Assembly: GCA_016177025.1 (NCBI GenBank)
Contig: JACOWB010000007.1
Location: 7,751-71,750 of the forward strand
Reading direction: 5' to 3'
Length of the DNA stretch: 64,000 nt
From: Candidatus Aenigmatarchaeota archaeon
GTDB lineage: Archaea > Aenigmatarchaeota > Aenigmatarchaeia > CG10238-14 > SCSR01
Shown: piece after piece, positions 1-64,000 of the stretch
Position numbering within the stretch: the first letter of the stretch is position 1
How the letters are laid out: each line of letters starts with the position of its first letter
Notes under the pieces: model-generated
Told to the model about the DNA's origin: nothing
Databases searched by the model: none
Seen by the model: the letters and a program-made list of their open reading frames with translations, nothing else
Position numbers and translations under genes: made by a program

Positions 1-1
1 A

Positions 2-205
2 GATGTGAAATACGAGATTCAAAAAATTCACTGGGTGTCAGAACCTAATGTAAAAATCAAGATTGTCATGCCTGACGGCAAAGAATTCAATGCGTTAGCG
101 GAACCTGCAATTAAAAAACTGAAGAAAGGCGGTATTGTACAGTTTCCGAGAATCGGATTTGCAAAACTGGATAAGAATATGACTTTCTACTTTGCTCACA
201 AATAA
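2..205 (+). CDS. gltX: glutamyl-tRNA synthetase, C-terminal fragment (5' end lies outside the window)
   Basis: The frame is open to the window edge. The tail GGIVQFPRIGFAKLD...FYFAHK resembles the QFER-GF C-terminal motif of archaeal/eukaryal-type Glx-tRNA synthetases. Confidence 0.65.
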   Translation, partial: DVKYEIQKIHWVSEPNVKIKIVMPDGKEFNALAEPAIKKLKKGGIVQFPRIGFAKLDKNMTFYFAHK

Positions 206-253
206 AGTATTTAAACGTTTCATCTATATAGAATTAGATGGATGTGGTAATGA

Positions 254-622
254 ATGCCGAAATCGTATATGAAGTTCGATGTACCTAAAGAACTGAGTGA
301 CCGAGTCCTGCAGGCGATAGAAGCAGCGAGGAATACCGGGAAAATAAGAAAAGGAACCAATGAAAGCACTAAAGCTGTGGAGAAAGGTGAAGCTAAATTG
401 CTGGCGATTGCCGGAGATGTTGAACCGGAAGAGATTGTTATGCACCTGCCCCCATTGTGCGACGAGAAGAAAATCCCTTATGTCTATGTGCCTAGCAAGA
501 CGGATTTAGGCAGAGCAGCGGGTCTGGACGTTCCTTCTGCGGCAATATCTATAGTGGAGCCTGGTGAAGGGAAGGAACTGTTGAAAACCGTTGTTGATGA
601 AGTGGAAAAACTAGTAAAGTGA
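254..622 (+). CDS. rpl7ae: 50S ribosomal protein L7Ae (kink-turn RNA binder)
   Basis: 122 aa. [57 protein letters not shown] is the canonical L7Ae/L30e core. Confidence 0.95.
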
Positions 623-626
623 TCTT

Positions 627-836
627 GTGGCCGGCGAAGCTTATCCTGCAGAAGTATTGCAACTGCTTGGCAGGACTGGTGTCAAGGGGGTTATGCAGGT
701 AAGATGCAGGGTGCTTGAAGGATCTGACAAAGGAAAAATATTGACAAGAAACGTCGTCGGACCTATCAAGGCAAAGGATATACTCATGCTGAGAGAGACA
801 GAGATGGAAGCTGCCGGAAGAATGGAATCTAGGTAA
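627..836 (+). CDS. rps28e: 30S ribosomal protein S28e
   Basis: GTG start 5 nt after the L7Ae stop. [26 protein letters not shown]...[25 protein letters not shown] matches the S28e pattern. The L7Ae-S28e-L24e order is the conserved archaeal one. Confidence 0.93.
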
Positions 837-841
837 TTGAC

Positions 842-1018
842 ATGAGGTGCTCATTTTGCGGTTCGGACATTGCAAAAGGAACAGGTAAGATGTTCGTCAA
901 GAATACTGGGGAGATATTTTACTTCGACAAATCAAAATGTGAGAATAATTTTTCCATGGGCAGGGACAAGAAAAAGATAAAGTGGGTCAAACGAGAGAAG
1001 AAAATTAAGAAAAGATGA
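842..1018 (+). CDS. rpl24e: 50S ribosomal protein L24e
   Basis: 58-aa ORF, below the ORF-track cutoff and translated by hand: MRCSFCGSDIAKGTGKMFVKNTGEIFYFDKSKCENNFSMGRDKKKIKWVKREKKIKKR. It has the zinc-ribbon N-terminus typical of L24e. Confidence 0.9.
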   Translation: MRCSFCGSDIAKGTGKMFVKNTGEIFYFDKSKCENNFSMGRDKKKIKWVKREKKIKKR

Positions 1019-1028
1019 TTATTGTTTT

Positions 1029-1116
1029 GGGCTGGTAGGTCAGTCCGGTAGACCGCGTGCATATTTATCAGCACAAGGCATGCATGAAGTCGTGGGTTCA
1101 AATCCCACCCAGTCCA
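1029..1116 (+). tRNA. tRNA-Ala(GGC) with a 14-nt intron (1063-1076) at non-canonical position 33/34
   Basis: Acceptor stem GGGCTGG/CCAGTCC carries the G3:U70 alanine identity pair. D arm is GGTC/GACC and the T arm is GTGGG-TTCAAAT-CCCAC. Anticodon stem is CGTGC/GCATG. Removing ATTTATCAGCACAA leaves the loop AT-GGC-AT. A bulge-helix-bulge (BHB) motif can form, with central helix GTGC(1057-1060)/GCAC(1071-1074) flanked by two 3-nt bulges. No CCA is encoded. Confidence 0.85.
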
Positions 1117-1419
1117 CTATCGAATTTCTATCTTGCCTTCGTCTATTTCTCTAACGATTTCGGCTGGCCGCTTTCCATTTACTAAAACCCCGTTCATAGA
1201 ATTCAGAGTCCCCAAAACAATCTTGACCGCGCCTTTCAAATCCTTCGCGGATAATTTGTCCATTCTTTGCTTCGCTATCTCAACAACTTTCTCGAGTTTG
1301 CCATCGGCGACATATGTTATTCCTTTGGCCTTGTCCTCTTCTGTAATCTTTGCCGTATCTATTTTGAACTCCTTCTTGATCAATTTGACTGTCTCGCTTC
1401 TCGGTTCTTTCTTCGCCAC
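1117..1419 (-). CDS. rpl11: 50S ribosomal protein L11, C-terminal (rRNA-binding) domain only
   Basis: 100 aa. VKLIKKEFKID...LEKVVEIAKQRMDKLSAKDLKGAVKIVLGTLNSMNGVLVNGKRPAEIVREIDEGK aligns with the linker and C-terminal domain of archaeal L11. The N-terminal domain (PPLGPALG motif) is absent. The start codon abuts the Spt5 stop. Confidence 0.85.
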   Translation of the reverse strand: MAKKEPRSETVKLIKKEFKIDTAKITEEDKAKGITYVADGKLEKVVEIAKQRMDKLSAKDLKGAVKIVLGTLNSMNGVLVNGKRPAEIVREIDEGKIEIR

Positions 1420-1860
1420 TTATTTCACCTTCTGCGAGATTTTCACAAATTCAACCGATACCGTGATGGGAATAGGCACTGGCGTCTCTGTGGGCTCCAT
1501 CGTCAATTCTCTTTTCACCTTGTCGTATCTTGTCACTTTACCTTTCTCCCCTTTGAACGGTCCGCCTATAATTTCGATTATGTCGCCTACATTCAGTTCG
1601 ACCTCAACTTTTCTCGGCTGCAAAAATCGTTCTATCTGGGAGATCTCCACAGGCTTCTTTATCAGGCCACGCGAATGCGGGAGGCCTTTGACGGCTTTTT
1701 CGATATCGTCTATGTTCCCCTCGATGAAGACGTATCCTTTGATTTCCTCTGGATGAACAAGAGCCTGGATGCCGAGGCTTTCTGTTCTGGCCTTAGAGAC
1801 GAGCGCATCAATCACGACATTCTCCCTTCCGACCACTGTCTTGACTGTGTATATCATCAC
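1420..1860 (-). CDS. spt5: transcription elongation factor Spt5 (NusG)
   Basis: 146 aa. NGN domain (IYTVKTVVGRENVV...KGYVFIEG) followed by a KOW motif (GDIIEIIGGPFKGEKGKV). The secE-spt5-L11 order is conserved. Confidence 0.93.
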   Translation of the reverse strand: MMIYTVKTVVGRENVVIDALVSKARTESLGIQALVHPEEIKGYVFIEGNIDDIEKAVKGLPHSRGLIKKPVEISQIERFLQPRKVEVELNVGDIIEIIGGPFKGEKGKVTRYDKVKRELTMEPTETPVPIPITVSVEFVKISQKVK

Positions 1861-2027
1861 AATCCACCGATTAAAGCCGATACAAGATAGAACATAAATC
1901 CTATTGCTCCGACTATGGCTATTCCAATGCCGCAGATCCTGACCGTTTCGAGGAACTCTTCCTTGTCGGCCTTTTTTGCAATCGACAGTATTCTGACGTA
2001 ATTTTGCAGTGTTTCTTTAATGTTCAT
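1857..2027 (-). CDS. secE: protein translocase subunit SecE (Sec61-gamma)
   Basis: About 56 aa from the ATG (MNIKETLQNYVRILSIAKKADKEEF...), with a single C-terminal TM helix. It sits upstream of spt5 with a 4-nt overlap. Confidence 0.85.
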   Translation of the reverse strand: MNIKETLQNYVRILSIAKKADKEEFLETVRICGIGIAIVGAIGFMFYLVSALIGGL

Positions 2028-2060
2028 AAAAACAATCAAGAATTTCTATAGTATTTAAAT

Positions 2061-3161
2061 TTACTGTACGTCGACAAAATCAACGCCGAGTATCTTCTCT
2101 ATGTCTTTTTTCTTTTGTTTTTCCCATGGCCTGTCAGGACTGAATATCTGCGGCGACTTGACGCCTGTGACAACAATCAATGTCCTCACACCGTCTCCAA
2201 GCGCTTTGTCTACCTGCACGCCCCATATTATCTTGGCCTCTGGCGAGAGTTTTGAGGAAATCGTCTCTGCTATTTGTTGGGCCTCTCTTATTGTTATGTC
2301 AGGCCCGCCAATAACATTGATCAGTGCGCCGCCTGCGCCGTTGACATCTACAGCCAACAGTGGATTGTTCAGCGCCCTTTCAACAGATTCGAACGCCTTG
2401 TTCTCTGAATTGCTTTCGCCCATGCCTATCATAGCAAGCCCGCCTTCTTTCATTATTGCGCGCACATCAGCGAAATCCAGATTAACCAGACCCGGCTTTG
2501 TCACAAGCTCCGTAATGCCCTTGACCGCGTTGACGAGTATCTCGTCGGCGACTTTGAATGCCGTCACTATGCTGACATCCGGAACGATTTCCAACAGCTT
2601 GTCGTTGGGAATGACTATCAATGTGTCGACAACACCATCCAAATTTTTCAGTCCTTCTCGCGCGTTTACCAATCTTGATCTGCCTTCCATGGCAAATGGA
2701 AGTGTGACTATGGCTACTGTTAAAGCACCCATTTTCTTGGCTATGTCCGCGACGACTGGAGCGCTTCCTGTTCCCGTGCCCCCGCCCAAGCCGCATGTGA
2801 TAAATACCATATCAGCGCCCTGCAGGAACTTTTTAATCTCCTCCTTGCTTTCCTTTGCGGCCTCCATCCCTACTTGCGGATTGGCGCCTGCTCCAAGTCC
2901 TTGCGTGAGATCCCTGCCAATAACCAGCTTCTTGTCGGCCTCTGTATTCAGAAGATCCATTGCGTCGGTATTAAGAGCTATAGTTTCTGCGCCTGTGATG
3001 CCCACTTGCATCAATCTCGTAATAGTGTTACCCCCGCCTCCGCCGCAACCGACAACCTTTATGGTCGTCTGCCTTGCGTCCAGCATTGCCTTGATTTCCA
3101 CGTCATACTCGCTTACTCTTTCTGTCCTCAACGGCCTTTCAGACAATTGCCTTACTCCCAT
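2061..3161 (-). CDS. ftsZ: cell division GTPase FtsZ
   Basis: 366 aa. Contains the tubulin signature GGGTGTGSAP, VVGCGGGGGNTI and NTDAMDL. Confidence 0.97.
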   Translation of the reverse strand: MGVRQLSERPLRTERVSEYDVEIKAMLDARQTTIKVVGCGGGGGNTITRLMQVGITGAETIALNTDAMDLLNTEADKKLVIGRDLTQGLGAGANPQVGMEAAKESKEEIKKFLQGADMVFITCGLGGGTGTGSAPVVADIAKKMGALTVAIVTLPFAMEGRSRLVNAREGLKNLDGVVDTLIVIPNDKLLEIVPDVSIVTAFKVADEILVNAVKGITELVTKPGLVNLDFADVRAIMKEGGLAMIGMGESNSENKAFESVERALNNPLLAVDVNGAGGALINVIGGPDITIREAQQIAETISSKLSPEAKIIWGVQVDKALGDGVRTLIVVTGVKSPQIFSPDRPWEKQKKKDIEKILGVDFVDVQ

Positions 3162-3200
3162 AGAAATCTTATAATTAATTCACACGGCAAAGATATATGC

Positions 3201-3869
3201 TTAATTTTTCTTTTCGAACGTGTCCACAAAATTGACTTTGGCTATGCCATCGACCCATTTCATTATTGTGTCGGCGATGCCTTGTTTAACTTGCTTCGGG
3301 AAGTCGAATTTTTGCGCGTTGATTGTAGCTTCACTGCCATTTACAGTGACGTTAGCGTCCTCGTATTTTATCCCGGTGAAATATCTGACGGCTGATTTTA
3401 TTTTGTCGTTGCTCTCTAGGATTTCCTCCTTGATTTCAACTTCATATTCGATTGCTTTGCCCGCTAAAGGATGGTTGAAATCGACCTTCACCCGTCCGCC
3501 GTCAATTGAAAGGATTTTTCCCTGAAGGCCGTTAAAATTTACCATTCTGCCAGGCGAAGGTTCCATCTTGTTGTCCTTGAAAACCGACATCGGCAGCAAC
3601 TTGATCAATTCTGGATTTTTTTCACCGAATGCCTTATCAGAAGCTAGATTTACTTTTTTCTTTTCGCCTACGTTCAATTCCTTTACGGCGTCCTCCAATC
3701 CAGGAATGAGTTGGCGCGCACCGATAATTATTGGGATCGGACCGTAGTTTGTTTTCTCATTGTATATCCCCGCAAGCTTGGCCATCTCCTCGCTTGTGGT
3801 ATCGAAAACCTCGTCTGTATCCTTGATTCTCCCTGTGAACTCGATGCTGACAAAATCTCCTTCTTTCAT
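3201..3869 (-). CDS. FKBP-type peptidyl-prolyl cis-trans isomerase (SlyD-like long archaeal form)
   Basis: 222 aa. GDFVSIEFTGR..DTDEVFDTT, IIGARQLIPGLEDAV..M.VGEKK and DFNHPLAGK are typical of an FKBP with an IF insert. Confidence 0.88.
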   Translation of the reverse strand: MKEGDFVSIEFTGRIKDTDEVFDTTSEEMAKLAGIYNEKTNYGPIPIIIGARQLIPGLEDAVKELNVGEKKKVNLASDKAFGEKNPELIKLLPMSVFKDNKMEPSPGRMVNFNGLQGKILSIDGGRVKVDFNHPLAGKAIEYEVEIKEEILESNDKIKSAVRYFTGIKYEDANVTVNGSEATINAQKFDFPKQVKQGIADTIMKWVDGIAKVNFVDTFEKKN

Positions 3870-3948
3870 TCTTTCACATTTGCGGAGAAGATTTAAAAAG
3901 ATTCTGTTTTTGTTTCAAGAATTTAAAGTTTAATTTCAATCTCTGATT

Positions 3949-4299
3949 ATGAAATTATTCAAGAGGAAGGAAGACTGGAAAAATAATTTGGATGATGAAA
4001 GCAAGCAACTATTGTCCGAGGTATTGGACTCGACAAAGAAGCATAGATATGCGTATAATTCCGCCGATGATGTGAAGATTGCACAATTATGGACCGCGTT
4101 GGTTGAGTTGAAGAAGGAATTGAATAGAACGAATGAATTATTAGGAAAACTGCAGGAACCGTGGAAGGCTATTGTTTCTGTCGGTGAAGAGGAGAAGAGG
4201 AAGACTGTTGAAAAGCTCGTGCAGGATATTATCAAGCCTGTCGATGAGACGACACAGGAAGCCACGCAGAAGCTTGTGGAAAGCTTGATGAAATTTTAA
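3949..4299 (+). CDS. hypothetical coiled-coil protein
   Basis: 116-aa ORF, charged and helical in composition, with no motif I recognise. The antisense ORF is low-complexity. Confidence 0.5.
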   Translation: MKLFKRKEDWKNNLDDESKQLLSEVLDSTKKHRYAYNSADDVKIAQLWTALVELKKELNRTNELLGKLQEPWKAIVSVGEEEKRKTVEKLVQDIIKPVDETTQEATQKLVESLMKF

Positions 4300-4323
4300 A
4301 TATTGTTATAGCTAATTAAACCT

Positions 4324-4632
4324 ATGGCCGTCTTAAACAAGATTTTGAAATTAAATTCTACACTTAACAAGTGGTCTGGAAAACATCTCAATTGGACCTA
4401 TTTTATAGGCATGGTATTGTTATCGATTGTGGGGATATGGATAGCTCTATTTCTTACTGGTGTCGCTAACAATCTTTTATTTTCGTTGATTCTTCTTATT
4501 GTTGGTATTGATTTTTCCATCTGGATTCTGCGAAGAAAAAATAGGAGTAACTGGTGGTTGTTGTTCTATTTTATAGGTGGTAATTTAATATTTCTACTAT
4601 TGCAGAATAAAAAATCTAAAAGAAAAATGTAA
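4324..4632 (+). CDS. hypothetical small membrane protein
   Basis: 102 aa with 3 hydrophobic segments and a basic C-terminus. Confidence 0.5.
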   Translation: MAVLNKILKLNSTLNKWSGKHLNWTYFIGMVLLSIVGIWIALFLTGVANNLLFSLILLIVGIDFSIWILRRKNRSNWWLLFYFIGGNLIFLLLQNKKSKRKM

Positions 4633-4655
4633 TGTGGTCGTAGATTTGGACTAAA

Positions 4656-4778
4656 TGCAGGGGGTGAGATTTGAACTCACGAAGGCACTAAGCCAGCGGA
4701 TTTCTCATATCATCTTTGCTCAAATCTTAAGTGGATAACTTAAGCCCGCCCCAATTGACCAGGCTATGGGACCCCTGC
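4656..4778 (-). tRNA. tRNA-Leu(UAA) with a 37-nt canonical intron (4702-4738) at position 37/38
   Basis: Reverse complement: acceptor GCAGGGG/CCCCTGC, T arm GTGAG-TTCAAAT-CTCAC, anticodon stem GCGGG/TCCGC and loop CT-TAA-G[intron]A. There is a long variable arm (TGGCTTAGTGCCTTC). BHB motif: CTTA pairs with intron TGAG (one G-U), with 3-nt bulges and an inner helix TATC/GATA. Confidence 0.9.
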
Positions 4779-4827
4779 GTAAGTAATTATAGAACCCGTT
4801 ATCTAATTAACCTTTTCGCTCGAGTCT

Positions 4828-5082
4828 CTAGATTCTCGATCTCAACAAAGGATAGTTTACATTGTGATATATGGTTTTACTGCCATCCGAACTGCGTACC
4901 AATGCTTCCCCGAAAATGATTCCCTGCTCCAATAAATCTTCGACTGGGTACCTGCCTTTTCTGAGAGTATCTGCGGAAATATACCATCCACCAAAACCCG
5001 GCCTGCCATGAAGATTTACATACTCCATAAGACTAATCAGGACATTTCTATTAACTGTATGGAGACCATCTACCATTTTCAC
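4828..5082 (-). CDS. hypothetical protein, translationally coupled to rpoD
   Basis: 84-aa ORF whose ATG overlaps the rpoD stop (ATGA). No motif recognised. Confidence 0.5.
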   Translation of the reverse strand: MKMVDGLHTVNRNVLISLMEYVNLHGRPGFGGWYISADTLRKGRYPVEDLLEQGIIFGEALVRSSDGSKTIYHNVNYPLLRSRI

Positions 5083-5837
5083 TTCAACTTCTTGACAGCC
5101 TTGTCGAATTCCTTTATCTTCTCTTCCAGAATCCCAGCCGATTCCATCACAATATCCTCAACGTCTGAACCGGAAGCTGTTTCAACGTCAAAAAGAAAAC
5201 TGTCGTCTGTCGGTTTGAACGCATCGCCGTCTTCATTTAGTGACTTGCATAATGCGCACTCGACAGGCTGGACATTAATTCCTTTCACGTCTTTCACATG
5301 GAATAAATGATTATCGCATAATTTCATTTCGCCTGCCTTTGATTTGGCTTCGAACAAATTGGTATATCCGACCACGGCTCCCTGCCATTTGGAATGTTCT
5401 TTTCCTAATCCTAGCGTTGCTATAGCTTCGAATTCAATCTCCTGGCCTTCAAACAGCTCAACTATCGGAGTCTTGTCGAAAACTGGGACTATGTCCTTTG
5501 CTTTGGATTTCAAATCGGCGGCATAAACCATCCCAGGACCCTTCTTCTTCAGTGTGAGCTTCACCTGGCACAAACTGCATCCCTTTCCTTCGCACTTGCA
5601 GTCTTTGGTCATATTATAGGATTTCTTGTCGAACTTCAGTGGGATGTGTCCGATCCTGTTAGCGGCAATCTCGTCGTTGAGCACGGAATCATTCTTTACA
5701 AAGTCCACCCATTCGATAGCCATGGTAGGAATCTCGCCCATCATTATCCTTCTAAGCTCATTGGCGAAAGGCGGCTGTACGCCTTCTACGAAAAACTTTA
5801 TTTCTGAATCAGACCGATCAACTATCTGTACCTTCAT
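5079..5837 (-). CDS. rpoD: DNA-directed RNA polymerase subunit D (Rpo3)
   Basis: 252 aa. FANELRRIMMGEIPTMAIEWVDFVKNDSVLNDEIAANRIGHIPL, plus the Cys-rich insert CKCEGKGCSLCQ / CALC typical of archaeal subunit D. Confidence 0.93.
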   Translation of the reverse strand: MKVQIVDRSDSEIKFFVEGVQPPFANELRRIMMGEIPTMAIEWVDFVKNDSVLNDEIAANRIGHIPLKFDKKSYNMTKDCKCEGKGCSLCQVKLTLKKKGPGMVYAADLKSKAKDIVPVFDKTPIVELFEGQEIEFEAIATLGLGKEHSKWQGAVVGYTNLFEAKSKAGEMKLCDNHLFHVKDVKGINVQPVECALCKSLNEDGDAFKPTDDSFLFDVETASGSDVEDIVMESAGILEEKIKEFDKAVKKLK

Positions 5838-5894
5838 CCAACCAACTAACAGTAGAAGAATTGGTTTTTGTAATAATTTAAAGCTTATGCTGGA

Positions 5895-6104
5895 TTACTT
5901 CAAAAGTCTTAGAAATACTAGGATGTCCCTTGCTTTGCCTATTCCTCTGGCCTGAGCCAAATAGGATGTCAGTATCGTCAAAGCCAGTATTCCTGTGACT
6001 ATTGAAATTGCTTTTAGCGAGCTGGCGCCTGTCAGTTCGTAGGCTACCGCAGCGAAAAAGCTAATCAAAATTCCCATCTTGCCGATATCTTTGAATATCC
6101 CCAT
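5895..6104 (-). CDS. hypothetical small membrane protein
   Basis: 69 aa with two hydrophobic helices. Confidence 0.4.
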   Translation of the reverse strand: MGIFKDIGKMGILISFFAAVAYELTGASSLKAISIVTGILALTILTSYLAQARGIGKARDILVFLRLLK

Positions 6105-6231
6105 GGTATCACTTTACCGATAAATAAAATTAGGGAGAAAGGGATATAAAGATTGCTGTTCTGAATTCCATTTGTAGGTATATGAAAAGGTAAAAACAGC
6201 TTTATTTTAAACGAAATCGGCTTGTAACAGC

Positions 6232-6636
6232 TTAGACTCTTCTACCCAAGCGTCCACCTTTCTTTCGAAGCTCGCCGTGGGTTGTAGGCGTCACATCTTC
6301 GATGGTGCCAATTCTAAGCCCTGCACGCGCCAGGCTTCTGATAGCTGGCTGGGCACCCATACCCGGTGACTTGCTATACTGGGATCCTCTGGCTCTAACT
6401 CGTATGTGAATGCCTGTCAGTCCCTTCTCTTTCGCCATCTCAGCCGCTTTCCTGGCCGCCAACATTGCTGGAAACGGCATTCCCTGTTCCCTGTCTTTGT
6501 CCGTCATCATTCCTCCTGAGTATCTGGAGAATGTCTCACTGCCTGTCAGGTCGGTGATGTGAATAATTGTATTGTTGGCTGTGCTATAGATATTAGCCAC
6601 TCCCCATCTTTCCTGTTTACTCGGCTGTTCCACCAT
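6232..6636 (-). CDS. rps11: 30S ribosomal protein S11
   Basis: [26 protein letters not shown]...[10 protein letters not shown]...[28 protein letters not shown] prefer the start at MVEQ. The ORF track extends to 6681, which would overlap S4. Confidence 0.92.
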
Positions 6637-7120
6637 TAACACCACTTGTATTTGCTTTTTTAACGGGGAGAGTTTTAACAACTATCGCATCTTCCTCAGC
6701 TACCGGTACCATATAACTGGGAAAGGCGACTTTTTTGTTTTCTATCATGACATTGCCGTGCGTTATGAATTGTCTTGCCTGTTTTGGCGTGTTTGCAAAC
6801 CCTTTCTTATGCAACACTGTTTGCAATCTTCGATTGAGGAAATCGTCTATCGTCAACCCAAGTATCGAATCGAGCGCCGAGTCTTTTGTCACAAGCCCGA
6901 ACTTCATCAACCTCTCCATAAGAACTTTTTCCTTTTTTTCATCTTTCCTGGCCGCCAGTTCCCTTGCCAACCTTCTGTACTTCCTCAGCATAGCCTGTGT
7001 CTTCCATATTTCTCTCTTTGATTTGAGCCCGAAGTTTTTGATGATGACTTTTTCCGATTCAATTCTCTCTTTGTCCCATGGTCTTGTTGGCGTCTGGTAT
7101 TTTTTCCTTTGTCTCTTCAT
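6617..7120 (-). CDS. rps4: 30S ribosomal protein S4
   Basis: 167 aa. [21 protein letters not shown]-terminus and an S4 RNA-binding domain ([21 protein letters not shown]). Confidence 0.93.
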
Positions 7121-7124
7121 TCAT

Positions 7125-7730
7125 TCACTTCTTTGTTTGTGCAGGTGGTGGTGCGGGCGTGGCGGTTGCCGGAGCTTGCTTCTGCAGTGCAACTTTTTTA
7201 AGTACGCCTACTGTTCTGCCGGTGACTCGAAATGTGCTTCTTGTCCTCTGACCTCTGACCGGCTGCCCAAGCATATGCCTCCAACCTTTGTATGTCTTCA
7301 GGTTGATATAACGCTGGATGTCGAACTTTTTTGCGATATCCAAGTCCGAACTCGTTAGATGCATATCCAGTCCTGTCTCGCGGTCCTTTCTTCTGTTGAC
7401 CAAAAAGGGAGGAATGCCGAAATTTATCGGGTTCTTTATCGCGCTTTCCAATGTGCCAATCTCGGACTCGGTGAGGTCCCCCAGTTTCCTGTTAGGAGCA
7501 AGCTTGGATGCAAGACAGATTGCCATGCTTGCCGCAACACCTATGCCTCTTATTTTTCTAAGAGCTCGCACGACCGGTTTTCCGCCGTCAAGGTCTGTTC
7601 CTGCAACACGAATTATAAATTGCGGTATATCCCTAGCTTCAGGTCTTTTCTTGTCTTCTTTCTTCTCTTCCTTAATTTCCTTTCCCTTTTCCTTTGCGGA
7701 ATCCTTCGCTTTTATTTTCGTCGAACCCAT
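7125..7730 (-). CDS. rps13: 30S ribosomal protein S13 with Lys-rich N- and Pro/Ala-rich C-terminal extensions
   Basis: Core is IIRVAGTDLDGGKPVVRALRKIRGIGVAASMAI...YKGWRHMLGQPVRGQRTRS. At 201 aa it is longer than the roughly 150 aa typical of archaeal S13. Confidence 0.9.
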   Translation of the reverse strand: MGSTKIKAKDSAKEKGKEIKEEKKEDKKRPEARDIPQFIIRVAGTDLDGGKPVVRALRKIRGIGVAASMAICLASKLAPNRKLGDLTESEIGTLESAIKNPINFGIPPFLVNRRKDRETGLDMHLTSSDLDIAKKFDIQRYINLKTYKGWRHMLGQPVRGQRTRSTFRVTGRTVGVLKKVALQKQAPATATPAPPPAQTKK

Positions 7731-7814
7731 CTTATCACAGAGATTTTAATCTATAGGAATTTAAGCCTTATAAGAATATAGAAAAGACTGGACAAAATCA
7801 AAAATTTCTTTGAA

Positions 7815-8111
7815 CTACACCTTCAAATCCTTTTTCCAGTCTCTTAGCGAGTCCAGCACTAGGTATACTAGTGCAATTACCGCCACTACTTCACCCAGCA
7901 GTTGCGCTACATTGCCGACTAGCGAATTGACAGACAGTCCGTACACATCTGGCAAAGTGAATACGCCCGCGACTAGAAACAGAAGACCCGCCGATGCCAA
8001 AAGTCTGAAAGCATGTGGTCTGCTTTGTCTGTACTTGGAGTATTCTGCCAAGGCGACTACTACAAAGATCGCAACTGCTAAATTTATAGTAGCTACGTCG
8101 AAGAACACCAT
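7815..8111 (-). CDS. hypothetical membrane protein
   Basis: 98 aa with 3 predicted TM helices. Confidence 0.45.
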   Translation of the reverse strand: MVFFDVATINLAVAIFVVVALAEYSKYRQSRPHAFRLLASAGLLFLVAGVFTLPDVYGLSVNSLVGNVAQLLGEVVAVIALVYLVLDSLRDWKKDLKV

Positions 8112-8196
8112 TTTTCACCTTATAAATTATTAACGTTTATAAATATTAAATACGTAGTTGGATTGTCCCGTTGGACTGCCTAGGCAGGAGGGTAAT

Positions 8197-8814
8197 ATGT
8201 TGGAGCAAATCGAGAAAACTATAACAGAATTGAAGAAAAGCGATAAAAAAAACTTTGTTCAAAGTGTCGACTTGGTTGTTTCTTTGAAGGGCATTGATTT
8301 GAAAAAGCCTGAGAGCAAGTTTTCCGAAGATTTGGTTCTTCCTCATGGGAGAGAGAAGGATGCGACTGTTGTCGTTTTTTCGGACAACCTAAAGGATTTG
8401 GGATGCGACATCCTTTCGTCTGCTGACATACAGAGGATTGCAGGCGACAAAAGGGAAGCAAAAAACATTGCTGGAAACACAGACTTCTTTTTATCCGAGC
8501 CTCCATTGATGCCTCTCATAGGGAAAGTATTGGGGCAGACATTGGCCCCTAGAGGAAAGATGCCGAAGCTTATAACAGGGGATCCAGCGAAGCTTGTTGA
8601 AAATTATAAGAGGAGTGTTAGGATTGGTGTGAAAAACTCGCCGGTGATACAATGTTTTGTCGGCAAGGAGAACATGGACACTGGGAAAACCGCTGAGAAC
8701 GTTGAAGCTGTTATAAAATTTTTGGAGACCAAGCTGCCGCGGGGAAGACAGAACATAGGAAAGGTTTTGTTGAAGCTCACAATGGGCAAACCTGTAAAAA
8801 TTGAGGTGAAATGA
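8197..8814 (+). CDS. rpl1: 50S ribosomal protein L1
   Basis: ATG at 8197 is preceded by GGAGGG. NFVQSVDLVVSLKGIDLKKPE...LAPRGKMP matches L1. The ORF track begins upstream at 8158. Confidence 0.92.
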   Translation: MLEQIEKTITELKKSDKKNFVQSVDLVVSLKGIDLKKPESKFSEDLVLPHGREKDATVVVFSDNLKDLGCDILSSADIQRIAGDKREAKNIAGNTDFFLSEPPLMPLIGKVLGQTLAPRGKMPKLITGDPAKLVENYKRSVRIGVKNSPVIQCFVGKENMDTGKTAENVEAVIKFLETKLPRGRQNIGKVLLKLTMGKPVKIEVK

Positions 8815-9551
8815 TGTCGAGGGAAACTAAGGAAAAGGAATTGAAAGAACTGAAGGACTTGTTTGGAAAATACAGGGTTGTTTGCATAGTCGATATGGTG
8901 AAGATGCCGACCAAAGAAATGCAGATGATTAAAAAATCACTTGGCGGTAGGGCGTTTGTAAAAATGAACAAAAAATCCATGGTGGAGATGGCTATGAAAG
9001 AAACTGGGAAGGACCTCATAGAACACCTGCCAAAGCAACCGGCATTAGTTTTCACGGAAATGGATCCGTTTGTCTTTTTTAAAGAGGTAAACAACATGAA
9101 GTTCAAGGTTTATGCTAATGAGGGGTATGCAGTGGACAAGGATGTAATTGTGTCTCCAGGTCCGACGGAACTTTTGCCTGGCCCGGCAATAAGCGAACTG
9201 CAGAAAGTTGGAATCATTGCGGGCGTTGAAGGAGGGAAAATCGCTGTAAAAAAGCAGTCGAAAATTCTTGGGAAAGGACAGGAAGTCACAAAAGACGTTG
9301 CTAGTGTATTGAGGAAGCTTAAAATGCAGGTTGCTGAGATAAGATTAAATGTCAGCGCAATTTTTGACGGAATGTTATACGACAAGGAAACACTGCAGCT
9401 GGTTGAGATATACCCGCAGAGGCTGAAGGAAGCATTCAATCAAGCTTTAAATCTTTCTGTCGCTATAGAATATCCTGCAAAAGAAAACGTTAAATATCTG
9501 TTAATGAAAGCTTATCAGAGAGAAAAGGCGTTGGAGAAGAGGATTGGTTAA
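8811..9551 (+). CDS. rpl10: 50S ribosomal protein L10 / P0 (acidic stalk base), short form
   Basis: Starts with an ATGA overlap on the L1 stop. YRVVCIVDMVKMPTKEMQMIKKSLGGRAFVKMNKKSM matches P0. At 246 aa it ends ...KALEKRIG, with no acidic tail. Confidence 0.9.
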   Translation: MMSRETKEKELKELKDLFGKYRVVCIVDMVKMPTKEMQMIKKSLGGRAFVKMNKKSMVEMAMKETGKDLIEHLPKQPALVFTEMDPFVFFKEVNNMKFKVYANEGYAVDKDVIVSPGPTELLPGPAISELQKVGIIAGVEGGKIAVKKQSKILGKGQEVTKDVASVLRKLKMQVAEIRLNVSAIFDGMLYDKETLQLVEIYPQRLKEAFNQALNLSVAIEYPAKENVKYLLMKAYQREKALEKRIG

Positions 9552-9552
9552 G

Positions 9553-9846
9553 ATGCAAGAAGTTTATGCTGTATTGATGTTGCATGAAAGCGGCCAAGCT
9601 GTAAACGAGGATAATGTAAAGAAGGTTTTGTCCAGTGTCGGATCTAACGTTGATGATGCGAAGATTAAAGCTTTGGTTGCGAGCTTGTCTGGCGTGAATA
9701 TTGATGACGCATTGAAGGAAGCTGTTTCTTTTACCAATGCGCCAGCTGCTGCAGCACCAACTGAGAAGAAGGAAGAAAAGTCAGAAGAAGAGGAAGCGAA
9801 AGCCGCTGAGCAAGCAAGCGCGGGATTGAGTTCTCTGTTTGGCTGA
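9553..9846 (+). CDS. rpl12: 50S ribosomal protein L12 / P1 (acidic stalk)
   Basis: MQEVYAVLMLHESGQAVNEDNVKKVL...EEKSEEEEAKAAEQASAGLSSLFG, with the canonical acidic tail ending in LFG. Confidence 0.93.
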   Translation: MQEVYAVLMLHESGQAVNEDNVKKVLSSVGSNVDDAKIKALVASLSGVNIDDALKEAVSFTNAPAAAAPTEKKEEKSEEEEAKAAEQASAGLSSLFG

Positions 9847-9884
9847 CATGTTGTATTTAAGAATTTTACTGGATAACAAATTCT

Positions 9885-10499
9885 ATGCAAAGACTGATAG
9901 AACTGGCTGGCGGGATAGAAAATACAGAACTTAGAAAAAAAGTAATTGAACTGATTAAAAATCCGAAACTGTCTAATACCGATTTTCAGAAATATCCGAA
10001 AGGTGATTTGGAAAAAGTCAAAACGCCTTTCTCTGTAGGTGATATGGGTGTTGTCGTCAGAGAAGTTATCAATCATACTGTGACAAACACGGAATTGTGC
10101 TGGCAGATCGCAGATACTTTTGAGAAAAATTATGGTGTGAAAGTGAATAGGGATGTTTTGATTGCAGGTTCATTGTTGCATGATATAATGAAGGTGTACG
10201 AATGGAAAATTGATGAGGAAGGTGACCCTATTCCTACCGGACTAACAATGGATCATGTTTTTCTTGGTGTAGCTGAATTATATGCAAGGGGATTCTCCGA
10301 GGAAATAATACATGTGGTTGCAGCCACTCAAGGTGAACGGACACCACCTAAAAGTTTGGAGGCATTAATTTTGCATTATGTTGACACTCTGACCTCGTTG
10401 ACGGAGTTTTTCACAGGAGCTAGGCATAAGAAACCTCAGACGCCTGTCATTGTTCTAGATGAGGAGACTTTCAAGAAAATGAAGGAAGAAAAGGATTAG
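9885..10499 (+). CDS. HD-domain metal-dependent phosphohydrolase
   Basis: 204 aa. H...LLHDIMK, then MDH and HYVD, give the H-HD-H-D spacing of the HD superfamily. Confidence 0.7.
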   Translation: MQRLIELAGGIENTELRKKVIELIKNPKLSNTDFQKYPKGDLEKVKTPFSVGDMGVVVREVINHTVTNTELCWQIADTFEKNYGVKVNRDVLIAGSLLHDIMKVYEWKIDEEGDPIPTGLTMDHVFLGVAELYARGFSEEIIHVVAATQGERTPPKSLEALILHYVDTLTSLTEFFTGARHKKPQTPVIVLDEETFKKMKEEKD

Positions 10500-10948
10500 T
10501 TGTCTTTCAATTCATGAATTGCTTTTCTAAGCTTTTTATTCAGATCTTCATTGTCTGTATATAATATTATTTCACATTTTGTTGTTTCTTTGAAACCGCG
10601 ATACATTAAACCTGATAACGAATTTGTATCAAAATCCTTATGTGGAACTATAATAATTGGCTTCTTTAATATCGCTGCCATCCCTAAAACTATGTTTGTA
10701 CCAATTCCTCTGCAGGGGTGGATGGCTAGCAACAAGTCGGATGTTTTTAGTTCGTTAGTTAATTTTTCGAATACGGTTTTTGGGTTGTATGTGACTCTAC
10801 CCCATTGAAGAAAATCTCTGTATGTTATATAAGTTGAAAATTTCAGTTTTTTCAGAATAGAATCGACATAATTTATCAGTTTAATTAGCTCCTCTTTATC
10901 TTCAGGATAATGTGAATGTGTTAACGGTGCTGTTATATAAACCTTCAT
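10496..10948 (-). CDS. nucleoside 2-deoxyribosyltransferase-like (NDT/DNPH1-fold) protein, paralog 1
   Basis: 150 aa. KVYITAPLT N-terminus, YRDFLQWG, TSDLLLAIHP and GIGTNIVLGMAAILKKPIIIV. It aligns end to end with the 14109-14567 protein. It has Val where paralog 2 has Glu. Confidence 0.65.
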   Translation of the reverse strand: MKVYITAPLTHSHYPEDKEELIKLINYVDSILKKLKFSTYITYRDFLQWGRVTYNPKTVFEKLTNELKTSDLLLAIHPCRGIGTNIVLGMAAILKKPIIIVPHKDFDTNSLSGLMYRGFKETTKCEIILYTDNEDLNKKLRKAIHELKDN

Positions 10949-10991
10949 AGGTTTGAATTGGTATTTATAAAATTAAATTATAGTTGATTAG

Positions 10992-12086
10992 ATGGAAATA
11001 ATTGAAGATACTATTAAACCTGCTGTAGAATTTTTCAAAATAATGAAGAGGGGAAGTAAAGTTGCCATAGTTCATGGTCATGATAATGACAGTATCTGTT
11101 CTGCGGCTATAATATACAAATTGTTGAAAATTGTACATAAGACTGAAGCGAGATTGATTGTATCTGGATTAAATTCTGCGGTCACGGAAGATGCTATAGA
11201 AAAAATCAAAAAAATCAAACCCGACTATGTAATCATAGTGGATATATCCGATGTTCCTGTAAGTATTTTGACAGAACTTAGAAACATTTCACAAGTAATG
11301 ATTATAGATCACCACGTACCAAAAGGTTATGTTAAGATAATATACGTGAATCCGAGAGTTTTTGACAGGGAAATTTATTTGCCCGCGACTTATCTTTGCT
11401 ACAAAATTTACGAAAAGTTTTTGGATGTGGAAAAAATTCTCTGGATATCTGGCATTGGAACACTGTCTGATATGGGAATGAAAAATTGCAGTGACCTGTT
11501 TGAAAGTATCAAATCAAACGACAAAGAACTGATTGGAAACAATGAAAACATAGATGAAATTTTGTTTGATAATTCTTTACTTGGCAAATTGGCGAAGATG
11601 TTTGACAGCGGTAGAGTTGTTGTGGGTATTGATGGTTCTGTATCGGCGTTGAATGTCTTGCTTAAATCGGAAAACTATCAGGAAGTCTTACAAGGAAAGT
11701 ACGGAAGTAAAAACTTGTTGGGATGGTATTCTGTCTCAGAGAAGGAATTCAACCGACTTGTGAAAGATTTTGAGAAAAAGAAGAAACGGATTAAAAGATT
11801 TGTGATGTATGAAGTAAAGTCGAAGTATAATATGAAATCTCCGCTGGCTACTTATTTGTCTAAGATTCTTACGAACGAAGTTCTTGTGATATATCAGAGG
11901 TCTGGAAAGTACATCGATGTCAGTTTCAGGAGAGGGAAGGTTTGTATTGTGGATTTGAACCAGCTGGCTGGAAATTCTGTCAAGGATATACCAGACTCGA
12001 ATGGCGGTGGGCATATTCAGGCGGCAGGTGCGAGGTTTCCGGCCCGCTATTTAGACAGATTTCTGAGAAATTTAAAGTCTAAGTAG
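10992..12086 (+). CDS. DHH/DHHA1-family phosphoesterase (NrnA/RecJ-like)
   Basis: 364 aa. Motifs HGHDNDSICSA, IIVDISD, IIDHH and GTLSDMG, plus the DHHA1 motif GGGHIQAAGA. Confidence 0.85.
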   Translation: MEIIEDTIKPAVEFFKIMKRGSKVAIVHGHDNDSICSAAIIYKLLKIVHKTEARLIVSGLNSAVTEDAIEKIKKIKPDYVIIVDISDVPVSILTELRNISQVMIIDHHVPKGYVKIIYVNPRVFDREIYLPATYLCYKIYEKFLDVEKILWISGIGTLSDMGMKNCSDLFESIKSNDKELIGNNENIDEILFDNSLLGKLAKMFDSGRVVVGIDGSVSALNVLLKSENYQEVLQGKYGSKNLLGWYSVSEKEFNRLVKDFEKKKKRIKRFVMYEVKSKYNMKSPLATYLSKILTNEVLVIYQRSGKYIDVSFRRGKVCIVDLNQLAGNSVKDIPDSNGGGHIQAAGARFPARYLDRFLRNLKSK

Positions 12087-12250
12087 ATGTTTAGAGGAAA
12101 TTAGAGGATTTTCCAGGTGTAAAAAGTCTATATAAAACTAATATGACTAAGATAAGTTCTATATTGTCTCCTTTCCGAAACATGTGGGAAATGACCCCCT
12201 CCGAAAGACAGGTATATCCAGTTAGCGAATTCTATTTAGGTGAATAGAAA

Positions 12251-12448
12251 ATGAAATGCTTCCGATGCGGCTCATTTAGGATGATAAGATTTATAGACGG
12301 GTTCGGATCAAGAAGAATTTTCTGTAGAGGATGTTCAGGAAGTTTTCTGGATGCTTCAATCATCAGTCAGGAACAGACAAGGTTGCCTCACTTTAACACT
12401 TACTATAACAAAAGAGCGATAATTAGGCACTTTTCAAGGAGGGATTAA
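12251..12448 (+). CDS. small zinc-ribbon protein
   Basis: 65 aa with CxxC-x17-CxxC (MKCFRCGS...FCRGCSG). A hairpin (12230-12249) lies just upstream of the ATG. Confidence 0.45.
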   Translation: MKCFRCGSFRMIRFIDGFGSRRIFCRGCSGSFLDASIISQEQTRLPHFNTYYNKRAIIRHFSRRD

Positions 12449-12449
12449 A

Positions 12450-12569
12450 ATGGAAGAAATAGCTACTGTAACGAAGACGTTACTTTTAGATAGAGGATTG
12501 AGAAAAATACGATTGAATGTCATCAGGAAAAACAATATGATAGGATGTATTGTGCCATATGATAGGTGA
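12450..12569 (+). CDS. small ORF (39 aa), hypothetical
   Basis: Hand-translated as MEEIATVTKTLLLDRGLRKIRLNVIRKNNMIGCIVPYDR. A strong GGAGGG lies 8 nt upstream, and the ORF starts 1 nt after the previous stop. Confidence 0.35.
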   Translation: MEEIATVTKTLLLDRGLRKIRLNVIRKNNMIGCIVPYDR

Positions 12570-12574
12570 CTGTA

Positions 12575-12682
12575 ATGAGAGGCATGGAGTTGTGTATGAA
12601 ATGTGGAGATTTAATGATAGAAGTCAAGAATTGTTTGATTAGATGCTTTAGTTGTGGTTATGAAGAAGGAAGCTGCTCTTGA
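12575..12682 (+). CDS. small zinc-ribbon protein (35 aa)
   Basis: Hand-translated as MRGMELCMKCGDLMIEVKNCLIRCFSCGYEEGSCS, with CxxC-x13-CxxC. Confidence 0.35.
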   Translation: MRGMELCMKCGDLMIEVKNCLIRCFSCGYEEGSCS

Positions 12683-12708
12683 TTTTATTTTTCTCCCCTT
12701 TCTTTTCT

Positions 12709-14058
12709 TCAATAAGTACTTCCTTTGCTTGATGCTGCACCTTCTGGTTGAGAACGATCTATTCTAGTTCCCATTCTGATTGCACCACCTATTACATAAA
12801 ATAATGCTGAAGTTGGATGTTCTATATGTTGTCCTTCGTAAGGTCTCATTGTATTGGCTGGTGTATGAAATTCCGAATCGGGTCTGAAGACTTCGTAAAG
12901 TATTCCATAAGCAGTTTTGTCATTGAATTGCATTTGCTCAAAATCCGGAGTTCCAACATGTAAGTAGGTTTCAACTCTAAAATCTTGCATCATTTGTTCC
13001 AAATAATGTAAAGTTATGTCATCTTCGCCCATGAACTGGGGTGTGTAATTTCCAACAAAAGAATATCTGTTGCTAACACCCACTGTTGCTAAAACAAATT
13101 TATTACCATCGACGTAAAAATCATAACCAAACCTGACTAATCTGTTCCTATTTGATGACACAGCTTGAAAAAGCGCTTTCCCTTGCGGTATCCCTTCATC
13201 TTCTGTAGTATGATGTCTTCCTATACTACCTCCAGCTATAATAAGATCTGACTTACTACGTCTGGCTAACATTCTTTGATGATCTGCGAATCTTGCGAGA
13301 TACGGTCTGTCTAATGGTGATGATAACTCTATTGATGATTCGCCACTACCATCGAGATTTACCATGCAGCCAAGTGTGGCTTCACCATGTGAAGTAATTA
13401 AGTATGCTCTCCTCGGTTCCAACGGTTCTCCGCCTATTCCTTGCGATCGTCTCGCTTTCCGTTGTCTTTCTGCGTTTGCCAATGCTTTGAATACGTCCTC
13501 GACTCTATGATGAAGATCTGCTAAACTGTCACCATACGGGATAGAGCCTGGTGTCCGAAAACGTTCGAATGGAGCGGACAGTAGAAGTATATCTTCACCT
13601 CTGCTGGAGGCATATTCAGTTAAATAATCACTTATGCCGCTCTTTATTTTTTCAGATATTTCGATGTCGCGATTATTAAGTAATCCTTCTGTATCAAAAT
13701 AAAGATGTATAGTTGGTCTCTCTGATTTCCTTACAGCTGCTACAGTCACAACTTTACCGAAACCTATTGCAGAACAACCTGTTTCAAAAGTGGGTTCACC
13801 TCTTTCTTGAATCAGTCTATTAATTTGACCTCCCATTTCCCTGCCAGTTTCTCCCCATGCATCATCTTCATTAAAGTTATTTATGGTCACATCTGCTGCG
13901 AGACCGGCGTGTGTTTTCATTTGTTCAACACCACCATGGCCAAGCAAAAATTTACTATGTTCACCTTCAGCTATTGGTGGAGAAAATAATCTTAACAAAT
14001 CCGTAGAGGAGTTTCTGCCATCTAATTCTGGATTTTTGATAATAACTTCGGTAGACAT
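12709..14058 (-). CDS. orphan protein E of the candidate system (449 aa, function unknown)
   Basis: Long ORF and last gene of the minus-strand operon. Lys-poor (14/449) and rich in Arg/Gly/His. No P-loop, TM helix, signal peptide or Cys cluster recognised. Confidence 0.8.
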   Translation of the reverse strand: MSTEVIIKNPELDGRNSSTDLLRLFSPPIAEGEHSKFLLGHGGVEQMKTHAGLAADVTINNFNEDDAWGETGREMGGQINRLIQERGEPTFETGCSAIGFGKVVTVAAVRKSERPTIHLYFDTEGLLNNRDIEISEKIKSGISDYLTEYASSRGEDILLLSAPFERFRTPGSIPYGDSLADLHHRVEDVFKALANAERQRKARRSQGIGGEPLEPRRAYLITSHGEATLGCMVNLDGSGESSIELSSPLDRPYLARFADHQRMLARRSKSDLIIAGGSIGRHHTTEDEGIPQGKALFQAVSSNRNRLVRFGYDFYVDGNKFVLATVGVSNRYSFVGNYTPQFMGEDDITLHYLEQMMQDFRVETYLHVGTPDFEQMQFNDKTAYGILYEVFRPDSEFHTPANTMRPYEGQHIEHPTSALFYVIGGAIRMGTRIDRSQPEGAASSKGSTY

Positions 14059-14108
14059 AAAATTCCTACATTCAGGTTTTAGAAAGATATCTTCTAATAT
14101 TTAAAAGC

Positions 14109-14567
14109 TTATTGTTTGATACCGTCAAGTTCTTCTCTTAGTTTTGTTCTAAGATCCATTATGTCCTTGAATTTGATTATTTTCGAGTTCGCAACACCGC
14201 TTAATCCAGAATGCATAACACTAATTCTTTCTTTTTCGTTTATAAGGATCAGAATTTTTTTCTTGAATGCCGATGCCCATCCTAGCTCTATGTTGACGCC
14301 AACACTTTGCTCTGGATATGCAATTAATAAATCAGAACTTTGAAGTTCAATCATAGATTTTTTACCTACTTCATGCTCATCTATGTTAGCTGTACCCCAT
14401 TTATGCAAATCTCTATGTGGAAGAAATGTTTGAAATCCTTGCTCCCTCGCTACGGACTCGATAGAATCTAAAAAATTTATGTAAGAAATATCTGTTATTT
14501 CTCCGTGGTGTGCGCTACTCTGCGTGGATGATTTGCTTGTATATGGTGCGGCTATGTATGCTTTCAT
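14109..14567 (-). CDS. nucleoside 2-deoxyribosyltransferase-like (NDT/DNPH1-fold) protein, paralog 2
   Basis: 152 aa. KAYIAAPYT, HRDLHKWG, SSDLLIAYPE and GVNIELGWASAFKKKILIL. The Glu in NIELG sits at the position of the NDT/DNPH1 catalytic Glu. Confidence 0.7.
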   Translation of the reverse strand: MKAYIAAPYTSKSSTQSSAHHGEITDISYINFLDSIESVAREQGFQTFLPHRDLHKWGTANIDEHEVGKKSMIELQSSDLLIAYPEQSVGVNIELGWASAFKKKILILINEKERISVMHSGLSGVANSKIIKFKDIMDLRTKLREELDGIKQ

Positions 14568-14571
14568 TTAA

Positions 14572-15204
14572 TCATTCTTTCGGATTTAATTCACCATCAA
14601 AATCTCTAAAAAGAATAGGGGGCAGATATTCCACATATTGTCCTGATATACCGGCTCTAACCAATCTATCAGTCAACTTGTTAAATTCATCGCGGTCGTT
14701 TGAGGAGGCTCTTATTCTTATCCCCTGCCCGACTTGGATAGCATAATTGACTATTCTGGACTGGTGTTCGTCATTTTCTAACAGGTCACTCAAATCAGAC
14801 ACAAATCTCGGTGTAAGCCTTTGGTCGAGTGGTCTGCCGAAAAACCATCTGTGATAATAAGCATTTAGCTCATCTCGAGTTAGAACTTGGCCGTTTTCAT
14901 TTCTAAATCCGTTTGACGATATAACTCGTGTTATCTCTGCTGGCGGATTTCCATTATAAAATGCCCTCAGATACTGGGCTGGTGGATCGTTTCTTACTAC
15001 AAAAATTCCTGTGACTGTTTGAAAAGAATCGGCCGCATCAAGCAGTCTGAGATCGGGATAGCTTTCTGGATGCTCTATGAAAGGCTGGGAATATACGCCC
15101 AGCGCATCTCTTAAAGTCAATCCTTCTGATGGCCGTAAATATCCTACCCCAATAAACAGCCTAGGATTTTTTTCGTCTGTGCCTTTTTGTGTTTCCTCTG
15201 CCAT
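14572..15204 (-). CDS. orphan protein C of the candidate system (210 aa, function unknown)
   Basis: The ATG overlaps the stop of the upstream gene by 1 nt (TAATG). Lys 4/210. No motif recognised. Confidence 0.75.
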   Translation of the reverse strand: MAEETQKGTDEKNPRLFIGVGYLRPSEGLTLRDALGVYSQPFIEHPESYPDLRLLDAADSFQTVTGIFVVRNDPPAQYLRAFYNGNPPAEITRVISSNGFRNENGQVLTRDELNAYYHRWFFGRPLDQRLTPRFVSDLSDLLENDEHQSRIVNYAIQVGQGIRIRASSNDRDEFNKLTDRLVRAGISGQYVEYLPPILFRDFDGELNPKE

Positions 15205-16076
15205 TAAGAATCACCTATAGTAACATGGTTCCCGAGTCTTGAAGATCCGCCAAGAACATCTAATCTCAGACTGACTATTTGAGGCTGTGGAATAATCACA
15301 CCTGCACGAGCGGCCAAGTCTGGTATGTCATTCCTAACTGAGCTTACTTTAGATGCGATGCGCTTAACATAAGGAGACAAGATTTCAACGAAGTACTCAA
15401 ACCCAGGCATTGTCAAGTATCTTACTGGTCCGTATGGCACACCGTCCGGAGTAGGATAAAGTAGATCAAACGTTTCTGGATCATGCAAGAATCTCAATCC
15501 ACTAACATTTGCAAGACCGTAAGTCGAACCATCGGTTGACGTTTGGAGAGCAACATGACCTGCGTTAAGCCTGTCGTGATATTGACCTGTAAAAACATTT
15601 GTAACTGCGGAAATTCCTGTGGTAGGGCCGGGATTTAACATGTCTTCTCCGACAACTAGGAGAGGCGTGGGTCGTGAAAAGTCTGACCTTGAGGAGTAAT
15701 TGTTGTGTGACAATCTTCCTCTTCTATGACCATGCGGGTCTCCGCTACTTTTCATTTCCAGTGTGCCGACATAAACATGACTCATCAACCTCTGCATTTG
15801 ATCTAAAAATTCTGGGCTGCCTTCTGGGGCTTCAATATATCTGGCAAAATCCTCTTCTCCAACGCCGTGTATGGAAGGTGGAGCGTATCTAAGAGATATT
15901 AATGTTTGCTTTCTTCCGCCATGGCTCACTCCCACGAATTTTGGGTATTCCGGTTTTTCGGGATTGTGGTACTCTTCCATAAGCTCCTCAAGATCCCTTC
16001 CTTCTCTTCTTCTAGTCTGCGGAGATATATCGCTACTTGCTTCTCTCAAGATTTTGATGAAATTATACCATATCAT
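15204..16076 (-). CDS. orphan protein B of the candidate system (290 aa, function unknown)
   Basis: Starts 7 nt after the wHTH gene. No Cys and Lys 7/290. It shares a short motif with protein E (PKFVGVSHGGRKQ versus SKFLLGHGGVEQ). Confidence 0.75.
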   Translation of the reverse strand: MIWYNFIKILREASSDISPQTRRREGRDLEELMEEYHNPEKPEYPKFVGVSHGGRKQTLISLRYAPPSIHGVGEEDFARYIEAPEGSPEFLDQMQRLMSHVYVGTLEMKSSGDPHGHRRGRLSHNNYSSRSDFSRPTPLLVVGEDMLNPGPTTGISAVTNVFTGQYHDRLNAGHVALQTSTDGSTYGLANVSGLRFLHDPETFDLLYPTPDGVPYGPVRYLTMPGFEYFVEILSPYVKRIASKVSSVRNDIPDLAARAGVIIPQPQIVSLRLDVLGGSSRLGNHVTIGDS

Positions 16077-16083
16077 ATTACCA

Positions 16084-17019
16084 TCATTGTTCCAATATTA
16101 CAGCATCGTCTATTATCATATCACTATCTTTATCAAAGCCTTGTACCACGAAGTTAAAATTTCCTTTATTACTAAAGTTTAAACCATTATCTAAAAGCTT
16201 GAAAATAGAGATAATTGCTGACCTAATGCCTCTTGTTCTGATACCGCCTATAACAAGAATCATTTTATCTTTATTGAACGGGTTTGGATATTTTACTATT
16301 AACCCGCATCTATCATCTTTGTAACTTTTTCCGGTTGATTTCGACATTATGGAATTCTTTTCCAAGTCAAAATATAACGGTAAATGAGAGTTTATTTTAT
16401 CGATAATCGCATTTGTTTTATTATTTCCGATTAAAATTAAATTGTCTTTAAGTTCATGATCTCTTATTTCTGTATCTAATTTATAATTTGCTTTTTCCAA
16501 AGATTTTAAAAATCTCCCGATTAGTAACATCAAATCTATTGTGTGTGATCCTTCTGTTCCCCCTATATTGTATTTTCCGTGTGGTGAAGGATCGCCTATA
16601 ATGATTTTTGCGTTTAGTTTTCCGTCCGTAACGAATGGGGAAAAAAATTCAGAAATGTTCACAGGCATTTGAAACGTATCATCATCTTTAATTTTCATAC
16701 CTCTATCGTGCAATTTGGCGGCTATGACAGGTGATACAACACTATAAATCTTGGCAGTCATTCCATGTCTTTTTTCGGTTGAAATTGTGTAAATTATACC
16801 GGCCTTCTCTAACTTCTTCGTATGGTAGTAAACCTTTTGCTCGTGTATTTTTAACTTTCTGGAAATGTCGATTGCTGAAATCGGCGCTTCTGCCAAAGTT
16901 TTGACAATTTTCAAAGCGAGTTTGCTGCTCAAAGCGGATAAGGCCTTCGGATCACTTAAAATTAAAGAATCGTATGCGACTCTTCCATTTCCGTCATTCT
17001 CTATCAAAGTTGCTTGCAT
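16084..17019 (-). CDS. ArsR-type winged-helix transcriptional regulator with an uncharacterised ~200-aa C-terminal domain
   Basis: 311 aa. LALKIVKTLAEAPISAIDISRKLKIHEQKVYYHTKKLEKAGIIY is a wHTH. The C-terminal half carries no motif I recognise. It is the first gene of the operon. Confidence 0.75.
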   Translation of the reverse strand: MQATLIENDGNGRVAYDSLILSDPKALSALSSKLALKIVKTLAEAPISAIDISRKLKIHEQKVYYHTKKLEKAGIIYTISTEKRHGMTAKIYSVVSPVIAAKLHDRGMKIKDDDTFQMPVNISEFFSPFVTDGKLNAKIIIGDPSPHGKYNIGGTEGSHTIDLMLLIGRFLKSLEKANYKLDTEIRDHELKDNLILIGNNKTNAIIDKINSHLPLYFDLEKNSIMSKSTGKSYKDDRCGLIVKYPNPFNKDKMILVIGGIRTRGIRSAIISIFKLLDNGLNFSNKGNFNFVVQGFDKDSDMIIDDAVILEQ

Positions 17020-17205
17020 TATCTCACTTACTAATTTCTTTATAGAATAACCTTAAATGTTATGGTTTTTTCTATAATAGTGTGAATTTTCTTATAAAAA
17101 GATATATAAATGCTTTATGGTTTGCGAGAGGATAGAATAGATTCTACAAATTTTGTTATAAGAGTTGCTTATATACCCGCGTTCTAATGTTTCAAACAGA
17201 TTGAA

Positions 17206-17364
17206 ATGAACTTCAAAAAATTGCCGACATCGCCAGTAAAATCTTATGAAGTGGAGCAGGCAGGACCGTCTGTGGCATTCGAATGTCCGGCATGTAGCAG
17301 TGAAGTTGGCTTGAATGAAATAGTTGAGCAGAAAGGAAATATAAAATGTGTGAAATGTACATGA
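17206..17364 (+). CDS. small zinc-ribbon protein, type a (copy 1)
   Basis: 52 aa, hand-translated: ...AFECPACSSEVGLNEIVEQKGNIKCVKCT. Paralogous to 18187-18336. Confidence 0.55.
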   Translation: MNFKKLPTSPVKSYEVEQAGPSVAFECPACSSEVGLNEIVEQKGNIKCVKCT

Positions 17365-17383
17365 CCCTTTTGGCCGATCAACC

Positions 17384-17445
17384 GAAGTTGGAGAACTAAC
17401 CCCTTGGAGGATTCCGTAAACCGATCATAAAAGTTCTCCAACTTC
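17384..17445. repeat. perfect 14-bp inverted repeat (GAAGTTGGAGAACT / AGTTCTCCAACTTC) with a 34-nt loop
   Basis: Arms at 17384-17397 and 17432-17445, read directly. It lies in the 112-nt gap between zinc-ribbon genes a1 and b1. Confidence 0.8.
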
Positions 17446-17476
17446 ACTTCTTCTTTCATTGTTTTGAAGGGGTATC

Positions 17477-17605
17477 ATGAAAATATGCCAGTTATGTAAA
17501 TTAGAGTATTCAGACGAGACAGAATTTTGTGCCAAGTGTGGAAATAAACTAGAAACAGAGAAAGAAACTGACACGACACCAAGAGACTATGAAGAGGGAT
17601 ACTAG
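17477..17605 (+). CDS. small zinc-ribbon protein, type b (copy 1)
   Basis: 42 aa: MKICQLCKLEYSDETEFCAKCGNKLETEKE.... Paralogous to 18342-18479. Its 3' end overlaps the Lrp gene's 3' end by 4 nt. Confidence 0.55.
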   Translation: MKICQLCKLEYSDETEFCAKCGNKLETEKETDTTPRDYEEGY

Positions 17606-18123
17606 ACAGTAACTCTGAAATCTTCTTTCACAGTATCCAATACTATTCTTGTTTCGCTTCGCTGGATTTCAAATTTATTATACAGTTCACTTAGAAACCT
17701 TTGTAATTCGTCTATTCCTCTGAATTTCGCAATGATTATAGCATCCACGTCCCCTGTCGTGTGATAAATGGCATACACATTTGCTAGCTCTGTGATTTCA
17801 CCCATGGCTTTAAGTACGATTAGCTTTGGGGCAACAAGCTCGATTATGGCTGTCAACTCATAACCTAATTTTTCCGAATCTAAATTTACAGAATATCCTT
17901 TTATAATCCCATCCGCCTTCATTTTCTTTAGTCTTTCGATAACAGTTGTTGTTGATAACTTGGCATTGCGTGCTATCTCCCGATAAGACAGTCTTGCATC
18001 CCAGATCAATCGTGTAAGAATTTTCCTATCAGTATCATCGATGGACGAACGTCCAAGAGGCGTTTTTATTCCTTTTAAATCATCCTGTTCATTTGTTCTC
18101 TTTTTTGTTTGTTTAGTTGACAT
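17602..18123 (-). CDS. Lrp/AsnC-family transcriptional regulator
   Basis: 173 aa. DDTDRKILTRLIWDARLSYREIARNAKLSTTTVIERLKKMKADGIIKGY is the HTH, followed by an RAM/ACT-like C-terminal domain. Confidence 0.9.
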   Translation of the reverse strand: MSTKQTKKRTNEQDDLKGIKTPLGRSSIDDTDRKILTRLIWDARLSYREIARNAKLSTTTVIERLKKMKADGIIKGYSVNLDSEKLGYELTAIIELVAPKLIVLKAMGEITELANVYAIYHTTGDVDAIIIAKFRGIDELQRFLSELYNKFEIQRSETRIVLDTVKEDFRVTV

Positions 18124-18186
18124 ATGTAGTAATTATAGTTAGAAAAGTATTTATTAGTCATATAAAGGTGTTCAACTAGTGGTTGA

Positions 18187-18336
18187 ATGAGAAATCTTCT
18201 ACACAGACCATTGGCAACAGGTCTAAAAGGCGGTGTAGGGACGATCTTGCTATGCCCAGCCTGCAACAATGAAATATCTTTAACAGAGTTGATAGAAAGG
18301 AAGGGATATGTAGGATGCATTAGCTGTACGAGGTGA
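18187..18336 (+). CDS. small zinc-ribbon protein, type a (copy 2)
   Basis: 49 aa: ...ILLCPACNNEISLTELIERKGYVGCISCTR. Shares the pattern CPAC..E..L.E.(I/V)E.KG...C..CT with copy 1. Confidence 0.55.
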   Translation: MRNLLHRPLATGLKGGVGTILLCPACNNEISLTELIERKGYVGCISCTR

Positions 18337-18341
18337 TTGGA

Positions 18342-18479
18342 ATGAACATGTGCCCTGTCTGCGGACTGACATACGATGGAACGCAACAGTTTTGCGTCAA
18401 ATGCGGCGCTAGACTGTATCCAAAAGAAAGACCAAGAATCGTAGAGTGGCTCTCGCCTACAAGCTTTATAGACTATTGA
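18342..18479 (+). CDS. small zinc-ribbon protein, type b (copy 2)
   Basis: 45 aa: MNMCPVCGLTYDGTQQFCVKCGARLYPKE.... Shares the pattern C..C.L.Y.....FC.KCG..L with copy 1. It starts 5 nt after the type-a gene. Confidence 0.55.
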   Translation: MNMCPVCGLTYDGTQQFCVKCGARLYPKERPRIVEWLSPTSFIDY

Positions 18480-18576
18480 GGTGAAGTAATGAACGAAAGG
18501 ACGTGGGTCAGACTTGTCAATGCAAAACTCAAGAAACGGAAGAACAGATTGGTCAAAAGTGTGTGAGGAATCTAAG

Positions 18577-19251
18577 TTAACCTTTCCATCTCATTACAAC
18601 AAATAAATGAAACTTTTCGTAGGGATCTAGTTCGACCTTATCAATAATTTCAAAATACTTTTCCAATTCCTGCAAACATTCTTTGTAAACTTGCCTCGGA
18701 TGTTTTGTGACATCGATAGACTGAGATTTTATTACTATGATAGCGAACCCATCAGGTTTCAAAAACTTTTCGCAGTTTCTAATCATTATCTGGACCTGAT
18801 CATCGCTGGCAACATCCTCATATACTACATCAACTTTACTAAGCACGACATTCTCATAATCTTCTGGTTTTCTCGCATTGGCCAGTATAGGAATTACGTT
18901 TCCCCTTTTCTCTGCTGTGGGAATTAACTCTCTGAAAGGCCTGTCGCTAATCTCGACTCCGTAAATCAAACCATTTTTTCCTATAATATCAGAAAAATGT
19001 GATGCTGTAGTTCCATTTGCAATTCCAAGATAAAGCACTTTTATGCCGTCTTCAATAGGAAGCCCCTTCAGACCATTCTTGATGGCTGCGGCGGGTTTGC
19101 TTCTCCAGAAATCCCAAACTCTGTATTCAACGCTTTTCTCTTTAATCAGTTCCTCGCCGTACACTTTCTGGTTGGGAACTAGATTGATAGTGGATATCTT
19201 CCCCTTTATTTTGAATACACCGTAGAATTTTGTCTTTTTCACTTCTGGCAT
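18577..19251 (-). CDS. flpA: fibrillarin (C/D box sRNP 2'-O-methyltransferase)
   Basis: 224 aa. YRVWDFWRSKPAAAI, VLYLGIANGTTASHFSDI and YEDVA are typical of fibrillarin. Confidence 0.95.
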   Translation of the reverse strand: MPEVKKTKFYGVFKIKGKISTINLVPNQKVYGEELIKEKSVEYRVWDFWRSKPAAAIKNGLKGLPIEDGIKVLYLGIANGTTASHFSDIIGKNGLIYGVEISDRPFRELIPTAEKRGNVIPILANARKPEDYENVVLSKVDVVYEDVASDDQVQIMIRNCEKFLKPDGFAIIVIKSQSIDVTKHPRQVYKECLQELEKYFEIIDKVELDPYEKFHLFVVMRWKG

Positions 19252-19255
19252 TGAA

Positions 19256-20236
19256 TCATTTTTTTAAAGAGAGTATTCCTTTGACTTTCGCTTCCAGTTC
19301 CTTTTTCATCTGGTCTCCTCTGTATTCCTTGGAATAATAATCAATCCTTGCGGCTATTGAGAGTTTAGATGCAAGCAAACGCGCTATCTTTCCTTGTTTG
19401 TCTGATGGAGAATTCTGGATTAACGGGTGGTTGTAGATTAACCCGTACTTTGGGGACTTGCTTCTGCCTCTGGATTTCAAAAACCTGAAAAGAGCCTTTT
19501 CTGAACCTAGAAGCTGTATCGTCGATGAAGGCATCCTAGATAATCTCTCCAAACCGCCTGCCTTTGCGATAAGTTTGGCTGCAATAACATCTCCTGCAAG
19601 GACAGAAAAATTGGGAGCTATTTCTTTTAATAGTTTGCTTAGATAATTTGTGAATTCTTTTCGCAATTCATAAAGTTTGGATATATCCGATGAAAATAAT
19701 TTCACCGTTTCGATATCTTCTTTGTTGAACTCCATGCCAGAACTTTTTTCTTTGAACTGATTCAGCCTATTGTCATTAAAGTTTTCCCTATCGCCGAACT
19801 TTCCTATTAACTCGACGTACATTTCATGGTTTTCAATAACCCTGTCCATCTCAGGGAAATGAAGTGAATACCATTCTCGCAATCTCTCTACGAAAATATT
19901 TATTGACCTGTCCAATTCTTCAACGGCATTGTTAACGTGAATGATTAAATTATCACGGCTGGCGGATTCCTTTATTTTCTGTTTGGTTAACTCAGAGTTT
20001 ACCTTAGTTAGAAACTGGTTGAATTCAATTTGATTTTTAACAAATTTGTATTCTATTGCATATTTCAGCAGATTTTCTTTTACGAATTTTTCAATCTCAG
20101 CGGGAGCTTCTGATTTCTCGTTTAGGAGGGGTGCGACTTCTTTAGGATCTTTAGGGAACGGTTTGAATGAGATTATTTTTTTATTTTCGTCTACAAAAAA
20201 TATTCCGATGAAAGTCCTTACTTGATATGATGCCAT
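19256..20236 (-). CDS. nop5: Nop56/58 (Nop5) C/D box sRNP core protein
   Basis: 326 aa. Nop domain LLGSEKALFRFLKSRG..SPKYGLIYNHPLIQ. It sits upstream of flpA, as in other archaea. Confidence 0.93.
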   Translation of the reverse strand: MASYQVRTFIGIFFVDENKKIISFKPFPKDPKEVAPLLNEKSEAPAEIEKFVKENLLKYAIEYKFVKNQIEFNQFLTKVNSELTKQKIKESASRDNLIIHVNNAVEELDRSINIFVERLREWYSLHFPEMDRVIENHEMYVELIGKFGDRENFNDNRLNQFKEKSSGMEFNKEDIETVKLFSSDISKLYELRKEFTNYLSKLLKEIAPNFSVLAGDVIAAKLIAKAGGLERLSRMPSSTIQLLGSEKALFRFLKSRGRSKSPKYGLIYNHPLIQNSPSDKQGKIARLLASKLSIAARIDYYSKEYRGDQMKKELEAKVKGILSLKK

Positions 20237-20271
20237 AGTTCTTAATTTAAGATAGTAACCTTTATTAGATT

Positions 20272-21159
20272 ATGAGGTACGCCTCTAGAGCTATGGTAAA
20301 GAACATTTACAAAAAGAGGAATCCTTGGGTCCATAAGGGACAATTTGGAAAATTGGTCGTTATATCCGGGAGCAATATTCATACCGGTTCACCAATTTTT
20401 GTCGGCATGGCGGCATACCGATCTGGTTGCGATTTGGTATATTTGACTGGTCCAAAGAGGGCAATGGATGTTGCTGCAAACTATTCTCCCGCATTGATGA
20501 CAAAGCCTCTTGAAGGGGATTACTTGGAAGGTAAGCATGTTGAAAAGATCCTATCCTTTGTTAAAAACTCGAGGGCGACAGCAGTTGTCATAGGTCCTGG
20601 TTTATGGAGGTTGGACAAAACGAGAAAGGCCATTAACATGCTTGTAGAAAAAATAGAAGTTCCGATGGTAATAGATGCGGACGCGATAAGAGCAGTTGGT
20701 ACAATAAAGGAGAAATTAAAGAATCGTAAAGTGCTGATAACGCCGCACGCCAATGAACTGCTGGAACTGACTGGAGTGCAAGTTACGGAAAATATCAAAG
20801 ATAGGATCAACAAAGTTAGAGAAGAGGCTTACAAAATAAACTGCGGTAAAGATAATACATGCCCGCTATATCCACCAATAACAATTGCTTTGAAGGGAAA
20901 TATTGACGTTGTATCTAACGGGAAAGAAATTATGCTGAACGACACTGGAGACCCTACTATGACCAAAGGAGGTTGCGGGGATACTCTAACCGGCATTGCG
21001 GGTGCATTGCTTGCGAGGAAAGTTGATGCATTCACTTCCGGATGCGTTGCCACTTATATAAACGGTAAAGCGGGCGAGTTAGCAGCAAAGAAATATGGGG
21101 AGGGGTTGCTCCCAACTGATTTGATTCAGGAAATTCCAAATGTGATTAAAGGTGGCTGA
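20272..21159 (+). CDS. nnrD: ADP/ATP-dependent NAD(P)H-hydrate dehydratase (YjeF C-terminal / carbohydrate-kinase family)
   Basis: 295 aa. HKGQFGKLVVISGS, VIDADAI and TKGGCGDTLTGIAGALLA. Confidence 0.88.
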   Translation: MRYASRAMVKNIYKKRNPWVHKGQFGKLVVISGSNIHTGSPIFVGMAAYRSGCDLVYLTGPKRAMDVAANYSPALMTKPLEGDYLEGKHVEKILSFVKNSRATAVVIGPGLWRLDKTRKAINMLVEKIEVPMVIDADAIRAVGTIKEKLKNRKVLITPHANELLELTGVQVTENIKDRINKVREEAYKINCGKDNTCPLYPPITIALKGNIDVVSNGKEIMLNDTGDPTMTKGGCGDTLTGIAGALLARKVDAFTSGCVATYINGKAGELAAKKYGEGLLPTDLIQEIPNVIKGG

Positions 21160-21391
21160 GCAATTAATTTCTGTGGGTGTTGTGATTATTCTGATTGGGT
21201 TTGCGATTTTATTGGCGGGTATTTTTTCTCAAATGAAATCTGGTAGGATGAAAATGGAAGGCGGCGGTGTCGTATTCATAGGACCGTTTCCTATCGGTGG
21301 TTTTGCCACAAACAAACAGGTTTTTTATATTCTCTTGACAATTTCTGCGATTCTGATAATAGCTTTTCTTTTGCTAGGCAAAAAGATTTAA
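21152..21391 (+). CDS. small membrane protein (archaeal DUF131-like)
   Basis: 79 aa with two TM helices flanking GGGVVFIGPFPIGG. Confidence 0.55.
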   Translation: MAEQLISVGVVIILIGFAILLAGIFSQMKSGRMKMEGGGVVFIGPFPIGGFATNKQVFYILLTISAILIIAFLLLGKKI

Positions 21392-21416
21392 AAATGAGTA
21401 CAATCAAGTAGAAAAC

Positions 21417-22256
21417 ATGTCCTACATAAGAACAGCATTGTTGCTAGGGGTATTGACCGGCATCCTATTAACTATAGGTTGGGTCTGGCAAGGAATGACT
21501 GGAATGACTATTTTCTTAGTTATAGCTTTTGCGATAAATTTCTTGGCATATTGGTTTTCAGACAAGATAGTCCTGGCTATGTATAGAGCCAAACCACTTC
21601 AAAAATCAGATGAGCCTAAATTACACAAGGCCATTGAATCCTTGTCGAAAGAAATGGGAATACCTAAACCTAAAGTCTACTTTGTAAATCTTCCTGTTCC
21701 AAATGCATTTGCGACGGGGAGAAATTATAAAAACGCGGCTATTGCAGTTACGGCAGGATTGTTGAAAAATTTGAATGATGAGGAAATAGAAGGTGTGATA
21801 TCTCACGAACTCTCCCATGTCAAAAACAGGGATACTCTTATTTCAACTATTGCTGCAACAATCGCTGGAGCTATAGCTTATATAGCTCAGATTGCATGGT
21901 ACAGCCTTTTCCTGGGTAGTGGTAGACGACAAGGCGGTAGTTTGATATTTCTGCCTCTGATTGTTTTAGCACCAATGGCGGCCATGTTAATTCAGTTGGC
22001 CATCACACGCACAAGAGAATTCGCTGCAGATAAAACGGGTGCCATAATTTCTAAGAAACCGCTGGCACTTGCATCGGCATTAGAAAAAATCTCTAAAATC
22101 TCTAAACAGCACCCGATAGCAGGAAACGACGCTACAGCGCATTTGTTCATAGTAAACCCGTTCAAAGGGGATGTTCTAATGAATCTTTTTTCGACACATC
22201 CTCCAGTAGAGGCACGCGTATCAAAGCTTAGAGAAATTGCGAAAGAACTTAAATGA
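21417..22256 (+). CDS. htpX: zinc metalloprotease HtpX (M48 family)
   Basis: 279 aa. NAFATG, the HELSHVKNRD zinc motif, REFAAD and 4 TM segments. Confidence 0.93.
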   Translation: MSYIRTALLLGVLTGILLTIGWVWQGMTGMTIFLVIAFAINFLAYWFSDKIVLAMYRAKPLQKSDEPKLHKAIESLSKEMGIPKPKVYFVNLPVPNAFATGRNYKNAAIAVTAGLLKNLNDEEIEGVISHELSHVKNRDTLISTIAATIAGAIAYIAQIAWYSLFLGSGRRQGGSLIFLPLIVLAPMAAMLIQLAITRTREFAADKTGAIISKKPLALASALEKISKISKQHPIAGNDATAHLFIVNPFKGDVLMNLFSTHPPVEARVSKLREIAKELK

Positions 22257-22267
22257 TGCGAATTCAA

Positions 22268-22354
22268 GGGGTCGTCGGCTAGCTTGGTAGGCTTCGAGCT
22301 TCGGGAAATCTGTCGAGAATGCTTGAGACCTGGGTTCAAATCCCAGCGACCCCA
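22268..22354 (+). tRNA. tRNA-Pro(CGG) with a 14-nt canonical intron (22306-22319) at position 37/38
   Basis: Acceptor GGGGTCG/CGACCCC, T arm CTGGG-TTCAAAT-CCCAG, anticodon stem CGAGC/GCTTG and loop TT-CGG-G[AAATCTGTCGAGAA]T. BHB central helix is TTCG/CGAG (one G-U). A CCA follows the discriminator (22355-22357). Confidence 0.9.
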
Positions 22355-22407
22355 CCATTTAATCTGTTTAAATATTTTACGGTAATCTAATAGATTAGGT
22401 GAATCAA

Positions 22408-22806
22408 ATGCCGAAACCATTTTTTCCTATTGTTGATTGGTTGTATCGTACTGTAATGGACCATGCACCACAGTATTTGCAAGACAGAGATATGTTTAGT
22501 GCTTTTGGTCTCGGTACTATTGGAATGTATAGTGTTGTAAGAGGCCTGCAATCTGTTGCAAAATCAAGAACTATGAATAGAATTGTACCAGATTTTTATG
22601 ATAGATGGTTACCAAAATTAGAAGAGATTTCTGTTGTAGCAATAACAGGCTTACCATTGCTATATGCTTTTGTTGATCCGGATGGTGTAAAAGAAATAAT
22701 GACTCGGCATCCTGTTTACACTTCGGGTATGAGTGGTGTATGGATTGGTAGCACTGCTGCTGCTGGTCAAGATTTATATAATCGAAGACTGCAAGTGAAG
22801 AATTAA
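22408..22806 (+). CDS. hypothetical protein
   Basis: About 132 aa from the ATG at 22408. Moderately hydrophobic, with no motif recognised. Confidence 0.5.
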   Translation: MPKPFFPIVDWLYRTVMDHAPQYLQDRDMFSAFGLGTIGMYSVVRGLQSVAKSRTMNRIVPDFYDRWLPKLEEISVVAITGLPLLYAFVDPDGVKEIMTRHPVYTSGMSGVWIGSTAAAGQDLYNRRLQVKN

Positions 22807-22875
22807 ACTATTCTACCCAGAACTCTCTTCGAAAATAAAAGTTTAACAAATTGGTACATAACATATTTATAAAAT

Positions 22876-23718
22876 TCACCAAACTCTATCGTTTCCTTTG
22901 AATATCGCTCGATAAAAAGACAAATAAACAACAAACAAAAATGGCCAACCTAAGATTATTGTAATAGGTATACCGAATAACGTTAGATTTGAAAACGGTA
23001 TATTGGTATAGATCCATGCTTTTACTGGTAAATTAAGCAATTCCCAGGTAATACCTGTAACTATGCTTCCGATAATTATTGAGATAATAGGCGTCCAGTG
23101 ACCTTCAATTACATCTTTAATCAAACTTCTCTCTTTTCTTGTATATTCCACGAACTCTGAAATAAACCAAAGACCTAAAATCGCGAATCCGAAGGAGAAA
23201 ACGCTACTTGTGACATTATAAAATAAAGACAAGAAAAAAGGAATAATCAGAAATAAAATTCCTGTGTAACCTATCAAAGAAAACGCAATATGCTCCTTAG
23301 ACTTTCCAACAAGCTCCATACCGAACATACCGAACATTTTTCTTATTATGTAGTGCCATACTCTATATGAGCTGTATACAATCAAAAGAACCAGACCCCA
23401 ATTTATATAGAGCTCTATAACAGACCAGAGGTTTGTAACAGTAGGGTATACCCAGACTTTTGAAATCAGAATAGCATAAAAGTCGAGAACTAATCCTAAC
23501 AGCGCCCCACTAATTATTAGATAAAATAATAAAATTTTATTATTTTTAATTTTGTTGAGAATAGATGTACCTGATAGTGAATAATCTATTGCGTCAAAAA
23601 ATAGCCAATAACCGAGTGCGAATAGGAAGTTCAAATGTGCTGCTGAAGGAGTCAATCTACTGAAAAGGTAAGAAAAGATAATTAAAGTCAATCCAAGTAA
23701 TCCGTACAAAGCAAACAT
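22876..23718 (-). CDS. hypothetical polytopic membrane protein
   Basis: 280 aa with about 8 hydrophobic helices. No family assigned. Confidence 0.6.
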   Translation of the reverse strand: MFALYGLLGLTLIIFSYLFSRLTPSAAHLNFLFALGYWLFFDAIDYSLSGTSILNKIKNNKILLFYLIISGALLGLVLDFYAILISKVWVYPTVTNLWSVIELYINWGLVLLIVYSSYRVWHYIIRKMFGMFGMELVGKSKEHIAFSLIGYTGILFLIIPFFLSLFYNVTSSVFSFGFAILGLWFISEFVEYTRKERSLIKDVIEGHWTPIISIIIGSIVTGITWELLNLPVKAWIYTNIPFSNLTLFGIPITIILGWPFLFVVYLSFYRAIFKGNDRVW

Positions 23719-23729
23719 ACTAAACGATA

Positions 23730-25925
23730 TTAGCTGTAAAACTTTAAGACATTCTGTTTTTCTTCATTTGATTTTTCCTTCTCTACAGACTGTTTCTTAA
23801 TCTCATTTGCAATTTTTAATCCTATGACTGATGACAATTTTTCAATAGATACTTTCCGCAACTTATCGAGTGTATCTAGCCCTGCATTGAAAAGTCTGCG
23901 TGCCCTTACTCGTCCTATACCTTTCAATCTTACCAGAGGTGTTAGTTCTTCCTTGATGCCGTACTTCAATCTTACTCGCAACTTCCTTATTGCAGTTAAA
24001 ATTTCTTTATATCCGCTTAATAGAGCTAGCTCATGTAAAGAATATATCAGCCAATCTACTAACAAAAGCTTGTTGTGAAGTTCGCCTGGCGCCATTTTGA
24101 ATTTGGTAAGAATCTGGTCTTCTGATGCTTCATCGGTCCATCTTTCGAACATAAGCGCCATTTTTATGGAAGCGTGAAAATCCACAAATTCCAAATCATA
24201 TTCTTCTGGAATCTGATGTAAAATATGTTGATACCTTTGCAGAATTACATCGTCTATTTCAGATTTTTCTGAATCCCTTACTGATAATATTGGTCTCATT
24301 TCCAGAGAATTTGAAATTAGCTGCAGAAAACTGAATTCTGTAACCATTCTTTTTCTGGACATGTCCAAAGAATTCAGAAATTGATGCGCTGTCAAAGGAT
24401 CTATATAAAGTTCTGAAACTCTTTTTCCTATTTTGGTGGCATTTAATCCGTATTTGCTTCTTACAATAAGATTCCATTTCAAAAGTTGCTGTAAAATTTC
24501 GTATAATTTTTCTCTTATGGCATCTATATCACCATAATGGAGTGCATAGAATGTTCTGTCAAAAAATTCGAAGAGTGACTCTTCAGAGTTGCAAAATTCG
24601 CTTGAAATTAAAGCTAAGGTATGCATTCTTAACACAGGCTCTAATGCAAGCTTGGATGTTATATCTTCTGGTTGACCAAAAATAAAACGCTGTATCAGGT
24701 CTTTGGCTTCATCTTCCGATTTTGCAAGTAATATCGATTCGCCATATGCATCATATTGAGGCCTTCCGGCTCTGCCGACGAATTGCTTATATTCTAGGAC
24801 TGGGATGTAGCTGGATCCTATCCCTTGATAATACCGTTTGGCGTCTCTAATCAAGACCCTGAATGCCGGTAGATTAACACCCATTGCCAATGTAGGTGTA
24901 GCAACAATCGCTTTTATCTTGCCTGTTCTGAAACTCTCTTCAATTAGAGATTTTTGTTTTCCTAACAATCCTGCATGATGGAATGCCACGCCGTTCCTTA
25001 TACATCCTGCCAATTTCTTACATTGTTGTGTGGGATATTCAAGCACACCCTCCACTTCTTTGCATAACGAGTCCAGGTTCGTCTGTTCGTCGCCTTTCAG
25101 TTTGAATTTGACTGTTTTGCACAATCTTTCGGCTAGGCTCTCGGCATTTTTTCTAGTAGCCGTAAATATCAAAGCTTGCTTGTTCAACTCTAGAGTATTC
25201 TGAACTATAGCATTTTCTACATCTTCGGAATTGTTCAGCTCATAACCGTCCTTTTCATCGAAGTGTATTTTTGAATTGAAAGAAACCCCTTCGTATAATT
25301 TGACGGGTCTGAAATCGCTTATAACTAGTGACGCATTAATCCATCTTGCCAACTCATCGGCATTACTGATTGTTGCTGACAAACCGAGAATCTGCGACTT
25401 TGGTACAATTTTCATGAGCTTTGTTAGTAGAATTTCTAAAGTTGGTCCGCGGGACGAATCATTTAACATGTGTATTTCGTCAACAACTATTAGACCTATC
25501 CTCTTCACCCATTCTACATTGTGTCTCAATAAACTGTCCAATTTTTCATTTGTCAAACAAATGACATCATAATCGGCCAACCGTGGATCAGAGGAATCCA
25601 AATCTCCAACGCTGATAGCGACTTTAAAGTCTCTCCCAAAGAAATTTTTGAAATAGTTGTATTTTTCTCTCGCCAATGCTACAAGAGGGGCTAGATAAAC
25701 AATTTTATGCATTTTCATCTGCAGCAGAGTGTGCAACATTGCCATGGTCGCAATTAAAGTCTTTCCACTGGCTGTCGGCAAGGAGAGTATTAGATTTCTT
25801 TCTTTGAATAACCCTTTCCTGATCACGTCTTCCTGTGGCTGGTACAGCTCTGAAATTTTTTCTTCCTTCAGCTTGTCTACATACTTTTCCGGTATGCCGA
25901 ACCCGGATAACTCTTCTACCCTCAT
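23730..25925 (-). CDS. hel308: Hel308/Hjm-type Ski2-like DNA helicase
   Basis: 731 aa. Motif I PTASGKT, motif II DEIH, SAT and VATPTLAMGVNLPA, with winged-helix, ratchet and C-terminal HhH (RLKGIGRVRARRL) domains. Confidence 0.92.
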   Translation of the reverse strand: MRVEELSGFGIPEKYVDKLKEEKISELYQPQEDVIRKGLFKERNLILSLPTASGKTLIATMAMLHTLLQMKMHKIVYLAPLVALAREKYNYFKNFFGRDFKVAISVGDLDSSDPRLADYDVICLTNEKLDSLLRHNVEWVKRIGLIVVDEIHMLNDSSRGPTLEILLTKLMKIVPKSQILGLSATISNADELARWINASLVISDFRPVKLYEGVSFNSKIHFDEKDGYELNNSEDVENAIVQNTLELNKQALIFTATRKNAESLAERLCKTVKFKLKGDEQTNLDSLCKEVEGVLEYPTQQCKKLAGCIRNGVAFHHAGLLGKQKSLIEESFRTGKIKAIVATPTLAMGVNLPAFRVLIRDAKRYYQGIGSSYIPVLEYKQFVGRAGRPQYDAYGESILLAKSEDEAKDLIQRFIFGQPEDITSKLALEPVLRMHTLALISSEFCNSEESLFEFFDRTFYALHYGDIDAIREKLYEILQQLLKWNLIVRSKYGLNATKIGKRVSELYIDPLTAHQFLNSLDMSRKRMVTEFSFLQLISNSLEMRPILSVRDSEKSEIDDVILQRYQHILHQIPEEYDLEFVDFHASIKMALMFERWTDEASEDQILTKFKMAPGELHNKLLLVDWLIYSLHELALLSGYKEILTAIRKLRVRLKYGIKEELTPLVRLKGIGRVRARRLFNAGLDTLDKLRKVSIEKLSSVIGLKIANEIKKQSVEKEKSNEEKQNVLKFYS

Positions 25926-25973
25926 GAATAGAATGTCTATTTAAAATATTTTTGTTTTATACATTGTGATGGA

Positions 25974-26957
25974 ATGATAGCTTTAGGCATTGAAAGCACC
26001 GCCCATACATTTGGCGTTGCAACCGTGGATGAAAGAGGGAATATTCTATCTAATTCTAGAGATATGTTCAAACCTGAGTTGGGAAAGGGGTTCACGCCCT
26101 ACGAGCTCGCAGAGCACCATTACGGTATATCCGGCGAGATTCTGGATAAATCACTCAAAGAGGCCAACATTACATGGGATAGTATAGATGTTGTCGCTTT
26201 TTCACAGGGGATGGGAATACCGAACTCTTTAAAGGTGGGCGCCGCCTTAGCAAGATACCTCTCCCTAAAGTACAGTAAACCATTGATTGGTGTCAACCAT
26301 GGCATTGCCCATATAGAAATAGGCAAGTTGAAAACCGGTTCTAGTGATCCTGTTATTGTATATCTGTCTGGAGGAAACTCCCAGATTCTTGCATATGTAA
26401 GCGGCAGATATAGGGTATTTGGAGAGACCCAGGATATACCCGTAGGAAATGCTCTGGATGTCCTTGCACGTGAACTGGGGTTGCCTATGCCAGGTGGGCC
26501 TGAAATCGAGAAGATAGCTAAAAACGGTGGCTTCACCGACCTTCCATATGTCGTCAAGGGGATGGACATGTCCTTCACAGGAATAATGACGGCCGCCATA
26601 GAAAAATTCAAGGAAGGTGTTAGAAAGGAGGATATAGCATATTCTATGCAGGAAGTCTGCTTTTCCATGCTAACCGAGGTTACTGAAAGGGCTTTGGCAC
26701 ACACCAATAAAAAAGAAGTTTTGCTTGTAGGAGGAGTTGCTGCTAACAAGAGATTACAGGAAATGATGAAGGTAATGTGCGAGGAAAGAGGTGCGAACTT
26801 TTATGTCGTCCCGCAAGAATATGCGGGCGATAATGGATCGAATATAGCTTGGGCTGGTATTTTGGTTTATAATTCGAATGGAAAGCTTTCTGTAGAAGAC
26901 AGTCGTGTAAAGCAAAATTGGCGCACAGAAGATGTGGAAATAACCTGGCTTAAATAA
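25974..26957 (+). CDS. kae1: tRNA N6-adenosine threonylcarbamoyltransferase Kae1
   Basis: 327 aa. IALGIESTAHTFGVA, VNHGIAHIE and GGVAANKRLQEM. There is no fused Bud32 kinase. Confidence 0.93.
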   Translation: MIALGIESTAHTFGVATVDERGNILSNSRDMFKPELGKGFTPYELAEHHYGISGEILDKSLKEANITWDSIDVVAFSQGMGIPNSLKVGAALARYLSLKYSKPLIGVNHGIAHIEIGKLKTGSSDPVIVYLSGGNSQILAYVSGRYRVFGETQDIPVGNALDVLARELGLPMPGGPEIEKIAKNGGFTDLPYVVKGMDMSFTGIMTAAIEKFKEGVRKEDIAYSMQEVCFSMLTEVTERALAHTNKKEVLLVGGVAANKRLQEMMKVMCEERGANFYVVPQEYAGDNGSNIAWAGILVYNSNGKLSVEDSRVKQNWRTEDVEITWLK

Positions 26958-27213
26958 GCTCGTTCTCGCTGATTATAACAAAATCGCCAATAGACTTAAC
27001 CGAGCTGAATGGCACTAGCATCCTTCCCTTATCGTCTGTCTTTAGATTTAACTCTGTAAGGTGCCTCGTAGGTTGGTCCACGACTATGTTCATCAGTTCG
27101 CCGCTTTCTGTCACAAAATCGACGTTTGTCACCACTCCAAACTTTCGACCAGTTTCCTCGCTGATTATAGTCTTGCCGACGACATCACCAGCACGTATTC
27201 TTGACTCACCCAT
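26950..27213 (-). CDS. PRC-barrel domain protein
   Basis: 87 aa. GKTIISEETGRKFGVVTNVDF...G.L..IVV is the PRC-barrel pattern. Confidence 0.7.
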   Translation of the reverse strand: MGESRIRAGDVVGKTIISEETGRKFGVVTNVDFVTESGELMNIVVDQPTRHLTELNLKTDDKGRMLVPFSSVKSIGDFVIISENELI

Positions 27214-27254
27214 AAAACTCTGAATATAATTAGGTTGTTAATTTAATAAAGTTT

Positions 27255-27785
27255 ATGGTAAGAGTTTTCGTCGGAATCACTGTACCAGCAGATATTAAAA
27301 GATATGTGATGGGTATTCAAAGTGGGCTTGTAGCGTTGCCTGCCAAAACAAAATTTGTAGAATCTGAAAATTTACATGTAAGTTTATCGTTTCTGGGTGA
27401 GATTGATGAAAACCACATCGAAAGTATAAAATCTAAGCTTGTCGCGTTAGCCAATTTGCACGAAAAATTTAAGATTGCATTTGGTGGGTTAGAATTGATA
27501 CCGAATGGACAATTCATAAGGGTTATCGCATTGGCTGTTAAGAGCGGCTATCTTGAAACCCTCAGAAAGGAGATTGTCAAAACTGTTGGAGGTGAGAGTC
27601 ATCCTGCACATTTAACATTGGCAAGAGTATCCAATGTGGCAGAAAAGAAGAAATTTGTTGATGTAATCAAAGAGATTAAATGTGAAGAAAAAAATATGCT
27701 TGTCGGAGATATCTGCTTAATCCAAAGTACCCTGCAAAAGCATGGACCGTTATACACGGTCTTGCACAAAAGTTATTTAAAATAG
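27255..27785 (+). CDS. thpR: RNA 2',3'-cyclic phosphodiesterase (2H family, ThpR/LigT)
   Basis: 176 aa with two HxS/T motifs: HVSLSFLG and HLTLARV. Confidence 0.88.
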   Translation: MVRVFVGITVPADIKRYVMGIQSGLVALPAKTKFVESENLHVSLSFLGEIDENHIESIKSKLVALANLHEKFKIAFGGLELIPNGQFIRVIALAVKSGYLETLRKEIVKTVGGESHPAHLTLARVSNVAEKKKFVDVIKEIKCEEKNMLVGDICLIQSTLQKHGPLYTVLHKSYLK

Positions 27786-27821
27786 AAGCTGAATTCTTCT
27801 ATGGTGTTTTCCAGCATATAA

Positions 27822-28610
27822 TCAAAGCAGTTCCGTTATATCGCATTCTGTGACTATACCTTTCAGGACATTTTTTTCGGTTATCACAGGTAGTCCGCTT
27901 ATTTTATTTTCTATCATCATCTTTACAGCGCTTGAGACGTCCTCATGAGGATGTACAAAAAATACATGAGGCGTCATTATAGATTCGGTTTTATTGTGCA
28001 TCACTGTAGGATTATAGTTTGATCCGTCAAGATATCTTAGGATATCCTTCCCTGTGACTATGCCTATCATCTCATTTTTTTCCACAACTGGCAACCTCCT
28101 GTATTGTGTGTTCACCATGGTTTTCATGCATTCTAAAATCGAAATATTTTGAGTTATAAAAAAGGGCTTATGGGACATTATATCACCGACTGCGACACCG
28201 AGATACTTTTCGTAAAGTATTTTTACAAAGTCTGACTCTGAAACCATCCCCAACAGTTTATTTTTCTTTATCAGAGGCAATCCGTCTCTTTTTGAGATTT
28301 TCATTTTTTTCAAAACAAAATCGATGCTTTCACTTGGCTCGCAGAACACAACTTCCCGTGTCATAAATTCCGATATCTTTACATTTTTTGACAAACCTCT
28401 TAGCAAAGCGTCAAGTATGTCCATATAAGTCACGATTCCGACAATCTCCTGCCTTTTTGAGACTACTGGTATACGCCTATGGTCGGAGGAAAGTATTGTT
28501 TTCACGACAGTGGACAAACTCTCGAATTCAAATGCGTAGGAAGGAGCCAGATTAGCGATATGTATAACGCTTTCCGCTTTGCTTATACCCAAATCTTCTA
28601 ATTTTATCAT
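27822..28610 (-). CDS. CBS-domain protein (four CBS repeats)
   Basis: 262 aa with repeated ...P.V......GIVT..DI... modules. Confidence 0.8.
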   Translation of the reverse strand: MIKLEDLGISKAESVIHIANLAPSYAFEFESLSTVVKTILSSDHRRIPVVSKRQEIVGIVTYMDILDALLRGLSKNVKISEFMTREVVFCEPSESIDFVLKKMKISKRDGLPLIKKNKLLGMVSESDFVKILYEKYLGVAVGDIMSHKPFFITQNISILECMKTMVNTQYRRLPVVEKNEMIGIVTGKDILRYLDGSNYNPTVMHNKTESIMTPHVFFVHPHEDVSSAVKMMIENKISGLPVITEKNVLKGIVTECDITELL

Positions 28611-29149
28611 AATTCCTTTTCTTCTCTGCAGTCGTCACATATCCACTGATCTTCAACGTTCCTCAAATCTTCCGAGTAGTTATCGCATGAATCGCATAAA
28701 CCGATCGTGATTCGCTCCTTCAGCGTAAAAGGTTTTTCTTTCATCTTAAGTCTATACTCGAGCAAATCCAGCATTTCTGGCGAAGTTTTAGCTATGTCCG
28801 TTAAAGACACCACACCCGCCAAACGTCCTTCTGATAAGACAGTCAATCGGTGAACGTTGTTTTGTTTCATTTTTCTTGTCGCCGAAAGAATGTCATCTTC
28901 CTTGTCTACAGCTATTATTGGTTCGTGCATTAAATCGGCCAACTTCACTTTATCGGCCTTGATGCTTTTGCATACTATCTCTGTGATTAAATCGCTCTCG
29001 GAAATAACACCTGCTGGGTTCCCATTCTTCACAACTACAAGAAATCCCTTTCTATGCTTGCGCATTAGTTTTCCTGCATCACGAGCAGTCTTTCCTATGC
29101 CTATTGTTAGAACCGGGGACGACATTACATCCTTAACAAGAACCGCCAT
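28607..29149 (-). CDS. CBS-domain pair protein with a C-terminal zinc ribbon
   Basis: 180 aa with two CBS repeats, then CDSC-x16-CDDC. Confidence 0.8.
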   Translation of the reverse strand: MAVLVKDVMSSPVLTIGIGKTARDAGKLMRKHRKGFLVVVKNGNPAGVISESDLITEIVCKSIKADKVKLADLMHEPIIAVDKEDDILSATRKMKQNNVHRLTVLSEGRLAGVVSLTDIAKTSPEMLDLLEYRLKMKEKPFTLKERITIGLCDSCDNYSEDLRNVEDQWICDDCREEKEL

Positions 29150-29184
29150 CTGAACACCTATAATCTATTGTAATTTGTCGGATA

Positions 29185-29511
29185 TTAATAAACCTTGAGA
29201 AAAGATTTCAACAATTCGCCGTCTGCCCCGGTTATTTTCTGATTCGGTGGCAGAATTCTTATTTTATTATATCCAAAATCGACAACCAAGAAGAACGGAA
29301 ATCCCTCAAACTCGTGTTTATTATAGCCGTAGTAGTAAAGGGTTTTTTTGTTTGTTGATTTGATTTGCAGTAAAATGCATCTGCCTTTTTTCAGACAAAT
29401 AAGATCAGCTTCACCCAGGCTCGCCCCCGCACGTATGACCGTCCACCCAGACTTTTGAAACAATAATCTGATTTTTCTCTCTACTCTATACCCCTTTCTC
29501 TTTGTGTGCAT
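29185..29511 (-). CDS. hjc: Holliday junction resolvase Hjc
   Basis: 108 aa. KGYRVERKIRLLFQKSGWTVIRAGASLGEADLICLKKGRCILLQIKST carries the nuclease-fold E...D...QxK motif of archaeal Hjc. Confidence 0.8.
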   Translation of the reverse strand: MHTKRKGYRVERKIRLLFQKSGWTVIRAGASLGEADLICLKKGRCILLQIKSTNKKTLYYYGYNKHEFEGFPFFLVVDFGYNKIRILPPNQKITGADGELLKSFLKVY

Positions 29512-29543
29512 TATTTAATAATTTGTGTTTAAGATAAATTGAT

Positions 29544-30224
29544 ATGACTAACATAGCTGTCATAGGGTGTATACATGGGGATATAGAAAACCTCATGAGA
29601 TTCTTGGATAAGATGGCACTTCTGAAGATAGATATTTTAGTCTGCCCTGGCGACTTTACAGACTTTACGACCCAAAAGGGATTTACCAGACTCGACATCG
29701 GCAAGATAATTTTGGAAGAGCTCAGGGGTCTAGGCAAACCGATTCTTACAGTCCCAGGGAGTTGGGATGGTGAGTTGCTTGGATTTTTGAAAAAGGAGAA
29801 TGTTAGTATTCACGCGGAAGGGAGGATGATAGAAGATATAGGGTTCTACGGATACGGGGGTGCCAAGACGCCGTTCAACACCCCATTCGAACCAAGTGAG
29901 GGGGAAATAGAATTGGGCCTTGAAAAGGCGTATAATGAAATCAAAAAAGCGAAAGTAAAGATACAAATCACCCATGCGCCCCCATTCGGAACAAAACTTG
30001 ATGTTATAGCTAGCGGTGCCCATGTTGGGTCGGATGTTGTGAGGAATTTTATAGAATCTAAAAGTCCCGATGCTGCGATATGCGCGCATATACATGAAGG
30101 CAGGGGTACTGATGTGCTCGAAAAGACGAAATTAATAAATCCTGGTAGATTTCCAGAAGGTTATTTGGGTCTTGTTGAGGTTAATGATTCCAAAATAATA
30201 ACAAAAGTAACAAGTCTAATATGA
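29544..30224 (+). CDS. calcineurin-like metallophosphoesterase
   Basis: 226 aa. Motifs GCIHGD, PGDFTD, GSWD, THAPP and HIHEG. Confidence 0.85.
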   Translation: MTNIAVIGCIHGDIENLMRFLDKMALLKIDILVCPGDFTDFTTQKGFTRLDIGKIILEELRGLGKPILTVPGSWDGELLGFLKKENVSIHAEGRMIEDIGFYGYGGAKTPFNTPFEPSEGEIELGLEKAYNEIKKAKVKIQITHAPPFGTKLDVIASGAHVGSDVVRNFIESKSPDAAICAHIHEGRGTDVLEKTKLINPGRFPEGYLGLVEVNDSKIITKVTSLI

Positions 30225-30293
30225 TATATCCAGAATATAAATTGATTTTTAAACAGGCTGGTAATGCTATATCCTCGCATGTGAGGAATTTTA

Positions 30294-30683
30294 ATGGTCG
30301 GTCTCATTTCTACAGTTTTCGAATCTACACAAAGAGATAATATAAACTCTGATTTGGAAAAGGCAATTGTTTTGGCGGAAAAATTAGACTTTCTAGACAT
30401 ACAATTACTGAGGAAATTTTATATGAATGGAAAGGAATACCCCTTTAACCACCAGCCATATTGTTTTCCATTATTATTCAGTGAAATGAAGGTTAGCCAT
30501 AAAATAAAAATTGGTATGGAAGCTTTGAGGAAGAGGTTGAATAATATGGTTGACCTTGGATTATTGGAGAAAATCAAACATTCAAACCCAGCAAATTACG
30601 GGCCTATTGTAGATAAATCACTTTTCATACGTGCTGTAATAACAAAATTCTTTGTGATAAATGGGTTAACTAAATTTTTATAA
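30294..30683 (+). CDS. putative winged-helix DNA-binding protein
   Basis: 129 aa. LDIQLLRKFYMNG...MEALRKRLNNMVDLGLLEKI is HTH-like. It borders the AT-rich spacer. Confidence 0.5.
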   Translation: MVGLISTVFESTQRDNINSDLEKAIVLAEKLDFLDIQLLRKFYMNGKEYPFNHQPYCFPLLFSEMKVSHKIKIGMEALRKRLNNMVDLGLLEKIKHSNPANYGPIVDKSLFIRAVITKFFVINGLTKFL

Positions 30684-30698
30684 TGTTTTCTACAAATA

Positions 30699-30755
30699 AT
30701 TATGATGTTTCCTAAACAATTTTATTATCTTTCCTCTTAAATATTATGATGTTTC
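30699..30755. repeat. 13-bp direct repeat ATTATGATGTTTC, two copies
   Basis: Copies at 30699-30711 and 30743-30755, inside the 320-bp AT-rich intergenic region. Confidence 0.75.
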
Positions 30756-30832
30756 AAACGAATAACGTTAAGTTTTCTTCCCACGTTTCATATAGACGTA
30801 GAAAAACTAACTTCGCTTCTTAGTTATTATAA

Positions 30833-30862
30833 ATAATTTAATAATTTAATAATTTAATAATA
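30833..30862. repeat. tandem 8-mer repeat (ATAATTTA, three copies plus a partial one)
   Basis: Read directly: ataatttaataatttaataatttaataata. Confidence 0.8.
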
Positions 30863-30971
30863 ACTATGTTATATATATAAATATATTTTCTTAAACTAAA
30901 AAAAACAATCAAATTTTATAATACAGCCTATTACAACTTCTAATAGAAAGACCATAGTTTTCCACAGAATG

Positions 30972-30980
30972 TTTATAAAA
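30972..30980 (+). promoter_or_regulatory. TATA-box-like element (TTTATAAAA) about 28 nt upstream of the 31004 ATG, implying a leaderless transcript
   Basis: The sequence and spacing fit an archaeal promoter. It is bracketed by the 8-bp inverted repeat ATAGTTTT/AAAACTAT (30954-30986). Confidence 0.35.
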
Positions 30981-31003
30981 ACTATACATCATTATTATCT
31001 GAT

Positions 31004-31261
31004 ATGAAAAGAGGCAGACCTAATATAAGACAAACAATACAAACAAACATCATTACCATATTAGACCGTATGGGTACGCCAATTACCATCTCTACACTTC
31101 TCAGAGAGATAACTACAACAATCAGTAGAAAGGTAAGTTGGAACACTATACAAAAATACACACAAGAACTTGTAGAAAGCGGTAGAATTCAGGCGACACA
31201 ACTACCCCATTCAAAGAAAGAAAACCAAAACGGTCTCGTTGTGTATACTTTAAAAAAGTAG
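31004..31261 (+). CDS. small winged-helix DNA-binding protein
   Basis: 85 aa. ITILDRMGTPITISTLLREI...SWNTIQKYTQELVESGRIQ is HTH-like. Confidence 0.55.
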   Translation: MKRGRPNIRQTIQTNIITILDRMGTPITISTLLREITTTISRKVSWNTIQKYTQELVESGRIQATQLPHSKKENQNGLVVYTLKK

Positions 31262-31279
31262 AAATACTCTACCCTTTAT

Positions 31280-32329
31280 ATGGAAAAGAATGATATCCTT
31301 AAGGAGTTTCTAAATCAGGGTTTGCAGGTTGATAGTGCCGCATTAGATATACTAATGGATAATAAAAAACTATTTGAGGAGGTTCTGAAGATTGGAGGTA
31401 AAGGATTACCGACAGTTATTACCAAGGAGTTTCTTAGTTCCCTATCACCAGCACACGAAAAAATTTCAGTGGAAAAATTATCGGAAATAGTGAAATATAG
31501 GTACATGTTTATCAAAAAATTACTTTTAGATAAAATGTCTGGCAATGTAATATCTATAAATAAAATAAGTGAAAAGACAAAAGATTTTTCCGTTATAGGG
31601 TTGGTTTCCACCAGAAATGGCAATATAACACTTGAAGACGCAACCGGAAAAGATAATTTTAAAGCTGATGATGAAAGCAGTAAAAATATTGTGGAAGATG
31701 AAGTGGTAGGCTTAATATGCAGTCGTAAAGATGGAACAAATCATATCAATGAAATCATCTTTCCTGATATACCACTACGCAGGTCATTTACAAAAGGAGA
31801 GCTGGCAAGGAAAGCAATATTCATTTCCGGAACACTTGACAAAAACACATACGATAAGTTGGTCGATAAAATTAAAATTGAACATAATGCAACGGTTTTT
31901 ATTTTAGGCGGAACAATACCAGAGGGCGAACTGAAAAAATTCACATCAAATACACCCTACACAACGCACGTATACACAAGTACTTTGCAGAATCATCCTG
32001 TTAGCGTAGAGATAGACACTGTAAAACTACTTTTTTTAAATGGCCATGATCTTGATTACTATAGAAAAATATGGACCGATTTCGATACGTTAATAATAAA
32101 TCTGCTGAAAAAAAGAAATTTTCACCCAACGATAACCCCTCAATCATATGATAATAGGTTCCTAGTAGAAACGGTACCGGATATAATTATCATAACCGAC
32201 GCAGAAGATACGAGAGACTTGAATTATAAGGGCACTACTATACTGACCATGGAGAGTATTGATAAGAAACCTATATACTGGCTAATAAATTTACAAACAC
32301 GAGAAACATTTAAAACTGTTTTATCATAA
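31280..32329 (+). CDS. DP1-like DNA polymerase small (B) subunit with a degenerate phosphoesterase domain
   Basis: 349 aa. Has a DP1-type N-terminal helical domain, then an OB fold (FSVIGLVSTRNGNITLEDATG...VVGLICSRKDG...IFPDIPL). The PDE-like C-terminus has its metal-ligand motifs replaced: ISGTLD, ILGGTIPEG, STLQNHP and ITDAED. LLKKRNFHPT...LVETVPDIIIIT matches the DP1 pattern LLK.RHLAPT...LVIEEVPD. Confidence 0.75.
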   Translation: MEKNDILKEFLNQGLQVDSAALDILMDNKKLFEEVLKIGGKGLPTVITKEFLSSLSPAHEKISVEKLSEIVKYRYMFIKKLLLDKMSGNVISINKISEKTKDFSVIGLVSTRNGNITLEDATGKDNFKADDESSKNIVEDEVVGLICSRKDGTNHINEIIFPDIPLRRSFTKGELARKAIFISGTLDKNTYDKLVDKIKIEHNATVFILGGTIPEGELKKFTSNTPYTTHVYTSTLQNHPVSVEIDTVKLLFLNGHDLDYYRKIWTDFDTLIINLLKKRNFHPTITPQSYDNRFLVETVPDIIIITDAEDTRDLNYKGTTILTMESIDKKPIYWLINLQTRETFKTVLS

Positions 32330-32338
32330 ACTTAGAAT

Positions 32339-35026
32339 ATGAATGTAGAATTTCAACTCCTTGATTGCGATTACACAACAATTAACAACAAGGCGATAGT
32401 AAGATTCTTCGGTAAAACAAAGTCTGGCAAATCTGTCTGCGTCTTTTTCAAAGGCCAGCAACCGTATTTCTACATATCCACAAAAACTCCATTAAAAGTT
32501 GAAAAATTCGTCAAGGAAAAATTCAAGAATATTGTGGAGAGGATAGAAACTGTTTATCGCTATGATCCAATTGGATACAAGAAAGATAAAAGTCAACTGT
32601 CGAAGTTAATTCTTACAGATCCGTCCCAAGTACCGATAGTTAGAGACACTTTACAAAAGGAAAAGTTGACAGATGAAATATATGAAGCAGACATTTTGTT
32701 CAAATATCGGGTCATGGCAGACTTGGGAATTTCAGGCTTCAAATGGATTGAAGCTGAGGGGCAGTCTGTTAGAACAGGAACGGTTAAAGCAGATATTGTT
32801 CTGGAGGCGACAAATCTTAAAGAAAACGCCAGTCTTGAAAATTGCGACCTTAAGTACATGTCGATTGACATCGAAACAATCTCGGAAGAAGGAGTGCCAG
32901 ATCCTAAAAAAAACATCATTGGTATGATAAGCATATCATTTTTTCCGAAATTCGATTCTGAAGACTCGATTGTTCTGGTGAGCAAACTTTTCTCAAAAAA
33001 TAACAAGAGCGTAAAAGTCTTCCCCGATGAAAAGGCAATGTTGCAAGAGTTTCTAAAGATTCTGGAAAGTTATGACCCGGATGCAATCATAGGCTATAAT
33101 ATCAATAATTTCGATTTTCCTTATATTCTCACGCGATTACGAGAAAACAACCTATCCCTAATGCTTGGAAGATGTAATCAGAAACCCTCCTCTTCAAGAA
33201 AGATCGGATCATACAACAAAAGCTCGTTGACAGGCCGAATAATCGTAGATGCATACGAACTGGTGAAAGAGTCTATAAGAAAAGGCAATTTAAGGCTAAA
33301 ACGATTAGGTCTCGGTGATGTGTCTCGTGAACTCCTAAATGATACTAAGATCGATGTATCGCATAGCGAAATTTTCGGTCATTGGCACGGCGACGTAAAT
33401 CAAATAAGCAAGTTGGCAGAATATGCCCGTAAAGATTCTGAGTTGGCATTAAGATTAATCTTGGAAAGGGGATTTCTTGACAAATTTTTCGAGCTCAGTA
33501 AAGTATCAGGACTTTTGCTGCAGGATTGCCTAGACGGTGGGGAGGCACAGCGAGTAGAAAACCTTCTTCTCAGAGAATTTAATAAAAACGATTTTGTACT
33601 TCCATGTAAACCAGCCGAAACTTCTTCCACGGAAGTACAGGATCTGAAAGGTGCTTTGGTTCTTGAGCCAAAAACTGGATTGCACACGGGCAATATAGTT
33701 TACCTCGATTTCAAATCTATGTACCCGTCTATTTTCATTGCATATAACATTTGCCCAACGACTACGCTTACCGGTAAACAGTACAATGTCGAAACAATTA
33801 CAACACCATATAAAACAAGATTCGTCGCAAAAAATGTCAGAGAGGGCATAATGCCGCAAATATTAAAACGCTTAATAGACGAGCGTGATAAAGTGCGGGC
33901 CGAAGAAAGAGCGGCATCAGATAGGAACGTCCGACGCCTTTTAGGAGCCAAACAAGTGGCGCTTAAAATCATGACAAACGCGTTTTACGGATATACAGGA
34001 TATGTAAGAGCTCGGCTATACGTTCTTGAAATTGCCAATACCATCACTGGTTGCGGGAGATATCTCATAAACAAAACCAAGGAAATCATAGAAGACAAGC
34101 TTGGTCAGGATGTGGTTTACGGCGATACGGATTCTATAATGGTTAAAACAAGTGACAGTGCCATTGAAGATGCTTATAATACGGGAAAAAAACTTGAGAA
34201 TGTGATTAACAAAGAACTTGAAGGCATAGTGCAAATGAAGATTGAAAAGATTTTCAAATCGCTTTTGATTCTTTCCAAAAAGAGGTACGTAGGTCTAGCT
34301 TATGAGAAATTCAACGGGGATTGGAAAGAGGAAATGGTAATGAAAGGGATTGAAACTGTTAGGAGGGATTGGTGTGATGCGGCGACCAAAACACTATTTG
34401 AAGTGCTAAATATCCTTCTTAAGGAGCAGAATCCTAAAAGGGCTCTCAATTACATAAAAGATTTTCTCCAAAAATTAGAGCGAAATGAAATTCCAATTGA
34501 AGATCTGGTTATCACGAAAAGTATTTCCAAATCCATTGCGGCTTATAAGGGAATACAACCGCATGTCGAATTGGTGAAAAAAATGAGAAAAAGAAACGGT
34601 AGTGCGCCAGGAGTTGGTGATAGAGTGAGCTTCGTGATAGTTAAAGGCATGCAACTTCTTTCCGAAAGAGCAGAAGACCCTGATTACGTAAAAAACAACA
34701 AAATACCCATCGATTCCAAATATTACGTAGAAAACCAAATACTACCTCCGTTGGAGAGGGTATTCGAGGTTATAGGTATAAGCAAGATAGAACTTCTTGG
34801 TATAGGTAGGCAAACCTTGCTGAAGGAAATCTTCGGAAATAGCAGAGTTTCTAGCAATGGCAACTCACTTGAGGCATCACTAGACAACTTTGATGGCTTC
34901 GCATGCGTAAAATGCGATAAATCGTATAGGAGAATCCCATTGATAGGCAAATGTTTTGACTGTAGTGGCGAAATAGTTTTCGTTTCTAGTAACCAAAAAT
35001 CAAGACACGTCGAGTCGCCCGTGTGA
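32339..35026 (+). CDS. polB: family B DNA polymerase with an extra C-terminal zinc ribbon
   Basis: 895 aa. Exo I is SIDIET, Exo II is IIGYNINNFDFPYI and Exo III is YARKDSELA. Pol motif A is DFKSMYPSI, motif B is KIMTNAFYGYTG and motif C is YGDTDS. The C-terminal CVKC-x13-CFDC lies at 34904-34963. No intein. Confidence 0.95.
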   Translation: MNVEFQLLDCDYTTINNKAIVRFFGKTKSGKSVCVFFKGQQPYFYISTKTPLKVEKFVKEKFKNIVERIETVYRYDPIGYKKDKSQLSKLILTDPSQVPIVRDTLQKEKLTDEIYEADILFKYRVMADLGISGFKWIEAEGQSVRTGTVKADIVLEATNLKENASLENCDLKYMSIDIETISEEGVPDPKKNIIGMISISFFPKFDSEDSIVLVSKLFSKNNKSVKVFPDEKAMLQEFLKILESYDPDAIIGYNINNFDFPYILTRLRENNLSLMLGRCNQKPSSSRKIGSYNKSSLTGRIIVDAYELVKESIRKGNLRLKRLGLGDVSRELLNDTKIDVSHSEIFGHWHGDVNQISKLAEYARKDSELALRLILERGFLDKFFELSKVSGLLLQDCLDGGEAQRVENLLLREFNKNDFVLPCKPAETSSTEVQDLKGALVLEPKTGLHTGNIVYLDFKSMYPSIFIAYNICPTTTLTGKQYNVETITTPYKTRFVAKNVREGIMPQILKRLIDERDKVRAEERAASDRNVRRLLGAKQVALKIMTNAFYGYTGYVRARLYVLEIANTITGCGRYLINKTKEIIEDKLGQDVVYGDTDSIMVKTSDSAIEDAYNTGKKLENVINKELEGIVQMKIEKIFKSLLILSKKRYVGLAYEKFNGDWKEEMVMKGIETVRRDWCDAATKTLFEVLNILLKEQNPKRALNYIKDFLQKLERNEIPIEDLVITKSISKSIAAYKGIQPHVELVKKMRKRNGSAPGVGDRVSFVIVKGMQLLSERAEDPDYVKNNKIPIDSKYYVENQILPPLERVFEVIGISKIELLGIGRQTLLKEIFGNSRVSSNGNSLEASLDNFDGFACVKCDKSYRRIPLIGKCFDCSGEIVFVSSNQKSRHVESPV

Positions 35027-35039
35027 CATCATATTTCAA

Positions 35040-35486
35040 TCATTGTTTTTCATCGAGAAACTTTACAATGCGATCAGATATACTGCATTCAGGAGAATCG
35101 TATCTTTTAAATTTGTATACCTTGGCTTTTTTGATATATTTCTCCAAGTCTACAACTTTCCTACAGTTGAGAAGAAATCCCCCCTTACTTAGTTCATTCA
35201 CAAGGTCGGGATTATGTATATTTTCCATGTTTTCTAAACAGATTAGTTTTTTATGGTGTTTCAATACTTCGAATATAGTGCCCGCTCCGTAATGGGATAT
35301 AACAATATCGGCCCCTTTATAATAGGAAAAAAGTGGCGTATGAAATCTAAACCACTTGCAGTTTTTAGGCAAGTAATTACCGTTTCCTATCTGAGCTATA
35401 ACAGGCTCTTTTAGTCCCGGTGCTATTCTATCCATTTCTTTTATTAAATCTTCAAAGGCTGGTGATCCAGCAGTTACAAATATCAC
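35040..35486 (-). CDS. Alg13-like glycosyltransferase subunit (GT28 C-terminal domain)
   Basis: 148 aa. IFVTAGSPAFEDLI...ADIVISHYGAGTIFEVL. Overlaps the Alg14-like gene by 4 nt. Confidence 0.8.
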   Translation of the reverse strand: MIFVTAGSPAFEDLIKEMDRIAPGLKEPVIAQIGNGNYLPKNCKWFRFHTPLFSYYKGADIVISHYGAGTIFEVLKHHKKLICLENMENIHNPDLVNELSKGGFLLNCRKVVDLEKYIKKAKVYKFKRYDSPECSISDRIVKFLDEKQ

Positions 35487-35959
35487 ATCAATCTACCTGC
35501 ATATACGGCTTTCGGATAAAATTTCTTTAGGGATTTCCATTGCACGAAAAACAAATCAGAAACTTTATACGCCAGCTTACCGGAAAGTGAAGGAACTTTA
35601 ACTCTCGACCAGCTTTCCAGAAAGATAATTTTCTTACCAAAGAGTTTGCCTAAATAGCAGAATGGTATAGGTACGTTTGCACCAGCGCTGACAATAGCAT
35701 CGGGGTTCTCTTTCAATAATATTATTAATGCTTGGAACAGTAAAACTAGCAAAAGAGGATATTTGAACAGTCCCTTAAATCTCCTAAACGGGTCGATGAC
35801 AAGTTTGACTTTATAGTCTTTTAAAATGTTTCCAATTGAAGGCGAATTGTAGGTTACAAACGTAATATCAAAGTTCCCCTTCAAATTTTCAGCAAGCAAT
35901 AAAACCTGCTTTAAATGACCACCAGGTGTAGTCGGCATTAGGATTTTCATATTCATCAT
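35483..35959 (-). CDS. Alg14-like glycosyltransferase membrane-anchor subunit
   Basis: 158 aa. TPGGHLKQ, and FLESWSRVKVPSLSGKLAYKVSDLFFVQW is the Alg14 signature. Confidence 0.8.
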   Translation of the reverse strand: MMNMKILMPTTPGGHLKQVLLLAENLKGNFDITFVTYNSPSIGNILKDYKVKLVIDPFRRFKGLFKYPLLLVLLFQALIILLKENPDAIVSAGANVPIPFCYLGKLFGKKIIFLESWSRVKVPSLSGKLAYKVSDLFFVQWKSLKKFYPKAVYAGRLM

Positions 35960-36038
35960 ATGCGTTCTTTACAGCAACTGATAACTTACTCGATTTAAAG
36001 TTTAAATAAGTTATTAAGTAAGCTTTAATACGAATAGC

Positions 36039-36980
36039 ATGAAAAAAGTTGGAGTGATTGGAGTCGGCAGGTGGGGAATTAATCACGTAAGAACTTATAA
36101 AGAATTATATCCAGAACATGCAGAATTAGTCGGAATTTCTGATGTAGATAGCGGGAAAAAAAATATAGCAGACCAGCACAATGTCAAATTTTTCAATGAT
36201 TATAAAGAATTAACAAAAAATGTAGATTTTGTGAGTATAGTGGTCCCGACAGACATGCATTACAAGGTTGTCAAAGACTGTTTATTGGATGGTACCAATG
36301 TTTTAGTGGAAAAACCTTTCGTTTCAGATCCTAGGGAAGCAGAAGAGCTAATTCAATTAGCTAAAGACAAGAATTTGGTTCTCTATGTCGGATATCTGTT
36401 CAGGTTCAATCCGGTTACAATAGAACTCAAAAAAATCCTGCCCGAATTGGGAGAATTGAGGGCAATAAGCGGCAGGTATATTCAGCCAAACCAACCACGC
36501 CATGACTCTGGTGTTGTATTGAATTTATCCGTGCATCTAATAGACATTTTAAATTTCATTTTACCAAAGAAACCTTCTACGGTTTTATGTAAAAAAACAA
36601 ATGTGTTCAGCACTAGCTTAGAAGATGCAGCAACTATTACACTTGGATACGGCAATTTTCATGCTACATTAGAATTAAGCTGTTTACATCCTGAGAAAAA
36701 AAGGGACATGTTTATTCTGGGCACAAATGGGGCAGTTTACGCAGACTTTAAAGAGCAGACTCTAATAAAATACAAAAAGCCCGATAACCTTGAAGACGAA
36801 TGGTCAGCTGAAACAGTAAAACTAGATAAGAAAGAGCCTCTAAAAGAGGAAATTATAAATTTTCTAACTTCAACTGAAAACGAGGAAATTCGGAAACTTG
36901 GTGAAGAAGAAATCTATACAACACGTATATGTCAGCGTGCTTTAGAATCCGCAAACTTAGGGAGGGAGCTGGAAATATGA
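36039..36980 (+). CDS. Gfo/Idh/MocA-family NAD-dependent sugar oxidoreductase (WbpB/WlbA-like)
   Basis: 313 aa. KVGVIGVGRWGINH Rossmann motif and an EKP motif. It sits upstream of acetyltransferase and aminotransferase genes. Confidence 0.75.
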   Translation: MKKVGVIGVGRWGINHVRTYKELYPEHAELVGISDVDSGKKNIADQHNVKFFNDYKELTKNVDFVSIVVPTDMHYKVVKDCLLDGTNVLVEKPFVSDPREAEELIQLAKDKNLVLYVGYLFRFNPVTIELKKILPELGELRAISGRYIQPNQPRHDSGVVLNLSVHLIDILNFILPKKPSTVLCKKTNVFSTSLEDAATITLGYGNFHATLELSCLHPEKKRDMFILGTNGAVYADFKEQTLIKYKKPDNLEDEWSAETVKLDKKEPLKEEIINFLTSTENEEIRKLGEEEIYTTRICQRALESANLGRELEI

Positions 36981-37612
36981 ATTCGATAATATACGATAAT
37001 GTCAAACTCGGGAAGAATGTGAGTATTGAAGATTTCACAATAATCGGGAAACCGCCGATAGATAAGAAAGACGGCGAGCTCGAAACTACGATAGGGGACG
37101 ATTCCATAATACGTTCGTTTAGCGTGATTTATGCTGGAAATAAAATTGGTGCACGATTCAAAACCGGTCATAAAGTAGTCATACGAGAAAACAACGAAAT
37201 AGGGAATGACGTTAGCGTAGGGATAAACAGCGAGATTGCCTTCAATGTTAAAATAGGGAATAATGTTAAGATACATTCAAGTGTGCACGTATTTGAAAAT
37301 ACAATTATCGAAGATGACTGTAGAATAAACCCCGGAGTATATTTCTTAAACTCAAAATACCCCTATTCACCCGGTGAAAAAGGAAGGTTGAAAGGGTCCA
37401 CGATCAAAAAAGGCGCGATAATAGCGGCAAGATCGATTATAATGCCCGGTGTTACCGTTGGAAATTATTCATTGGTCGGTGCCGGATCTTTGGTCACTAA
37501 AGATGTTCCACCATTCAAAGTAGTTATCGGCAGGCCGGCGAGAGTTATTAAGGATATACGCGAAATAAAATCTCAGGATGGAAAAGCAGTATATAATGTC
37601 CCCGGAGATTGA
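36977..37612 (+). CDS. left-handed beta-helix sugar N-acetyltransferase (WbpD/WlbB-like)
   Basis: ATGA overlap with the upstream gene. Hexapeptide repeats run throughout. Confidence 0.75.
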   Translation: MNSIIYDNVKLGKNVSIEDFTIIGKPPIDKKDGELETTIGDDSIIRSFSVIYAGNKIGARFKTGHKVVIRENNEIGNDVSVGINSEIAFNVKIGNNVKIHSSVHVFENTIIEDDCRINPGVYFLNSKYPYSPGEKGRLKGSTIKKGAIIAARSIIMPGVTVGNYSLVGAGSLVTKDVPPFKVVIGRPARVIKDIREIKSQDGKAVYNVPGD

Positions 37613-37613
37613 A

Positions 37614-38726
37614 ATGAAAGTACCATTAGTTGATTTGAAAGTGCAATATTCCTTATTAAAAGACGAAATAGACGGTGCCATACAAAGAGTTATCGATAAT
37701 ACAGAGTTCATAAAAGGAAACGACTTGAAAGAATTCGAAGAAGAATTCGCAAAATTTTGCGGCAAGAAATTTGCCATTGGATGCAGTTCTGGTACAACAG
37801 CGCTAGAATTGGCGTTTCGTGTTTCCGGGATAAGCCCCGGTGACGAGATAATCACTGTAGCAAATACGTTTACTGCGACAGCATCGACCATTGTTAATGT
37901 CGGCGCATCGCCAAAATTCATAGATGTCGATGAAGATACTTTCAATATGAGCATCGGTGATATCGAGAAAAACATCTCCCAGAAAACTAAAGCGATTGTG
38001 CCTGTTCATCTTTACGGACAACCTTCTGATATGGCTCCAATAATGGAAATCGCCGAAAAACACAACCTCACTGTCATAGAAGACTGCGCACAGGCTCATG
38101 GTGCAGAGTATGAGGGTAAGAGAATACCGGTGAGTAATATAGGATGTTTCAGTTTTTACCCATCCAAAAATTTGGGTGCCTTCGGTGATGCAGGATGTGT
38201 GGTAACTGACGATGAAATGAAAGCCTCTATGGCATCGATGCTTCTAGATGCTGGAAGGGTCAGAGGTAAAAAGTACGAACATGACCTAGTTGGATTTAAT
38301 TACAGAATGGACAACATACAGGCCGCTATTCTTAATGTAAAATTAAAATATCTTCAGGAATTCAACACAAAACGAAGAAAAAACGCAAAACTCTACAATG
38401 ATTTATTAAGCGAATTAAAAGGCAAAATTAATTTGCCGTTTGAAGCTGATTACTCGAAACACGTTTATTATGTTTATACAATAAAAGCAAACGATAGGGA
38501 TAAATTAGCTTTGTTTCTTGGGCAAAATGGAATAACAACCCAAATATACTACCCGATACCACTGCATCTCCAGAAAGCATATAGACAGCTTGGATATAAG
38601 GAAGGAGATTTTCCTGTTACGGAAAAACTCTCTAAAGAGGTTCTGAGTTTGCCGATGTACCCAGAGTTGACAGAAGAACAAATTAGGTTTGTAGTCGAAA
38701 AAATAAAATCATTTTTCTCGTCATAA
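37614..38726 (+). CDS. DegT/DnrJ/EryC1-family PLP-dependent sugar aminotransferase (WbpE/WlbC-like)
   Basis: VPLVDLKVQY start, GDEIITVANTF, DCAQAHGA and SFYPSKNLGAFGDAG (PLP lysine). Confidence 0.88.
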   Translation: MKVPLVDLKVQYSLLKDEIDGAIQRVIDNTEFIKGNDLKEFEEEFAKFCGKKFAIGCSSGTTALELAFRVSGISPGDEIITVANTFTATASTIVNVGASPKFIDVDEDTFNMSIGDIEKNISQKTKAIVPVHLYGQPSDMAPIMEIAEKHNLTVIEDCAQAHGAEYEGKRIPVSNIGCFSFYPSKNLGAFGDAGCVVTDDEMKASMASMLLDAGRVRGKKYEHDLVGFNYRMDNIQAAILNVKLKYLQEFNTKRRKNAKLYNDLLSELKGKINLPFEADYSKHVYYVYTIKANDRDKLALFLGQNGITTQIYYPIPLHLQKAYRQLGYKEGDFPVTEKLSKEVLSLPMYPELTEEQIRFVVEKIKSFFSS

Positions 38727-38780
38727 TCGTTTTGTATATCTGCTTTTTAAATCTAGAGGGTATCAATAATTAGTGGTATT

Positions 38781-39686
38781 TTGTTTTCGATAAGTATAAT
38801 AGGTTCTGGTTATGTAGGTTCTTCGTTAGGCAAAGGTCTTCAAAAAGCAGGAAATAATGTCATTTTTCACGACATAAATAAAGACACCATTAAAAGGATA
38901 GTCGACGAAGGACATAACGCCACTTTGGATATTGGAAAAGCAATTAAAGAAACCGACATATCATTCTTGTGTGTGCCGACACCAACTAAAAACGGTAAAA
39001 TTGACCTCAGCTATATCCAATCGGCTACAGAATCCATAGGCAAAGAACTTGGAAACAAAACAACGTATCATCTTGTCGTCGTAAAGAGCACAGTCGTACC
39101 AACAACCACTGAAAAATTCATAAAATCGATTCTTGAGAAAACTTCTGGAAAAATATGCGGGCAGGATTTTGGACTATGCGTCAACCCAGAATTTCTGACG
39201 CAAGTAAACAAAACTACGGAAGACCCGGAACTGAAAGCATGGTACGACGCTAATCCAGGGGCAATAAAAACCTTCGAAGAAAAGGCTGTTATAGGCGAAT
39301 ATGATAAAAAATCCGGCGATATTTTAGAAGAGATATTCAAGCAATTAGACATCATGATTTTCAGAACAGATTTGAAGACTGCCGAACTGATAAAATATGC
39401 GCATAATCTCAACTTGGCCAATAGGATATCATATTGGAATGAAATATTTCTAATTTGTAATGAATTTGGAATAGATTCTAAGAAAGTCGCTGAAATAGTC
39501 AGTACAGACACAAGGATTGGGAAATACGGCACAGTCCATGGGAAAGCTTTTGGAGGAACCTGCCTTCCAAAGGACCTCGCCGCTTTCCTCAATTTCATCG
39601 AGGAACACAATATAGACACTAAAGTTCTGAAAGCTGTCCACGAAATTAACGAGCATATGTCCAAAAAACATGGTGTCAGGGAATAG
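38781..39686 (+). CDS. UDP-glucose/GDP-mannose dehydrogenase-family protein, short form lacking the C-terminal UDP-binding domain
   Basis: 301 aa. IIGSGYVGSSLG NAD motif, NPEFLTQ and the catalytic-Cys motif GGTCLPKD. The ORF stops about 30 aa after that motif. Confidence 0.7.
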   Translation: MFSISIIGSGYVGSSLGKGLQKAGNNVIFHDINKDTIKRIVDEGHNATLDIGKAIKETDISFLCVPTPTKNGKIDLSYIQSATESIGKELGNKTTYHLVVVKSTVVPTTTEKFIKSILEKTSGKICGQDFGLCVNPEFLTQVNKTTEDPELKAWYDANPGAIKTFEEKAVIGEYDKKSGDILEEIFKQLDIMIFRTDLKTAELIKYAHNLNLANRISYWNEIFLICNEFGIDSKKVAEIVSTDTRIGKYGTVHGKAFGGTCLPKDLAAFLNFIEEHNIDTKVLKAVHEINEHMSKKHGVRE

Positions 39687-39751
39687 AAGAGAAATATTCG
39701 TCAGCTTTAATAATTTAACGCTTAATATGTTTTGTTGAACAGGCGGTTAAT

Positions 39752-40846
39752 ATGAAAGGACTCGTTTTATCAGGCGGTAAAGGCACTAGACTCAGACCGA
39801 TAACGCACACGATCAATAAACACTTGATACCATTGGCAAACAAGCCCATGATACACTATCCTATAGAGACTTTGAGAAACGCTGGCATAACTGATATAGG
39901 AATCATAGTCGGCCATACTGAAGAGAAGATAAAGGAGATTAAAAATGCTATAGGAGACGGTTCCCAATTCGGGGTGAAGGTGACTTATATAGAGCAGGAT
40001 GTCCCAGGAGGACTGGCGCACGCTGTAAAGGTTGCTAAAGAGTTTTTAATGACAGACAACCCAGACAAGAAATTTATTTTGCACTTGGGCGATAACATTG
40101 TCAAAGGCGGCATTAAGAAATATGTTGAAAGTTTTGAAAACGGCGATATGGATTCCATAATTCTACTAAAAGACGTTCCCAATCCTTCAAGATTCGGAGT
40201 AGCTGAAATAAAAGACGGGAAAATTGTCAGACTTGTGGAAAAACCAACAGTGGCACCAAATAACTTTGCTTTGGTCGGGATATACATGTTTAACGACTCG
40301 ATTTTTGATCCTATAGAAAATCTGAAACCTTCATGGAGAAATGAATTGGAAATAACCGACGCTATACAGGGACTGATAGACAGTGGAAAGAAGGTTGTTC
40401 ATCATATAATTGATGTCGAATGGTGGAAAGATCCTGGCGACACCGAAGGCATATTGGAGGCCAACAGTCTTTTGCTTGATGATATTATCCCCTTCAATAA
40501 GGGTACCGTAGAGGAGGGTGCCGTCATAATAGGTAAAGTCGGCATTGATGAGGGAACAATTATAAAAAGCGGAAGTTCGGTTAAAGGACCTGCGCTAATC
40601 GGTAAGAATTGCGTAATAGGCAAAAATGCATATATCGGGCCGCATACGTCAATAGGAAACAATACAGTAATAGAAAATGCTGAAATCGAGTCTAGCGTAA
40701 TTATAGGCGATTCAAAAATTAGCTGTAAACAGCGGATTATAGACAGTTTGATAGGGCGTAATGTAACCATATCAGAAGCATCTGAAAACTTACCGAGAGG
40801 TGCCTCCCAGCTTGTTGTCGGAGAACATTCCGTTGTCAAAATTTAG
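39752..40846 (+). CDS. sugar-1-phosphate nucleotidylyltransferase with a C-terminal beta-helix (RmlA/GlmU/ST0452-like)
   Basis: 364 aa. KGLVLSGGKGTRLRPITHTINKHLIPLANKPMI, then hexapeptide repeats. Confidence 0.88.
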   Translation: MKGLVLSGGKGTRLRPITHTINKHLIPLANKPMIHYPIETLRNAGITDIGIIVGHTEEKIKEIKNAIGDGSQFGVKVTYIEQDVPGGLAHAVKVAKEFLMTDNPDKKFILHLGDNIVKGGIKKYVESFENGDMDSIILLKDVPNPSRFGVAEIKDGKIVRLVEKPTVAPNNFALVGIYMFNDSIFDPIENLKPSWRNELEITDAIQGLIDSGKKVVHHIIDVEWWKDPGDTEGILEANSLLLDDIIPFNKGTVEEGAVIIGKVGIDEGTIIKSGSSVKGPALIGKNCVIGKNAYIGPHTSIGNNTVIENAEIESSVIIGDSKISCKQRIIDSLIGRNVTISEASENLPRGASQLVVGEHSVVKI

Positions 40847-40887
40847 GCTATAGTCAAAGCTTTAAAATTTACTGTCAATGTTAAACT

Positions 40888-42057
40888 ATGGGAAAAATTA
40901 AAATCATGCATATAGCAAAGGGATTCCCGCCTGATATGGGAGGAATAGAAAGTTACACTTACGAATTAGCCAATGCCTTCAAAAACAAATATGATGTCCA
41001 CGTTTTAACCACCCACTCAAAACTTTCATCATCGAATGAAATCGACGGAATAAAAGTGACTCGAGTTAAAAAGATTTTTGATTTCTTACACGCTCCCATT
41101 AATCTGCCATTTTTTAATAAAATCAATCAAATAAACCCAGAAATAATACATTTTCATATACCAAACCCTTTAAGCGAATTGTATCTCTTATTTTACCTCA
41201 TGTTTAAAAAAAATCAAAAAGTTATCGCGACTTATCATGCAGACATACCTGATTACACGCCTTTACACAAGGCCATCATCTTTTTAAGACAATTCTATAT
41301 GCATTTTCTCATGAAATTTTTTGATGCCGTAATTGTTACCAGTGATGACTACATTTCTGAATCTAAAATTCTAGAAAAATTCAATGAAAGACTTAAAGTT
41401 ATACCAATTGGAGTCGATACGGATCTTAAGACATTCTCGGTAAATAAATTAAAAAAACAGTATAAAATTAAAAATGAAAAAATTGTTCTTTTTGTAGGGC
41501 GGTTATTCCCCTATAAAGGTATAGAATATCTGATTTCTGCGATCCCCATGATAATCAAGCATTACCCAGATGTAAGGTTTGCTATAGTCGGGGGTGGAGA
41601 AAAGGAAGCAGAGTTGAAAAAGCTGGCTGAGAATCTGAAAATAGACGACAAGGTTATCTTTACAGGCAAAGTCGATAACAAAACGAGAAACACATTTTAT
41701 AAGATCTGTGACGTATTCGTTTTACCCAGCATCAATCGTGGCGAGGCATTTGGCATATCTTTATTGGAGGCAATGAGCTTCGGCAAACCTCTGATAACGA
41801 CTAGAATAAAAGGCAGTGGAGTGAATTTTATAAATAAACATCCGACCACAGGCCTGGTAGTAGAGCCAGCTGACTCAAACCAACTAGCACTCGCAATAAC
41901 CAGATTGTTGACAAATGATGAACTTAGGGAAAGAATGGGCAGAAATTCCAAGAAAAGGTTCTTAAAGTTCTTTACAAAAGACATAATGCTTTCAACAACT
42001 GAAAAATTATATAAAACTGTATTAAACAAAGGTGTCTTAAATGAAAAAAATACTTAA
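40888..42057 (+). CDS. GT-B glycosyltransferase (family 4 type)
   Basis: 389 aa. GGIESY N-terminus, and an EAFGISLLEAMSFGKPLITT E-x7-E region. Confidence 0.85.
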   Translation: MGKIKIMHIAKGFPPDMGGIESYTYELANAFKNKYDVHVLTTHSKLSSSNEIDGIKVTRVKKIFDFLHAPINLPFFNKINQINPEIIHFHIPNPLSELYLLFYLMFKKNQKVIATYHADIPDYTPLHKAIIFLRQFYMHFLMKFFDAVIVTSDDYISESKILEKFNERLKVIPIGVDTDLKTFSVNKLKKQYKIKNEKIVLFVGRLFPYKGIEYLISAIPMIIKHYPDVRFAIVGGGEKEAELKKLAENLKIDDKVIFTGKVDNKTRNTFYKICDVFVLPSINRGEAFGISLLEAMSFGKPLITTRIKGSGVNFINKHPTTGLVVEPADSNQLALAITRLLTNDELRERMGRNSKKRFLKFFTKDIMLSTTEKLYKTVLNKGVLNEKNT

Positions 42058-42610
42058 TGCCGGCTGCGGAGAAAACACATACGGAACACATTTTGTTGAC
42101 AAATACCCGCTGAGGCCAGAAATAAAGAAATGCGATCTAGATTGTGAAAAATTGCCTTTTAAGGACAATTTCTTTGACGAGGTCGTCGGTATTAATGTCC
42201 TAGAGCATTTAACAAACATGGGGTTTGCATTAAAGGAATTGCACAGGGTTATGAAAAAAGGAGGCAAACTAATTCTACAGACAGATAATGCGAATTACTG
42301 GGGTTATGCAATAAGCAAGAGTCATTTAGGAGGGTATGAAGACAGGGATTATTTTAGAAGCAGCGGCGGCGACAAGCACTACGCACTTTTTACAACACAT
42401 CATTTGTGGAATCTCGCAAAAAAAGTAGGGTTTAAGAATATTAAAGTCGGGTATGTTAAAGAAAGCCCCGAAGGATCTTACGTGAGGAGCAATTTACGTT
42501 TTCAAAATATCAGGAAATTAGCTAAATTGATTGCATGGGCAGCCCTTTCCACAATCCCACCATTGTATAGAATGAAGTACGGGAGCTTGAAATTAGAATG
42601 CGTGAAATAA
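42041..42610 (+). CDS. class I SAM-dependent methyltransferase
   Basis: 189 aa. LNAGCG motif I, and FDEVVGINVLEHL. Confidence 0.75.
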   Translation: MKKILNAGCGENTYGTHFVDKYPLRPEIKKCDLDCEKLPFKDNFFDEVVGINVLEHLTNMGFALKELHRVMKKGGKLILQTDNANYWGYAISKSHLGGYEDRDYFRSSGGDKHYALFTTHHLWNLAKKVGFKNIKVGYVKESPEGSYVRSNLRFQNIRKLAKLIAWAALSTIPPLYRMKYGSLKLECVK

Positions 42611-42621
42611 GGATGATTTAA

Positions 42622-43155
42622 ATGAAAAATATTGAAATACACTCTTCTGCACAAGTCTCGGAAAATGCCGAAATAGGAGATGATACCAAAATCTGGAATA
42701 ATGCGCAGATTAGGGAGAACGCAAAAATTGGCAATAGCTGTGTAATAGGCAAAAATGTTTACATAGACCGAGGAGTAAGAGTAGGAAATAATGTTAAGAT
42801 ACAGAACAATGTTTCTATTTTTTACGGCGTTGAAATAGAAGACGGTGTTTTTGTTGGTCCCCATGTCTGCTTTACCAATGATAAATTACCTAGGTCTATA
42901 ACTCCTGATGGGTCATTGAAAAAATCTGGTGATTGGAAAATTTCGAAAACACTGGTAAAATACGGAGCTTCAATTGGAGCAAACTCTACGATACTGTCTA
43001 ACATAACGATTGGAAAATGGGCAATGGTTGGTGCTGGCGCGGTTGTCACCAAAAACGTGCCAGACTATGGCATTGTTGTCGGCAATCCAGCACACTTGAT
43101 AGGATATGCAAACGAAAAAGGCGAGAAGGTTAAGGAAGTTGAGAGGGGAACCTAA
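42622..43155 (+). CDS. left-handed beta-helix sugar N-acetyltransferase (WxcM/QdtC-like)
   Basis: 177 aa of hexapeptide repeats, with VVGNPA near the C-terminus. Confidence 0.75.
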
Positions 43156-43163
43156 GTCATTAT

Positions 43164-44204
43164 TTAATTAAATCTTATTACATTTCCCGTCTTGTAAGAT
43201 TCTATTGCCTTTAAAGCTATGTGCAATGCGCTCACACCATCTTCTACAGTAACTGGCATCTCAGAATTCGTTTTTACGGCATCTAAAAAAGATCTCAGTT
43301 CAATTCCTAACGGCTCTAATTTAATATCTTCTTGAACAACGCGTGTTTTCGGTTCGAACTTATTTAGAAACTCCTCGAAACTTTCCCATACCATATTTCT
43401 TGTGTCAAGAAAGTTTTCAATAATCTCGATTTTTTGAGATATTGTGTCCACCTTGCAGACATTCTTGGTTCCCACAATATTCATCTCCCTAATTTTAATT
43501 GGCGAAGTCCAGCTTACATTAATTTTTCCTATGACACCATTCTTAAACTTGATTACAATCGTAGCATTGTCTTCTAGTTCTTGCCGAGGTACAATTTTAT
43601 TAGTAGCTACAGCATACATTGTGTCAATTTTGGATCCAATTAGGTGATTCAACAAGTCAATGTCATGTATGGCCAAATCTACGATTATTCCACTGTCCCT
43701 TATTCTCGGTTGGTAAAAAGAGAGGCGATTAGTTTCGATAGAAATCACTTCACCGAACTCACCGTTTTCTAGCATGCTCTTCAAGTGCTTTATCACAGGA
43801 TTAAATCTTTCTATGTGCCCGACCATCAGCTTTAGGTTTTTAGCTCTTACGCCCTTTATAATTTCTTCCGCGTCTGTGATACCATCTGTTATAGGTTTCT
43901 CAACGAAAATATGCACTCCTTTAGCAATGGCACCCATTATTACTTGTTTGTGTTGCATAGTCGGTACAGCAATAGAAACACAATCAAGTTCTTCGTTTTC
44001 TAGCATGTCATTATAGTCGGCGTAAAATTTGCAATTGTATTTGTCTGCAAATTTTCGCTTACTTTCATCAACATCAGAAATTGCCACAAGTTCAGCGTCC
44101 GGAAAGGCTGCAAAATGTCTGACATGGTGCTGGCCCATGCTCCCCACACCTATTACTCCAACCTTTATTTTTTCCATCATATTCAACTGCCTATACCCAT
44201 GCAT
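43164..44204 (-). CDS. Gfo/Idh/MocA-family oxidoreductase
   Basis: KVGVIGVGSMGQHH Rossmann motif and an EKP motif. The true start may be the MMEK codon at 44180. Confidence 0.8.
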   Translation of the reverse strand: MHGYRQLNMMEKIKVGVIGVGSMGQHHVRHFAAFPDAELVAISDVDESKRKFADKYNCKFYADYNDMLENEELDCVSIAVPTMQHKQVIMGAIAKGVHIFVEKPITDGITDAEEIIKGVRAKNLKLMVGHIERFNPVIKHLKSMLENGEFGEVISIETNRLSFYQPRIRDSGIIVDLAIHDIDLLNHLIGSKIDTMYAVATNKIVPRQELEDNATIVIKFKNGVIGKINVSWTSPIKIREMNIVGTKNVCKVDTISQKIEIIENFLDTRNMVWESFEEFLNKFEPKTRVVQEDIKLEPLGIELRSFLDAVKTNSEMPVTVEDGVSALHIALKAIESYKTGNVIRFN

Positions 44205-44334
44205 CTAGTCTTTCTAACATGATTTGAAATGTAAAAGCATTTAAAGAAATGTGGTTCCTCTTCGAACGGCGAACAAATTACCTCTGGATCCTTTTTAAAT
44301 TTATCACTTTAGATAATGTAAGAGGGTTTTCGTA

Positions 44335-45459
44335 ATGATACAGACATGCTCACGATGCGTTTTTAATTCGAATGTGCCAGGAATATCCTTTGATTCAGAG
44401 GGGATATGCACTTATTGTAAAATACATGATCAGCTTGTGGTCGAATACCCTGCTGGCGAAGAAGGTTGGAAAAAACTTGAACAAATCGCCCAAAAAATAA
44501 AAGAAAATGGTAAAAACAAAAAATATGACTGTGTCGTCGGTGTTAGTGGCGGTTGCGATTCGTCGTATACTGTGTATATTGCCAAGAAACTTGGGTTACG
44601 TCCGTTAGCTGTGCATTTCGATAATACATGGAATTCGACTTTTGCAGTGGAAAACATCCATAATCTATTAAAAAAAATGGATGTGGATTTATACACCTAC
44701 GTGATTGATAACGAAGAGTTCAACGATATTTCCAGAGCATTTATAAATGCGGCTGTGCCAGAAATCGACGCCCCTACAGATGTAGCGCTTGCGACAGTTC
44801 TGTATATGGCTGCCGAGGAGCACGGTATAAAATATATATTGAATGGGCATTCGTTTAGGACAGAAGGCATGGGTCCGCCGGGGTGGTTTTATTTTGACGG
44901 TAAATATGTGGACAATGTTCATAAAAAGTTTGGCGAACGTCCAATGAAGACGTATCCCAATCTATGGTTATCAAAATGGCTCAAGTGGATCACAATCAAA
45001 CAAATAAAAACAATACGTCCCCTGTGGTACATAGACCATAATAAAGAAGAAACTAAGGAATTCCTTAAAAACGAGTTTGGCTGGAAGTGGTACGGCGGAC
45101 ACCATATGGAAAACAAGTTCACTTATTTCTGCCATAATTTCTGGTTGCCGAAAAAATTCAACATAGATTTACGTTATGTGGAACTTTCCGCCTTTATAAG
45201 AGCCGGACAAATTACCCGCGAGGACGCCCTTGAGAAACTACAAACTCCACCACCAATAAGCGATGATCTTATTAGCGAGGTTAAGAAGCGTCTTAAATTT
45301 ACGGACGAAAAGTTCGAAGAGATATTAAAAAGGCACAATAAATACCCAAAAGATTATGGCACTTACCATCCAACATTCAAGCGACTGAGGCCTTTCTTTT
45401 GGCTCTTATACAAGGCAAATTTGGTGCCAAAAACATTCTACATTAAATATACAAAATAA
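44335..45459 (+). CDS. N-acetyl sugar amidotransferase (PP-loop ATPase, WbpG/AglX-like)
   Basis: 374 aa. N-terminal zinc ribbon CSRC...CTYC, then the PP-loop VVGVSGGCDSSY. HisH-like and HisF-like genes follow. Confidence 0.85.
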   Translation: MIQTCSRCVFNSNVPGISFDSEGICTYCKIHDQLVVEYPAGEEGWKKLEQIAQKIKENGKNKKYDCVVGVSGGCDSSYTVYIAKKLGLRPLAVHFDNTWNSTFAVENIHNLLKKMDVDLYTYVIDNEEFNDISRAFINAAVPEIDAPTDVALATVLYMAAEEHGIKYILNGHSFRTEGMGPPGWFYFDGKYVDNVHKKFGERPMKTYPNLWLSKWLKWITIKQIKTIRPLWYIDHNKEETKEFLKNEFGWKWYGGHHMENKFTYFCHNFWLPKKFNIDLRYVELSAFIRAGQITREDALEKLQTPPPISDDLISEVKKRLKFTDEKFEEILKRHNKYPKDYGTYHPTFKRLRPFFWLLYKANLVPKTFYIKYTK

Positions 45460-45470
45460 ACAGTGATGTT

Positions 45471-46091
45471 ATGAAAATCGTTATCATTAATTGCGGTGTG
45501 GGAAATGTAGGGTCAGTGAAGAACATGCTTAAGAAAATAGGGCACGAATCTGTAATTTCCGCAGAGATTTCAGATATAGAAAAAGCAGATAAATTAATTT
45601 TTCCAGGAATAGGCGCTTTTGATAGCGGGATGGAAAGGATTGAACAACTTGGTATATTGCCTGTTCTTGAAAAAAAAGTGATTGAAAATAAAACCCCCAT
45701 CTTGGGAATATGCTTGGGAATGCAGTTATTCGGCAAGAGTAGCGAAGAGGGAAAAAAATCTGGCTTGGGATTGGTAGACGCAAATACCATAAGGTTCAGG
45801 TTTGATGACACACAAACAAAGTTAAAAATTCCTCACATGGGGTGGAATACCACTAAGGCTGTTAAAAAGAACCCGTTATTTCTTGATTTGGAAGATGATG
45901 CTAGATTTTATTTTGTGCATTCGTATCATGTAGTTTGTAACAAAAAAGAAGATGTTATAGCAACAACTAACTACGGATCTGATTTTGTCTCCTCTCTCTG
46001 CAAGGAAAATATTTTTGGCGTACAATTTCATCCCGAAAAGAGCCATAAATACGGAATGAGACTTTTGAAAAATTTCGTGGAGGTTGTATAG
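45471..46091 (+). CDS. glutamine amidotransferase subunit, HisH-like (AglY/WbuY-like)
   Basis: 206 aa. FPGIGAF, GICLGMQ (catalytic Cys) and GVQFHPEKS. Confidence 0.88.
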   Translation: MKIVIINCGVGNVGSVKNMLKKIGHESVISAEISDIEKADKLIFPGIGAFDSGMERIEQLGILPVLEKKVIENKTPILGICLGMQLFGKSSEEGKKSGLGLVDANTIRFRFDDTQTKLKIPHMGWNTTKAVKKNPLFLDLEDDARFYFVHSYHVVCNKKEDVIATTNYGSDFVSSLCKENIFGVQFHPEKSHKYGMRLLKNFVEVV

Positions 46092-46095
46092 ACAT

Positions 46096-46857
46096 ATGTT
46101 AGGCACAAGAGTGTTTCCTTGTTTGCTGCTCAGAAATTCTTCGCTAGTCAAAACAATAAAATTTGAAAATCCTCGATATATTGGCGACCCGATAAATACT
46201 GTCATCATTTATAATGAGAAGGAAGTGGATGAATTGGTTTTCCTTGACATAACAGCCACAACAGAAAATAGAAAACCAAACTTCCAAACCATCTCTGAAA
46301 TAGCCAGCGAATGTTTCATGCCTTTCGCTTACGGAGGAGGAATCAAAACTTTAGACGATATAAAGCAGACTATAAATTTGGGTGCTGAGAAAGCTGTTAT
46401 TAATACACAAGCGATTAAACGCCCACAATTCATAAAAGACGCCGCGAGCTTTTTTGGAAGCCAAAGCGTTATTGTAGCAATCGACATTAAGAAAAACCAT
46501 CTCGGAGAATATAGGGTATATTCTCACAGCGAAAAGAAACTTACTGGACTTGATCCTGTTGAATTCGCTGTTCAGATGGAGAATCTTGGGGCAGGCGAGA
46601 TTTTTTTGAATTCCGTTGACAGAGATGGGACCATGGAAGGTTATGATTTGGAACTGATAAAAAAAGTTTCTGAACCATTGAACATACCAATCGTTGCGTG
46701 CGGAGGAGCCGGCAATATAAAAGATATTGGTGCCGCGATTAAAGCTGGAGCGTCGGCTGTCGCAGCAGGTAGCATATTTATCTATCAGGGAAAAAACAGG
46801 TCCGTGTTAATTAATTTCCCAACCAAAGAAGAGCTGAAGGAAGTCTTAGAAACATAG
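46096..46857 (+). CDS. HisF-like cyclase/synthase subunit (AglZ/WbuZ-like)
   Basis: RVFPCLLL..., DELVFLDI, GGGIKT and ACGGAGN fit a (beta/alpha)8 HisF pattern. Confidence 0.88.
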   Translation: MLGTRVFPCLLLRNSSLVKTIKFENPRYIGDPINTVIIYNEKEVDELVFLDITATTENRKPNFQTISEIASECFMPFAYGGGIKTLDDIKQTINLGAEKAVINTQAIKRPQFIKDAASFFGSQSVIVAIDIKKNHLGEYRVYSHSEKKLTGLDPVEFAVQMENLGAGEIFLNSVDRDGTMEGYDLELIKKVSEPLNIPIVACGGAGNIKDIGAAIKAGASAVAAGSIFIYQGKNRSVLINFPTKEELKEVLET

Positions 46858-46866
46858 GTCATATAG

Positions 46867-47979
46867 ATGAAAATTTGTTTTTTAGCTGACGGGAGCAGAA
46901 AAGGCGGAGTCTTTATTCGAGAATGGATAAACTATTTTGTCAAGAATCATGAATTATCTTTGGTAACGTTCAATAAGCCAAGTGGCATAGATGAACGCGT
47001 TGATACGCATTACATACCTAGAATTGAAACAGGAAAATTGATGAAAACACTTAGTTTGCCGAACTTTATATTGAAGTTCAGGGGGCTGATAAAAAAAATA
47101 AATCCGGATATATTGTATGCTCATTATGTGTTGCATTACGGCTTAGCTGGAGCACTAAGCGGATTTCATCCTTTCGGATTGAGCCCTTTAGGAAGCGATA
47201 TAGCAACTGTTCCAGACAGAGCGCAAATATTTAGATATGCAACCACTTTTGCCTTGAAAAAGGCCGACCTGATACAAGTCCAAGACTTATTGAGTGCTGA
47301 AAGAGTGATGGAGCTTGGCGCCGATGAAAGAAAGATTTCGGTAATACCTTGGGGCGTGAATTTAGAAAAATTCAAAACTAGAAAAGTCGAAAAGGAATAC
47401 GATGTCATAAATGTCAACCGCTACAATGCAGACACCTTCATAAAAGCTATATCCATCGTGAAAAATGACATACCCAATATCAAAGTCCTTTGGTTAGGAG
47501 TAAAGGGAGAACATCATTTAATCGACTTGTTGAAAAAATTCGATGTCTTGAAAAATGTAAAGTTAGAAAGTTTTGTCAACAACCAAGATATCCCCAAGTA
47601 TTTATCGAAAGCTAGAATTTTTGTGGACGGTTTTTACCCCGGACATGATAAAGGAGGTCACAGCTATGGTGTTGCGCTTCACGAGGCTATGGCTTGCGGC
47701 ATACCAACAATCGTAGCCAACAGGCAGGAAATCTATAAATTGAAAGGAAAAAACAAATGGTATTTTGGCTGGACTTTCGATGGGAACAGGCACGAAGATT
47801 TAGCAAATAAGATAATATCCTTGTTAGAAAACGATGGCGAAAAAAAGAAAATCAGCAGAAAAAACAGAGAAATTGTCGAAAAAAGATTTAACTTCTCTAA
47901 AAACATGGAAAAAATAGAAAATGAGATGGAAAGGATAGTTGACAGTTATAAACAAAAGTCTTTAGACAAGGGAGAATAA
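46867..47979 (+). CDS. GT-B glycosyltransferase
   Basis: 370 aa with a C-terminal GT1-type domain (YGVALHEAMACGIPTIV). Confidence 0.75.
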   Translation: MKICFLADGSRKGGVFIREWINYFVKNHELSLVTFNKPSGIDERVDTHYIPRIETGKLMKTLSLPNFILKFRGLIKKINPDILYAHYVLHYGLAGALSGFHPFGLSPLGSDIATVPDRAQIFRYATTFALKKADLIQVQDLLSAERVMELGADERKISVIPWGVNLEKFKTRKVEKEYDVINVNRYNADTFIKAISIVKNDIPNIKVLWLGVKGEHHLIDLLKKFDVLKNVKLESFVNNQDIPKYLSKARIFVDGFYPGHDKGGHSYGVALHEAMACGIPTIVANRQEIYKLKGKNKWYFGWTFDGNRHEDLANKIISLLENDGEKKKISRKNREIVEKRFNFSKNMEKIENEMERIVDSYKQKSLDKGE

Positions 47980-48010
47980 TTTTTAAATACGTTAACATCA
48001 GGTTAAGATT

Positions 48011-48673
48011 ATGTTTCAATACCCAGAGCCAAACAAAGAAAAAATGTTCAAGAATCTCTTTGACAGAGAAAAATACAAAAATATACTGGATGTCGGTGCG
48101 TCAGTTTTTACCATAAATCTTTTGAAAAAATATTTTCCCGATGCATCTATTCAAGGCATTAATATAGAAATAATTCCTAGAGACAAAATACCAGAAATAA
48201 CTCTGGGAAATGCCGAAAGCTTGGCGTTCAAAGACAATTCTTTCGACCTAATCTTTAGTGTAGAAACTCTAGAGCACGTTATTTATCCAAATAAATTTAT
48301 CGAAGAAGTTAAAAGAGTTCTCAAACCAGGCGGAGATATAATCTTGGATACACCGAATTTGAATTCATGGTCCAATAGAATCTTAATGATGTTGGGATTT
48401 CCACCTACGAATTATACACCCTATCCGGGAAAAACTCCAGGTGTTCCTAAAATATTCGGGACATCCCCTGTATGGGATCATCCAAGAGTATTTCCTTACA
48501 GGTCATTAAAGGAAATCTTCAATTCAAATGGATTCAAATTGAAAAGAATTATGGGTATAAATAAAACAGATAAAGATACTTCTTTCAGAAAATTACGATT
48601 CATAGTAGAGAAGTTGACCCCACAATCTTGGCACGAGATTACGGTACTTAAAGCAACCATTGAAAAAAAGTAG
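48011..48673 (+). CDS. class I SAM-dependent methyltransferase
   Basis: 220 aa. ILDVGAS, FDLIFSVETLEHV and LKPGG. Confidence 0.78.
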   Translation: MFQYPEPNKEKMFKNLFDREKYKNILDVGASVFTINLLKKYFPDASIQGINIEIIPRDKIPEITLGNAESLAFKDNSFDLIFSVETLEHVIYPNKFIEEVKRVLKPGGDIILDTPNLNSWSNRILMMLGFPPTNYTPYPGKTPGVPKIFGTSPVWDHPRVFPYRSLKEIFNSNGFKLKRIMGINKTDKDTSFRKLRFIVEKLTPQSWHEITVLKATIEKK

Positions 48674-48714
48674 AATTGATTTAATCCCGTTTTGATAAAT
48701 CAGGATAAGTTATT

Positions 48715-50259
48715 ATGATGAAGAATCCGTCTGATGCTAAGCATCCTATAAGAACGAAACTAATATCCAATGCGTTCTTTATCTTCATTGACTGGTTTGC
48801 ACTTTCTTTCTTTTCATTCCTTTACTGGTTTATCATAGGTAAAACTCTGCTTCCAGAAGAATACGGTATAGTATATGTGTTCCATAACATTACAGTGATA
48901 GTTTCAAGCCTTTTACCTTTGGGCACATCAATCTCTCTTTTCAAACTTATACCAGAGTACATACACAACAATCAATTAGGTAAGATAACCTCTTCTATAA
49001 GATTTACATTAAAATTGCTCACATTCACCACTTTAATTACGTCATTATTTATTTTCATATTTTCTGACACGATATCTACTCTTCTGAAGATACCAAAAAT
49101 CTTGGTATGGTTGCTGCCTGTAAGTTTGTTTTCTTACGCCGTTTTCAGCCATCAAGCAAGCATCATGCAAGGGTTTCAACATATCAGGAAATTAGCTATA
49201 ACTTCAGCTATAGGACAAATATTAAAAGTTGTCATAGCGGGTGTTCTAGTTTATGCTAATATGAGCTTTTTCGGCCCAATAATAGGTTTTATAGCATCTT
49301 CATTCATACTCATCGTAATACGAGGAGGTTATCTGTTTTACAATAAACCCCCAGTTAAAATCAACATTAAAGAAATTGTTCTAAAGTTTGGGGTAGCGGC
49401 ACTTTTGGACAGAATGTCCCTACTTCTACTCACCAGCAGCGCCTCATTAATTCTAGCATTCTTCTACACACCAGAAGTTGTCGGTATTTTTGGCGTATCC
49501 ATGCTAATAGGAGGTCAACTCAGTCTAGTACCGACAATATTTTCTTTTGCACTGTTTCCAATAACGTCACTACTTTCATCCAGTAAGAGGATGGAAAAAA
49601 GACAGTCCTATCTTATCAATTCTGTATTCAGATACACGCTTTTAATTACCTTGCCGATTATAATCTTTGTAACATTATTTTCAGGAAAACTAATTACACT
49701 ACTTTCACAGGAGTCGTATTTATCAGGAAAACCTCTAATACCCATATTGGCTATAGGCTCTTTACTTCTCGGCATATCAATCATATTTACGAGAAGCCTT
49801 TATGCCATTGGAAAAACTAATGTGCAAAGGAAGTTATTCATATTGACATCAGTCATCTATGTGGTTCTTTCATTCACATTAACGTATATGTTTTCAGCAT
49901 TAGGGGCCTCAATTGCTTATGCTATATCGTCGTTTGTTTTATTTGTAACTAGTTTCATTTATCTAAGAAAAATCTTAAAATTCGATATTCCCCTCAGAAG
50001 TATAAGAAAAATCATAGTAGCAAATATTGTTTCATTGGGAATTTTGTACGTTCTGTCAAATTTCGCACCCAATATTTTGATTGGTACTTTGTACACAATC
50101 TTAGTTGGAATGTTCTATTTGGTATTGCTACTCTTTCTCCGGTTTTATACTATAGATGATATAAACTTAATCAATGCCGTATCTAATCACATACCTATTG
50201 GTAAAAATTTAGTGAACAATCTGATAAAAATAATTTCAAAATATGCAGAAAAAAGCTGA
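48715..50259 (+). CDS. Wzx-like oligosaccharide flippase (MOP superfamily)
   Basis: 514 aa with about 14 TM helices, in a polysaccharide-cluster context. Confidence 0.75.
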   Translation: MMKNPSDAKHPIRTKLISNAFFIFIDWFALSFFSFLYWFIIGKTLLPEEYGIVYVFHNITVIVSSLLPLGTSISLFKLIPEYIHNNQLGKITSSIRFTLKLLTFTTLITSLFIFIFSDTISTLLKIPKILVWLLPVSLFSYAVFSHQASIMQGFQHIRKLAITSAIGQILKVVIAGVLVYANMSFFGPIIGFIASSFILIVIRGGYLFYNKPPVKINIKEIVLKFGVAALLDRMSLLLLTSSASLILAFFYTPEVVGIFGVSMLIGGQLSLVPTIFSFALFPITSLLSSSKRMEKRQSYLINSVFRYTLLITLPIIIFVTLFSGKLITLLSQESYLSGKPLIPILAIGSLLLGISIIFTRSLYAIGKTNVQRKLFILTSVIYVVLSFTLTYMFSALGASIAYAISSFVLFVTSFIYLRKILKFDIPLRSIRKIIVANIVSLGILYVLSNFAPNILIGTLYTILVGMFYLVLLLFLRFYTIDDINLINAVSNHIPIGKNLVNNLIKIISKYAEKS

Positions 50260-50306
50260 AATGCATGTTAAAATATTCTAATATTGTAGAATGGTGATAA
50301 ATAAAA

Positions 50307-51473
50307 ATGAACAACGAACAAAAGTCTATCTCCTTGGCAAAAGAGTGGATACTTAATTCTGGTATACAGAATTTGAACTCGAATGGAGCTTTTAATGGCG
50401 GATTTAATTCATGGTTCGATGTGGAAAAGAAACGTTACCCGTTTATTTATTCTGAGATAACTGGATACGGGCTTACAACACTTCTCTTTTTGAACTCGAT
50501 ATTTAAAAATGAAATTTCTCTTTCAAGAGCGAAACTAGCCGCCGAATGGGTTATATCAAATGCATTTCACCCCAGTGGCGGGATAAAATCTCGATGTTAT
50601 TACGAAAAATCTGAGGAAGACGAACAATATTCATTTGAAAGAGGATTTCTTTATTCTTTTGACTCTGCAATTGTTATGAACGGTTTGTTAAATTTGTACG
50701 CCGCCATTAAAAATCCAGTATATTTGAAAACTGCACAGAAAATAGCCGACTTTTTAATTGATAAAATGATGACAAAAAAGGGCGTTTTCTATCCCTTATA
50801 CGATCAACTTTCCCAGACCACAAAAAGCACTTATGATAAATGGTCGACACAATCCGGCAGTTTTCATTCGAAGATTTTTATCGGATTGATAAAGTTATCA
50901 GAAATTACCAAAGAAGAGAGATACATAGAAGTAGTTAAAAAATCTCAAGGCACGCTTCTAAAGTTTCAAAGGAATGACGGCAGGTTCATAACAGACGAAA
51001 AGGATGGAAGCACAAATCTGCATCCACATTGCTATTCTATTGAAGGTTTATTGTATGCGGGAGTAAAACTCAACGACGAGAAGCTTATTGAAAGATTGGC
51101 AAAAGCGGTAGAATGGGTTTTTAATAACCAACTAGACGATTTCTCTATACCCCAATTATTTTCAAACAGAGGCTCTATAAAATACGAAAGATCGGATATT
51201 ACAGCCCAAGTTATAAGATTAGGTTCGTTTTTAATCCAGAACAACTACTTGGATGCAGGATATATGAAAAATTTAGATGCTTCAAAAGATCGTTTATTAT
51301 CCCTTCAAAATATGAACAATGAACAAAGGGGCGGTTTCTTCTACGGATTTGACCAAAATGGTATCAGACTAAAGCATCTCAATTCATGGTGCACAATGTT
51401 CTCAATCCAGGCGCTGGCATTTTACCACAGCCTTAAAAGCAAACAACAAATAAGTCTAAACTTAGTCATATGA
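50307..51473 (+). CDS. alpha/alpha-toroid repeat protein (prenyltransferase/terpene-cyclase-like repeats), function unknown
   Basis: 388 aa. Recurrent L...Q...DG.F / GGF motifs (LLKFQRNDGRF, LLSLQNMNNEQRGGFFYG). Confidence 0.45.
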   Translation: MNNEQKSISLAKEWILNSGIQNLNSNGAFNGGFNSWFDVEKKRYPFIYSEITGYGLTTLLFLNSIFKNEISLSRAKLAAEWVISNAFHPSGGIKSRCYYEKSEEDEQYSFERGFLYSFDSAIVMNGLLNLYAAIKNPVYLKTAQKIADFLIDKMMTKKGVFYPLYDQLSQTTKSTYDKWSTQSGSFHSKIFIGLIKLSEITKEERYIEVVKKSQGTLLKFQRNDGRFITDEKDGSTNLHPHCYSIEGLLYAGVKLNDEKLIERLAKAVEWVFNNQLDDFSIPQLFSNRGSIKYERSDITAQVIRLGSFLIQNNYLDAGYMKNLDASKDRLLSLQNMNNEQRGGFFYGFDQNGIRLKHLNSWCTMFSIQALAFYHSLKSKQQISLNLVI

Positions 51474-51552
51474 GCACAAATCCAATTTGTAGATATATGA
51501 CAGAAGTGTGGTTCAAGTCAAGTATTTAAAGATGTGTCCCATTTTCAAATAT

Positions 51553-52644
51553 ATGATCACTACTATAATCGGGACAAGGCCAGAAATTATTAAAATGTCT
51601 AATCTAATTCCATTGTTAGACAAGAATTTTGAGCACAAATTCATTTTCTCTGGACAACACTTCTCAAAAGAAATGGTAGATATTTTCTTTGGGCAATTGA
51701 AAGTCAGGCAACCGGATGTAGTTCTAAGTGCGGGAAACCTTGAACACAAACCAATGGCTAGTTCTGACTACACATATCTATTGCCGACTATAACAAATGA
51801 ACTAAAAGAAAACAAGTCAGACTACATTATAGTTTACGGTGATACAAATTCTACTCTCGCATCCACATTAATAGCTCAAAAATTCGGCAAAAAGGTTATA
51901 CATATAGAGGCCGGGTTGAGAAGCTATGATGACAGAATGGCAGAAGAGATGGTAAGAATATTGGTTGACCATATGAGCGATCTTTTATTCGCCCCTAGCG
52001 AATTGGCATCGATGTTTTTAGAGAAGGAGGGAATTAAAAATAACAAATTTGTAGTAGGCAATACAGTAGTCGATGCCTGTTTAAAATATTCAGAAATTGC
52101 CGACAGAGAAAGTAAAATTTTAGATACACTTGATTTAGAAAAAGATGAATATACACTGGCAACAATACACAGGGCCGAAAACGTCGATTCTCCTCAGAGA
52201 CTGATTAAAATATTGCGTGCTCTGTCTTCGATAGAGAAGCAGGTAGTTATACCAATACATCCGAGGCATAAAAAGAGACTGAGCGAATTCGGTTTCAATG
52301 TTCCTTCAAATATAAAATCAATAGAACCATTGGGTTATTTGGACACATTAAAACTTATGAAAAATTCGGCTTTTGTCTTGACAGACTCTGGAGGCATTCA
52401 AGAAGAAGCAATAACACTAAAAGTGCCATGCATAACTTTAAGGGAAACAACAGAAAGATGGGAGACTGTTTCTCTAGGGGCAAATTTCCTTACGGGAATC
52501 GATCCCACACTAATAAAGTATAAAGCAAAGATGATTTCCGACACAAATATGAAATCCAAGATAGAAAAAATAGAAAATCCATACGGTGACGGCACTGCTA
52601 GCGAAAAAATAACCAATATACTTTTGGATAAGGTTAATCACTAA
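51553..52644 (+). CDS. wecB: UDP-N-acetylglucosamine 2-epimerase (non-hydrolysing, WecB/WbpI-like)
   Basis: IIGTRPEIIKM, GDTNSTLA, HIEAGLRS, HRAENVD and LTDSGGIQEEA. Confidence 0.92.
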   Translation: MITTIIGTRPEIIKMSNLIPLLDKNFEHKFIFSGQHFSKEMVDIFFGQLKVRQPDVVLSAGNLEHKPMASSDYTYLLPTITNELKENKSDYIIVYGDTNSTLASTLIAQKFGKKVIHIEAGLRSYDDRMAEEMVRILVDHMSDLLFAPSELASMFLEKEGIKNNKFVVGNTVVDACLKYSEIADRESKILDTLDLEKDEYTLATIHRAENVDSPQRLIKILRALSSIEKQVVIPIHPRHKKRLSEFGFNVPSNIKSIEPLGYLDTLKLMKNSAFVLTDSGGIQEEAITLKVPCITLRETTERWETVSLGANFLTGIDPTLIKYKAKMISDTNMKSKIEKIENPYGDGTASEKITNILLDKVNH

Positions 52645-52647
52645 AGG

Positions 52648-53223
52648 TTACATCACTTTTTCCATTGAATACATTGGAATATACTTACCATTCCAAAAAT
52701 CACCTTTTGCGTGTTTTTTGGTTATTTTAAATCCGATTTTTTTATACAAGTTTACTGCTTTTAGATTGTTTTGATACACACCCAACCTTATTTTCCTTAC
52801 ACCTTCTTCTTTTGCCTGTTCAAATATGTCATAAGACAGTTTTGTCCCTATGCCCAGGCCTTGATATTCTGGGTGGACTGCTACCGCATAAGCACCTTCA
52901 TTATTTTTAACCGTCAAAAAACATATTCCTACAACTTTACTGTTGGAAAGAGCAACTGAAAACAGGAAATGCGTGGCAAACGAAATTTTTTTAAGCAATT
53001 TCTTTACAAATGGAATTGACGACAAGACTAAAACAACTTGACCCCTATAATATCTCCAGTTTTTCCATTTGAATTCCAAAAATCTCTGGTGAAACAATTC
53101 ATGAAATTTTGGATCTGATATGGCCCCATTATAAAACTTGCTAATCTTAACAATGTTTTTCAGAGATAACTTTTCAAATTCTATCTGGTCACTTATCTTA
53201 TTTTTTGCCAGTTTGGTTTTCAT
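52648..53223 (-). CDS. GNAT-family N-acetyltransferase
   Basis: VAVHPEYQGLGIGTKL and AVNLYKKIGF match GNAT motifs A and B. I prefer the start at MKTK (53223). Confidence 0.8.
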   Translation of the reverse strand: MKTKLAKNKISDQIEFEKLSLKNIVKISKFYNGAISDPKFHELFHQRFLEFKWKNWRYYRGQVVLVLSSIPFVKKLLKKISFATHFLFSVALSNSKVVGICFLTVKNNEGAYAVAVHPEYQGLGIGTKLSYDIFEQAKEEGVRKIRLGVYQNNLKAVNLYKKIGFKITKKHAKGDFWNGKYIPMYSMEKVM

Positions 53224-53246
53224 GAAACAACGCCTGTCTAATAATA

Positions 53247-54368
53247 CTATATAACACCCGCTATCTTTTCGACATGCCATTCCCATGTGAACTGTTTCAC
53301 GTACATAATCCCATTTTCCTTGAATTTATTCGCCAATTCTTTATCAGTTAGTAATTTTTCAATCGCAATCGCAAGTTGTTTGCTATCCTTGGGGTTCACA
53401 ACAAGTCCGGTTTCATTATTCACAACGACACCCGTATCTTCAAACAAAGTCGTGGCCACAATCGGAACCCCAACCGCGGCAGCTTCGGTACACGGCATTC
53501 CCCAACCTTCCCCATAATAACTAGGTGCTACATAAATGTCACAATCCTTGTAGTAATAAGGCATGTCCTCTAGTTCTACTATGCCGGGAAAAATAAAGTT
53601 CTCCCGCAATTGAAATTCGTCAATCATTGTGTTTAATTTATCCAAGTACGGTTTGAATATGCTGGTCGCAGAGCCAGCGATTATTACTTTAAAATCTCTT
53701 CCATTCCCCTTCAAGATTTTACAGGCCTCAACCAAATATTCCAACCCTTTTTTTGGACGTATTCCAGCTGAAAAAAGTATAGGCGTATTCCCATTTATTC
53801 CAAATTTTCTTTTTACTGTGCCTGCTTCAACTTCTGGGTTAAATATGCCTGTATCTATGCCAAGAGGCGAATATACGATCTTACTTTCCTTTACTCCGAA
53901 ATGTGTATTCAAGTCCTTAATCATCTTTTTGTTTGTCACTATTATAGAATCTGCATATTTCGTCACGAGTTTATGTAAAAAATATCTTCCGATATTGATT
54001 ATTGAATTTGATCTAATAAACTTCTCAGCAAGCCCTAGATCATGGATTGTGACTACCAATTTTTTCCTTCTGAGAATCTTTGCGAATATGCCCAAAAAGC
54101 CGTGAAAATAAGTAGTTCCGAATATCGTATCATAGTCCAATCTAAGAGTGTTGAAGAGAGAGTGTAAAAAGAATCGTATTGCGTCAGGGAGAAAACTCCC
54201 GGTCTCCTTCACTCTTATTACATTATTTGTGTCCTCTATTTTATTCCTATAATAAGTGGTAATGATTTTTGTGTCGTGCCATTTCTTAAGTTTCGTAAAG
54301 CATTCATATGTATATAAACCTATACCCCCACCTAGGAACTGCCTTGAAATGATTAAGACCTTTTTCAT
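53247..54368 (-). CDS. GT-B glycosyltransferase (family 4 type)
   Basis: 373 aa. GGIGLYTY N-terminus and EGWGMPCTEAAAVGVPIVAT. Confidence 0.85.
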   Translation of the reverse strand: MKKVLIISRQFLGGGIGLYTYECFTKLKKWHDTKIITTYYRNKIEDTNNVIRVKETGSFLPDAIRFFLHSLFNTLRLDYDTIFGTTYFHGFLGIFAKILRRKKLVVTIHDLGLAEKFIRSNSIINIGRYFLHKLVTKYADSIIVTNKKMIKDLNTHFGVKESKIVYSPLGIDTGIFNPEVEAGTVKRKFGINGNTPILFSAGIRPKKGLEYLVEACKILKGNGRDFKVIIAGSATSIFKPYLDKLNTMIDEFQLRENFIFPGIVELEDMPYYYKDCDIYVAPSYYGEGWGMPCTEAAAVGVPIVATTLFEDTGVVVNNETGLVVNPKDSKQLAIAIEKLLTDKELANKFKENGIMYVKQFTWEWHVEKIAGVI

Positions 54369-54513
54369 AGATTAACAAATGAATCATTAAGGTTTTAAAA
54401 TTTATGGATAAAGCAGAGCGCCAAGTGATAGAATTTTTTAGGTGCTTCACAGAAAATTCATTCAAGCTAAAGTAAAAGTATTTAAATATAATTACCTATA
54501 ATTAGGTCTAATT

Positions 54514-54648
54514 ATGACTAATGGAAAAGATTACACAACGGTTTCAATCCCCACATCACTTTTCGGTAAAATTGAGAAAAAAATAAAGAAATTAGGTGGA
54601 TTTAGGTCTGTTTCTGAATTTGTGATGTACGTCTTGCGTGCTCTCTGA
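54514..54648 (+). CDS. ribbon-helix-helix (CopG/Arc-like) small DNA-binding protein
   Basis: 44 aa, hand-translated: MTNGKDYTTVSIPTSLFGKIEKKIKKLGGFRSVSEFVMYVLRAL. It shows the beta-strand, helix, G and helix pattern of RHH proteins. Confidence 0.55.
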   Translation: MTNGKDYTTVSIPTSLFGKIEKKIKKLGGFRSVSEFVMYVLRAL

Positions 54649-54684
54649 ATAATCTCATGGATAACGATTTAAAAGAGATGGAAA

Positions 54685-55404
54685 ATGGCAAACAAATTGA
54701 TACTGGCATACCAGACGATGTGGAAATATCTCACATTTTTCAGATACAGGAACGGAATAAAAGTTCTAGAGAGAGAGTGGAACAACCTTATAATCCTTGA
54801 CTCGTGTAGGTATGATATCTTTGAAAGAATGAACACCATTAAAGGAAAACTCACAAAAGAAATAAGCAGGGGTTCGAATACTTTGGAATGGATAAGAGGG
54901 AATTTCAGGGGGCTCAAGAAAACTGATATTGATTACATATCTGCAAGTCCATACATATCTGAGGAGGTGCTGGCAAAGGAGATTGGACACAACCCTTTCA
55001 ATATAATAGATGTCTGGAACTGGGGATGGGATGATTCACTCAAAGTAGTTCATCCACAAACTATGGTGGATGCAGTCAAATCATATTACAAAGGCAATAG
55101 AACGGTGATACATTTTCTTCAGCCACACCAACCATTCTTAAACGGTGGAATAATTGAGATGAGTAAGGAAGAAATAATAAAAGCTTATGAAAGAAATCTT
55201 GAATTTGTGCTGAAGTATGTGAAAGACTTGGTGCCCATATTGAAAGGAAAAACTGTAATAATTGGTGACCATGGAGAATGCTATGGTGAATATTTCTTAT
55301 TCAAACATCCTTCTGTAAGGATAAAAGTCCTAAGGGAAGTTCCTTGGCTGGAAGTTGATGGAATGGATAAGGAAAACAAGGGGGTTGATTTAGATGGACA
55401 GTGA
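54685..55404 (+). CDS. alkaline-phosphatase-superfamily-like protein (sulfatase/PglZ-type core), short
   Basis: 239 aa. NLIILDSCRYDIFE is a metal-site strand, and VIIGDHGECYGE is a late GDHGE motif. Confidence 0.5.
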   Translation: MANKLILAYQTMWKYLTFFRYRNGIKVLEREWNNLIILDSCRYDIFERMNTIKGKLTKEISRGSNTLEWIRGNFRGLKKTDIDYISASPYISEEVLAKEIGHNPFNIIDVWNWGWDDSLKVVHPQTMVDAVKSYYKGNRTVIHFLQPHQPFLNGGIIEMSKEEIIKAYERNLEFVLKYVKDLVPILKGKTVIIGDHGECYGEYFLFKHPSVRIKVLREVPWLEVDGMDKENKGVDLDGQ

Positions 55405-56191
55405 AAATAAAGAGTTTATAGACAAACACGATTTGGCTGACAAGTTCAGTTCACAGAGAACCGACAGGTGTATAATGTTAATGAGACCTGAAGTGAGGGC
55501 ACTTGTAGATTTACCTTTAGACGAGAAAATAAAGAAATCTAATGAGGTGATAAACGAAGCACTTGGAAAGTTTGGCAGGGTTGGTCTTGGATTCAGTGGA
55601 GGAACAGACAGTTTAGTGCTACTCCATATGGTAAGGCAGTTCAAACCTAATATACCATGCATATTTGTTGATACACAATTCGAGTTTCCAGAAACATACG
55701 ACTTTGTCAATAAAGTAGTTCTTGAGTGGAATATAACTGACTATCAGAAAGTCAGAGCAGAAAAGAATCGGCTAGAAGAGTTTAAACAAAAGTTTGGCTT
55801 TAAAACCCCAGAGTTTATTGTAGCCCACGATGGCTATCATAAGATAGAACCTATGGTAAAGGCGATTGAAGACAGGAGGTTTGACGCCTTTTTCGTAGGC
55901 TTGAGGGGAGTGGAGCATGAAGAGAGGGCAAAGGAAATATTCTTCTCGCCAAGGAAGAACCCCGAACATATCAGAATCCATCCATTGCTGTTTTGGAAAA
56001 AAAGTGATGTTCTGGATTATGTGAAAAAATTTAACCTTGAATGCAATCCTCTCTATGCTAAAGGGTACACATCCCTTGGGGACACCATATCCACAGAAAT
56101 AAACACGGATCCGAATGCGCATGAAAGAGCTGGAAGAGGAATTGTTAGGGAAACTGTGATGAAAAGGCTAAGAGACCTTGGATATACATGA
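55394..56191 (+). CDS. PAPS-reductase-family PP-loop protein
   Basis: 265 aa. VGLGFSGGTDSLVLLHMV is an SGGxDS PP-loop. Also RVRAEKNR, and a C-terminal ...NPLYAKGYTSLGD. It overlaps the upstream gene by 11 nt. Confidence 0.75.
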   Translation: MDSENKEFIDKHDLADKFSSQRTDRCIMLMRPEVRALVDLPLDEKIKKSNEVINEALGKFGRVGLGFSGGTDSLVLLHMVRQFKPNIPCIFVDTQFEFPETYDFVNKVVLEWNITDYQKVRAEKNRLEEFKQKFGFKTPEFIVAHDGYHKIEPMVKAIEDRRFDAFFVGLRGVEHEERAKEIFFSPRKNPEHIRIHPLLFWKKSDVLDYVKKFNLECNPLYAKGYTSLGDTISTEINTDPNAHERAGRGIVRETVMKRLRDLGYT

Positions 56192-56300
56192 TAATATGGA
56201 AGAAAACAAAGACTTGTCAGGACGAAAGCTATATTTGAAGAATGTAAGCACGTTCCATATTCTTTGATAATTTAGTATAAGCCTATTTATCGATTCACCT

Positions 56301-56972
56301 TTAATTTTTTTCCACAAGAAATATTGTCTGGTCGTCCTCTATTTTCACAGATTTTTTGACATTGTGGCCAATTTCTTTATAAATTCTAGGGTAGTCATGT
56401 GTCCAATTATGTTCGGCAAGGTTTCCCTTAAAATCCTTTTTAAAGAACTCCATATTTAGAACATGCCTTTTTGAAACCCTAAGAAGTTCTTTCATTGCTT
56501 CTCTGATTTTATCCGGAGGAACATGCATGAGTACTTCTGATGTAAAAACCAAATCAAACGATCTGTCTGGGAAATCAAGTTTGTAAATGCTTCCTTGGTG
56601 TAGCTCCACTTTTTTATCACCTATGTAATTTTTGGCATTCTCAATCTGATCGTTGCTCAGGTCGATTCCTACTATCTTCTCCAGTTCAAAATTATTGTTT
56701 ACAAGTTTGAGTATTCTTCCAAAACCGCATCCTACTTCCAAGATGCTTTTGAACTCTAATGTTTTGAGGGCGCCCAACAAGAGCTTTTCATTCGCTAGAT
56801 AACCCCGTTTTTCCATTTCAGACAAACCGTTATACCAGTTATAATATACTTTCCCTCGTTTCGTCCAGTATTTTTCAGGATTGAATTTTATGATTTTCCT
56901 AATTGTTCTTTTAGCTATCGCATTCCTATATTTCCTGATGTTGTTTAATAATTTCATCCAATCAACCATCAA
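56301..56972 (-). CDS. class I SAM-dependent methyltransferase
   Basis: 223 aa. ILEVGCGFGR, IVGIDLS and FDLVFTSEVLMHV. Confidence 0.8.
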   Translation of the reverse strand: MMVDWMKLLNNIRKYRNAIAKRTIRKIIKFNPEKYWTKRGKVYYNWYNGLSEMEKRGYLANEKLLLGALKTLEFKSILEVGCGFGRILKLVNNNFELEKIVGIDLSNDQIENAKNYIGDKKVELHQGSIYKLDFPDRSFDLVFTSEVLMHVPPDKIREAMKELLRVSKRHVLNMEFFKKDFKGNLAEHNWTHDYPRIYKEIGHNVKKSVKIEDDQTIFLVEKN

Positions 56973-57072
56973 TATGCTGTCTGCGATTATATGCTAATCC
57001 AGATTTATATACCATTTTATAACAGAGAATTAATTTTAAAAAGTTTATTAGTTTGATAGCTGTTGATAATTT

Positions 57073-58140
57073 ATGAAAATTGCAATACTGCACGATTCTT
57101 TTATCGAGAGGGGCGGGTCGGAAAGATCAACCTTGTTGGCAGCAAAACACCTCAATGCCGACGTATACACGACTTACATAGATAGAAAAAATGTCGACAT
57201 AAATTTGAATGGCATTAATATATCAGAGCTCGGTCTTAGTTTCAAGAGAGCCAAATTACTGACCTTTACAGAAATCGCACTAAAATTTCTAAATTTCAAA
57301 CCGGATAATTATGACATGTTCTTGTTTACAGACTATCATGCCATTTCCGCCGCCAAATTCTGTCATCCTAATATTTGGATATGCAACAGTCCAATTCGAA
57401 TTTTGTACGATTTGCACGACCTTGTTTACAAGAGATTGAGCCTTGCTCAAAAGCCGATTTTTGATCTTTGGTGCAGAATATATAAACAGTTTCATCAGAA
57501 ATGGGTAAGAGACATAGATAAAACGGTTGCCATATCTCAGAATGTCGCCAAAAGGATAAGCAAGTATTACAAAATAAAGCCAAACGTCATATATCCACCA
57601 GTTGAAACTGAAAAATTCAAATTCAAGTCTTATGAGGACTTCTATCTTGCCCCTGGAAGGTTAATGAGAGAAAAAAGGATTGACCTAATTATCGATGCAT
57701 TCAAGGATTTACCAGACAAAAATCTCGTTATTGTTGGCGATGGCCCAGAAAGAAGCACACTTATGAAGAGAGCATCTGGCAGCGGTAATATTCAATTTTT
57801 AGGAACAGTCAGCTTTGATTCTTTGGTCAACCTGTATTCTAGATGTACAGCAACCATATACATGCCTTTTAACGAGGACTTTGGGTTAGTTCCAGTCGAG
57901 TCTATGGCCTCAGGTAAACCTTGCATAGCAGTAAATGAAGGAGGGTGCAGAGAAGCAATAATTAACAAGAGAACAGGATTCTTAATCAAGCCCACTAGAG
58001 ATGAGCTAAGAAAATATGTCAATATTCTCACACCAGAAAATGCGAATGAAATGAAAAATGAGTGTATAAAAAGATCTAAGATGTTCGATGTTGAAGTTTT
58101 TGTTAAAACCATTAAAAAAGAGATGCGATCTATCGCTTGA
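57073..58140 (+). CDS. GT-B glycosyltransferase (family 4 type)
   Basis: 355 aa. RGGSERS N-terminus and EDFGLVPVESMASGKPCIA. Confidence 0.85.
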   Translation: MKIAILHDSFIERGGSERSTLLAAKHLNADVYTTYIDRKNVDINLNGINISELGLSFKRAKLLTFTEIALKFLNFKPDNYDMFLFTDYHAISAAKFCHPNIWICNSPIRILYDLHDLVYKRLSLAQKPIFDLWCRIYKQFHQKWVRDIDKTVAISQNVAKRISKYYKIKPNVIYPPVETEKFKFKSYEDFYLAPGRLMREKRIDLIIDAFKDLPDKNLVIVGDGPERSTLMKRASGSGNIQFLGTVSFDSLVNLYSRCTATIYMPFNEDFGLVPVESMASGKPCIAVNEGGCREAIINKRTGFLIKPTRDELRKYVNILTPENANEMKNECIKRSKMFDVEVFVKTIKKEMRSIA

Positions 58141-58774
58141 TAACTTTGCCAACACCAATCAAAATCTGAGGATCACTGTTTACCTGCAGTTCATGTATAT
58201 CTGAATTTCTGTTATAACCAATTAATCTTTCGAATATGCCCCTACCTGGAAAAGCCAGAAACCATTTTGATTGCCCAAAAATGCGCACACCGCCAAATTT
58301 TTGGTTAAACATTCTAATGAACATCCCTTTCTTGAAGTTACTTACATGATATTTATTTTTTACAATCTCAAACTTGTAGTTTGGAGTCGACATAACAACA
58401 GTTCCATTCTGTTTGGTTATTCTTTTTATTTCATCTATGAACTTTCCCCAATCTTTAATATGTTCAATTGTTTCAAACGAGACCACAACATCAAAATAGT
58501 TATCCTTAAATTGCATCTTAGTAGCATCCATGACAAGAAACTTTCCTGAATACTTGCCTTTCGAATAAGCAATCGCATCTTTCGAGTTGTCTACGCCAAT
58601 GACCTCTTTTGCTTTGTGTTTTGCTAAATATTCAGTACCATATCCCGTCCCGCAAGCCACATCTAGAACTCTCTTATTTTTAACGAATTTGCTTGCAAAC
58701 ACATATCTTTTAAGATGTTGTTCAAAATTTTGCGAATCTTCACCTACCCGTTCGATTATTTTCGAATCTAGCAT
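58130..58774 (-). CDS. class I SAM-dependent methyltransferase
   Basis: 214 aa. VLDVACGTGYG, VIGVDNS and FDVVVSFETIEHI. Confidence 0.82.
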   Translation of the reverse strand: MLDSKIIERVGEDSQNFEQHLKRYVFASKFVKNKRVLDVACGTGYGTEYLAKHKAKEVIGVDNSKDAIAYSKGKYSGKFLVMDATKMQFKDNYFDVVVSFETIEHIKDWGKFIDEIKRITKQNGTVVMSTPNYKFEIVKNKYHVSNFKKGMFIRMFNQKFGGVRIFGQSKWFLAFPGRGIFERLIGYNRNSDIHELQVNSDPQILIGVGKVIKR

Positions 58775-58820
58775 ACTAAATAAATAAACGATAAGTTAAT
58801 AAACGACGGTTGACCATGTT

Positions 58821-59846
58821 CTAAACGTATCTGAAATAAACTAGAAAGAGTGCAACTATAGAAACAACTACTTGTAGCAAAATTAACGATAACGCAACTT
58901 GTTTTTCTGTCATCGGCTTCAAAATCATAAAGAAGTGTGTTAAGCTATATATTTTCTTACCATATGGGGGATTAAGTTTTCCATCAGCTCTAATTTTGCC
59001 TAGGCAACTGGCTTTAAATCCAGACCGTAATTTCAGGAAGAACTCGACAATAAAAGGAAGCAAAAGAAGAATACCTAATTTTTCCATATTACCAACGATT
59101 ATGCCACTTACAACTAATGCGCCAAGAAGGTAAGTAAGAGAGTCTCCGGGCAAAATTTTCGCAGGGAACCAATTATAAAAAACAAATGCAATCAGAGAGA
59201 CCGTCACAATTAGAAACAAAGGAGCTATGCTATTTTGACTCATCAAGGCAAACAAAGCAAGAGCTGCCATATACACAATTCCCATTCCAGTTTCTGAACC
59301 ATTGAAACCACCTAGCATATTAATTGCATTACTTGCTCCAACAACTCCTATGGGGATTAGCAACAATGGGTATATGATGCCAAAGTCTACAGCTCCTATA
59401 AAAGGCAGAGACATGGTCGAAACACCAGCACTTACGACCATCAAAGGAATAGCACCTGGCAATGTGAGAATCGGCTTAAGCCATTGTGGAAGACCAACCC
59501 GAATATCCATTTCATTTTTACTCTTTGTCATTTTCGAACGTACATTCAAATCATCAAACAATCCAACTAAGGTCACTATGAGTACAGATGATATGATAGC
59601 AAAAAGATACAGCACTTCATTCGAAACTCCATATAGAAAAGTTGTTAGTCCTATGTAGGTTAAAAGGCCAGCCAAGATACCGATTGATACGCACATGCCT
59701 CCAGAAGACGGCAACTTCGGCTTATCCTTTTTATGTTGGTCGATACCAACTATACCAGCATTAAGCAAAAATTTGATTAAAAATCGCGTGGCAAAAAAAG
59801 TAGCAAGAAATGCTACAATTAGAGAAATCAGAATGACAAATACCAT
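58821..59846 (-). CDS. aglH: UDP-GlcNAc:dolichyl-phosphate GlcNAc-1-phosphotransferase (MraY/WecA/GPT family)
   Basis: 341 aa, polytopic. FDDLN and NAINMLGGFNGSETG motifs. Confidence 0.88.
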   Translation of the reverse strand: MVFVILISLIVAFLATFFATRFLIKFLLNAGIVGIDQHKKDKPKLPSSGGMCVSIGILAGLLTYIGLTTFLYGVSNEVLYLFAIISSVLIVTLVGLFDDLNVRSKMTKSKNEMDIRVGLPQWLKPILTLPGAIPLMVVSAGVSTMSLPFIGAVDFGIIYPLLLIPIGVVGASNAINMLGGFNGSETGMGIVYMAALALFALMSQNSIAPLFLIVTVSLIAFVFYNWFPAKILPGDSLTYLLGALVVSGIIVGNMEKLGILLLLPFIVEFFLKLRSGFKASCLGKIRADGKLNPPYGKKIYSLTHFFMILKPMTEKQVALSLILLQVVVSIVALFLVYFRYV

Positions 59847-59857
59847 TTAGACCATCA

Positions 59858-61471
59858 CTAATTATCATATATCACTTCATAGATTATATTGCCATCACAA
59901 CCACCTTGTTGTAAGCACTGGTCTAGTGGCGGCCCATTTTCATAAACTGGTTTGAATATTTCTGGATTATTTTCCAAAAGTTGCACAAAGCTTACTGAAT
60001 AGCTCTCTCTTGACGGTTGTTGGCTTAAGCTGAATTTTTGGATGAAGAAATGCGTTATACCATGCATTTCTGAGAAATCTCGGATAGATTCCGGATTGGG
60101 GTTCAATCTTATATCAGCAAAACCAGCAGCTATAGTTCTCTGGCAGCTATATGCAGCTCTATGCCCCCAGAAAGTCATTAGCCTCACGTCTTCGTCTAAA
60201 TTTTCTTTTACCCAGTCGCACGCCTCGAAAAATAGTGGTGAAAATGTTTTAACGTTTTCCATCGACTGCAATTTGCTAGTGATGCTTTGATAACCAAAGA
60301 ATAGAACTAGACCTATGACAGCTAAACCCAGATATGTCTGGTATTTTCGCAAAAATTTATATATCTCGTTCCAGTATATGGCACTTACTATGGCTATGAA
60401 AGGTGTCCATGGAAGCAATTGTCTTACAGTATCTTCTGTCCTCGATGATGTTTGATAAAGTGCAACTAGTCCTAAAAACAACATTATCAACAAAACAGCT
60501 CTTGTTTCACCACTATGGTGTTTTATTAATGCAATTAACCCCCCAAAGAATCCTATTAAAATAAACCATATGTTACCATATGCAAAATTTATAAAGTTTT
60601 GGAGGCCGAAACTTAGCAACTCATTTTCTGATCCTCCAGCCAAGGTCCTAACTTCGAATTTGTAGTTTTCCTCAAACTGCTTGAGCACACAACCGTCCTC
60701 ATCAAACAATGGGAGTTGTTGGCATTCAGGTGTTCCATAATAGTAAAAATTTCTTAATAGAAAAGGGGTCGTAACAAGCAAAAATACCACACCAAAAAGC
60801 AGATAATTCTTGAAGTTGGGAAGAAATTTTCTTTCGGATAGCAGACTATACAAAAACAGAATAGGTACAAATAAAAGAATTATAATCCCTGCATGTTTGG
60901 TTAAAAACGTTAATCCCGCGAATAGAGCAGACAGGACCAAATACCTCCTATTTTTTTCTTTCACCCCGATGGCAAATGTCAAGGCAAACAAAGACATGAA
61001 AAAAGTAAGAAGCATTTCATCAAACGTCAAAACAGAATAAGTCACAAATGACGGCAGCGTGACCAACACGAGGGACGATATAATACCTATTTCTATGTTG
61101 AACAATCTTTTAGCCAGCAAAAACACAGAGATGCCAACTAGCAGAGCTAGTAATGGCGGGAATGCTTTAAGAATGATTTCATGGTTTCCAAATACAAAAA
61201 GAAAGCTAGCCTCTAAAATGTTAAACAGTGGCGGTCTCGCATAACTACTTTTTGAGAGCGGCGTATACTCAAATGGAGTCCAAATTGGATATTCCTTATT
61301 CTCTGATATCCATTGCGCCATTCTTGCGTGGAAGCCTTCATCACCAAATGTAATCTGAGTCTTTAGAGACGTATTCAGTTCAAGGACAAAGAAAACTCCC
61401 AGCAAAATCAAAAAGGCAAGCAGAAGTGTGCTGTTATAATTGAACCCCATTTTTAGTTGCATCTCCACCAT
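59858..61471 (-). CDS. GT-C fold glycosyltransferase (family 39 / ArnT-PMT-like)
   Basis: 537 aa with about 12 TM helices. An early loop carries GDEGFH (the DE motif), and there is a soluble C-terminal domain. The start is uncertain (61450-61471). Confidence 0.72.
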   Translation of the reverse strand: MVEMQLKMGFNYNSTLLLAFLILLGVFFVLELNTSLKTQITFGDEGFHARMAQWISENKEYPIWTPFEYTPLSKSSYARPPLFNILEASFLFVFGNHEIILKAFPPLLALLVGISVFLLAKRLFNIEIGIISSLVLVTLPSFVTYSVLTFDEMLLTFFMSLFALTFAIGVKEKNRRYLVLSALFAGLTFLTKHAGIIILLFVPILFLYSLLSERKFLPNFKNYLLFGVVFLLVTTPFLLRNFYYYGTPECQQLPLFDEDGCVLKQFEENYKFEVRTLAGGSENELLSFGLQNFINFAYGNIWFILIGFFGGLIALIKHHSGETRAVLLIMLFLGLVALYQTSSRTEDTVRQLLPWTPFIAIVSAIYWNEIYKFLRKYQTYLGLAVIGLVLFFGYQSITSKLQSMENVKTFSPLFFEACDWVKENLDEDVRLMTFWGHRAAYSCQRTIAAGFADIRLNPNPESIRDFSEMHGITHFFIQKFSLSQQPSRESYSVSFVQLLENNPEIFKPVYENGPPLDQCLQQGGCDGNIIYEVIYDN

Positions 61472-62432
61472 ACTTTGTCAAGAAATATTTATAGAAGTCC
61501 TTTTTCGTACTTCTTATAATTTTACAATTTTTAACAACTTTGTTCAACACATCTACCATGCCCCTTTCCACAAACTGCGGGTCAAAATTATTCAAATAAG
61601 AATATGCAAAGAAGGTTTCTTTGGTAAAATGATCTCCAAGCAAAGAATGTAAAGTTGCTGAGACCATTTTGTTTATCGCTGTTTTTTTATCCACTTTTGC
61701 GACACCGTTTCCCCATTCAAGGAAATAAATGTCTCCAAGCTTCCCGCTCTTTTCTATCGGCAACAGTTTTGACAGGTCTATTCTAAGATTCGGATCTATA
61801 TACAAGTGTAAAGGTGGCAACTTGGCTATGAGATATTTCATAAAAACCTTAGACTTGTCAATCATAGACAATTTGAGATTCTCAATATTTTTAGAATGAA
61901 AGAAAATACCCGCCTTATGTGGAAAAGAATAGACATTGCCATCTTTCCCTACAATAACAGCATCGTCTCCTAAAACCCCAAAATCCTTTCCAGCCAAACC
62001 GAAAATAGTAGACGATTTGCCCATTTCAGACCAAGCAGTAATAAGTAAAGCTTTGCCTTCCTTTGTCAAACCGCCCGCATGAACAAATGTGCATCCTTTT
62101 TGGAGCAGTTTAAGCTGTAGTAAATAAGTTACTAATCCAGCAACACCGAACATGCTATGCGTGAATTTAGTGAAGTAAAACTCAGTTCTATCCCCTTTAA
62201 TGTTTTTGAGAAGCAACTTTTGTATACTTTTACCATAAAAAGGATATTCCAAATAAAGCGTATCATTACCGCCAGAGAACTTCAGTCCAAGTTTATTTGA
62301 TTCACTCTTGTCAAAAGAAAAATCACCCTGCTTAATAACCAAATCTATCTTTTTTGGCTTTCCTTCAAAGAATTCAGGCAGAATTCTAATGTTCGATTCT
62401 ACACCTATTAAATTATGTATGTTGTAGTACAA
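61434..62432 (-). CDS. HprK-related P-loop kinase-like protein
   Basis: 332 aa. VHAGGLTKEGKALLITAWSEMGKSSTIFGLAGKDFGVLGDDAVIV mirrors the HPr-kinase C-terminal domain pattern HA..v...G.avLl.G.SG.GKS....L...G..l.DD. Confidence 0.55.
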   Translation of the reverse strand: MYYNIHNLIGVESNIRILPEFFEGKPKKIDLVIKQGDFSFDKSESNKLGLKFSGGNDTLYLEYPFYGKSIQKLLLKNIKGDRTEFYFTKFTHSMFGVAGLVTYLLQLKLLQKGCTFVHAGGLTKEGKALLITAWSEMGKSSTIFGLAGKDFGVLGDDAVIVGKDGNVYSFPHKAGIFFHSKNIENLKLSMIDKSKVFMKYLIAKLPPLHLYIDPNLRIDLSKLLPIEKSGKLGDIYFLEWGNGVAKVDKKTAINKMVSATLHSLLGDHFTKETFFAYSYLNNFDPQFVERGMVDVLNKVVKNCKIIRSTKKDFYKYFLTKYGGDATKNGVQL

Positions 62433-62508
62433 TTTTCCCGCCTTATAATTAACTCCAACACAAGGTTAAATATCTTACCTTTTAATCCTTTCAGAGTATT
62501 TGATAACT

Positions 62509-63675
62509 ATGAAAATACTTATTTTGTCGGATTTGGCGCCACCGTACATAGGCGGTGGGGAAACATACGTGACTAAACTCAGCACTGGATTGGTTAATGA
62601 AGGCCATGAAGTGCACTGGTTAACATCTAGAATTCCAGACACGTCAGCAGATGAAATTTTGGATGGTGTGATAATACATAGAGCGCCTATCTTGTTCCAG
62701 TCGAAATATTTATTTCCAGGAAGACACAGTTTTGGTCTTACGTCATTGATAAAAGGTATTAAATTAGCGAGACAGTGCGATGTAGTGCAAATCAATACAC
62801 TAGTCCCCGGTTTGTCGGGATGGATGATTGCAAAGTATGCAAATAGACCATCTTTGCTTTTTTGCCACGAGTTCTTCAACACAATGTGGCATAAGATAGG
62901 TCAAAATTTTTTCGAAAAATATTTGTACCCGATCACAGAGAACTTGACATGCAAAGCACCTTATGACTGGTTTGCATGCCCCTCTGAATATTCAAAAAAA
63001 ACCATTACTAACTACGGCGTTCCGGAAAATAAGGTAACTGTGATACCACATGGAATAGATACAGACTTCTTCGACACAGCAAACAGGAACTTAAAATCAT
63101 TCGGCTTGGAAGATGCTCCTACATTTGGCTACTTCGGAAGGTTGATGGTGAAAACAGCAGCGCATTCTAAGAATTTAATTACACTTTTGAAAGCAGCCAA
63201 GCTGGTTGTAGAATCCATACCTAATGCGAGGCTACTGCTAGCCGGCATTGGATATAATGAGCTCGAACCTTATGTCAAAGAAATGGAGTTGGAAAAAAAC
63301 GTTGTTTATGCAGGGAAACTACCCACCGAAGACACGCCAAGCTTCCTAAAGGCATGTGACGTGGTAGTCTGTCCTGCTATAAGCGATGGCTTTTGTTTTT
63401 TACTAGGCGAAGCTGGAGCAAGTGGCGTTGCGACAGTAGCCACAAATATGGGTGCGCATACTGAAAGAATAGCACACAATAAAACAGGCATTTTAACTTC
63501 AGCTGAACCAAAAAACTTTGCGGAAAATATAGTCAAACTTCTTAACGATAAATCTTTAAGAGAAGAATATGGAAGAAATGCTAGAGATTTCATGACGAAA
63601 TTTACATGGAAAAAATCAATTGATAAGCACGTGGAGCTTTATAATAATCTCATAGAACAAAAACAACATAAATAA
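62509..63675 (+). CDS. GT-B glycosyltransferase (family 4 type)
   Basis: GGGETYV N-terminus and DGFCFLLGEAGASGVATVAT. I prefer the ATG at 62509 over the TTG at 62500. Confidence 0.85.
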   Translation: MKILILSDLAPPYIGGGETYVTKLSTGLVNEGHEVHWLTSRIPDTSADEILDGVIIHRAPILFQSKYLFPGRHSFGLTSLIKGIKLARQCDVVQINTLVPGLSGWMIAKYANRPSLLFCHEFFNTMWHKIGQNFFEKYLYPITENLTCKAPYDWFACPSEYSKKTITNYGVPENKVTVIPHGIDTDFFDTANRNLKSFGLEDAPTFGYFGRLMVKTAAHSKNLITLLKAAKLVVESIPNARLLLAGIGYNELEPYVKEMELEKNVVYAGKLPTEDTPSFLKACDVVVCPAISDGFCFLLGEAGASGVATVATNMGAHTERIAHNKTGILTSAEPKNFAENIVKLLNDKSLREEYGRNARDFMTKFTWKKSIDKHVELYNNLIEQKQHK

Positions 63676-63696
63676 ATGAAAAAATAATTGATGTAA

Positions 63697-64000
63697 ATGC
63701 CCAACCCGTCAAAACTCATACCAGTGCTATTAACTATTTTTTCTCTAGGTGCCATCATTTATCTCGCTGTTTTCATTCGATCAGGAACATTATCAGCACC
63801 AACAGTTTTAGACTATGACCCTTGGTGGCAATACAGACATGCAAAAGAAATCTATGACAATGGCTTTAGTATACCGGACTGGGACATTTTAAGTTATTAC
63901 CCTCCAGGCAGACCTTATGCAATATCTCAAGGCTGGCCATTTACTATAGCATTTTTCTATGAAGTGCTGAAAAATTTTATTAATATAGACTTTATGCAGG
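63697..64000 (+). CDS. aglB: oligosaccharyltransferase AglB (STT3 family), N-terminal fragment that runs off the window
   Basis: Hand-translated as MPNPSKLIPVLLTIFSLGAIIYLAVFIRSG...LDYDPWWQYRHAKEIYDNGFSIPDWDILSYYPPGRPY. TM1 is followed by the DP-W/Y-x-x-R and D.(L)S.YP.G first-loop motifs of STT3/AglB. Confidence 0.8.
   Translation, partial: MPNPSKLIPVLLTIFSLGAIIYLAVFIRSGTLSAPTVLDYDPWWQYRHAKEIYDNGFSIPDWDILSYYPPGRPYAISQGWPFTIAFFYEVLKNFINIDFMQ

Follow-up and report, generated by a model that had tools for sequence, protein, structure and literature searches.

The gene block described here, part of the 64-kb stretch of DNA that we analysed (the window), is best explained as a regulator-coupled, variable metabolic gene island that links nucleotide/PRPP chemistry with imidazole-glycerol-phosphate chemistry, a reading to which we give a probability of about 0.4. 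The island would lie at one constant position in the chromosomes of a single clade of Aenigmatarchaeota (DPANN archaea), with its local version in the window, flanked on one side by the wHTH regulator gene A and on the other by a DHH/NDT-paralog/HD nucleotide-turnover block. Its conserved core consists of gene D and an IGPD-family gene, found at the same chromosomal position in seven Aenigmatarchaeota relatives, whereas genes B and C sit in a hypervariable slot between A and D, where other genes can take their place.

The five minus-strand ORFs A–E have exactly the coordinates and lengths reported in an initial annotation of this DNA, and its intergenic distances (7 nt, a 1-nt overlap in TAATG, 4 nt and 50 nt), its lysine counts for A–E (34/311, 7/290, 4/210, 14/152 and 14/449) and the G+C content of two 60-mers that it had named (25/60 and 12/60) were all reproduced. 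The lysine-poor composition of B, C and E is a real anomaly: their K/(K+R) values of 0.24, 0.17 and 0.29 are well below the window mean of 0.685 (sd 0.14), are the lowest in the window among credible genes, and remain low in all homologs of the three proteins (range 0.14–0.42). GC3 does not rise in these genes (mean 0.38; B 0.36, C 0.34 and E 0.26), which places the anomaly at the amino-acid level and not in the DNA background. Protein-level conservation across independent contigs establishes B and C as real genes. A motif scan of B, C and E agreed with the earlier report in finding no P-loop, GxGxxG, CxxC motif or TM-like segment.

The genes are tightly packed and also linked across genomes, as A-B-C (L001/L002/L003/L005), A-B-C-D (L007 and L018) or D-E (L004 and L025). 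The proposal of an orphan five-gene operon holds for the reality and linkage of the genes but overstates their unity, the conserved unit being D with the IGPD-like gene. An IGPD-family gene lies directly 3' of D in the window and in L004, L023, L024, L025, L026 and L027; the two genes are convergent in L018, and both are absent from L001, where A-B-C is present. The IGPD is double or single depending on the genome, while D stays 72–75% identical, which points to replacement in situ. Some of the D-IGPD adjacency could have been inherited from a common ancestor of these closely related genomes and need not reflect function. In sister genomes the slot between A and D holds unrelated Lys-poor proteins, and what fills the slot changes much more rapidly than the flanks do. 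Two slot genes (L024_153/L027_151) encode genuine type I PRTs, with a Pfam E of 1.2e-4 and an hhalign probability of 85% (E 6e-6), and two others (L026_149/L023_155) match Pribosyltran weakly (E 0.011).

Gene E, in which no family had been recognised initially, proved to encode a tandem double IGPD on Pfam, PDB and profile-profile matches. As read from its sequence, the 449-aa product is a head-to-tail duplication of the whole IGPD module. The IGPD-like N-module (aa 1–217; 13408..14058, minus strand) matched the IGPD family through the E-family profile (hhalign probability 95.8%, E 7.5e-9), and the IGPD-like C-module (aa 216–449; 12709..13413, minus strand) did so with a probability of 98.2% (E 4.7e-14), in addition to matching Pfam IGPD (E 1e-8, 35.9 bits against a cutoff of 27) and IGPDs in the PDB (E 8e-5). 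Against the NCBIfam HisB models the C-module reached an E of about 3e-11 and 43 bits, and E together with all IGPD-like genes of the clade scored 43–126 bits, far under the HisB equivalog cutoffs of 189–443.

We mapped onto E the residue roles described for A. thaliana IGPD2 (PMC4509728), and 16/16 functional residues were recovered once, divided between the two modules. Specifically, the N-module retains the equivalents of E21, H47 (shifted by one residue), Q51, H55, H169, H170, E173 and K177 and lacks H73, H74, E77, R99, H145 and the C loop, whereas the C-module retains those of E21, H73, H74, E77, R99, R121, H145 and the C-loop residues S199/K201 (SSKG), lacks H169, H170, E173, K177, Q51 and H55, and carries an insertion of ~37 aa. 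The E21 equivalent is present in both modules and the N-module one is absent in L023, which makes this assignment less clean. The same split was observed in P0002 and L025, which share 49–50% identity with E, and in L023 (27%). The modules have thus lost complementary sets of catalytic residues and between them retain exactly one complete IGPD-type site, the N-module with one half of the binuclear Mn and phosphate ligands and the C-module with the other half plus the essential C loop; the chain that would supply each Mn ligand was predicted from its helix neighbourhood and the IGPD structure. E is likely an IGPD-type dehydratase.

Each half of E is homologous to an entire IGPD module (HisB/HIS3/HISN5; PF00475; EC 4.2.1.19), and in E as a whole all eight Mn ligands occur once, as do the residues that bind phosphate, the catalytic Glu residues and the S-K motif of the C loop. 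Known IGPDs, in contrast, are single modules of about 190–220 aa assembled as homo-24-mers in which each chain serves several active sites, and their known fusions are to histidinol-phosphatase. E further departs from them in its Lys-poor composition, its insertion, its low HisB scores, its pairing with an NDT-type gene rather than his genes, and the predicted death of half of its pseudo-symmetric sites through complementary ligand loss. Gene elongation in histidine biosynthesis has been described for HisA/HisF, which are duplicated internally, and for the half-domains of IGPD (PMC7284861). E shares with these cases a tandem duplication followed by fusion and divergence of the copies; it differs in that an already duplicated module was doubled again, with copies apparently subfunctionalised into two complementary pseudo-subunits, and the literature that we searched contained no description of such a second duplication of the whole IGPD module.

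The strongest alternative, which we nevertheless consider rather unlikely, is that E and the single IGPDs of sister genomes are ordinary housekeeping hisB genes, with D, B and C as unrelated neighbours in inherited synteny. E keeps all the substrate-contacting residues of canonical IGPD, and the region is chromosomal and syntenic, amid ribosomal, fibrillarin and Nop genes. A separate transcription unit for E is likewise suggested by the spacer between D and E (14059..14108, minus strand), in which a conserved element resembling BRE/TATA, GCTTTTAAATATTAGAA...TTTCTAAAAC, precedes the E start codon by about 40 nt. This putative internal promoter differs very little between the window, L004, L025, L023 and L024, even though different types of IGPD gene follow it. 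Elsewhere, D converges on a HisC-type aminotransferase gene in L028 (274.5 bits, just under the cutoff of 276.55), and genes for HAD-type phosphatases and a ribose-1-phosphate-kinase-like PfkB occur 3' of the IGPD (L023, L026 and L025), the phosphatases in L023 and L026 being possible histidinol-phosphate phosphatases; these neighbours also speak for the metabolic island. Archaeal his genes are often scattered. The histidine reading is countered by searches of the 64-kb window and five 20-kb loci, which did not return hisG/A/I/D/C, by the in-situ exchange of the IGPD for a very different type next to a conserved D, by the joint absence of D and IGPD in L001, by the sub-cutoff HisB scores, and by the lysine poverty that E shares with B, C and other slot genes, unlike the core genome. 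In addition, DPANN MAGs, including one Aenigmarchaeota MAG, have been reported to be unable to make histidine (PMC8091004). Against the island reading that we favour, on the other hand, stands the failure to find a source of imidazoleglycerol phosphate: the window and the 20-kb loci hold no other his genes, and a HisH/HisF-like pair in the window belongs to the glycan-amidation family WbuX/AglZ-HisF2.

Gene D (14109..14567, minus strand, 152 aa) encodes an NDT-superfamily, nucleotide N-glycosidase-like enzyme of MilB/BlsM/DNPH1 type, as initially proposed. It matched Pfam Nuc_deoxyrib_tr (29.4 bits, cutoff 28.8) and, in the PDB, BlsM (5vto, E 1.6e-11) and the CMP N-glycosidases 4jen/4jem (E 3e-9 to 2e-8); its segment GVNIELGWASAF aligned on GTH(V/I)EIGWASA. 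The three motifs singled out earlier sit at residues 2, 77 and 90. D is 72–80% identical among relatives and resembles MilB/BcmB/BlsM, its best PDB matches, and DNPH1 (Rcl) of superfamily PF05014 in size (about 150 aa). Mapping of the MilB residue roles (catalytic E103, Asp78 and Ser97/Gly99; PMC4081090) showed that the catalytic Glu is conserved in D as E94, together with D79, the Asp that binds ribose, and with S88 and G90, which bind phosphate. In contrast, the MilB-family motif F-L-(G/A)-(G/A)-P-F-(R/K/M) reads Y-I-A-A-P-Y-T in D, and the position of the cytosine-binding Glu62 appears to be His/Lys; because these recognition residues differ, D does not qualify on this evidence as a CMP/hmCMP enzyme, and its context, unlike that of MilB/BcmB/BlsM, is not an antibiotic cluster. 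D is probably a nucleotide N-glycosidase of the MilB/BlsM/DNPH1 branch, and a Tyr at the position of MilB Phe17 hints at a 2'-deoxy substrate. A second NDT-like paralog (10496..10948, minus strand, 150 aa; 33% identical to D, E 4e-23) carries Val where D has the catalytic Glu. Together with a DHH gene (10992–12086, plus strand; Pfam DHH/DHHA1) and an HD gene (9885–10499, plus strand; Pfam HD), it forms the conserved block marking the limit of the island opposite A, syntenic in L023, L025 and L027 and partially so in L024 and L026.

The Lys-poor orphan proteins B (15204..16076, minus strand, 290 aa) and C (14572..15204, minus strand, 210 aa) had been called unplaceable, and both still lack a family, structure or defence match after searches of Pfam, NCBIfam, PADLOC, PHROGs and the PDB for B and family and PDB searches for C. 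B has five relatives in total: a word-indexed search covering 5.8 billion clusters gave two non-self matches, and an exhaustive HMMER search of 1.84 billion representatives gave three real ones. It carries a PRT-like PPi-loop motif, PKFVGVSHGGRKQ (aa 45–57), and a PRT-like PRPP-loop motif, PLLVVGEDMLNPGPTT (aa 138–153). The PRPP loop aligned to E. coli Hpt/Gpt/Apt at a best hhalign E of 0.0074 (controls at least 0.11), and B aligned to a five-PRT profile at 0.015, both over ~40 columns only. Compared with PRTs (Pfam PF00156; GfcR/archaeal OPRT-like NF045507/NF002620; PyrR and PurR), B has a hydrophobic strand, an acidic pair and a T-T/G loop, preceded as expected by a G-x-HGG loop, and it adjoins an HTH regulator gene, recalling HTH+PRT regulators. 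However, it reads VVGED where the consensus has VVDD/VVED directly following the strand, its 290 aa include long extra segments, and it is a candidate member with no significant family match. Two AF2 models were of low confidence (pLDDT 29.7 and 32.7). Tentatively, B may be a very divergent PRPP-binding type I protein of PRT fold. A short motif shared by B and E, previously taken to hint at distant paralogy, found no support from BLASTP (E = 2.1) or profile-profile comparison (E = 0.55–0.68). C is translationally coupled to B through TAATG, and its three homologs are only those adjoining B in L001, L007 and L018. A weak GNAT lead for C (E 0.13) vanished once the profile was improved.

Gene A (16084..17019, minus strand, 311 aa) encodes a regulator with a wHTH of ArsR/HTH_20 type (Pfam HTH_20 E 4e-7, HTH_5 E 2e-6), in line with the initial annotation, which had also noted an uncertain C-terminal domain of ~200 aa. 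This domain had no match in a PDB sequence search, and residues 174–270 matched Pfam S_layer_C weakly (25.9 bits, cutoff 23.9). A is the conserved flanking regulator gene in every relative; it is 55–59% identical in L023–L027, where it adjoins fibrillarin and AsnC, and in 5/6 genomes its end touches or runs into the first gene of the slot, regardless of slot family. Comparison of upstream regions from seven genomes revealed an inverted repeat 5' of A, TTCTATAA-N6-TTATAGAA in relatives and degenerate in the window copy (17140..17164, minus strand), followed by a conserved TATA-like box around 17090–17115. The repeat is a candidate operator.

A second alternative, quite improbable in our view, is that the genes form a small pathway devoted to a modified nucleoside or an azole-type natural product or signal, in which D would free a base or sugar phosphate, PRT-like B and its slot analogues would ribosylate an unusual heterocycle, E would dehydrate the side chain and C would tailor the product. 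The closest characterised relatives of D (BlsM, MilB and BcmB) do serve nucleoside-antibiotic pathways, the genes are lineage-specific and narrowly distributed, and rapid diversification of slot proteins is what shifting substrate specificity would produce. Yet the island is tiny and lacks typical tailoring, export or resistance genes, no homologous cluster has been described, and the canonical substrate contacts of E argue against a new substrate. Of the two hypotheses raised initially, the metabolic one, of nucleoside/nucleobase type, fits better; a defence or conflict module depleting or modifying nucleotides upon infection is very improbable, for although NDT-like and PRTase-like effectors occur in retrons and other defence systems, the slot resembles a defence hot spot within conserved flanks and B and C are orphans, B–E had no PADLOC match, PHROGs returned nothing for B, C and E and a weak NDT match for D, relatives of B and D were absent from 2.9 million viral contigs, no nuclease, ATPase, sensor or mobile-element gene lies near the island, its flanks are housekeeping genes in stable synteny, and its core pair includes a metabolic dehydratase with a seemingly intact active site.

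In the metabolic island that we favour, D would cleave a nucleoside 5'-monophosphate hydrolytically at its N-glycosidic bond, yielding (deoxy)ribose 5-phosphate and a base that, given the altered recognition residues, would not be cytosine. B, with C as its likely obligate partner, would either re-attach a base to PRPP as an enzyme or act as a PRPP/nucleotide sensor partnering A, as in the HTH+PRT regulators GfcR, PyrR and PurR. A itself would be co-transcribed with B-C-D and regulate the island. Transcribed from its own promoter, E would be an active, Mn-dependent enzyme with one IGPD-type site per polypeptide, and its substrate would be imidazoleglycerol phosphate or a heteroaryl-glycerol-phosphate that closely resembles it.

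The block consists of five minus-strand ORFs, namely the wHTH regulator gene A (16084–17019), the Lys-poor genes B (15204–16076) and C (14572–15204), the NDT-like enzyme gene D (14109–14567) and E (12709–14058). These coordinates match the initial annotation exactly, and recomputation returned the same junctions (7 nt, a 1-nt TAATG overlap, 4 nt and 50 nt), Lys counts, G+C contents of two quoted 60-mers and D motifs, and again showed B, C and E to lack P-loop, Rossmann, Cys-cluster and TM signals. E had been described as belonging to no recognisable family, a view that has to be abandoned: Pfam and profile–profile matches to both halves identify it as a predicted tandem double imidazoleglycerol-phosphate dehydratase (IGPD), a novel architectural variant of a known enzyme family. 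Residues 278–361 match the Pfam IGPD model (PF00475) with 35.9 bits (gathering score 27, E-value 1e-8), residues 214–367 match NCBIfam HisB models and PDB IGPDs, and, when E and its homolog were aligned with E. coli HisB, residues 216–448 and residues 30–217 each spanned its entire IGPD domain. A profile–profile comparison of four double proteins with five single IGPDs related the C-module (residues 216–449) to the IGPD family with a probability of 98.2% (E-value 4.7e-14) and the N-module (residues 1–217) with a probability of 95.8% (E-value 7.5e-9). The best NCBIfam HisB score of E, 43.5 bits, lies far below every equivalog cutoff (189–443 bits), which makes HisB an unsuitable name for this protein, annotated in the source record as 'hypothetical protein'; single-module IGPD relatives score 99–126 bits on these models.

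Canonical IGPDs build each active site from two chains. Structures of A. thaliana IGPD2 show Mn1 coordinated by H47, H74, H169 and E173, and Mn2 by H73, E77, H145 and H170, along with a phosphate site (Q51, H55, K177, R99 and R121), an essential C loop whose S199 and K201 also bind phosphate, and the acid/base residues E21 and E173 (PMC4509728). A figure legend assigns Q51, H55, K177, E21 and E173 to one chain (PMC4509728). Our residue map of E located each of the eight Mn-ligand equivalents once per polypeptide: H41/42 (with a one-residue offset), H183, H184 and E187 in the N-module, and H282, H283, E286 and H351 in the C-module. Equivalents of the phosphate site are Q46, H50 and K191 in the N-module and, together with the C loop, R309, R331, S444 and K445 in the C-module, while Glu21 is matched by both E11 and E226. 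In the A. thaliana numbering, the N-module retains H47 (shifted by one residue), Q51, H55, H169, H170, E173 and K177, and lacks H73, H74, E77, R99, H145 and the C loop; the C-module retains H73, H74, E77, R99, R121, H145 and an SSKG C loop, and lacks H169, H170, E173, K177, Q51 and H55. The same complementary split occurs in the E homolog P0002 and the L025 protein (49–50% identical to E) and in the L023 protein (27%), the latter two from sister loci. We infer from these alignments that the fusion would keep one complete site per E polypeptide and leave the reciprocal pseudo-site to decay, and likewise infer the chain to which each individual metal ligand belongs.

D marginally passes the Pfam NDT model (PF05014; 29.4 bits, cutoff 28.8), and its nearest PDB matches are BlsM (E-value 1.6e-11) and then the CMP/hmCMP N-glycosidases 4jen and 4jem. 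The proposed NDT-like enzyme with a catalytic Glu is upheld, with E94 aligned to the Glu that BlsM carries as catalytic residue in its E(I/L)GWAS motif. D79, S88 and G90 align with Asp78, Ser97 and Gly99 of MilB, which contact the 5'-phosphate and ribose; the MilB family has the motif F-L-(G/A)-(G/A)-P-F-(R/K/M), and its Glu62 binds cytosine (PMC4081090). D departs from this CMP/hmCMP subgroup motif, reading Y-I-A-A-P-Y-T (an N-terminal mapping by motif only), and carries H/K rather than Glu at the cytosine-binding position in the alignment with BlsM and BcmB; it is therefore described here simply as an N-glycosidase-type enzyme. The first aromatic position of the motif is Tyr in D, which work on MilB F17Y is said to associate with 2'-deoxy-specific enzymes. 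D joins a known family as a new member whose specificity residues have changed. Its hisB/hisC neighbours and the known hisN gap also led us to consider D as the missing histidinol-phosphate phosphatase, which we judge unlikely because the N-glycosidase catalytic apparatus is kept and because HAD-type candidates lie near in sister genomes.

A paralog of D (10496–10948, minus strand; 33% identity, E-value 4e-23) has Val at the catalytic Glu position (GTNIVLGMA) and is probably a catalytically altered or binding-only protein. It is flanked on one side by a DHH/DHHA1 phosphoesterase gene (10992–12086, plus strand) and overlaps by 4 nt the 3' end of an HD phosphohydrolase gene (9885–10499, plus strand). 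This block is syntenic in several sister genomes.

The D profile, used to scan genomes, picked up eight loci. In five loci from Aenigmatarchaeota MAGs, the genes run fibrillarin–AsnC–A–[slot]–D–IGPD-like–variable genes–DHH–D paralog–HD, where AsnC, the D paralog and HD were detected in some loci but not all, and the slot is the stretch between A and D that B and C fill in the window. L025 and L023 have an IGPD-like gene of the double type; in L024, L026 and L027 it encodes a single module of ~200 aa, and in L018, a single-type IGPD gene is convergent with D. Short contigs carry A-B-C (L001, L002, L003 and L005), A-B-C-D (L007 and L018) or D-E (L004). A linked five-gene block had been proposed initially; parts of it do recur in this way, but the conserved core is D plus IGPD. 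Since D is conserved across these genomes (72–75% identity, 59% in L026) while the IGPD genes are of very different types, and since L001 has A-B-C and misses both D and IGPD, we read this pattern as functional coupling of D with IGPD activity, with counts inflated by the close relatedness of the genomes. The IGPD gene is followed by HAD-type phosphatases (L023, L026) or by a PfkB protein nearest ribose-1-phosphate kinases (L025). On another short MAG contig (L028), a HisC-type aminotransferase gene (1258–2355, minus strand; TIGR01141 274.5 bits, cutoff 276.55) is convergent with a D homolog. A more distant D homolog (43% identity) from another Aenigmatarchaeota MAG (L030, 9636–13775) occurs without IGPD, so the pairing is specific to the closer clade; a small HTH protein precedes this homolog and, by eye only, SufC/SufB/SufD-type genes seem to follow it.

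Every genome has one or two Lys-poor ORFs in the slot, although their families differ. B and C belong to the window lineage; a second family comprises L023_263 and L025_266, and a third, L023_155 and L026_149, has a weak Pribosyltran match (E-value 0.011). The fourth family, L024_153 and L027_151, consists of true type I phosphoribosyltransferases (PRTs; Pfam E-value 1.2e-4, hhalign probability 85%, E-value 6e-6), whose best NCBIfam matches are archaeal OPRT-like and GfcR regulator families. A further ORF, L026_196, contains the PRPP-loop-like AVILDDWVGYTGQA.

B, C and E had been grouped together as unplaceable, which remains true of B and C only: neither matches anything in Pfam, NCBIfam, PADLOC, PHROGs or PDB sequences. 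A word-index search of 5.8 billion protein clusters yielded one non-self match for E, two for B and none for C, and an exhaustive HMMER search of 1.84 billion cluster representatives, run with the B profile, brought up three genuine relatives besides a spurious hit to one repeat protein; the genome scan with the B profile gave no matches. Proteins identical to E and C are recorded in a Candidatus Aenigmarchaeota archaeon MAG (HYS62_00700, HYS62_00710) and in several groundwater read sets. Distant paralogy of B and E, suggested initially from an HGG motif, did not hold up: the BLASTP E-value was 2.1, that of B aligned by hhalign with the IGPD and E families reached only 0.55–0.68, and the HGG-motif segment of E is a degenerate IGPD 'DHML..Q' helix. 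B and C are genuine orphans in a replaceable slot.

Resemblance of B to PRTs is suggestive only. None of six B members matches the type I PRT model (PF00156) in Pfam/NCBIfam searches, even at E ≤ 10, and a PDB profile search with B retrieved no PRT. B contains PKFVGVSHGGRKQ and PLLVVGEDMLNPGPTT (VLFIVDDMVNPGPTT in its relative P0009), in the order and rough spacing of PPi and PRPP loops. Using hhalign, residues 135–186 were aligned with the PRPP loops of three E. coli enzymes, Hpt, Gpt and Apt (best E-value 0.0074), and with that of a five-PRT profile (E-value 0.015), at low probabilities of 3–5%. Seventeen control proteins gave E-values of 0.11 or worse, as did the 12 unrelated controls set against the Hpt, Gpt and Apt result, and the other his enzymes gave 0.042 or worse. 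AlphaFold2 models of B were unusable (pLDDT 29.7 with 3 sequences and 32.7 with 6). Kinship of B or C with E. coli HisG/D/C/H/A/F/I was rejected (best E-value about 0.04), as was a GNAT acyltransferase assignment for C, where a match to ElaA (E-value 0.13, 3-sequence profile) vanished with a 4-sequence profile and Pfam returned nothing.

The ratio K/(K+R) is 0.24 in B, 0.17 in C and 0.29 in E, against 0.685 ± 0.14 in 57 long ORFs from the window; this anomaly does not extend to A, D or the flanking genes. GC3 is not raised (0.36, 0.34 and 0.26, respectively, against 0.38 in the window), so the anomaly concerns amino-acid usage and not foreign DNA composition. Recent horizontal transfer as its cause is unsupported, given this GC3, the low K/(K+R) kept in every B, C and E homolog found (0.14–0.42) and the lack of donor-like homologs among the 1.84 billion representatives. 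The genes separating the IGPD-like gene from DHH, which vary among sister genomes (L023, 12579–13259; L026, 11735–12370, minus strand; L025, 12469–13326), are likewise Lys-poor relative to their flanks (K/(K+R) 0.20–0.50), so that avoidance of lysine characterises the entire variable island with the exception of D.

Because the stop codon of A adjoins or overlaps the first gene of the slot in five of six genomes, and B, C and D lie within 4 nt of one another, an A-B-C-D operon is plausible. E probably has its own promoter, since the 50-nt D–E spacer carries GCTTTTAAATATTAGAA...TTTC(A/T)AAAC, an element resembling an archaeal BRE/TATA box that lies ~40 nt upstream of the IGPD start and is almost invariant in the window, L004, L025, L023 and L024. 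An inverted repeat, TTCTATAA-N6-TTATAGAA, found ~130 nt upstream of A in L001, L023 and L025 and degenerate in the window (17140–17164), and a conserved TATA-like box (window ~17090–17115) are a candidate operator and promoter. The C-terminal domain of A has no match among PDB sequences. Convergent with E lies a small Cys-rich, zinc-ribbon-like ORF of 65 aa (12251–12448, plus strand) with a weak DUF7685 match, which is conserved in L025 (12047–12271, minus strand; MRCVRCSSFRMIKFVDGFGQKRIFCRGCSGSF...).

Several features point to small-molecule metabolism, which would centre on nucleotides, PRPP and imidazoleglycerol phosphate (IGP): an IGPD-type site that is intact, neighbouring HisC, HAD and PfkB genes, and the block of DHH, HD and NDT genes. 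The most fitting description of the five genes is a regulator-coupled metabolic island built on a conserved D and IGPD core, not a five-gene defence operon; the observation made initially is confirmed and its interpretation partly supported. Should the island turn out to serve ordinary histidine biosynthesis, the annotation of E as a 'hypothetical protein' would still be corrected. No further his genes were found in the window or in the 20-kb loci, no IGP source was found, and the contig beyond the window ends carries no his or salvage genes. A HisH/HisF-like pair at 45471–46857 was rejected as an IGP source for E: with the adjoining gene it encodes a WbuX N-acetyl-sugar amidotransferase, a HisH-type glutaminase and an AglZ/HisF2 acetamidino-modification protein (44335–46857; WbuX 255 bits, cutoff 203; AglZ/HisF2 361 bits, cutoff 310). 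The surrounding genes (39752–48673) encode an NDP-sugar transferase, GT4 glycosyltransferases, methyltransferases, a hexapeptide acyltransferase and a GFO/IDH/MocA oxidoreductase, and this region is a glycan acetamidino-sugar cluster rather than a his operon. Two STT3-type oligosaccharyltransferase genes (59858–61471, minus strand, and L031 11189–13306, beyond the window end) and several further glycosyltransferases and methyltransferases flank it, and an archaeal histone gene is located immediately beyond the window.

A nucleotide-targeting defence module was one of two hypotheses put forward initially for these genes; the hypervariable slot is their sole defence-like trait. B, C, D and E have no PADLOC-DB v2 match, A matches only through its generic wHTH (the Csa3/CasR HTH region), and the island is flanked by housekeeping genes in stable synteny, all of which speaks against defence. 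A viral or mobile origin was rejected, as viral contigs contain no relatives of B or D, PHROGs yielded a weak NDT match for D and no match for B, C or E, and no integrase, transposase or other mobile-element genes lie nearby.

The commonest unexplained gaps in the his pathway are histidinol-phosphate phosphatase and PR-ATP pyrophosphatase, and we know of no NDT-type enzyme proposed for either step. With a probability of roughly 0.2, D, the doubled IGPD, and the rapidly diversifying PRT-like and orphan proteins (B and C with their slot analogues) may form an undescribed route linking nucleotide/PRPP turnover to imidazole-glycerol-phosphate chemistry in purine-auxotrophic DPANN archaea. Such a route could provide a non-canonical entry into histidine-type biosynthesis or dispose of its by-products, for instance through cleavage of AICAR ribotide by D; alternatively, it could synthesise a new azole nucleotide. 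If so, B and C would be the first members of new enzyme families, and the common lysine avoidance would have a functional explanation, adaptation to a reactive intermediate.

Textbooks treat IGPD as an enzyme with a single function, and herbicides target it. We found no earlier description in the literature of a natural fusion of two IGPDs in which dead and live half-sites complement each other; such a protein would serve as a natural experiment on how active sites are constructed from multiple chains. B and C, like the unrelated proteins that take their place in sister genomes, represent orphan families known from only a handful of groundwater archaea. DPANN MAGs have been reported to lack histidine and nucleotide synthesis (PMC8091004). 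The recurrent pairing of IGPD-family and NDT-type nucleotide glycosidase genes in organisms thought to lack these pathways points to metabolism overlooked by present DPANN reconstructions.

Follow-up and report, generated by a model that had tools for sequence, protein, structure and literature searches.

The main replicative polymerase of the Aenigmatarchaeota archaeon analysed here (a Candidatus Aenigmarchaeota MAG, DPANN) very likely consists of a Pol delta-like family-B DNA polymerase (PolB) that carries a DP2 zinc finger and a non-catalytic B-subunit derived from DP1. The genes for both proteins are located within the 64-kb stretch of DNA that was analysed (hereinafter, the window). In this enzyme, PolB would perform synthesis and 3'-5' proofreading, whereas its short C-terminal extension, a zinc finger apparently inherited from DP2, the large subunit of PolD, would dock onto the DP1-derived B-subunit encoded by the upstream gene. 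The Mre11-like phosphoesterase site of DP1 would be dispensable because PolB brings its own exonuclease, and the 349-aa small subunit would have been retained as a non-catalytic scaffold, similar to the eukaryotic Pol31/p50, Dpb2 and Pol12. The resulting enzyme might be the sole replicase of this archaeon. Homology, motif states, synteny and selection were assessed in the present analysis, whereas the interaction between the subunits is taken from the literature on the clade.

The pair is a further member of an already described system and, hence, a rediscovery. Kazlauskas et al. (2020, NAR; PMC7544198) described the 'B6-aenigma1' PolBs, a clade of inactive DP1 (denoted 'Aenigma_GB_GCA_002789635-like') and the absence of DP2 in Aenigmarchaeota, and inferred a holoenzyme of PolB and inactive DP1 for this group. 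Subsequently, the interaction of DP1 with PolB-DP2CTD of Aenigmatarchaeota was reported based on AlphaFold3 (AF3) modelling and yeast two-hybrid (Y2H) assays (Nat Ecol Evol 2025; PMC12680538). According to two independent surveys (PMC7544198; PMC12680538), DP2 is missing from this phylum. The present pair shows no essential difference from the published one: it comes from the same phylum, with the same inactivated partner, a C-terminal module with one DP2-type CxxC-x12-CxxC motif, and no DP2, at least within the 64-kb window. A holoenzyme of PolB and inactive DP1 had also been proposed for this locus in an earlier note made from the sequence, and this reading is supported by the homology to DP1, the dead metal site, the intact PolB motifs, the DP2-type module and the coupling of the two genes in all 26 loci compared.

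Genomic context of the polymerase genes

The gene for the DP1-derived inactivated B-subunit (31280-32329; 349 aa) is followed by that of PolB, probably of the 'B6-aenigma1' type, with its appended DP2-type zinc finger (32339-35026; 895 aa); these and all other features located below lie on the forward strand. A TAA stop codon and 9 nt (ACTTAGAAT) precede the ATG of PolB, in agreement with the coordinates and the 9-nt spacing in the earlier note. The DP1-like gene is followed by PolB at a distance of 3-9 nt in 26 of 26 related Aenigmatarchaeota loci, and this short gap is itself conserved across the loci. PolB occupies the place that belongs to DP2 in the canonical orc1-DP1-DP2 locus, for which the DPANN locus L027 served as the comparator, suggesting an in-place swap of the DP2 catalytic core. 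Such a replacement would have left only the DP1-binding zinc finger of DP2. As had been claimed before, DP2 was not found within the 64-kb window, where the only ORF longer than 540 aa besides PolB encodes a 731-aa Hel308 helicase.

Given that the B6 PolB is possibly of mobile-element origin (Kazlauskas et al., 2020; PMC7544198), the module could be attributed to a virus or an integrated mobile element instead of the host replisome. However, the upstream region, with chromosomal housekeeping genes for Hel308, Kae1, Hjc and RNA 2',3'-cyclic phosphodiesterase, is syntenic over ~9 kb in 19-22 of the 26 loci, and IMG/VR contains no viral contig with a relative of the small subunit. Furthermore, neither an integrase nor repeats were found flanking the three-gene module (the two polymerase genes and the winged-helix gene described below), and the base composition is unremarkable apart from an AT-rich intergenic stretch. 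The probability of a viral or mobile-element provenance of this module thus appears to be very small, and we consider it a part of the host replisome. The genes beyond PolB encode PssE/PssD-type glycosyltransferases and are convergent, on the opposite strand. A terminator-like hairpin with a T-rich tail (35014-35035), identified by a consensus match only, overlaps the PolB stop codon.

DP1 homology and fold of the small subunit

The 349-aa protein matches the NCBIfam DP1 model NF003118 (E=2.5e-16), with a score of 59.7 bits that is far below the 445-bit cut-off of this model. A profile of the family (62 sequences) retrieved the DP1 structures 6knb_A (E=5.7e-36) and 5ihe_A (1.1e-31) from the PDB, with both the OB and the phosphoesterase (PDE) domains covered. 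The AF2 model of the protein (pLDDT 89.2, pTM 0.77) has Pyrococcus abyssi DP1 as its best Foldseek match (9f2a_A; E=1.5e-18, TMq 0.67), followed by the B-subunits of Pol delta (p50; 7e-16), Pol epsilon (3e-14) and Pol alpha (1e-10), with that of Pol zeta also among the matches. The homology of this protein to DP1 and the B-subunits is far beyond chance, and the OB fold and the calcineurin/Mre11-like phosphoesterase fold follow each other in one chain, the arrangement that defines the superfamily of DP1 and eukaryotic B-subunits.

The previously proposed DP1 layout, namely, a helical N-terminus, an OB fold ending in IFPDIPL and a phosphoesterase-like domain, is seen in the AF2 model. The N-terminal domain (aa 1-56; 31280-31447), located at the position of DP1N, consists of helices 3-12, 19-27, 29-38 and 49-55 (pLDDT ~90) and is conserved in the family, with no sequence similarity detected to solved DP1N structures or Pfam. 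This retained domain probably tethers the enzyme to other parts of the replisome. The five-stranded OB barrel (aa 101-160) and the IFPDIPL connector (aa 160-166; 31580-31777 together) align to the DP1 OB domain of 6knb and 5ihe, and the alpha/beta phosphoesterase-like domain occupies the rest of the protein (aa 178-349; 31811-32326).

Decay of the phosphoesterase site and selection on the dead subunit

The ligand positions were scored by MAFFT alignment to the L027 DP1 (608 aa), which itself matches NF003118 above the cut-off (496 bits). All five metal and catalytic motifs of the phosphoesterase-like domain are lost: SDVH is replaced by SG--TL in motif I (31823-31840), GD by GG in motif II (31901-31927), GNHD by STLQ in motif III (31979-31999), the His by Asn in motif IV (32036-32050) and GHVH by TDAE in motif V (32192-32209). 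Thus, the substitution of the DP1 metal ligands, as put forward in the earlier note, is borne out by alignment to a canonical DP1, including motif III; however, the 'NH' in STLQNHP, the form in which this motif had been read, does not line up with the NH of canonical DP1 and is not preserved among relatives. The change in motif IV was absent from that note. The set of motifs characteristic of active DP1 (DxH, GD, GNHD/E, H and GHxH) is lacking from the 349-aa protein, for which no Pfam Metallophos match was found, and the downstream gene is PolB instead of the DP2 partner of an active DP1, which is as a rule encoded at this place, with no DP2 in the 64-kb window. Across Aenigmatarchaeota, the decay is graded, with 4, 2, 1 or 0 of the 5 motifs left next to the same PolB partner, a series that could show stepwise inactivation of a eukaryotic-type B-subunit.

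Complete degradation of the active site would also be expected if the DP1-like gene were a functionless relic that decays neutrally after the loss of DP2, with PolB working alone. The relatively fast evolution of the small subunit is compatible with such decay: in every pair, its dN is 2-3.5 times as high as the value for PolB, and its sequence identity among relatives is 28-47%, compared to 54-73% for PolB. However, for the unsaturated pair L016/L017, in which the PDE sites are dead in both members, dN/dS is 0.24 for the small subunit (0.09 for PolB), which indicates that purifying selection acts on this gene despite the dead site. The ORF is intact and of constant size in 26 of 26 loci and in more than 140 homologues from databases, the model of the fold has a high confidence, and invariant non-catalytic residues are kept, for instance, in the NYKGTT, KKRxLxP and PDIP segments. 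Together with the conserved 3-9 nt gap to PolB and the published Y2H interaction (PMC12680538), these features make neutral decay exceedingly unlikely and argue for retention of the small subunit as a non-catalytic scaffold.

PolB and its DP2-type zinc finger

The 895-aa ORF matches PF00136 (E=2.4e-116), PF03104 (2.9e-36) and TIGR00592 (5.4e-115), and its best match in the PDB is p125 of human Pol delta (6s1m_A; 5.2e-105, 355.6 bits), with Thermococcales PolB at ~331. There are 1065 homologues at E<=1e-30, and all named close ones come from Aenigmatarchaeota. These matches are in line with a putative position of PolB in the B6 group of the Delta-like clade. Every exonuclease and polymerase motif is present, as had been stated earlier. 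The 3'-5' exonuclease motifs (32867-33439) include Exo I (DIET, aa 177-180; 32867-32878), Exo II (NINNFDFPY, aa 254-262; 33098-33124) and Exo III (YARKDS, aa 362-367; 33422-33439), and those of the polymerase (33707-34288) include motif A (DFKSMYPS, aa 457-464; 33707-33730), motif B (KIMTNAFYG, aa 543-551; 33965-33991), motif C (YGDTDS, aa 594-599; 34118-34135) and the KxY motif (KKRY, aa 647-650; 34277-34288). Judging by these motifs, PolB is predicted to be proficient in both activities. After the thumb and before the zinc module, PolB contains a PIP-box-like sequence (QTLLKEIF, aa 825-832; 34811-34834), which probably binds PCNA; the corresponding pattern, G.G[KR]Q..L, is found in 105 of 120 PolB homologues and is also conserved in the alignment of the loci.

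The zinc-ribbon module (aa 856-875) was previously noted at 34904-34963 with a 13-residue spacer; the position stands, but the module reads CVKC-DKSYRRIPLIGK-CFDC, and the spacer therefore comprises 12 residues. By sequence, this module specifically corresponds to the DP2 C-terminal zinc finger: its profile matches residues 1128-1157 of Thermococcus kodakarensis DP2 (6knb_B; E=4.8e-11) and residues 1120-1149 of 6hms_B (2.2e-9), DP2 chains being the only significant matches in the PDB, and NCBIfam DP2 models match PolB aa 853-884. No match to a eukaryotic C-terminal domain (CTD) was obtained in the profile search against the PDB, and the last 215 residues of PolB hold only four Cys, that is, a single motif followed by ~20 residues, in contrast to the CysA and CysB motifs around a helical segment in the CTDs of eukaryotic Pol delta, alpha, epsilon and zeta. 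Accordingly, the eukaryote-like arrangement of PolB and B-subunit suggested in the earlier note is upheld, whereas the CTD is akin in sequence to DP2 and not to the eukaryotic CysA/CysB.

By analogy with the Y2H and AF3 results for the clade (PMC12680538), the zinc module is the putative docking site for the B-subunit. The CTD is stripped down to ~40 aa, the median number of residues past the last Cys being 18, and the helical part seen in the CTDs of DP2 and eukaryotic polymerases is absent; therefore, the interface may differ from those of PolD and Pol delta. The Cys module is present in 119 of 120 PolB homologues in databases and in every complete PolB of the 26-locus set, a distribution that bears on the possibility that the 349-aa protein is the small subunit of PolD, with DP2 encoded elsewhere in the genome, and that PolB is an independent repair or lagging-strand polymerase with an incidental Cys module. 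PolD and PolB coexist in many archaea, and the DP2 search here covers the 64-kb window only. Nevertheless, the specific homology of the Cys module to the DP2 zinc finger and its wide conservation are at odds with this possibility, as are the reported absence of DP2 from Aenigmatarchaeota in both surveys (PMC7544198; PMC12680538) and the Y2H binding of DP1 to PolB-DP2CTD (PMC12680538). Moreover, the loss of all five exonuclease motifs would leave such a PolD without proofreading, and the tight coupling of the DP1-like gene to PolB extends to 26 of 26 loci. Hence, we regard a separate PolD as very unlikely and favour a PolB that would use the DP1-derived protein as its own B-subunit.

Relationship to other replicases

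In eukaryotic replicases, a family-B polymerase and a dead DP1-like B-subunit are joined via a Cys-rich C-terminus. An archaeon with this arrangement suggests that a chimera of PolB and parts of PolD could arise within archaea, but this point has been already made and partly tested (PMC7544198; PMC12680538), so that the window adds a member rather than a discovery. Like eukaryotic Pol delta (p125/Pol3 and p50/Pol31) and Pol alpha, epsilon and zeta, the present enzyme has a catalytic subunit of family B that brings its own proofreading exonuclease, and its Cys-rich C-terminus would, by analogy, dock an inactive OB and PDE B-subunit; a PIP-like motif is located between the thumb and the CTD both here and in Pol delta. 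Unlike Pol delta, it has one Cys4 motif instead of CysA and CysB, with neither an Fe-S-type CysB nor a helical CTD, and no Pol32/p66-like third subunit was detected.

Archaeal PolD (P. abyssi 5IHE/6HMS/6T8H; T. kodakarensis 6KNB) shares with the present pair the domain order and fold of the small subunit (N-terminal domain, OB, PDE), the order of the small and catalytic subunit genes and a homologous docking zinc finger (FxCxKCxxxYRRxPLxGKCxxCGG). However, the catalytic subunit of PolD is the double-psi beta-barrel DP2 rather than a family-B polymerase, and here the DP1 nuclease site is destroyed and the CTD past the zinc finger is cut to ~18 residues. Compared to the canonical L027 DP1, the small subunit is ~250 aa shorter, with shorter linkers and loops. 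In the other archaeal lineage for which DP1 has been reported without DP2, the Asgard Baldrarchaeia, PolB likewise carries a CTD derived from DP2, and this PolB3-DP2CTD binds DP1 (PMC12680538). The Baldrarchaeia form, formerly mis-binned as 'B6-aenigma2', retains a full-length DP2CTD, whereas that of Aenigmatarchaeota is a single zinc finger and has been called 'degenerate' (PMC12680538).

The main texts of both publications (PMC7544198; PMC12680538) do not mention the adjacency of the genes at the DP2 position, the motif-by-motif decay, the selection estimates or the PIP-like box. The additions made here are modest: they comprise the conserved arrangement of the operon in the place once taken by DP2, the graded loss of the nuclease motifs, the purifying selection that acts on the inactive subunit, the PIP-like box N-terminal to the zinc module and a conserved winged-helix gene, not reported previously, with which the operon begins. 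They may help experimentalists in the choice of constructs and the search for a third partner.

A winged-helix gene at the head of the operon

The three-gene unit begins with a gene (31004-31261) whose 85-aa product combines an AT-hook-like tail (MKRGRP) with a winged-helix domain. This gene ends 18 nt before the DP1-like gene and is unmentioned in the main texts of PMC7544198 and PMC12680538. It lies directly 5' of the DP1-like gene in ~24 of the 25 loci with upstream sequence, and ~398 homologues, nearly all of 85 aa, were identified. The AF2 model displays a canonical wHTH fold (pLDDT 89.6), and searches against the PDB and Pfam yielded only weak, generic winged-helix matches; the best 50 PDB matches, all with E>=1e-3, are generic DNA-binding winged-helix proteins and do not include p66N (3e0j). 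Candidate roles of the 85-aa protein are those of a regulator or an accessory factor. That it is more than a transcription regulator, namely, a DNA-binding accessory subunit of a three-component polymerase, analogous to a third subunit or processivity factor, seems rather doubtful.

A TATA-box-like element (TTTATAAAAA; 30972-30981), located ~23-32 nt 5' of the ATG of the 85-aa gene, is the only recognizable candidate promoter of the three-gene unit and probably drives its expression. The same purine-rich BRE and TATA (GAAAGTTTATAAAAA) are found at the same distance in eight of the related loci (L001-L004, L006, L007, L010 and L015).

An inactivated DP1-like small subunit

The two co-directional genes singled out in the earlier note are present as described, the first encoding a DP1-like protein of 349 aa (31280-32329, +) and the second a family B DNA polymerase (PolB) of 895 aa (32339-35026, +), with a TAA stop and 9 nt in between; apart from minor corrections, the observation of this pair is thus confirmed. 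A hypothetical protein of a Candidatus Aenigmarchaeota MAG (locus tag HYS62_00835) matches the 349-aa protein at 100% identity, which identifies the window as chromosomal DNA of a DPANN archaeon. Single-sequence searches against Pfam and PDB returned no match, and the relationship to DP1 was detected only via a family profile and NCBIfam. The NCBIfam DP1 model matches the OB region (E=2.5e-16), with a score far under the family cut-off, and a profile of 62 family sequences matches solved DP1 structures across the OB and phosphoesterase domains (6knb_A, E=5.7e-36; 5ihe_A, 1.1e-31). The proposed DP1 layout is also seen in the AlphaFold2 model (pLDDT 89.2): the N-terminal domain is helical, the OB barrel has five strands and ends at IFPDIPL, and an alpha/beta domain is present as well. 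In Foldseek searches with this model, the top match is P. abyssi DP1 (E=1.5e-18), followed by the B-subunits of Pol delta, zeta, epsilon and alpha from human and yeast; metallophosphatases outside this group, Vps29 for instance, rank lower, at ~1e-6. No sequence similarity was detected between the N-terminal domain and the solved N-terminal domains of DP1 (DP1N), and the domain's identity as DP1N is not established by sequence. The DP1N of T. kodakarensis binds GINS, and it is only a guess, from position, that the corresponding domain of the small subunit might do the same.

Motif states were assigned by reference to the canonical 608-aa DP1 of an Undinarchaeales locus (L027), which scores over the NCBIfam cut-off. 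In this alignment, the canonical phosphoesterase motifs I-V, SDVH, GD, GNHD, H and GHVH, are represented in the window by SG--TL, GG, STLQ, N and TDAE, respectively, so that the metal-ligand substitutions described from the sequence were essentially right. The reading of STLQNHP in place of PGNHD stands insofar as motif III is substituted, but its 'NH' is out of register with the canonical NH, and the replacement of the motif IV His by Asn had been missed. The 349-aa protein is, then, homologous to DP1 and the B-subunits, and its active site is dead. A HMMER local alignment to 6knb paired the 'GD' strand of the family with the canonical GNHD strand; preference was given to the global MAFFT alignment that includes the L027 protein, in which GD falls on GD and the segment between motifs II and III is shortened in the family.

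Within the phylum, decay of the phosphoesterase site is graded. Loci L014 and L023 and the database homologues P0025 and P0031 keep motifs I, II, IV and V, with motif III reading GEID, GEVD, GDID and GELE, respectively. L001/P0002 retain motifs I and II, several loci have only motif I left, and no motif is left in the window, L008, L012 and L018-L025 (the range as given; L023 itself keeps four motifs). All of these stages share one kind of PolB partner. The dead small subunit is maintained under purifying but relaxed selection, because dN/dS for the L016/L017 pair, in which both phosphoesterase sites are dead, is 0.24 for the DP1-like gene versus 0.09 for PolB, and in all pairs the small subunit exceeds PolB in dN by a factor of 2-3.5. 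L016/L017 is the sole pair with unsaturated synonymous divergence (dS >1 elsewhere), so dN/dS is reliable for this pair alone. Such a regime is as expected for a scaffold without its former enzymatic role.

A polymerase with a DP2-like zinc module

Exo I-III and Pol A/B/C were all found in PolB, in agreement with the intact motifs initially reported, and by these motifs the enzyme is predicted to be proofreading-competent. Its best match among solved structures is the catalytic subunit of human Pol delta (355.6 bits), which scores slightly higher than Thermococcales PolB (~331) and much higher than Pol alpha (247). The Cys module proposed as CVKC-x13-CFDC does lie in the last 40 residues, with a spacer of x12 rather than x13. 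NCBIfam DP2 models match aa 853-884 of PolB, and a profile of the module built from 20 relatives retrieved DP2 of T. kodakarensis (1128-1157, E=4.8e-11) and P. abyssi (1120-1149, E=2.2e-9); DP2 chains were the sole PDB matches of this profile, which hit none of the eukaryotic C-terminal domains (CTDs). Across 119 homologues, a median of 18 residues extends beyond the last Cys, and the domain is therefore a stripped-down DP2 CTD. Just before the module, after the thumb, 105 of 120 homologues share a conserved G.G[KR]Q..L... motif (QTLLKEIF in the window), which looks like a PIP box. A close homologue, P0323 (1335 aa), holds an intein, in which Pfam recognises LAGLIDADG and intein splicing domains; the PolB of the window is intein-free.

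Conservation of the gene pair and its surroundings

A contig scan with 18 closer small-subunit sequences, restricted to one genome per species, yielded 26 loci from Aenigmatarchaeota or uncultured archaea. In 26/26, a gene for a PolB of 891-906 aa begins 3-9 nt after the DP1-like gene, and the Cys module is found in every PolB not truncated by a contig end. The sole canonical DP1 recovered, that of L027, belongs to an orc1/cdc6-DP1-DP2 array. PolB thus occupies the position of DP2, consistent with the DP2 core having been swapped in place and its DP1-binding finger kept.

Synteny extends upstream for ~9 kb in 19-22 loci; no such conservation is seen downstream. This conserved synteny argues against the possibility that the two genes belong to a mobile element, as does the result of a scan of viral contigs, none of which carried a relative of the small subunit. 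The neighbours are of the housekeeping kind, namely, Hel308, Kae1, RNA 2',3'-cyclic phosphodiesterase, CBS-domain proteins and Hjc. The Hel308 helicase (23730-25925, -) and the Hjc-like resolvase (29185-29511, -) are encoded a short distance upstream, and their synteny extends throughout the phylum; a RecJ-like nuclease is encoded at 10992-12086. Furthermore, a stand-alone calcineurin-like metallophosphoesterase of 226 aa (29544-30224, +; Pfam Metallophos, 6.9e-16) with variant motifs (CIHGD / GDFTD / GSWDG / HAPP / HIHEG) is encoded ~1 kb upstream in the window and keeps this position in 20 loci, 1.7-2.5 kb before the DP1-like gene. It is followed by a gene for a 129-aa protein without a family match (30294-30683, +), conserved in 22/26 loci between the metallophosphoesterase and 85-aa genes. 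ARAGORN places a tRNA-like gene of 89 nt at 1029-1117 (+), to which it assigns no identity and a four-base anticodon (ttta); this may be a mis-parsed, intron-containing archaeal tRNA.

One MAG, JZ-1_201709_bins_39, contains two distinct operons with DP1-like and PolB-Zn genes, L011 (JAWBTN010000023) and L020 (JAWBTN010000025), each identical to operons in other MAGs (L012/L013 and L021, respectively), reflecting either a true duplication or a mixed bin.

Relation to published PolB/DP1 pairs

DP2 has been found to be missing from most Aenigmarchaeota, and an inactive DP1 clade, co-occurring with aenigmarchaeal PolBs, has been defined and its link to eukaryotic B-subunits proposed (Kazlauskas et al., 2020; PMC7544198). 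More recently, the aenigmarchaeal CTD was termed a degenerate DP2CTD, and binding of DP1 to PolB-DP2CTD was supported by AlphaFold3 and yeast two-hybrid evidence for clades from Aenigmatarchaeota and Baldrarchaeia (PMC12680538). The holoenzyme of PolB and inactive DP1 suggested for the window is supported by this published pairing; by the same token, the finding is already known, with the hypothesis and most of the checks proposed for it in print, and the genes of the window are a further member of the published family. Gene order, operon and third gene are unmentioned in the main text of either paper, and the conserved operon with an 85-aa gene at its head may be new, as a modest addition.

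Homology, the state of the motifs, synteny and selection were observed directly for the PolB/B-subunit pair, and they lead to a most likely scheme for the enzyme. PolB would perform DNA synthesis and proofreading, and its DP2-derived zinc ribbon would dock the inactive B-subunit, which would act as an architectural or recruitment module. We further infer that the PIP-like box of PolB would bind PCNA and that the B-subunit would provide replisome tethering.

A winged-helix gene at the head of the operon

The 85-aa gene (31004-31261, +) ends 18 nt before the DP1-like gene, which it directly precedes in ~24/25 loci having upstream sequence. Its product is more conserved than the B-subunit and has ~400 homologues, nearly all exactly 85 aa long; those with a named source come from Aenigmatarchaeota. 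It starts with MKRGRP, which we read as a putative AT-hook-like core, and is predicted to adopt a canonical winged-helix fold (pLDDT 89.6), with weak and generic PDB matches (PadR-like regulators, RTP, Fur, Hop2). A Pol32/p66N-like identity is not supported, p66N/Pol32N being absent from the top 50 PDB fold matches. The orc1-DP1-DP2 order of L027 raised the idea of a remnant of the Orc1/Cdc6 C-terminal winged-helix domain, which was rejected (hhalign probability 0.3%). The protein is most likely an operon autoregulator and possibly an accessory DNA-binding subunit; a fortuitous neighbour is unlikely.

Some lineages (L018, L020, L023, L024, L011-L013, L022, L025) encode a shorter winged-helix paralogue of 75-82 aa, ending in ...GKVTTYKLK. 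In L018, L020, L023 and L024, it lies upstream of the 85-aa gene, in tandem and immediately adjoining in some lineages, and in L012, L022 and L025 it substitutes for that gene directly 5' of the DP1-like gene.

A BRE/TATA element is conserved ~30 nt 5' of the ATG of the 85-aa gene in closer relatives (TATA box at 30972-30981 in the window), which points to a single transcription unit made up of the 85-aa, DP1-like and PolB genes. Upstream of the operon lies an AT-rich intergenic spacer (30676-31003; 320 bp, 21% GC) with four TTATGATGTTTC-like direct repeats at 22-bp spacing (30676-30777) and a tract of AATAATTTA repeats (about 30833-30862). The core of the TTATGATGTTTC-like repeat recurs in inverted orientation at 30986-31001, after the TATA box and just ahead of the ATG. 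Repeats and inverted core are what an autoregulator would need, but conservation of the repeat does not extend across loci: beyond BRE/TATA, no motif that could serve as a conserved operator is common to all of them. A long AT-rich spacer, unlike the repeats, is conserved in other loci. The spacer of the window may function as an operator array or as some other element of a regulatory or origin-like kind.

The three genes (31004-35026) share a reading frame, with TAG plus 18 nt and TAA-ACT-TAG-AAT as separators. This is probably a coincidence (about 1 in 9), and any read-through or fusion products of the unit would be in frame.
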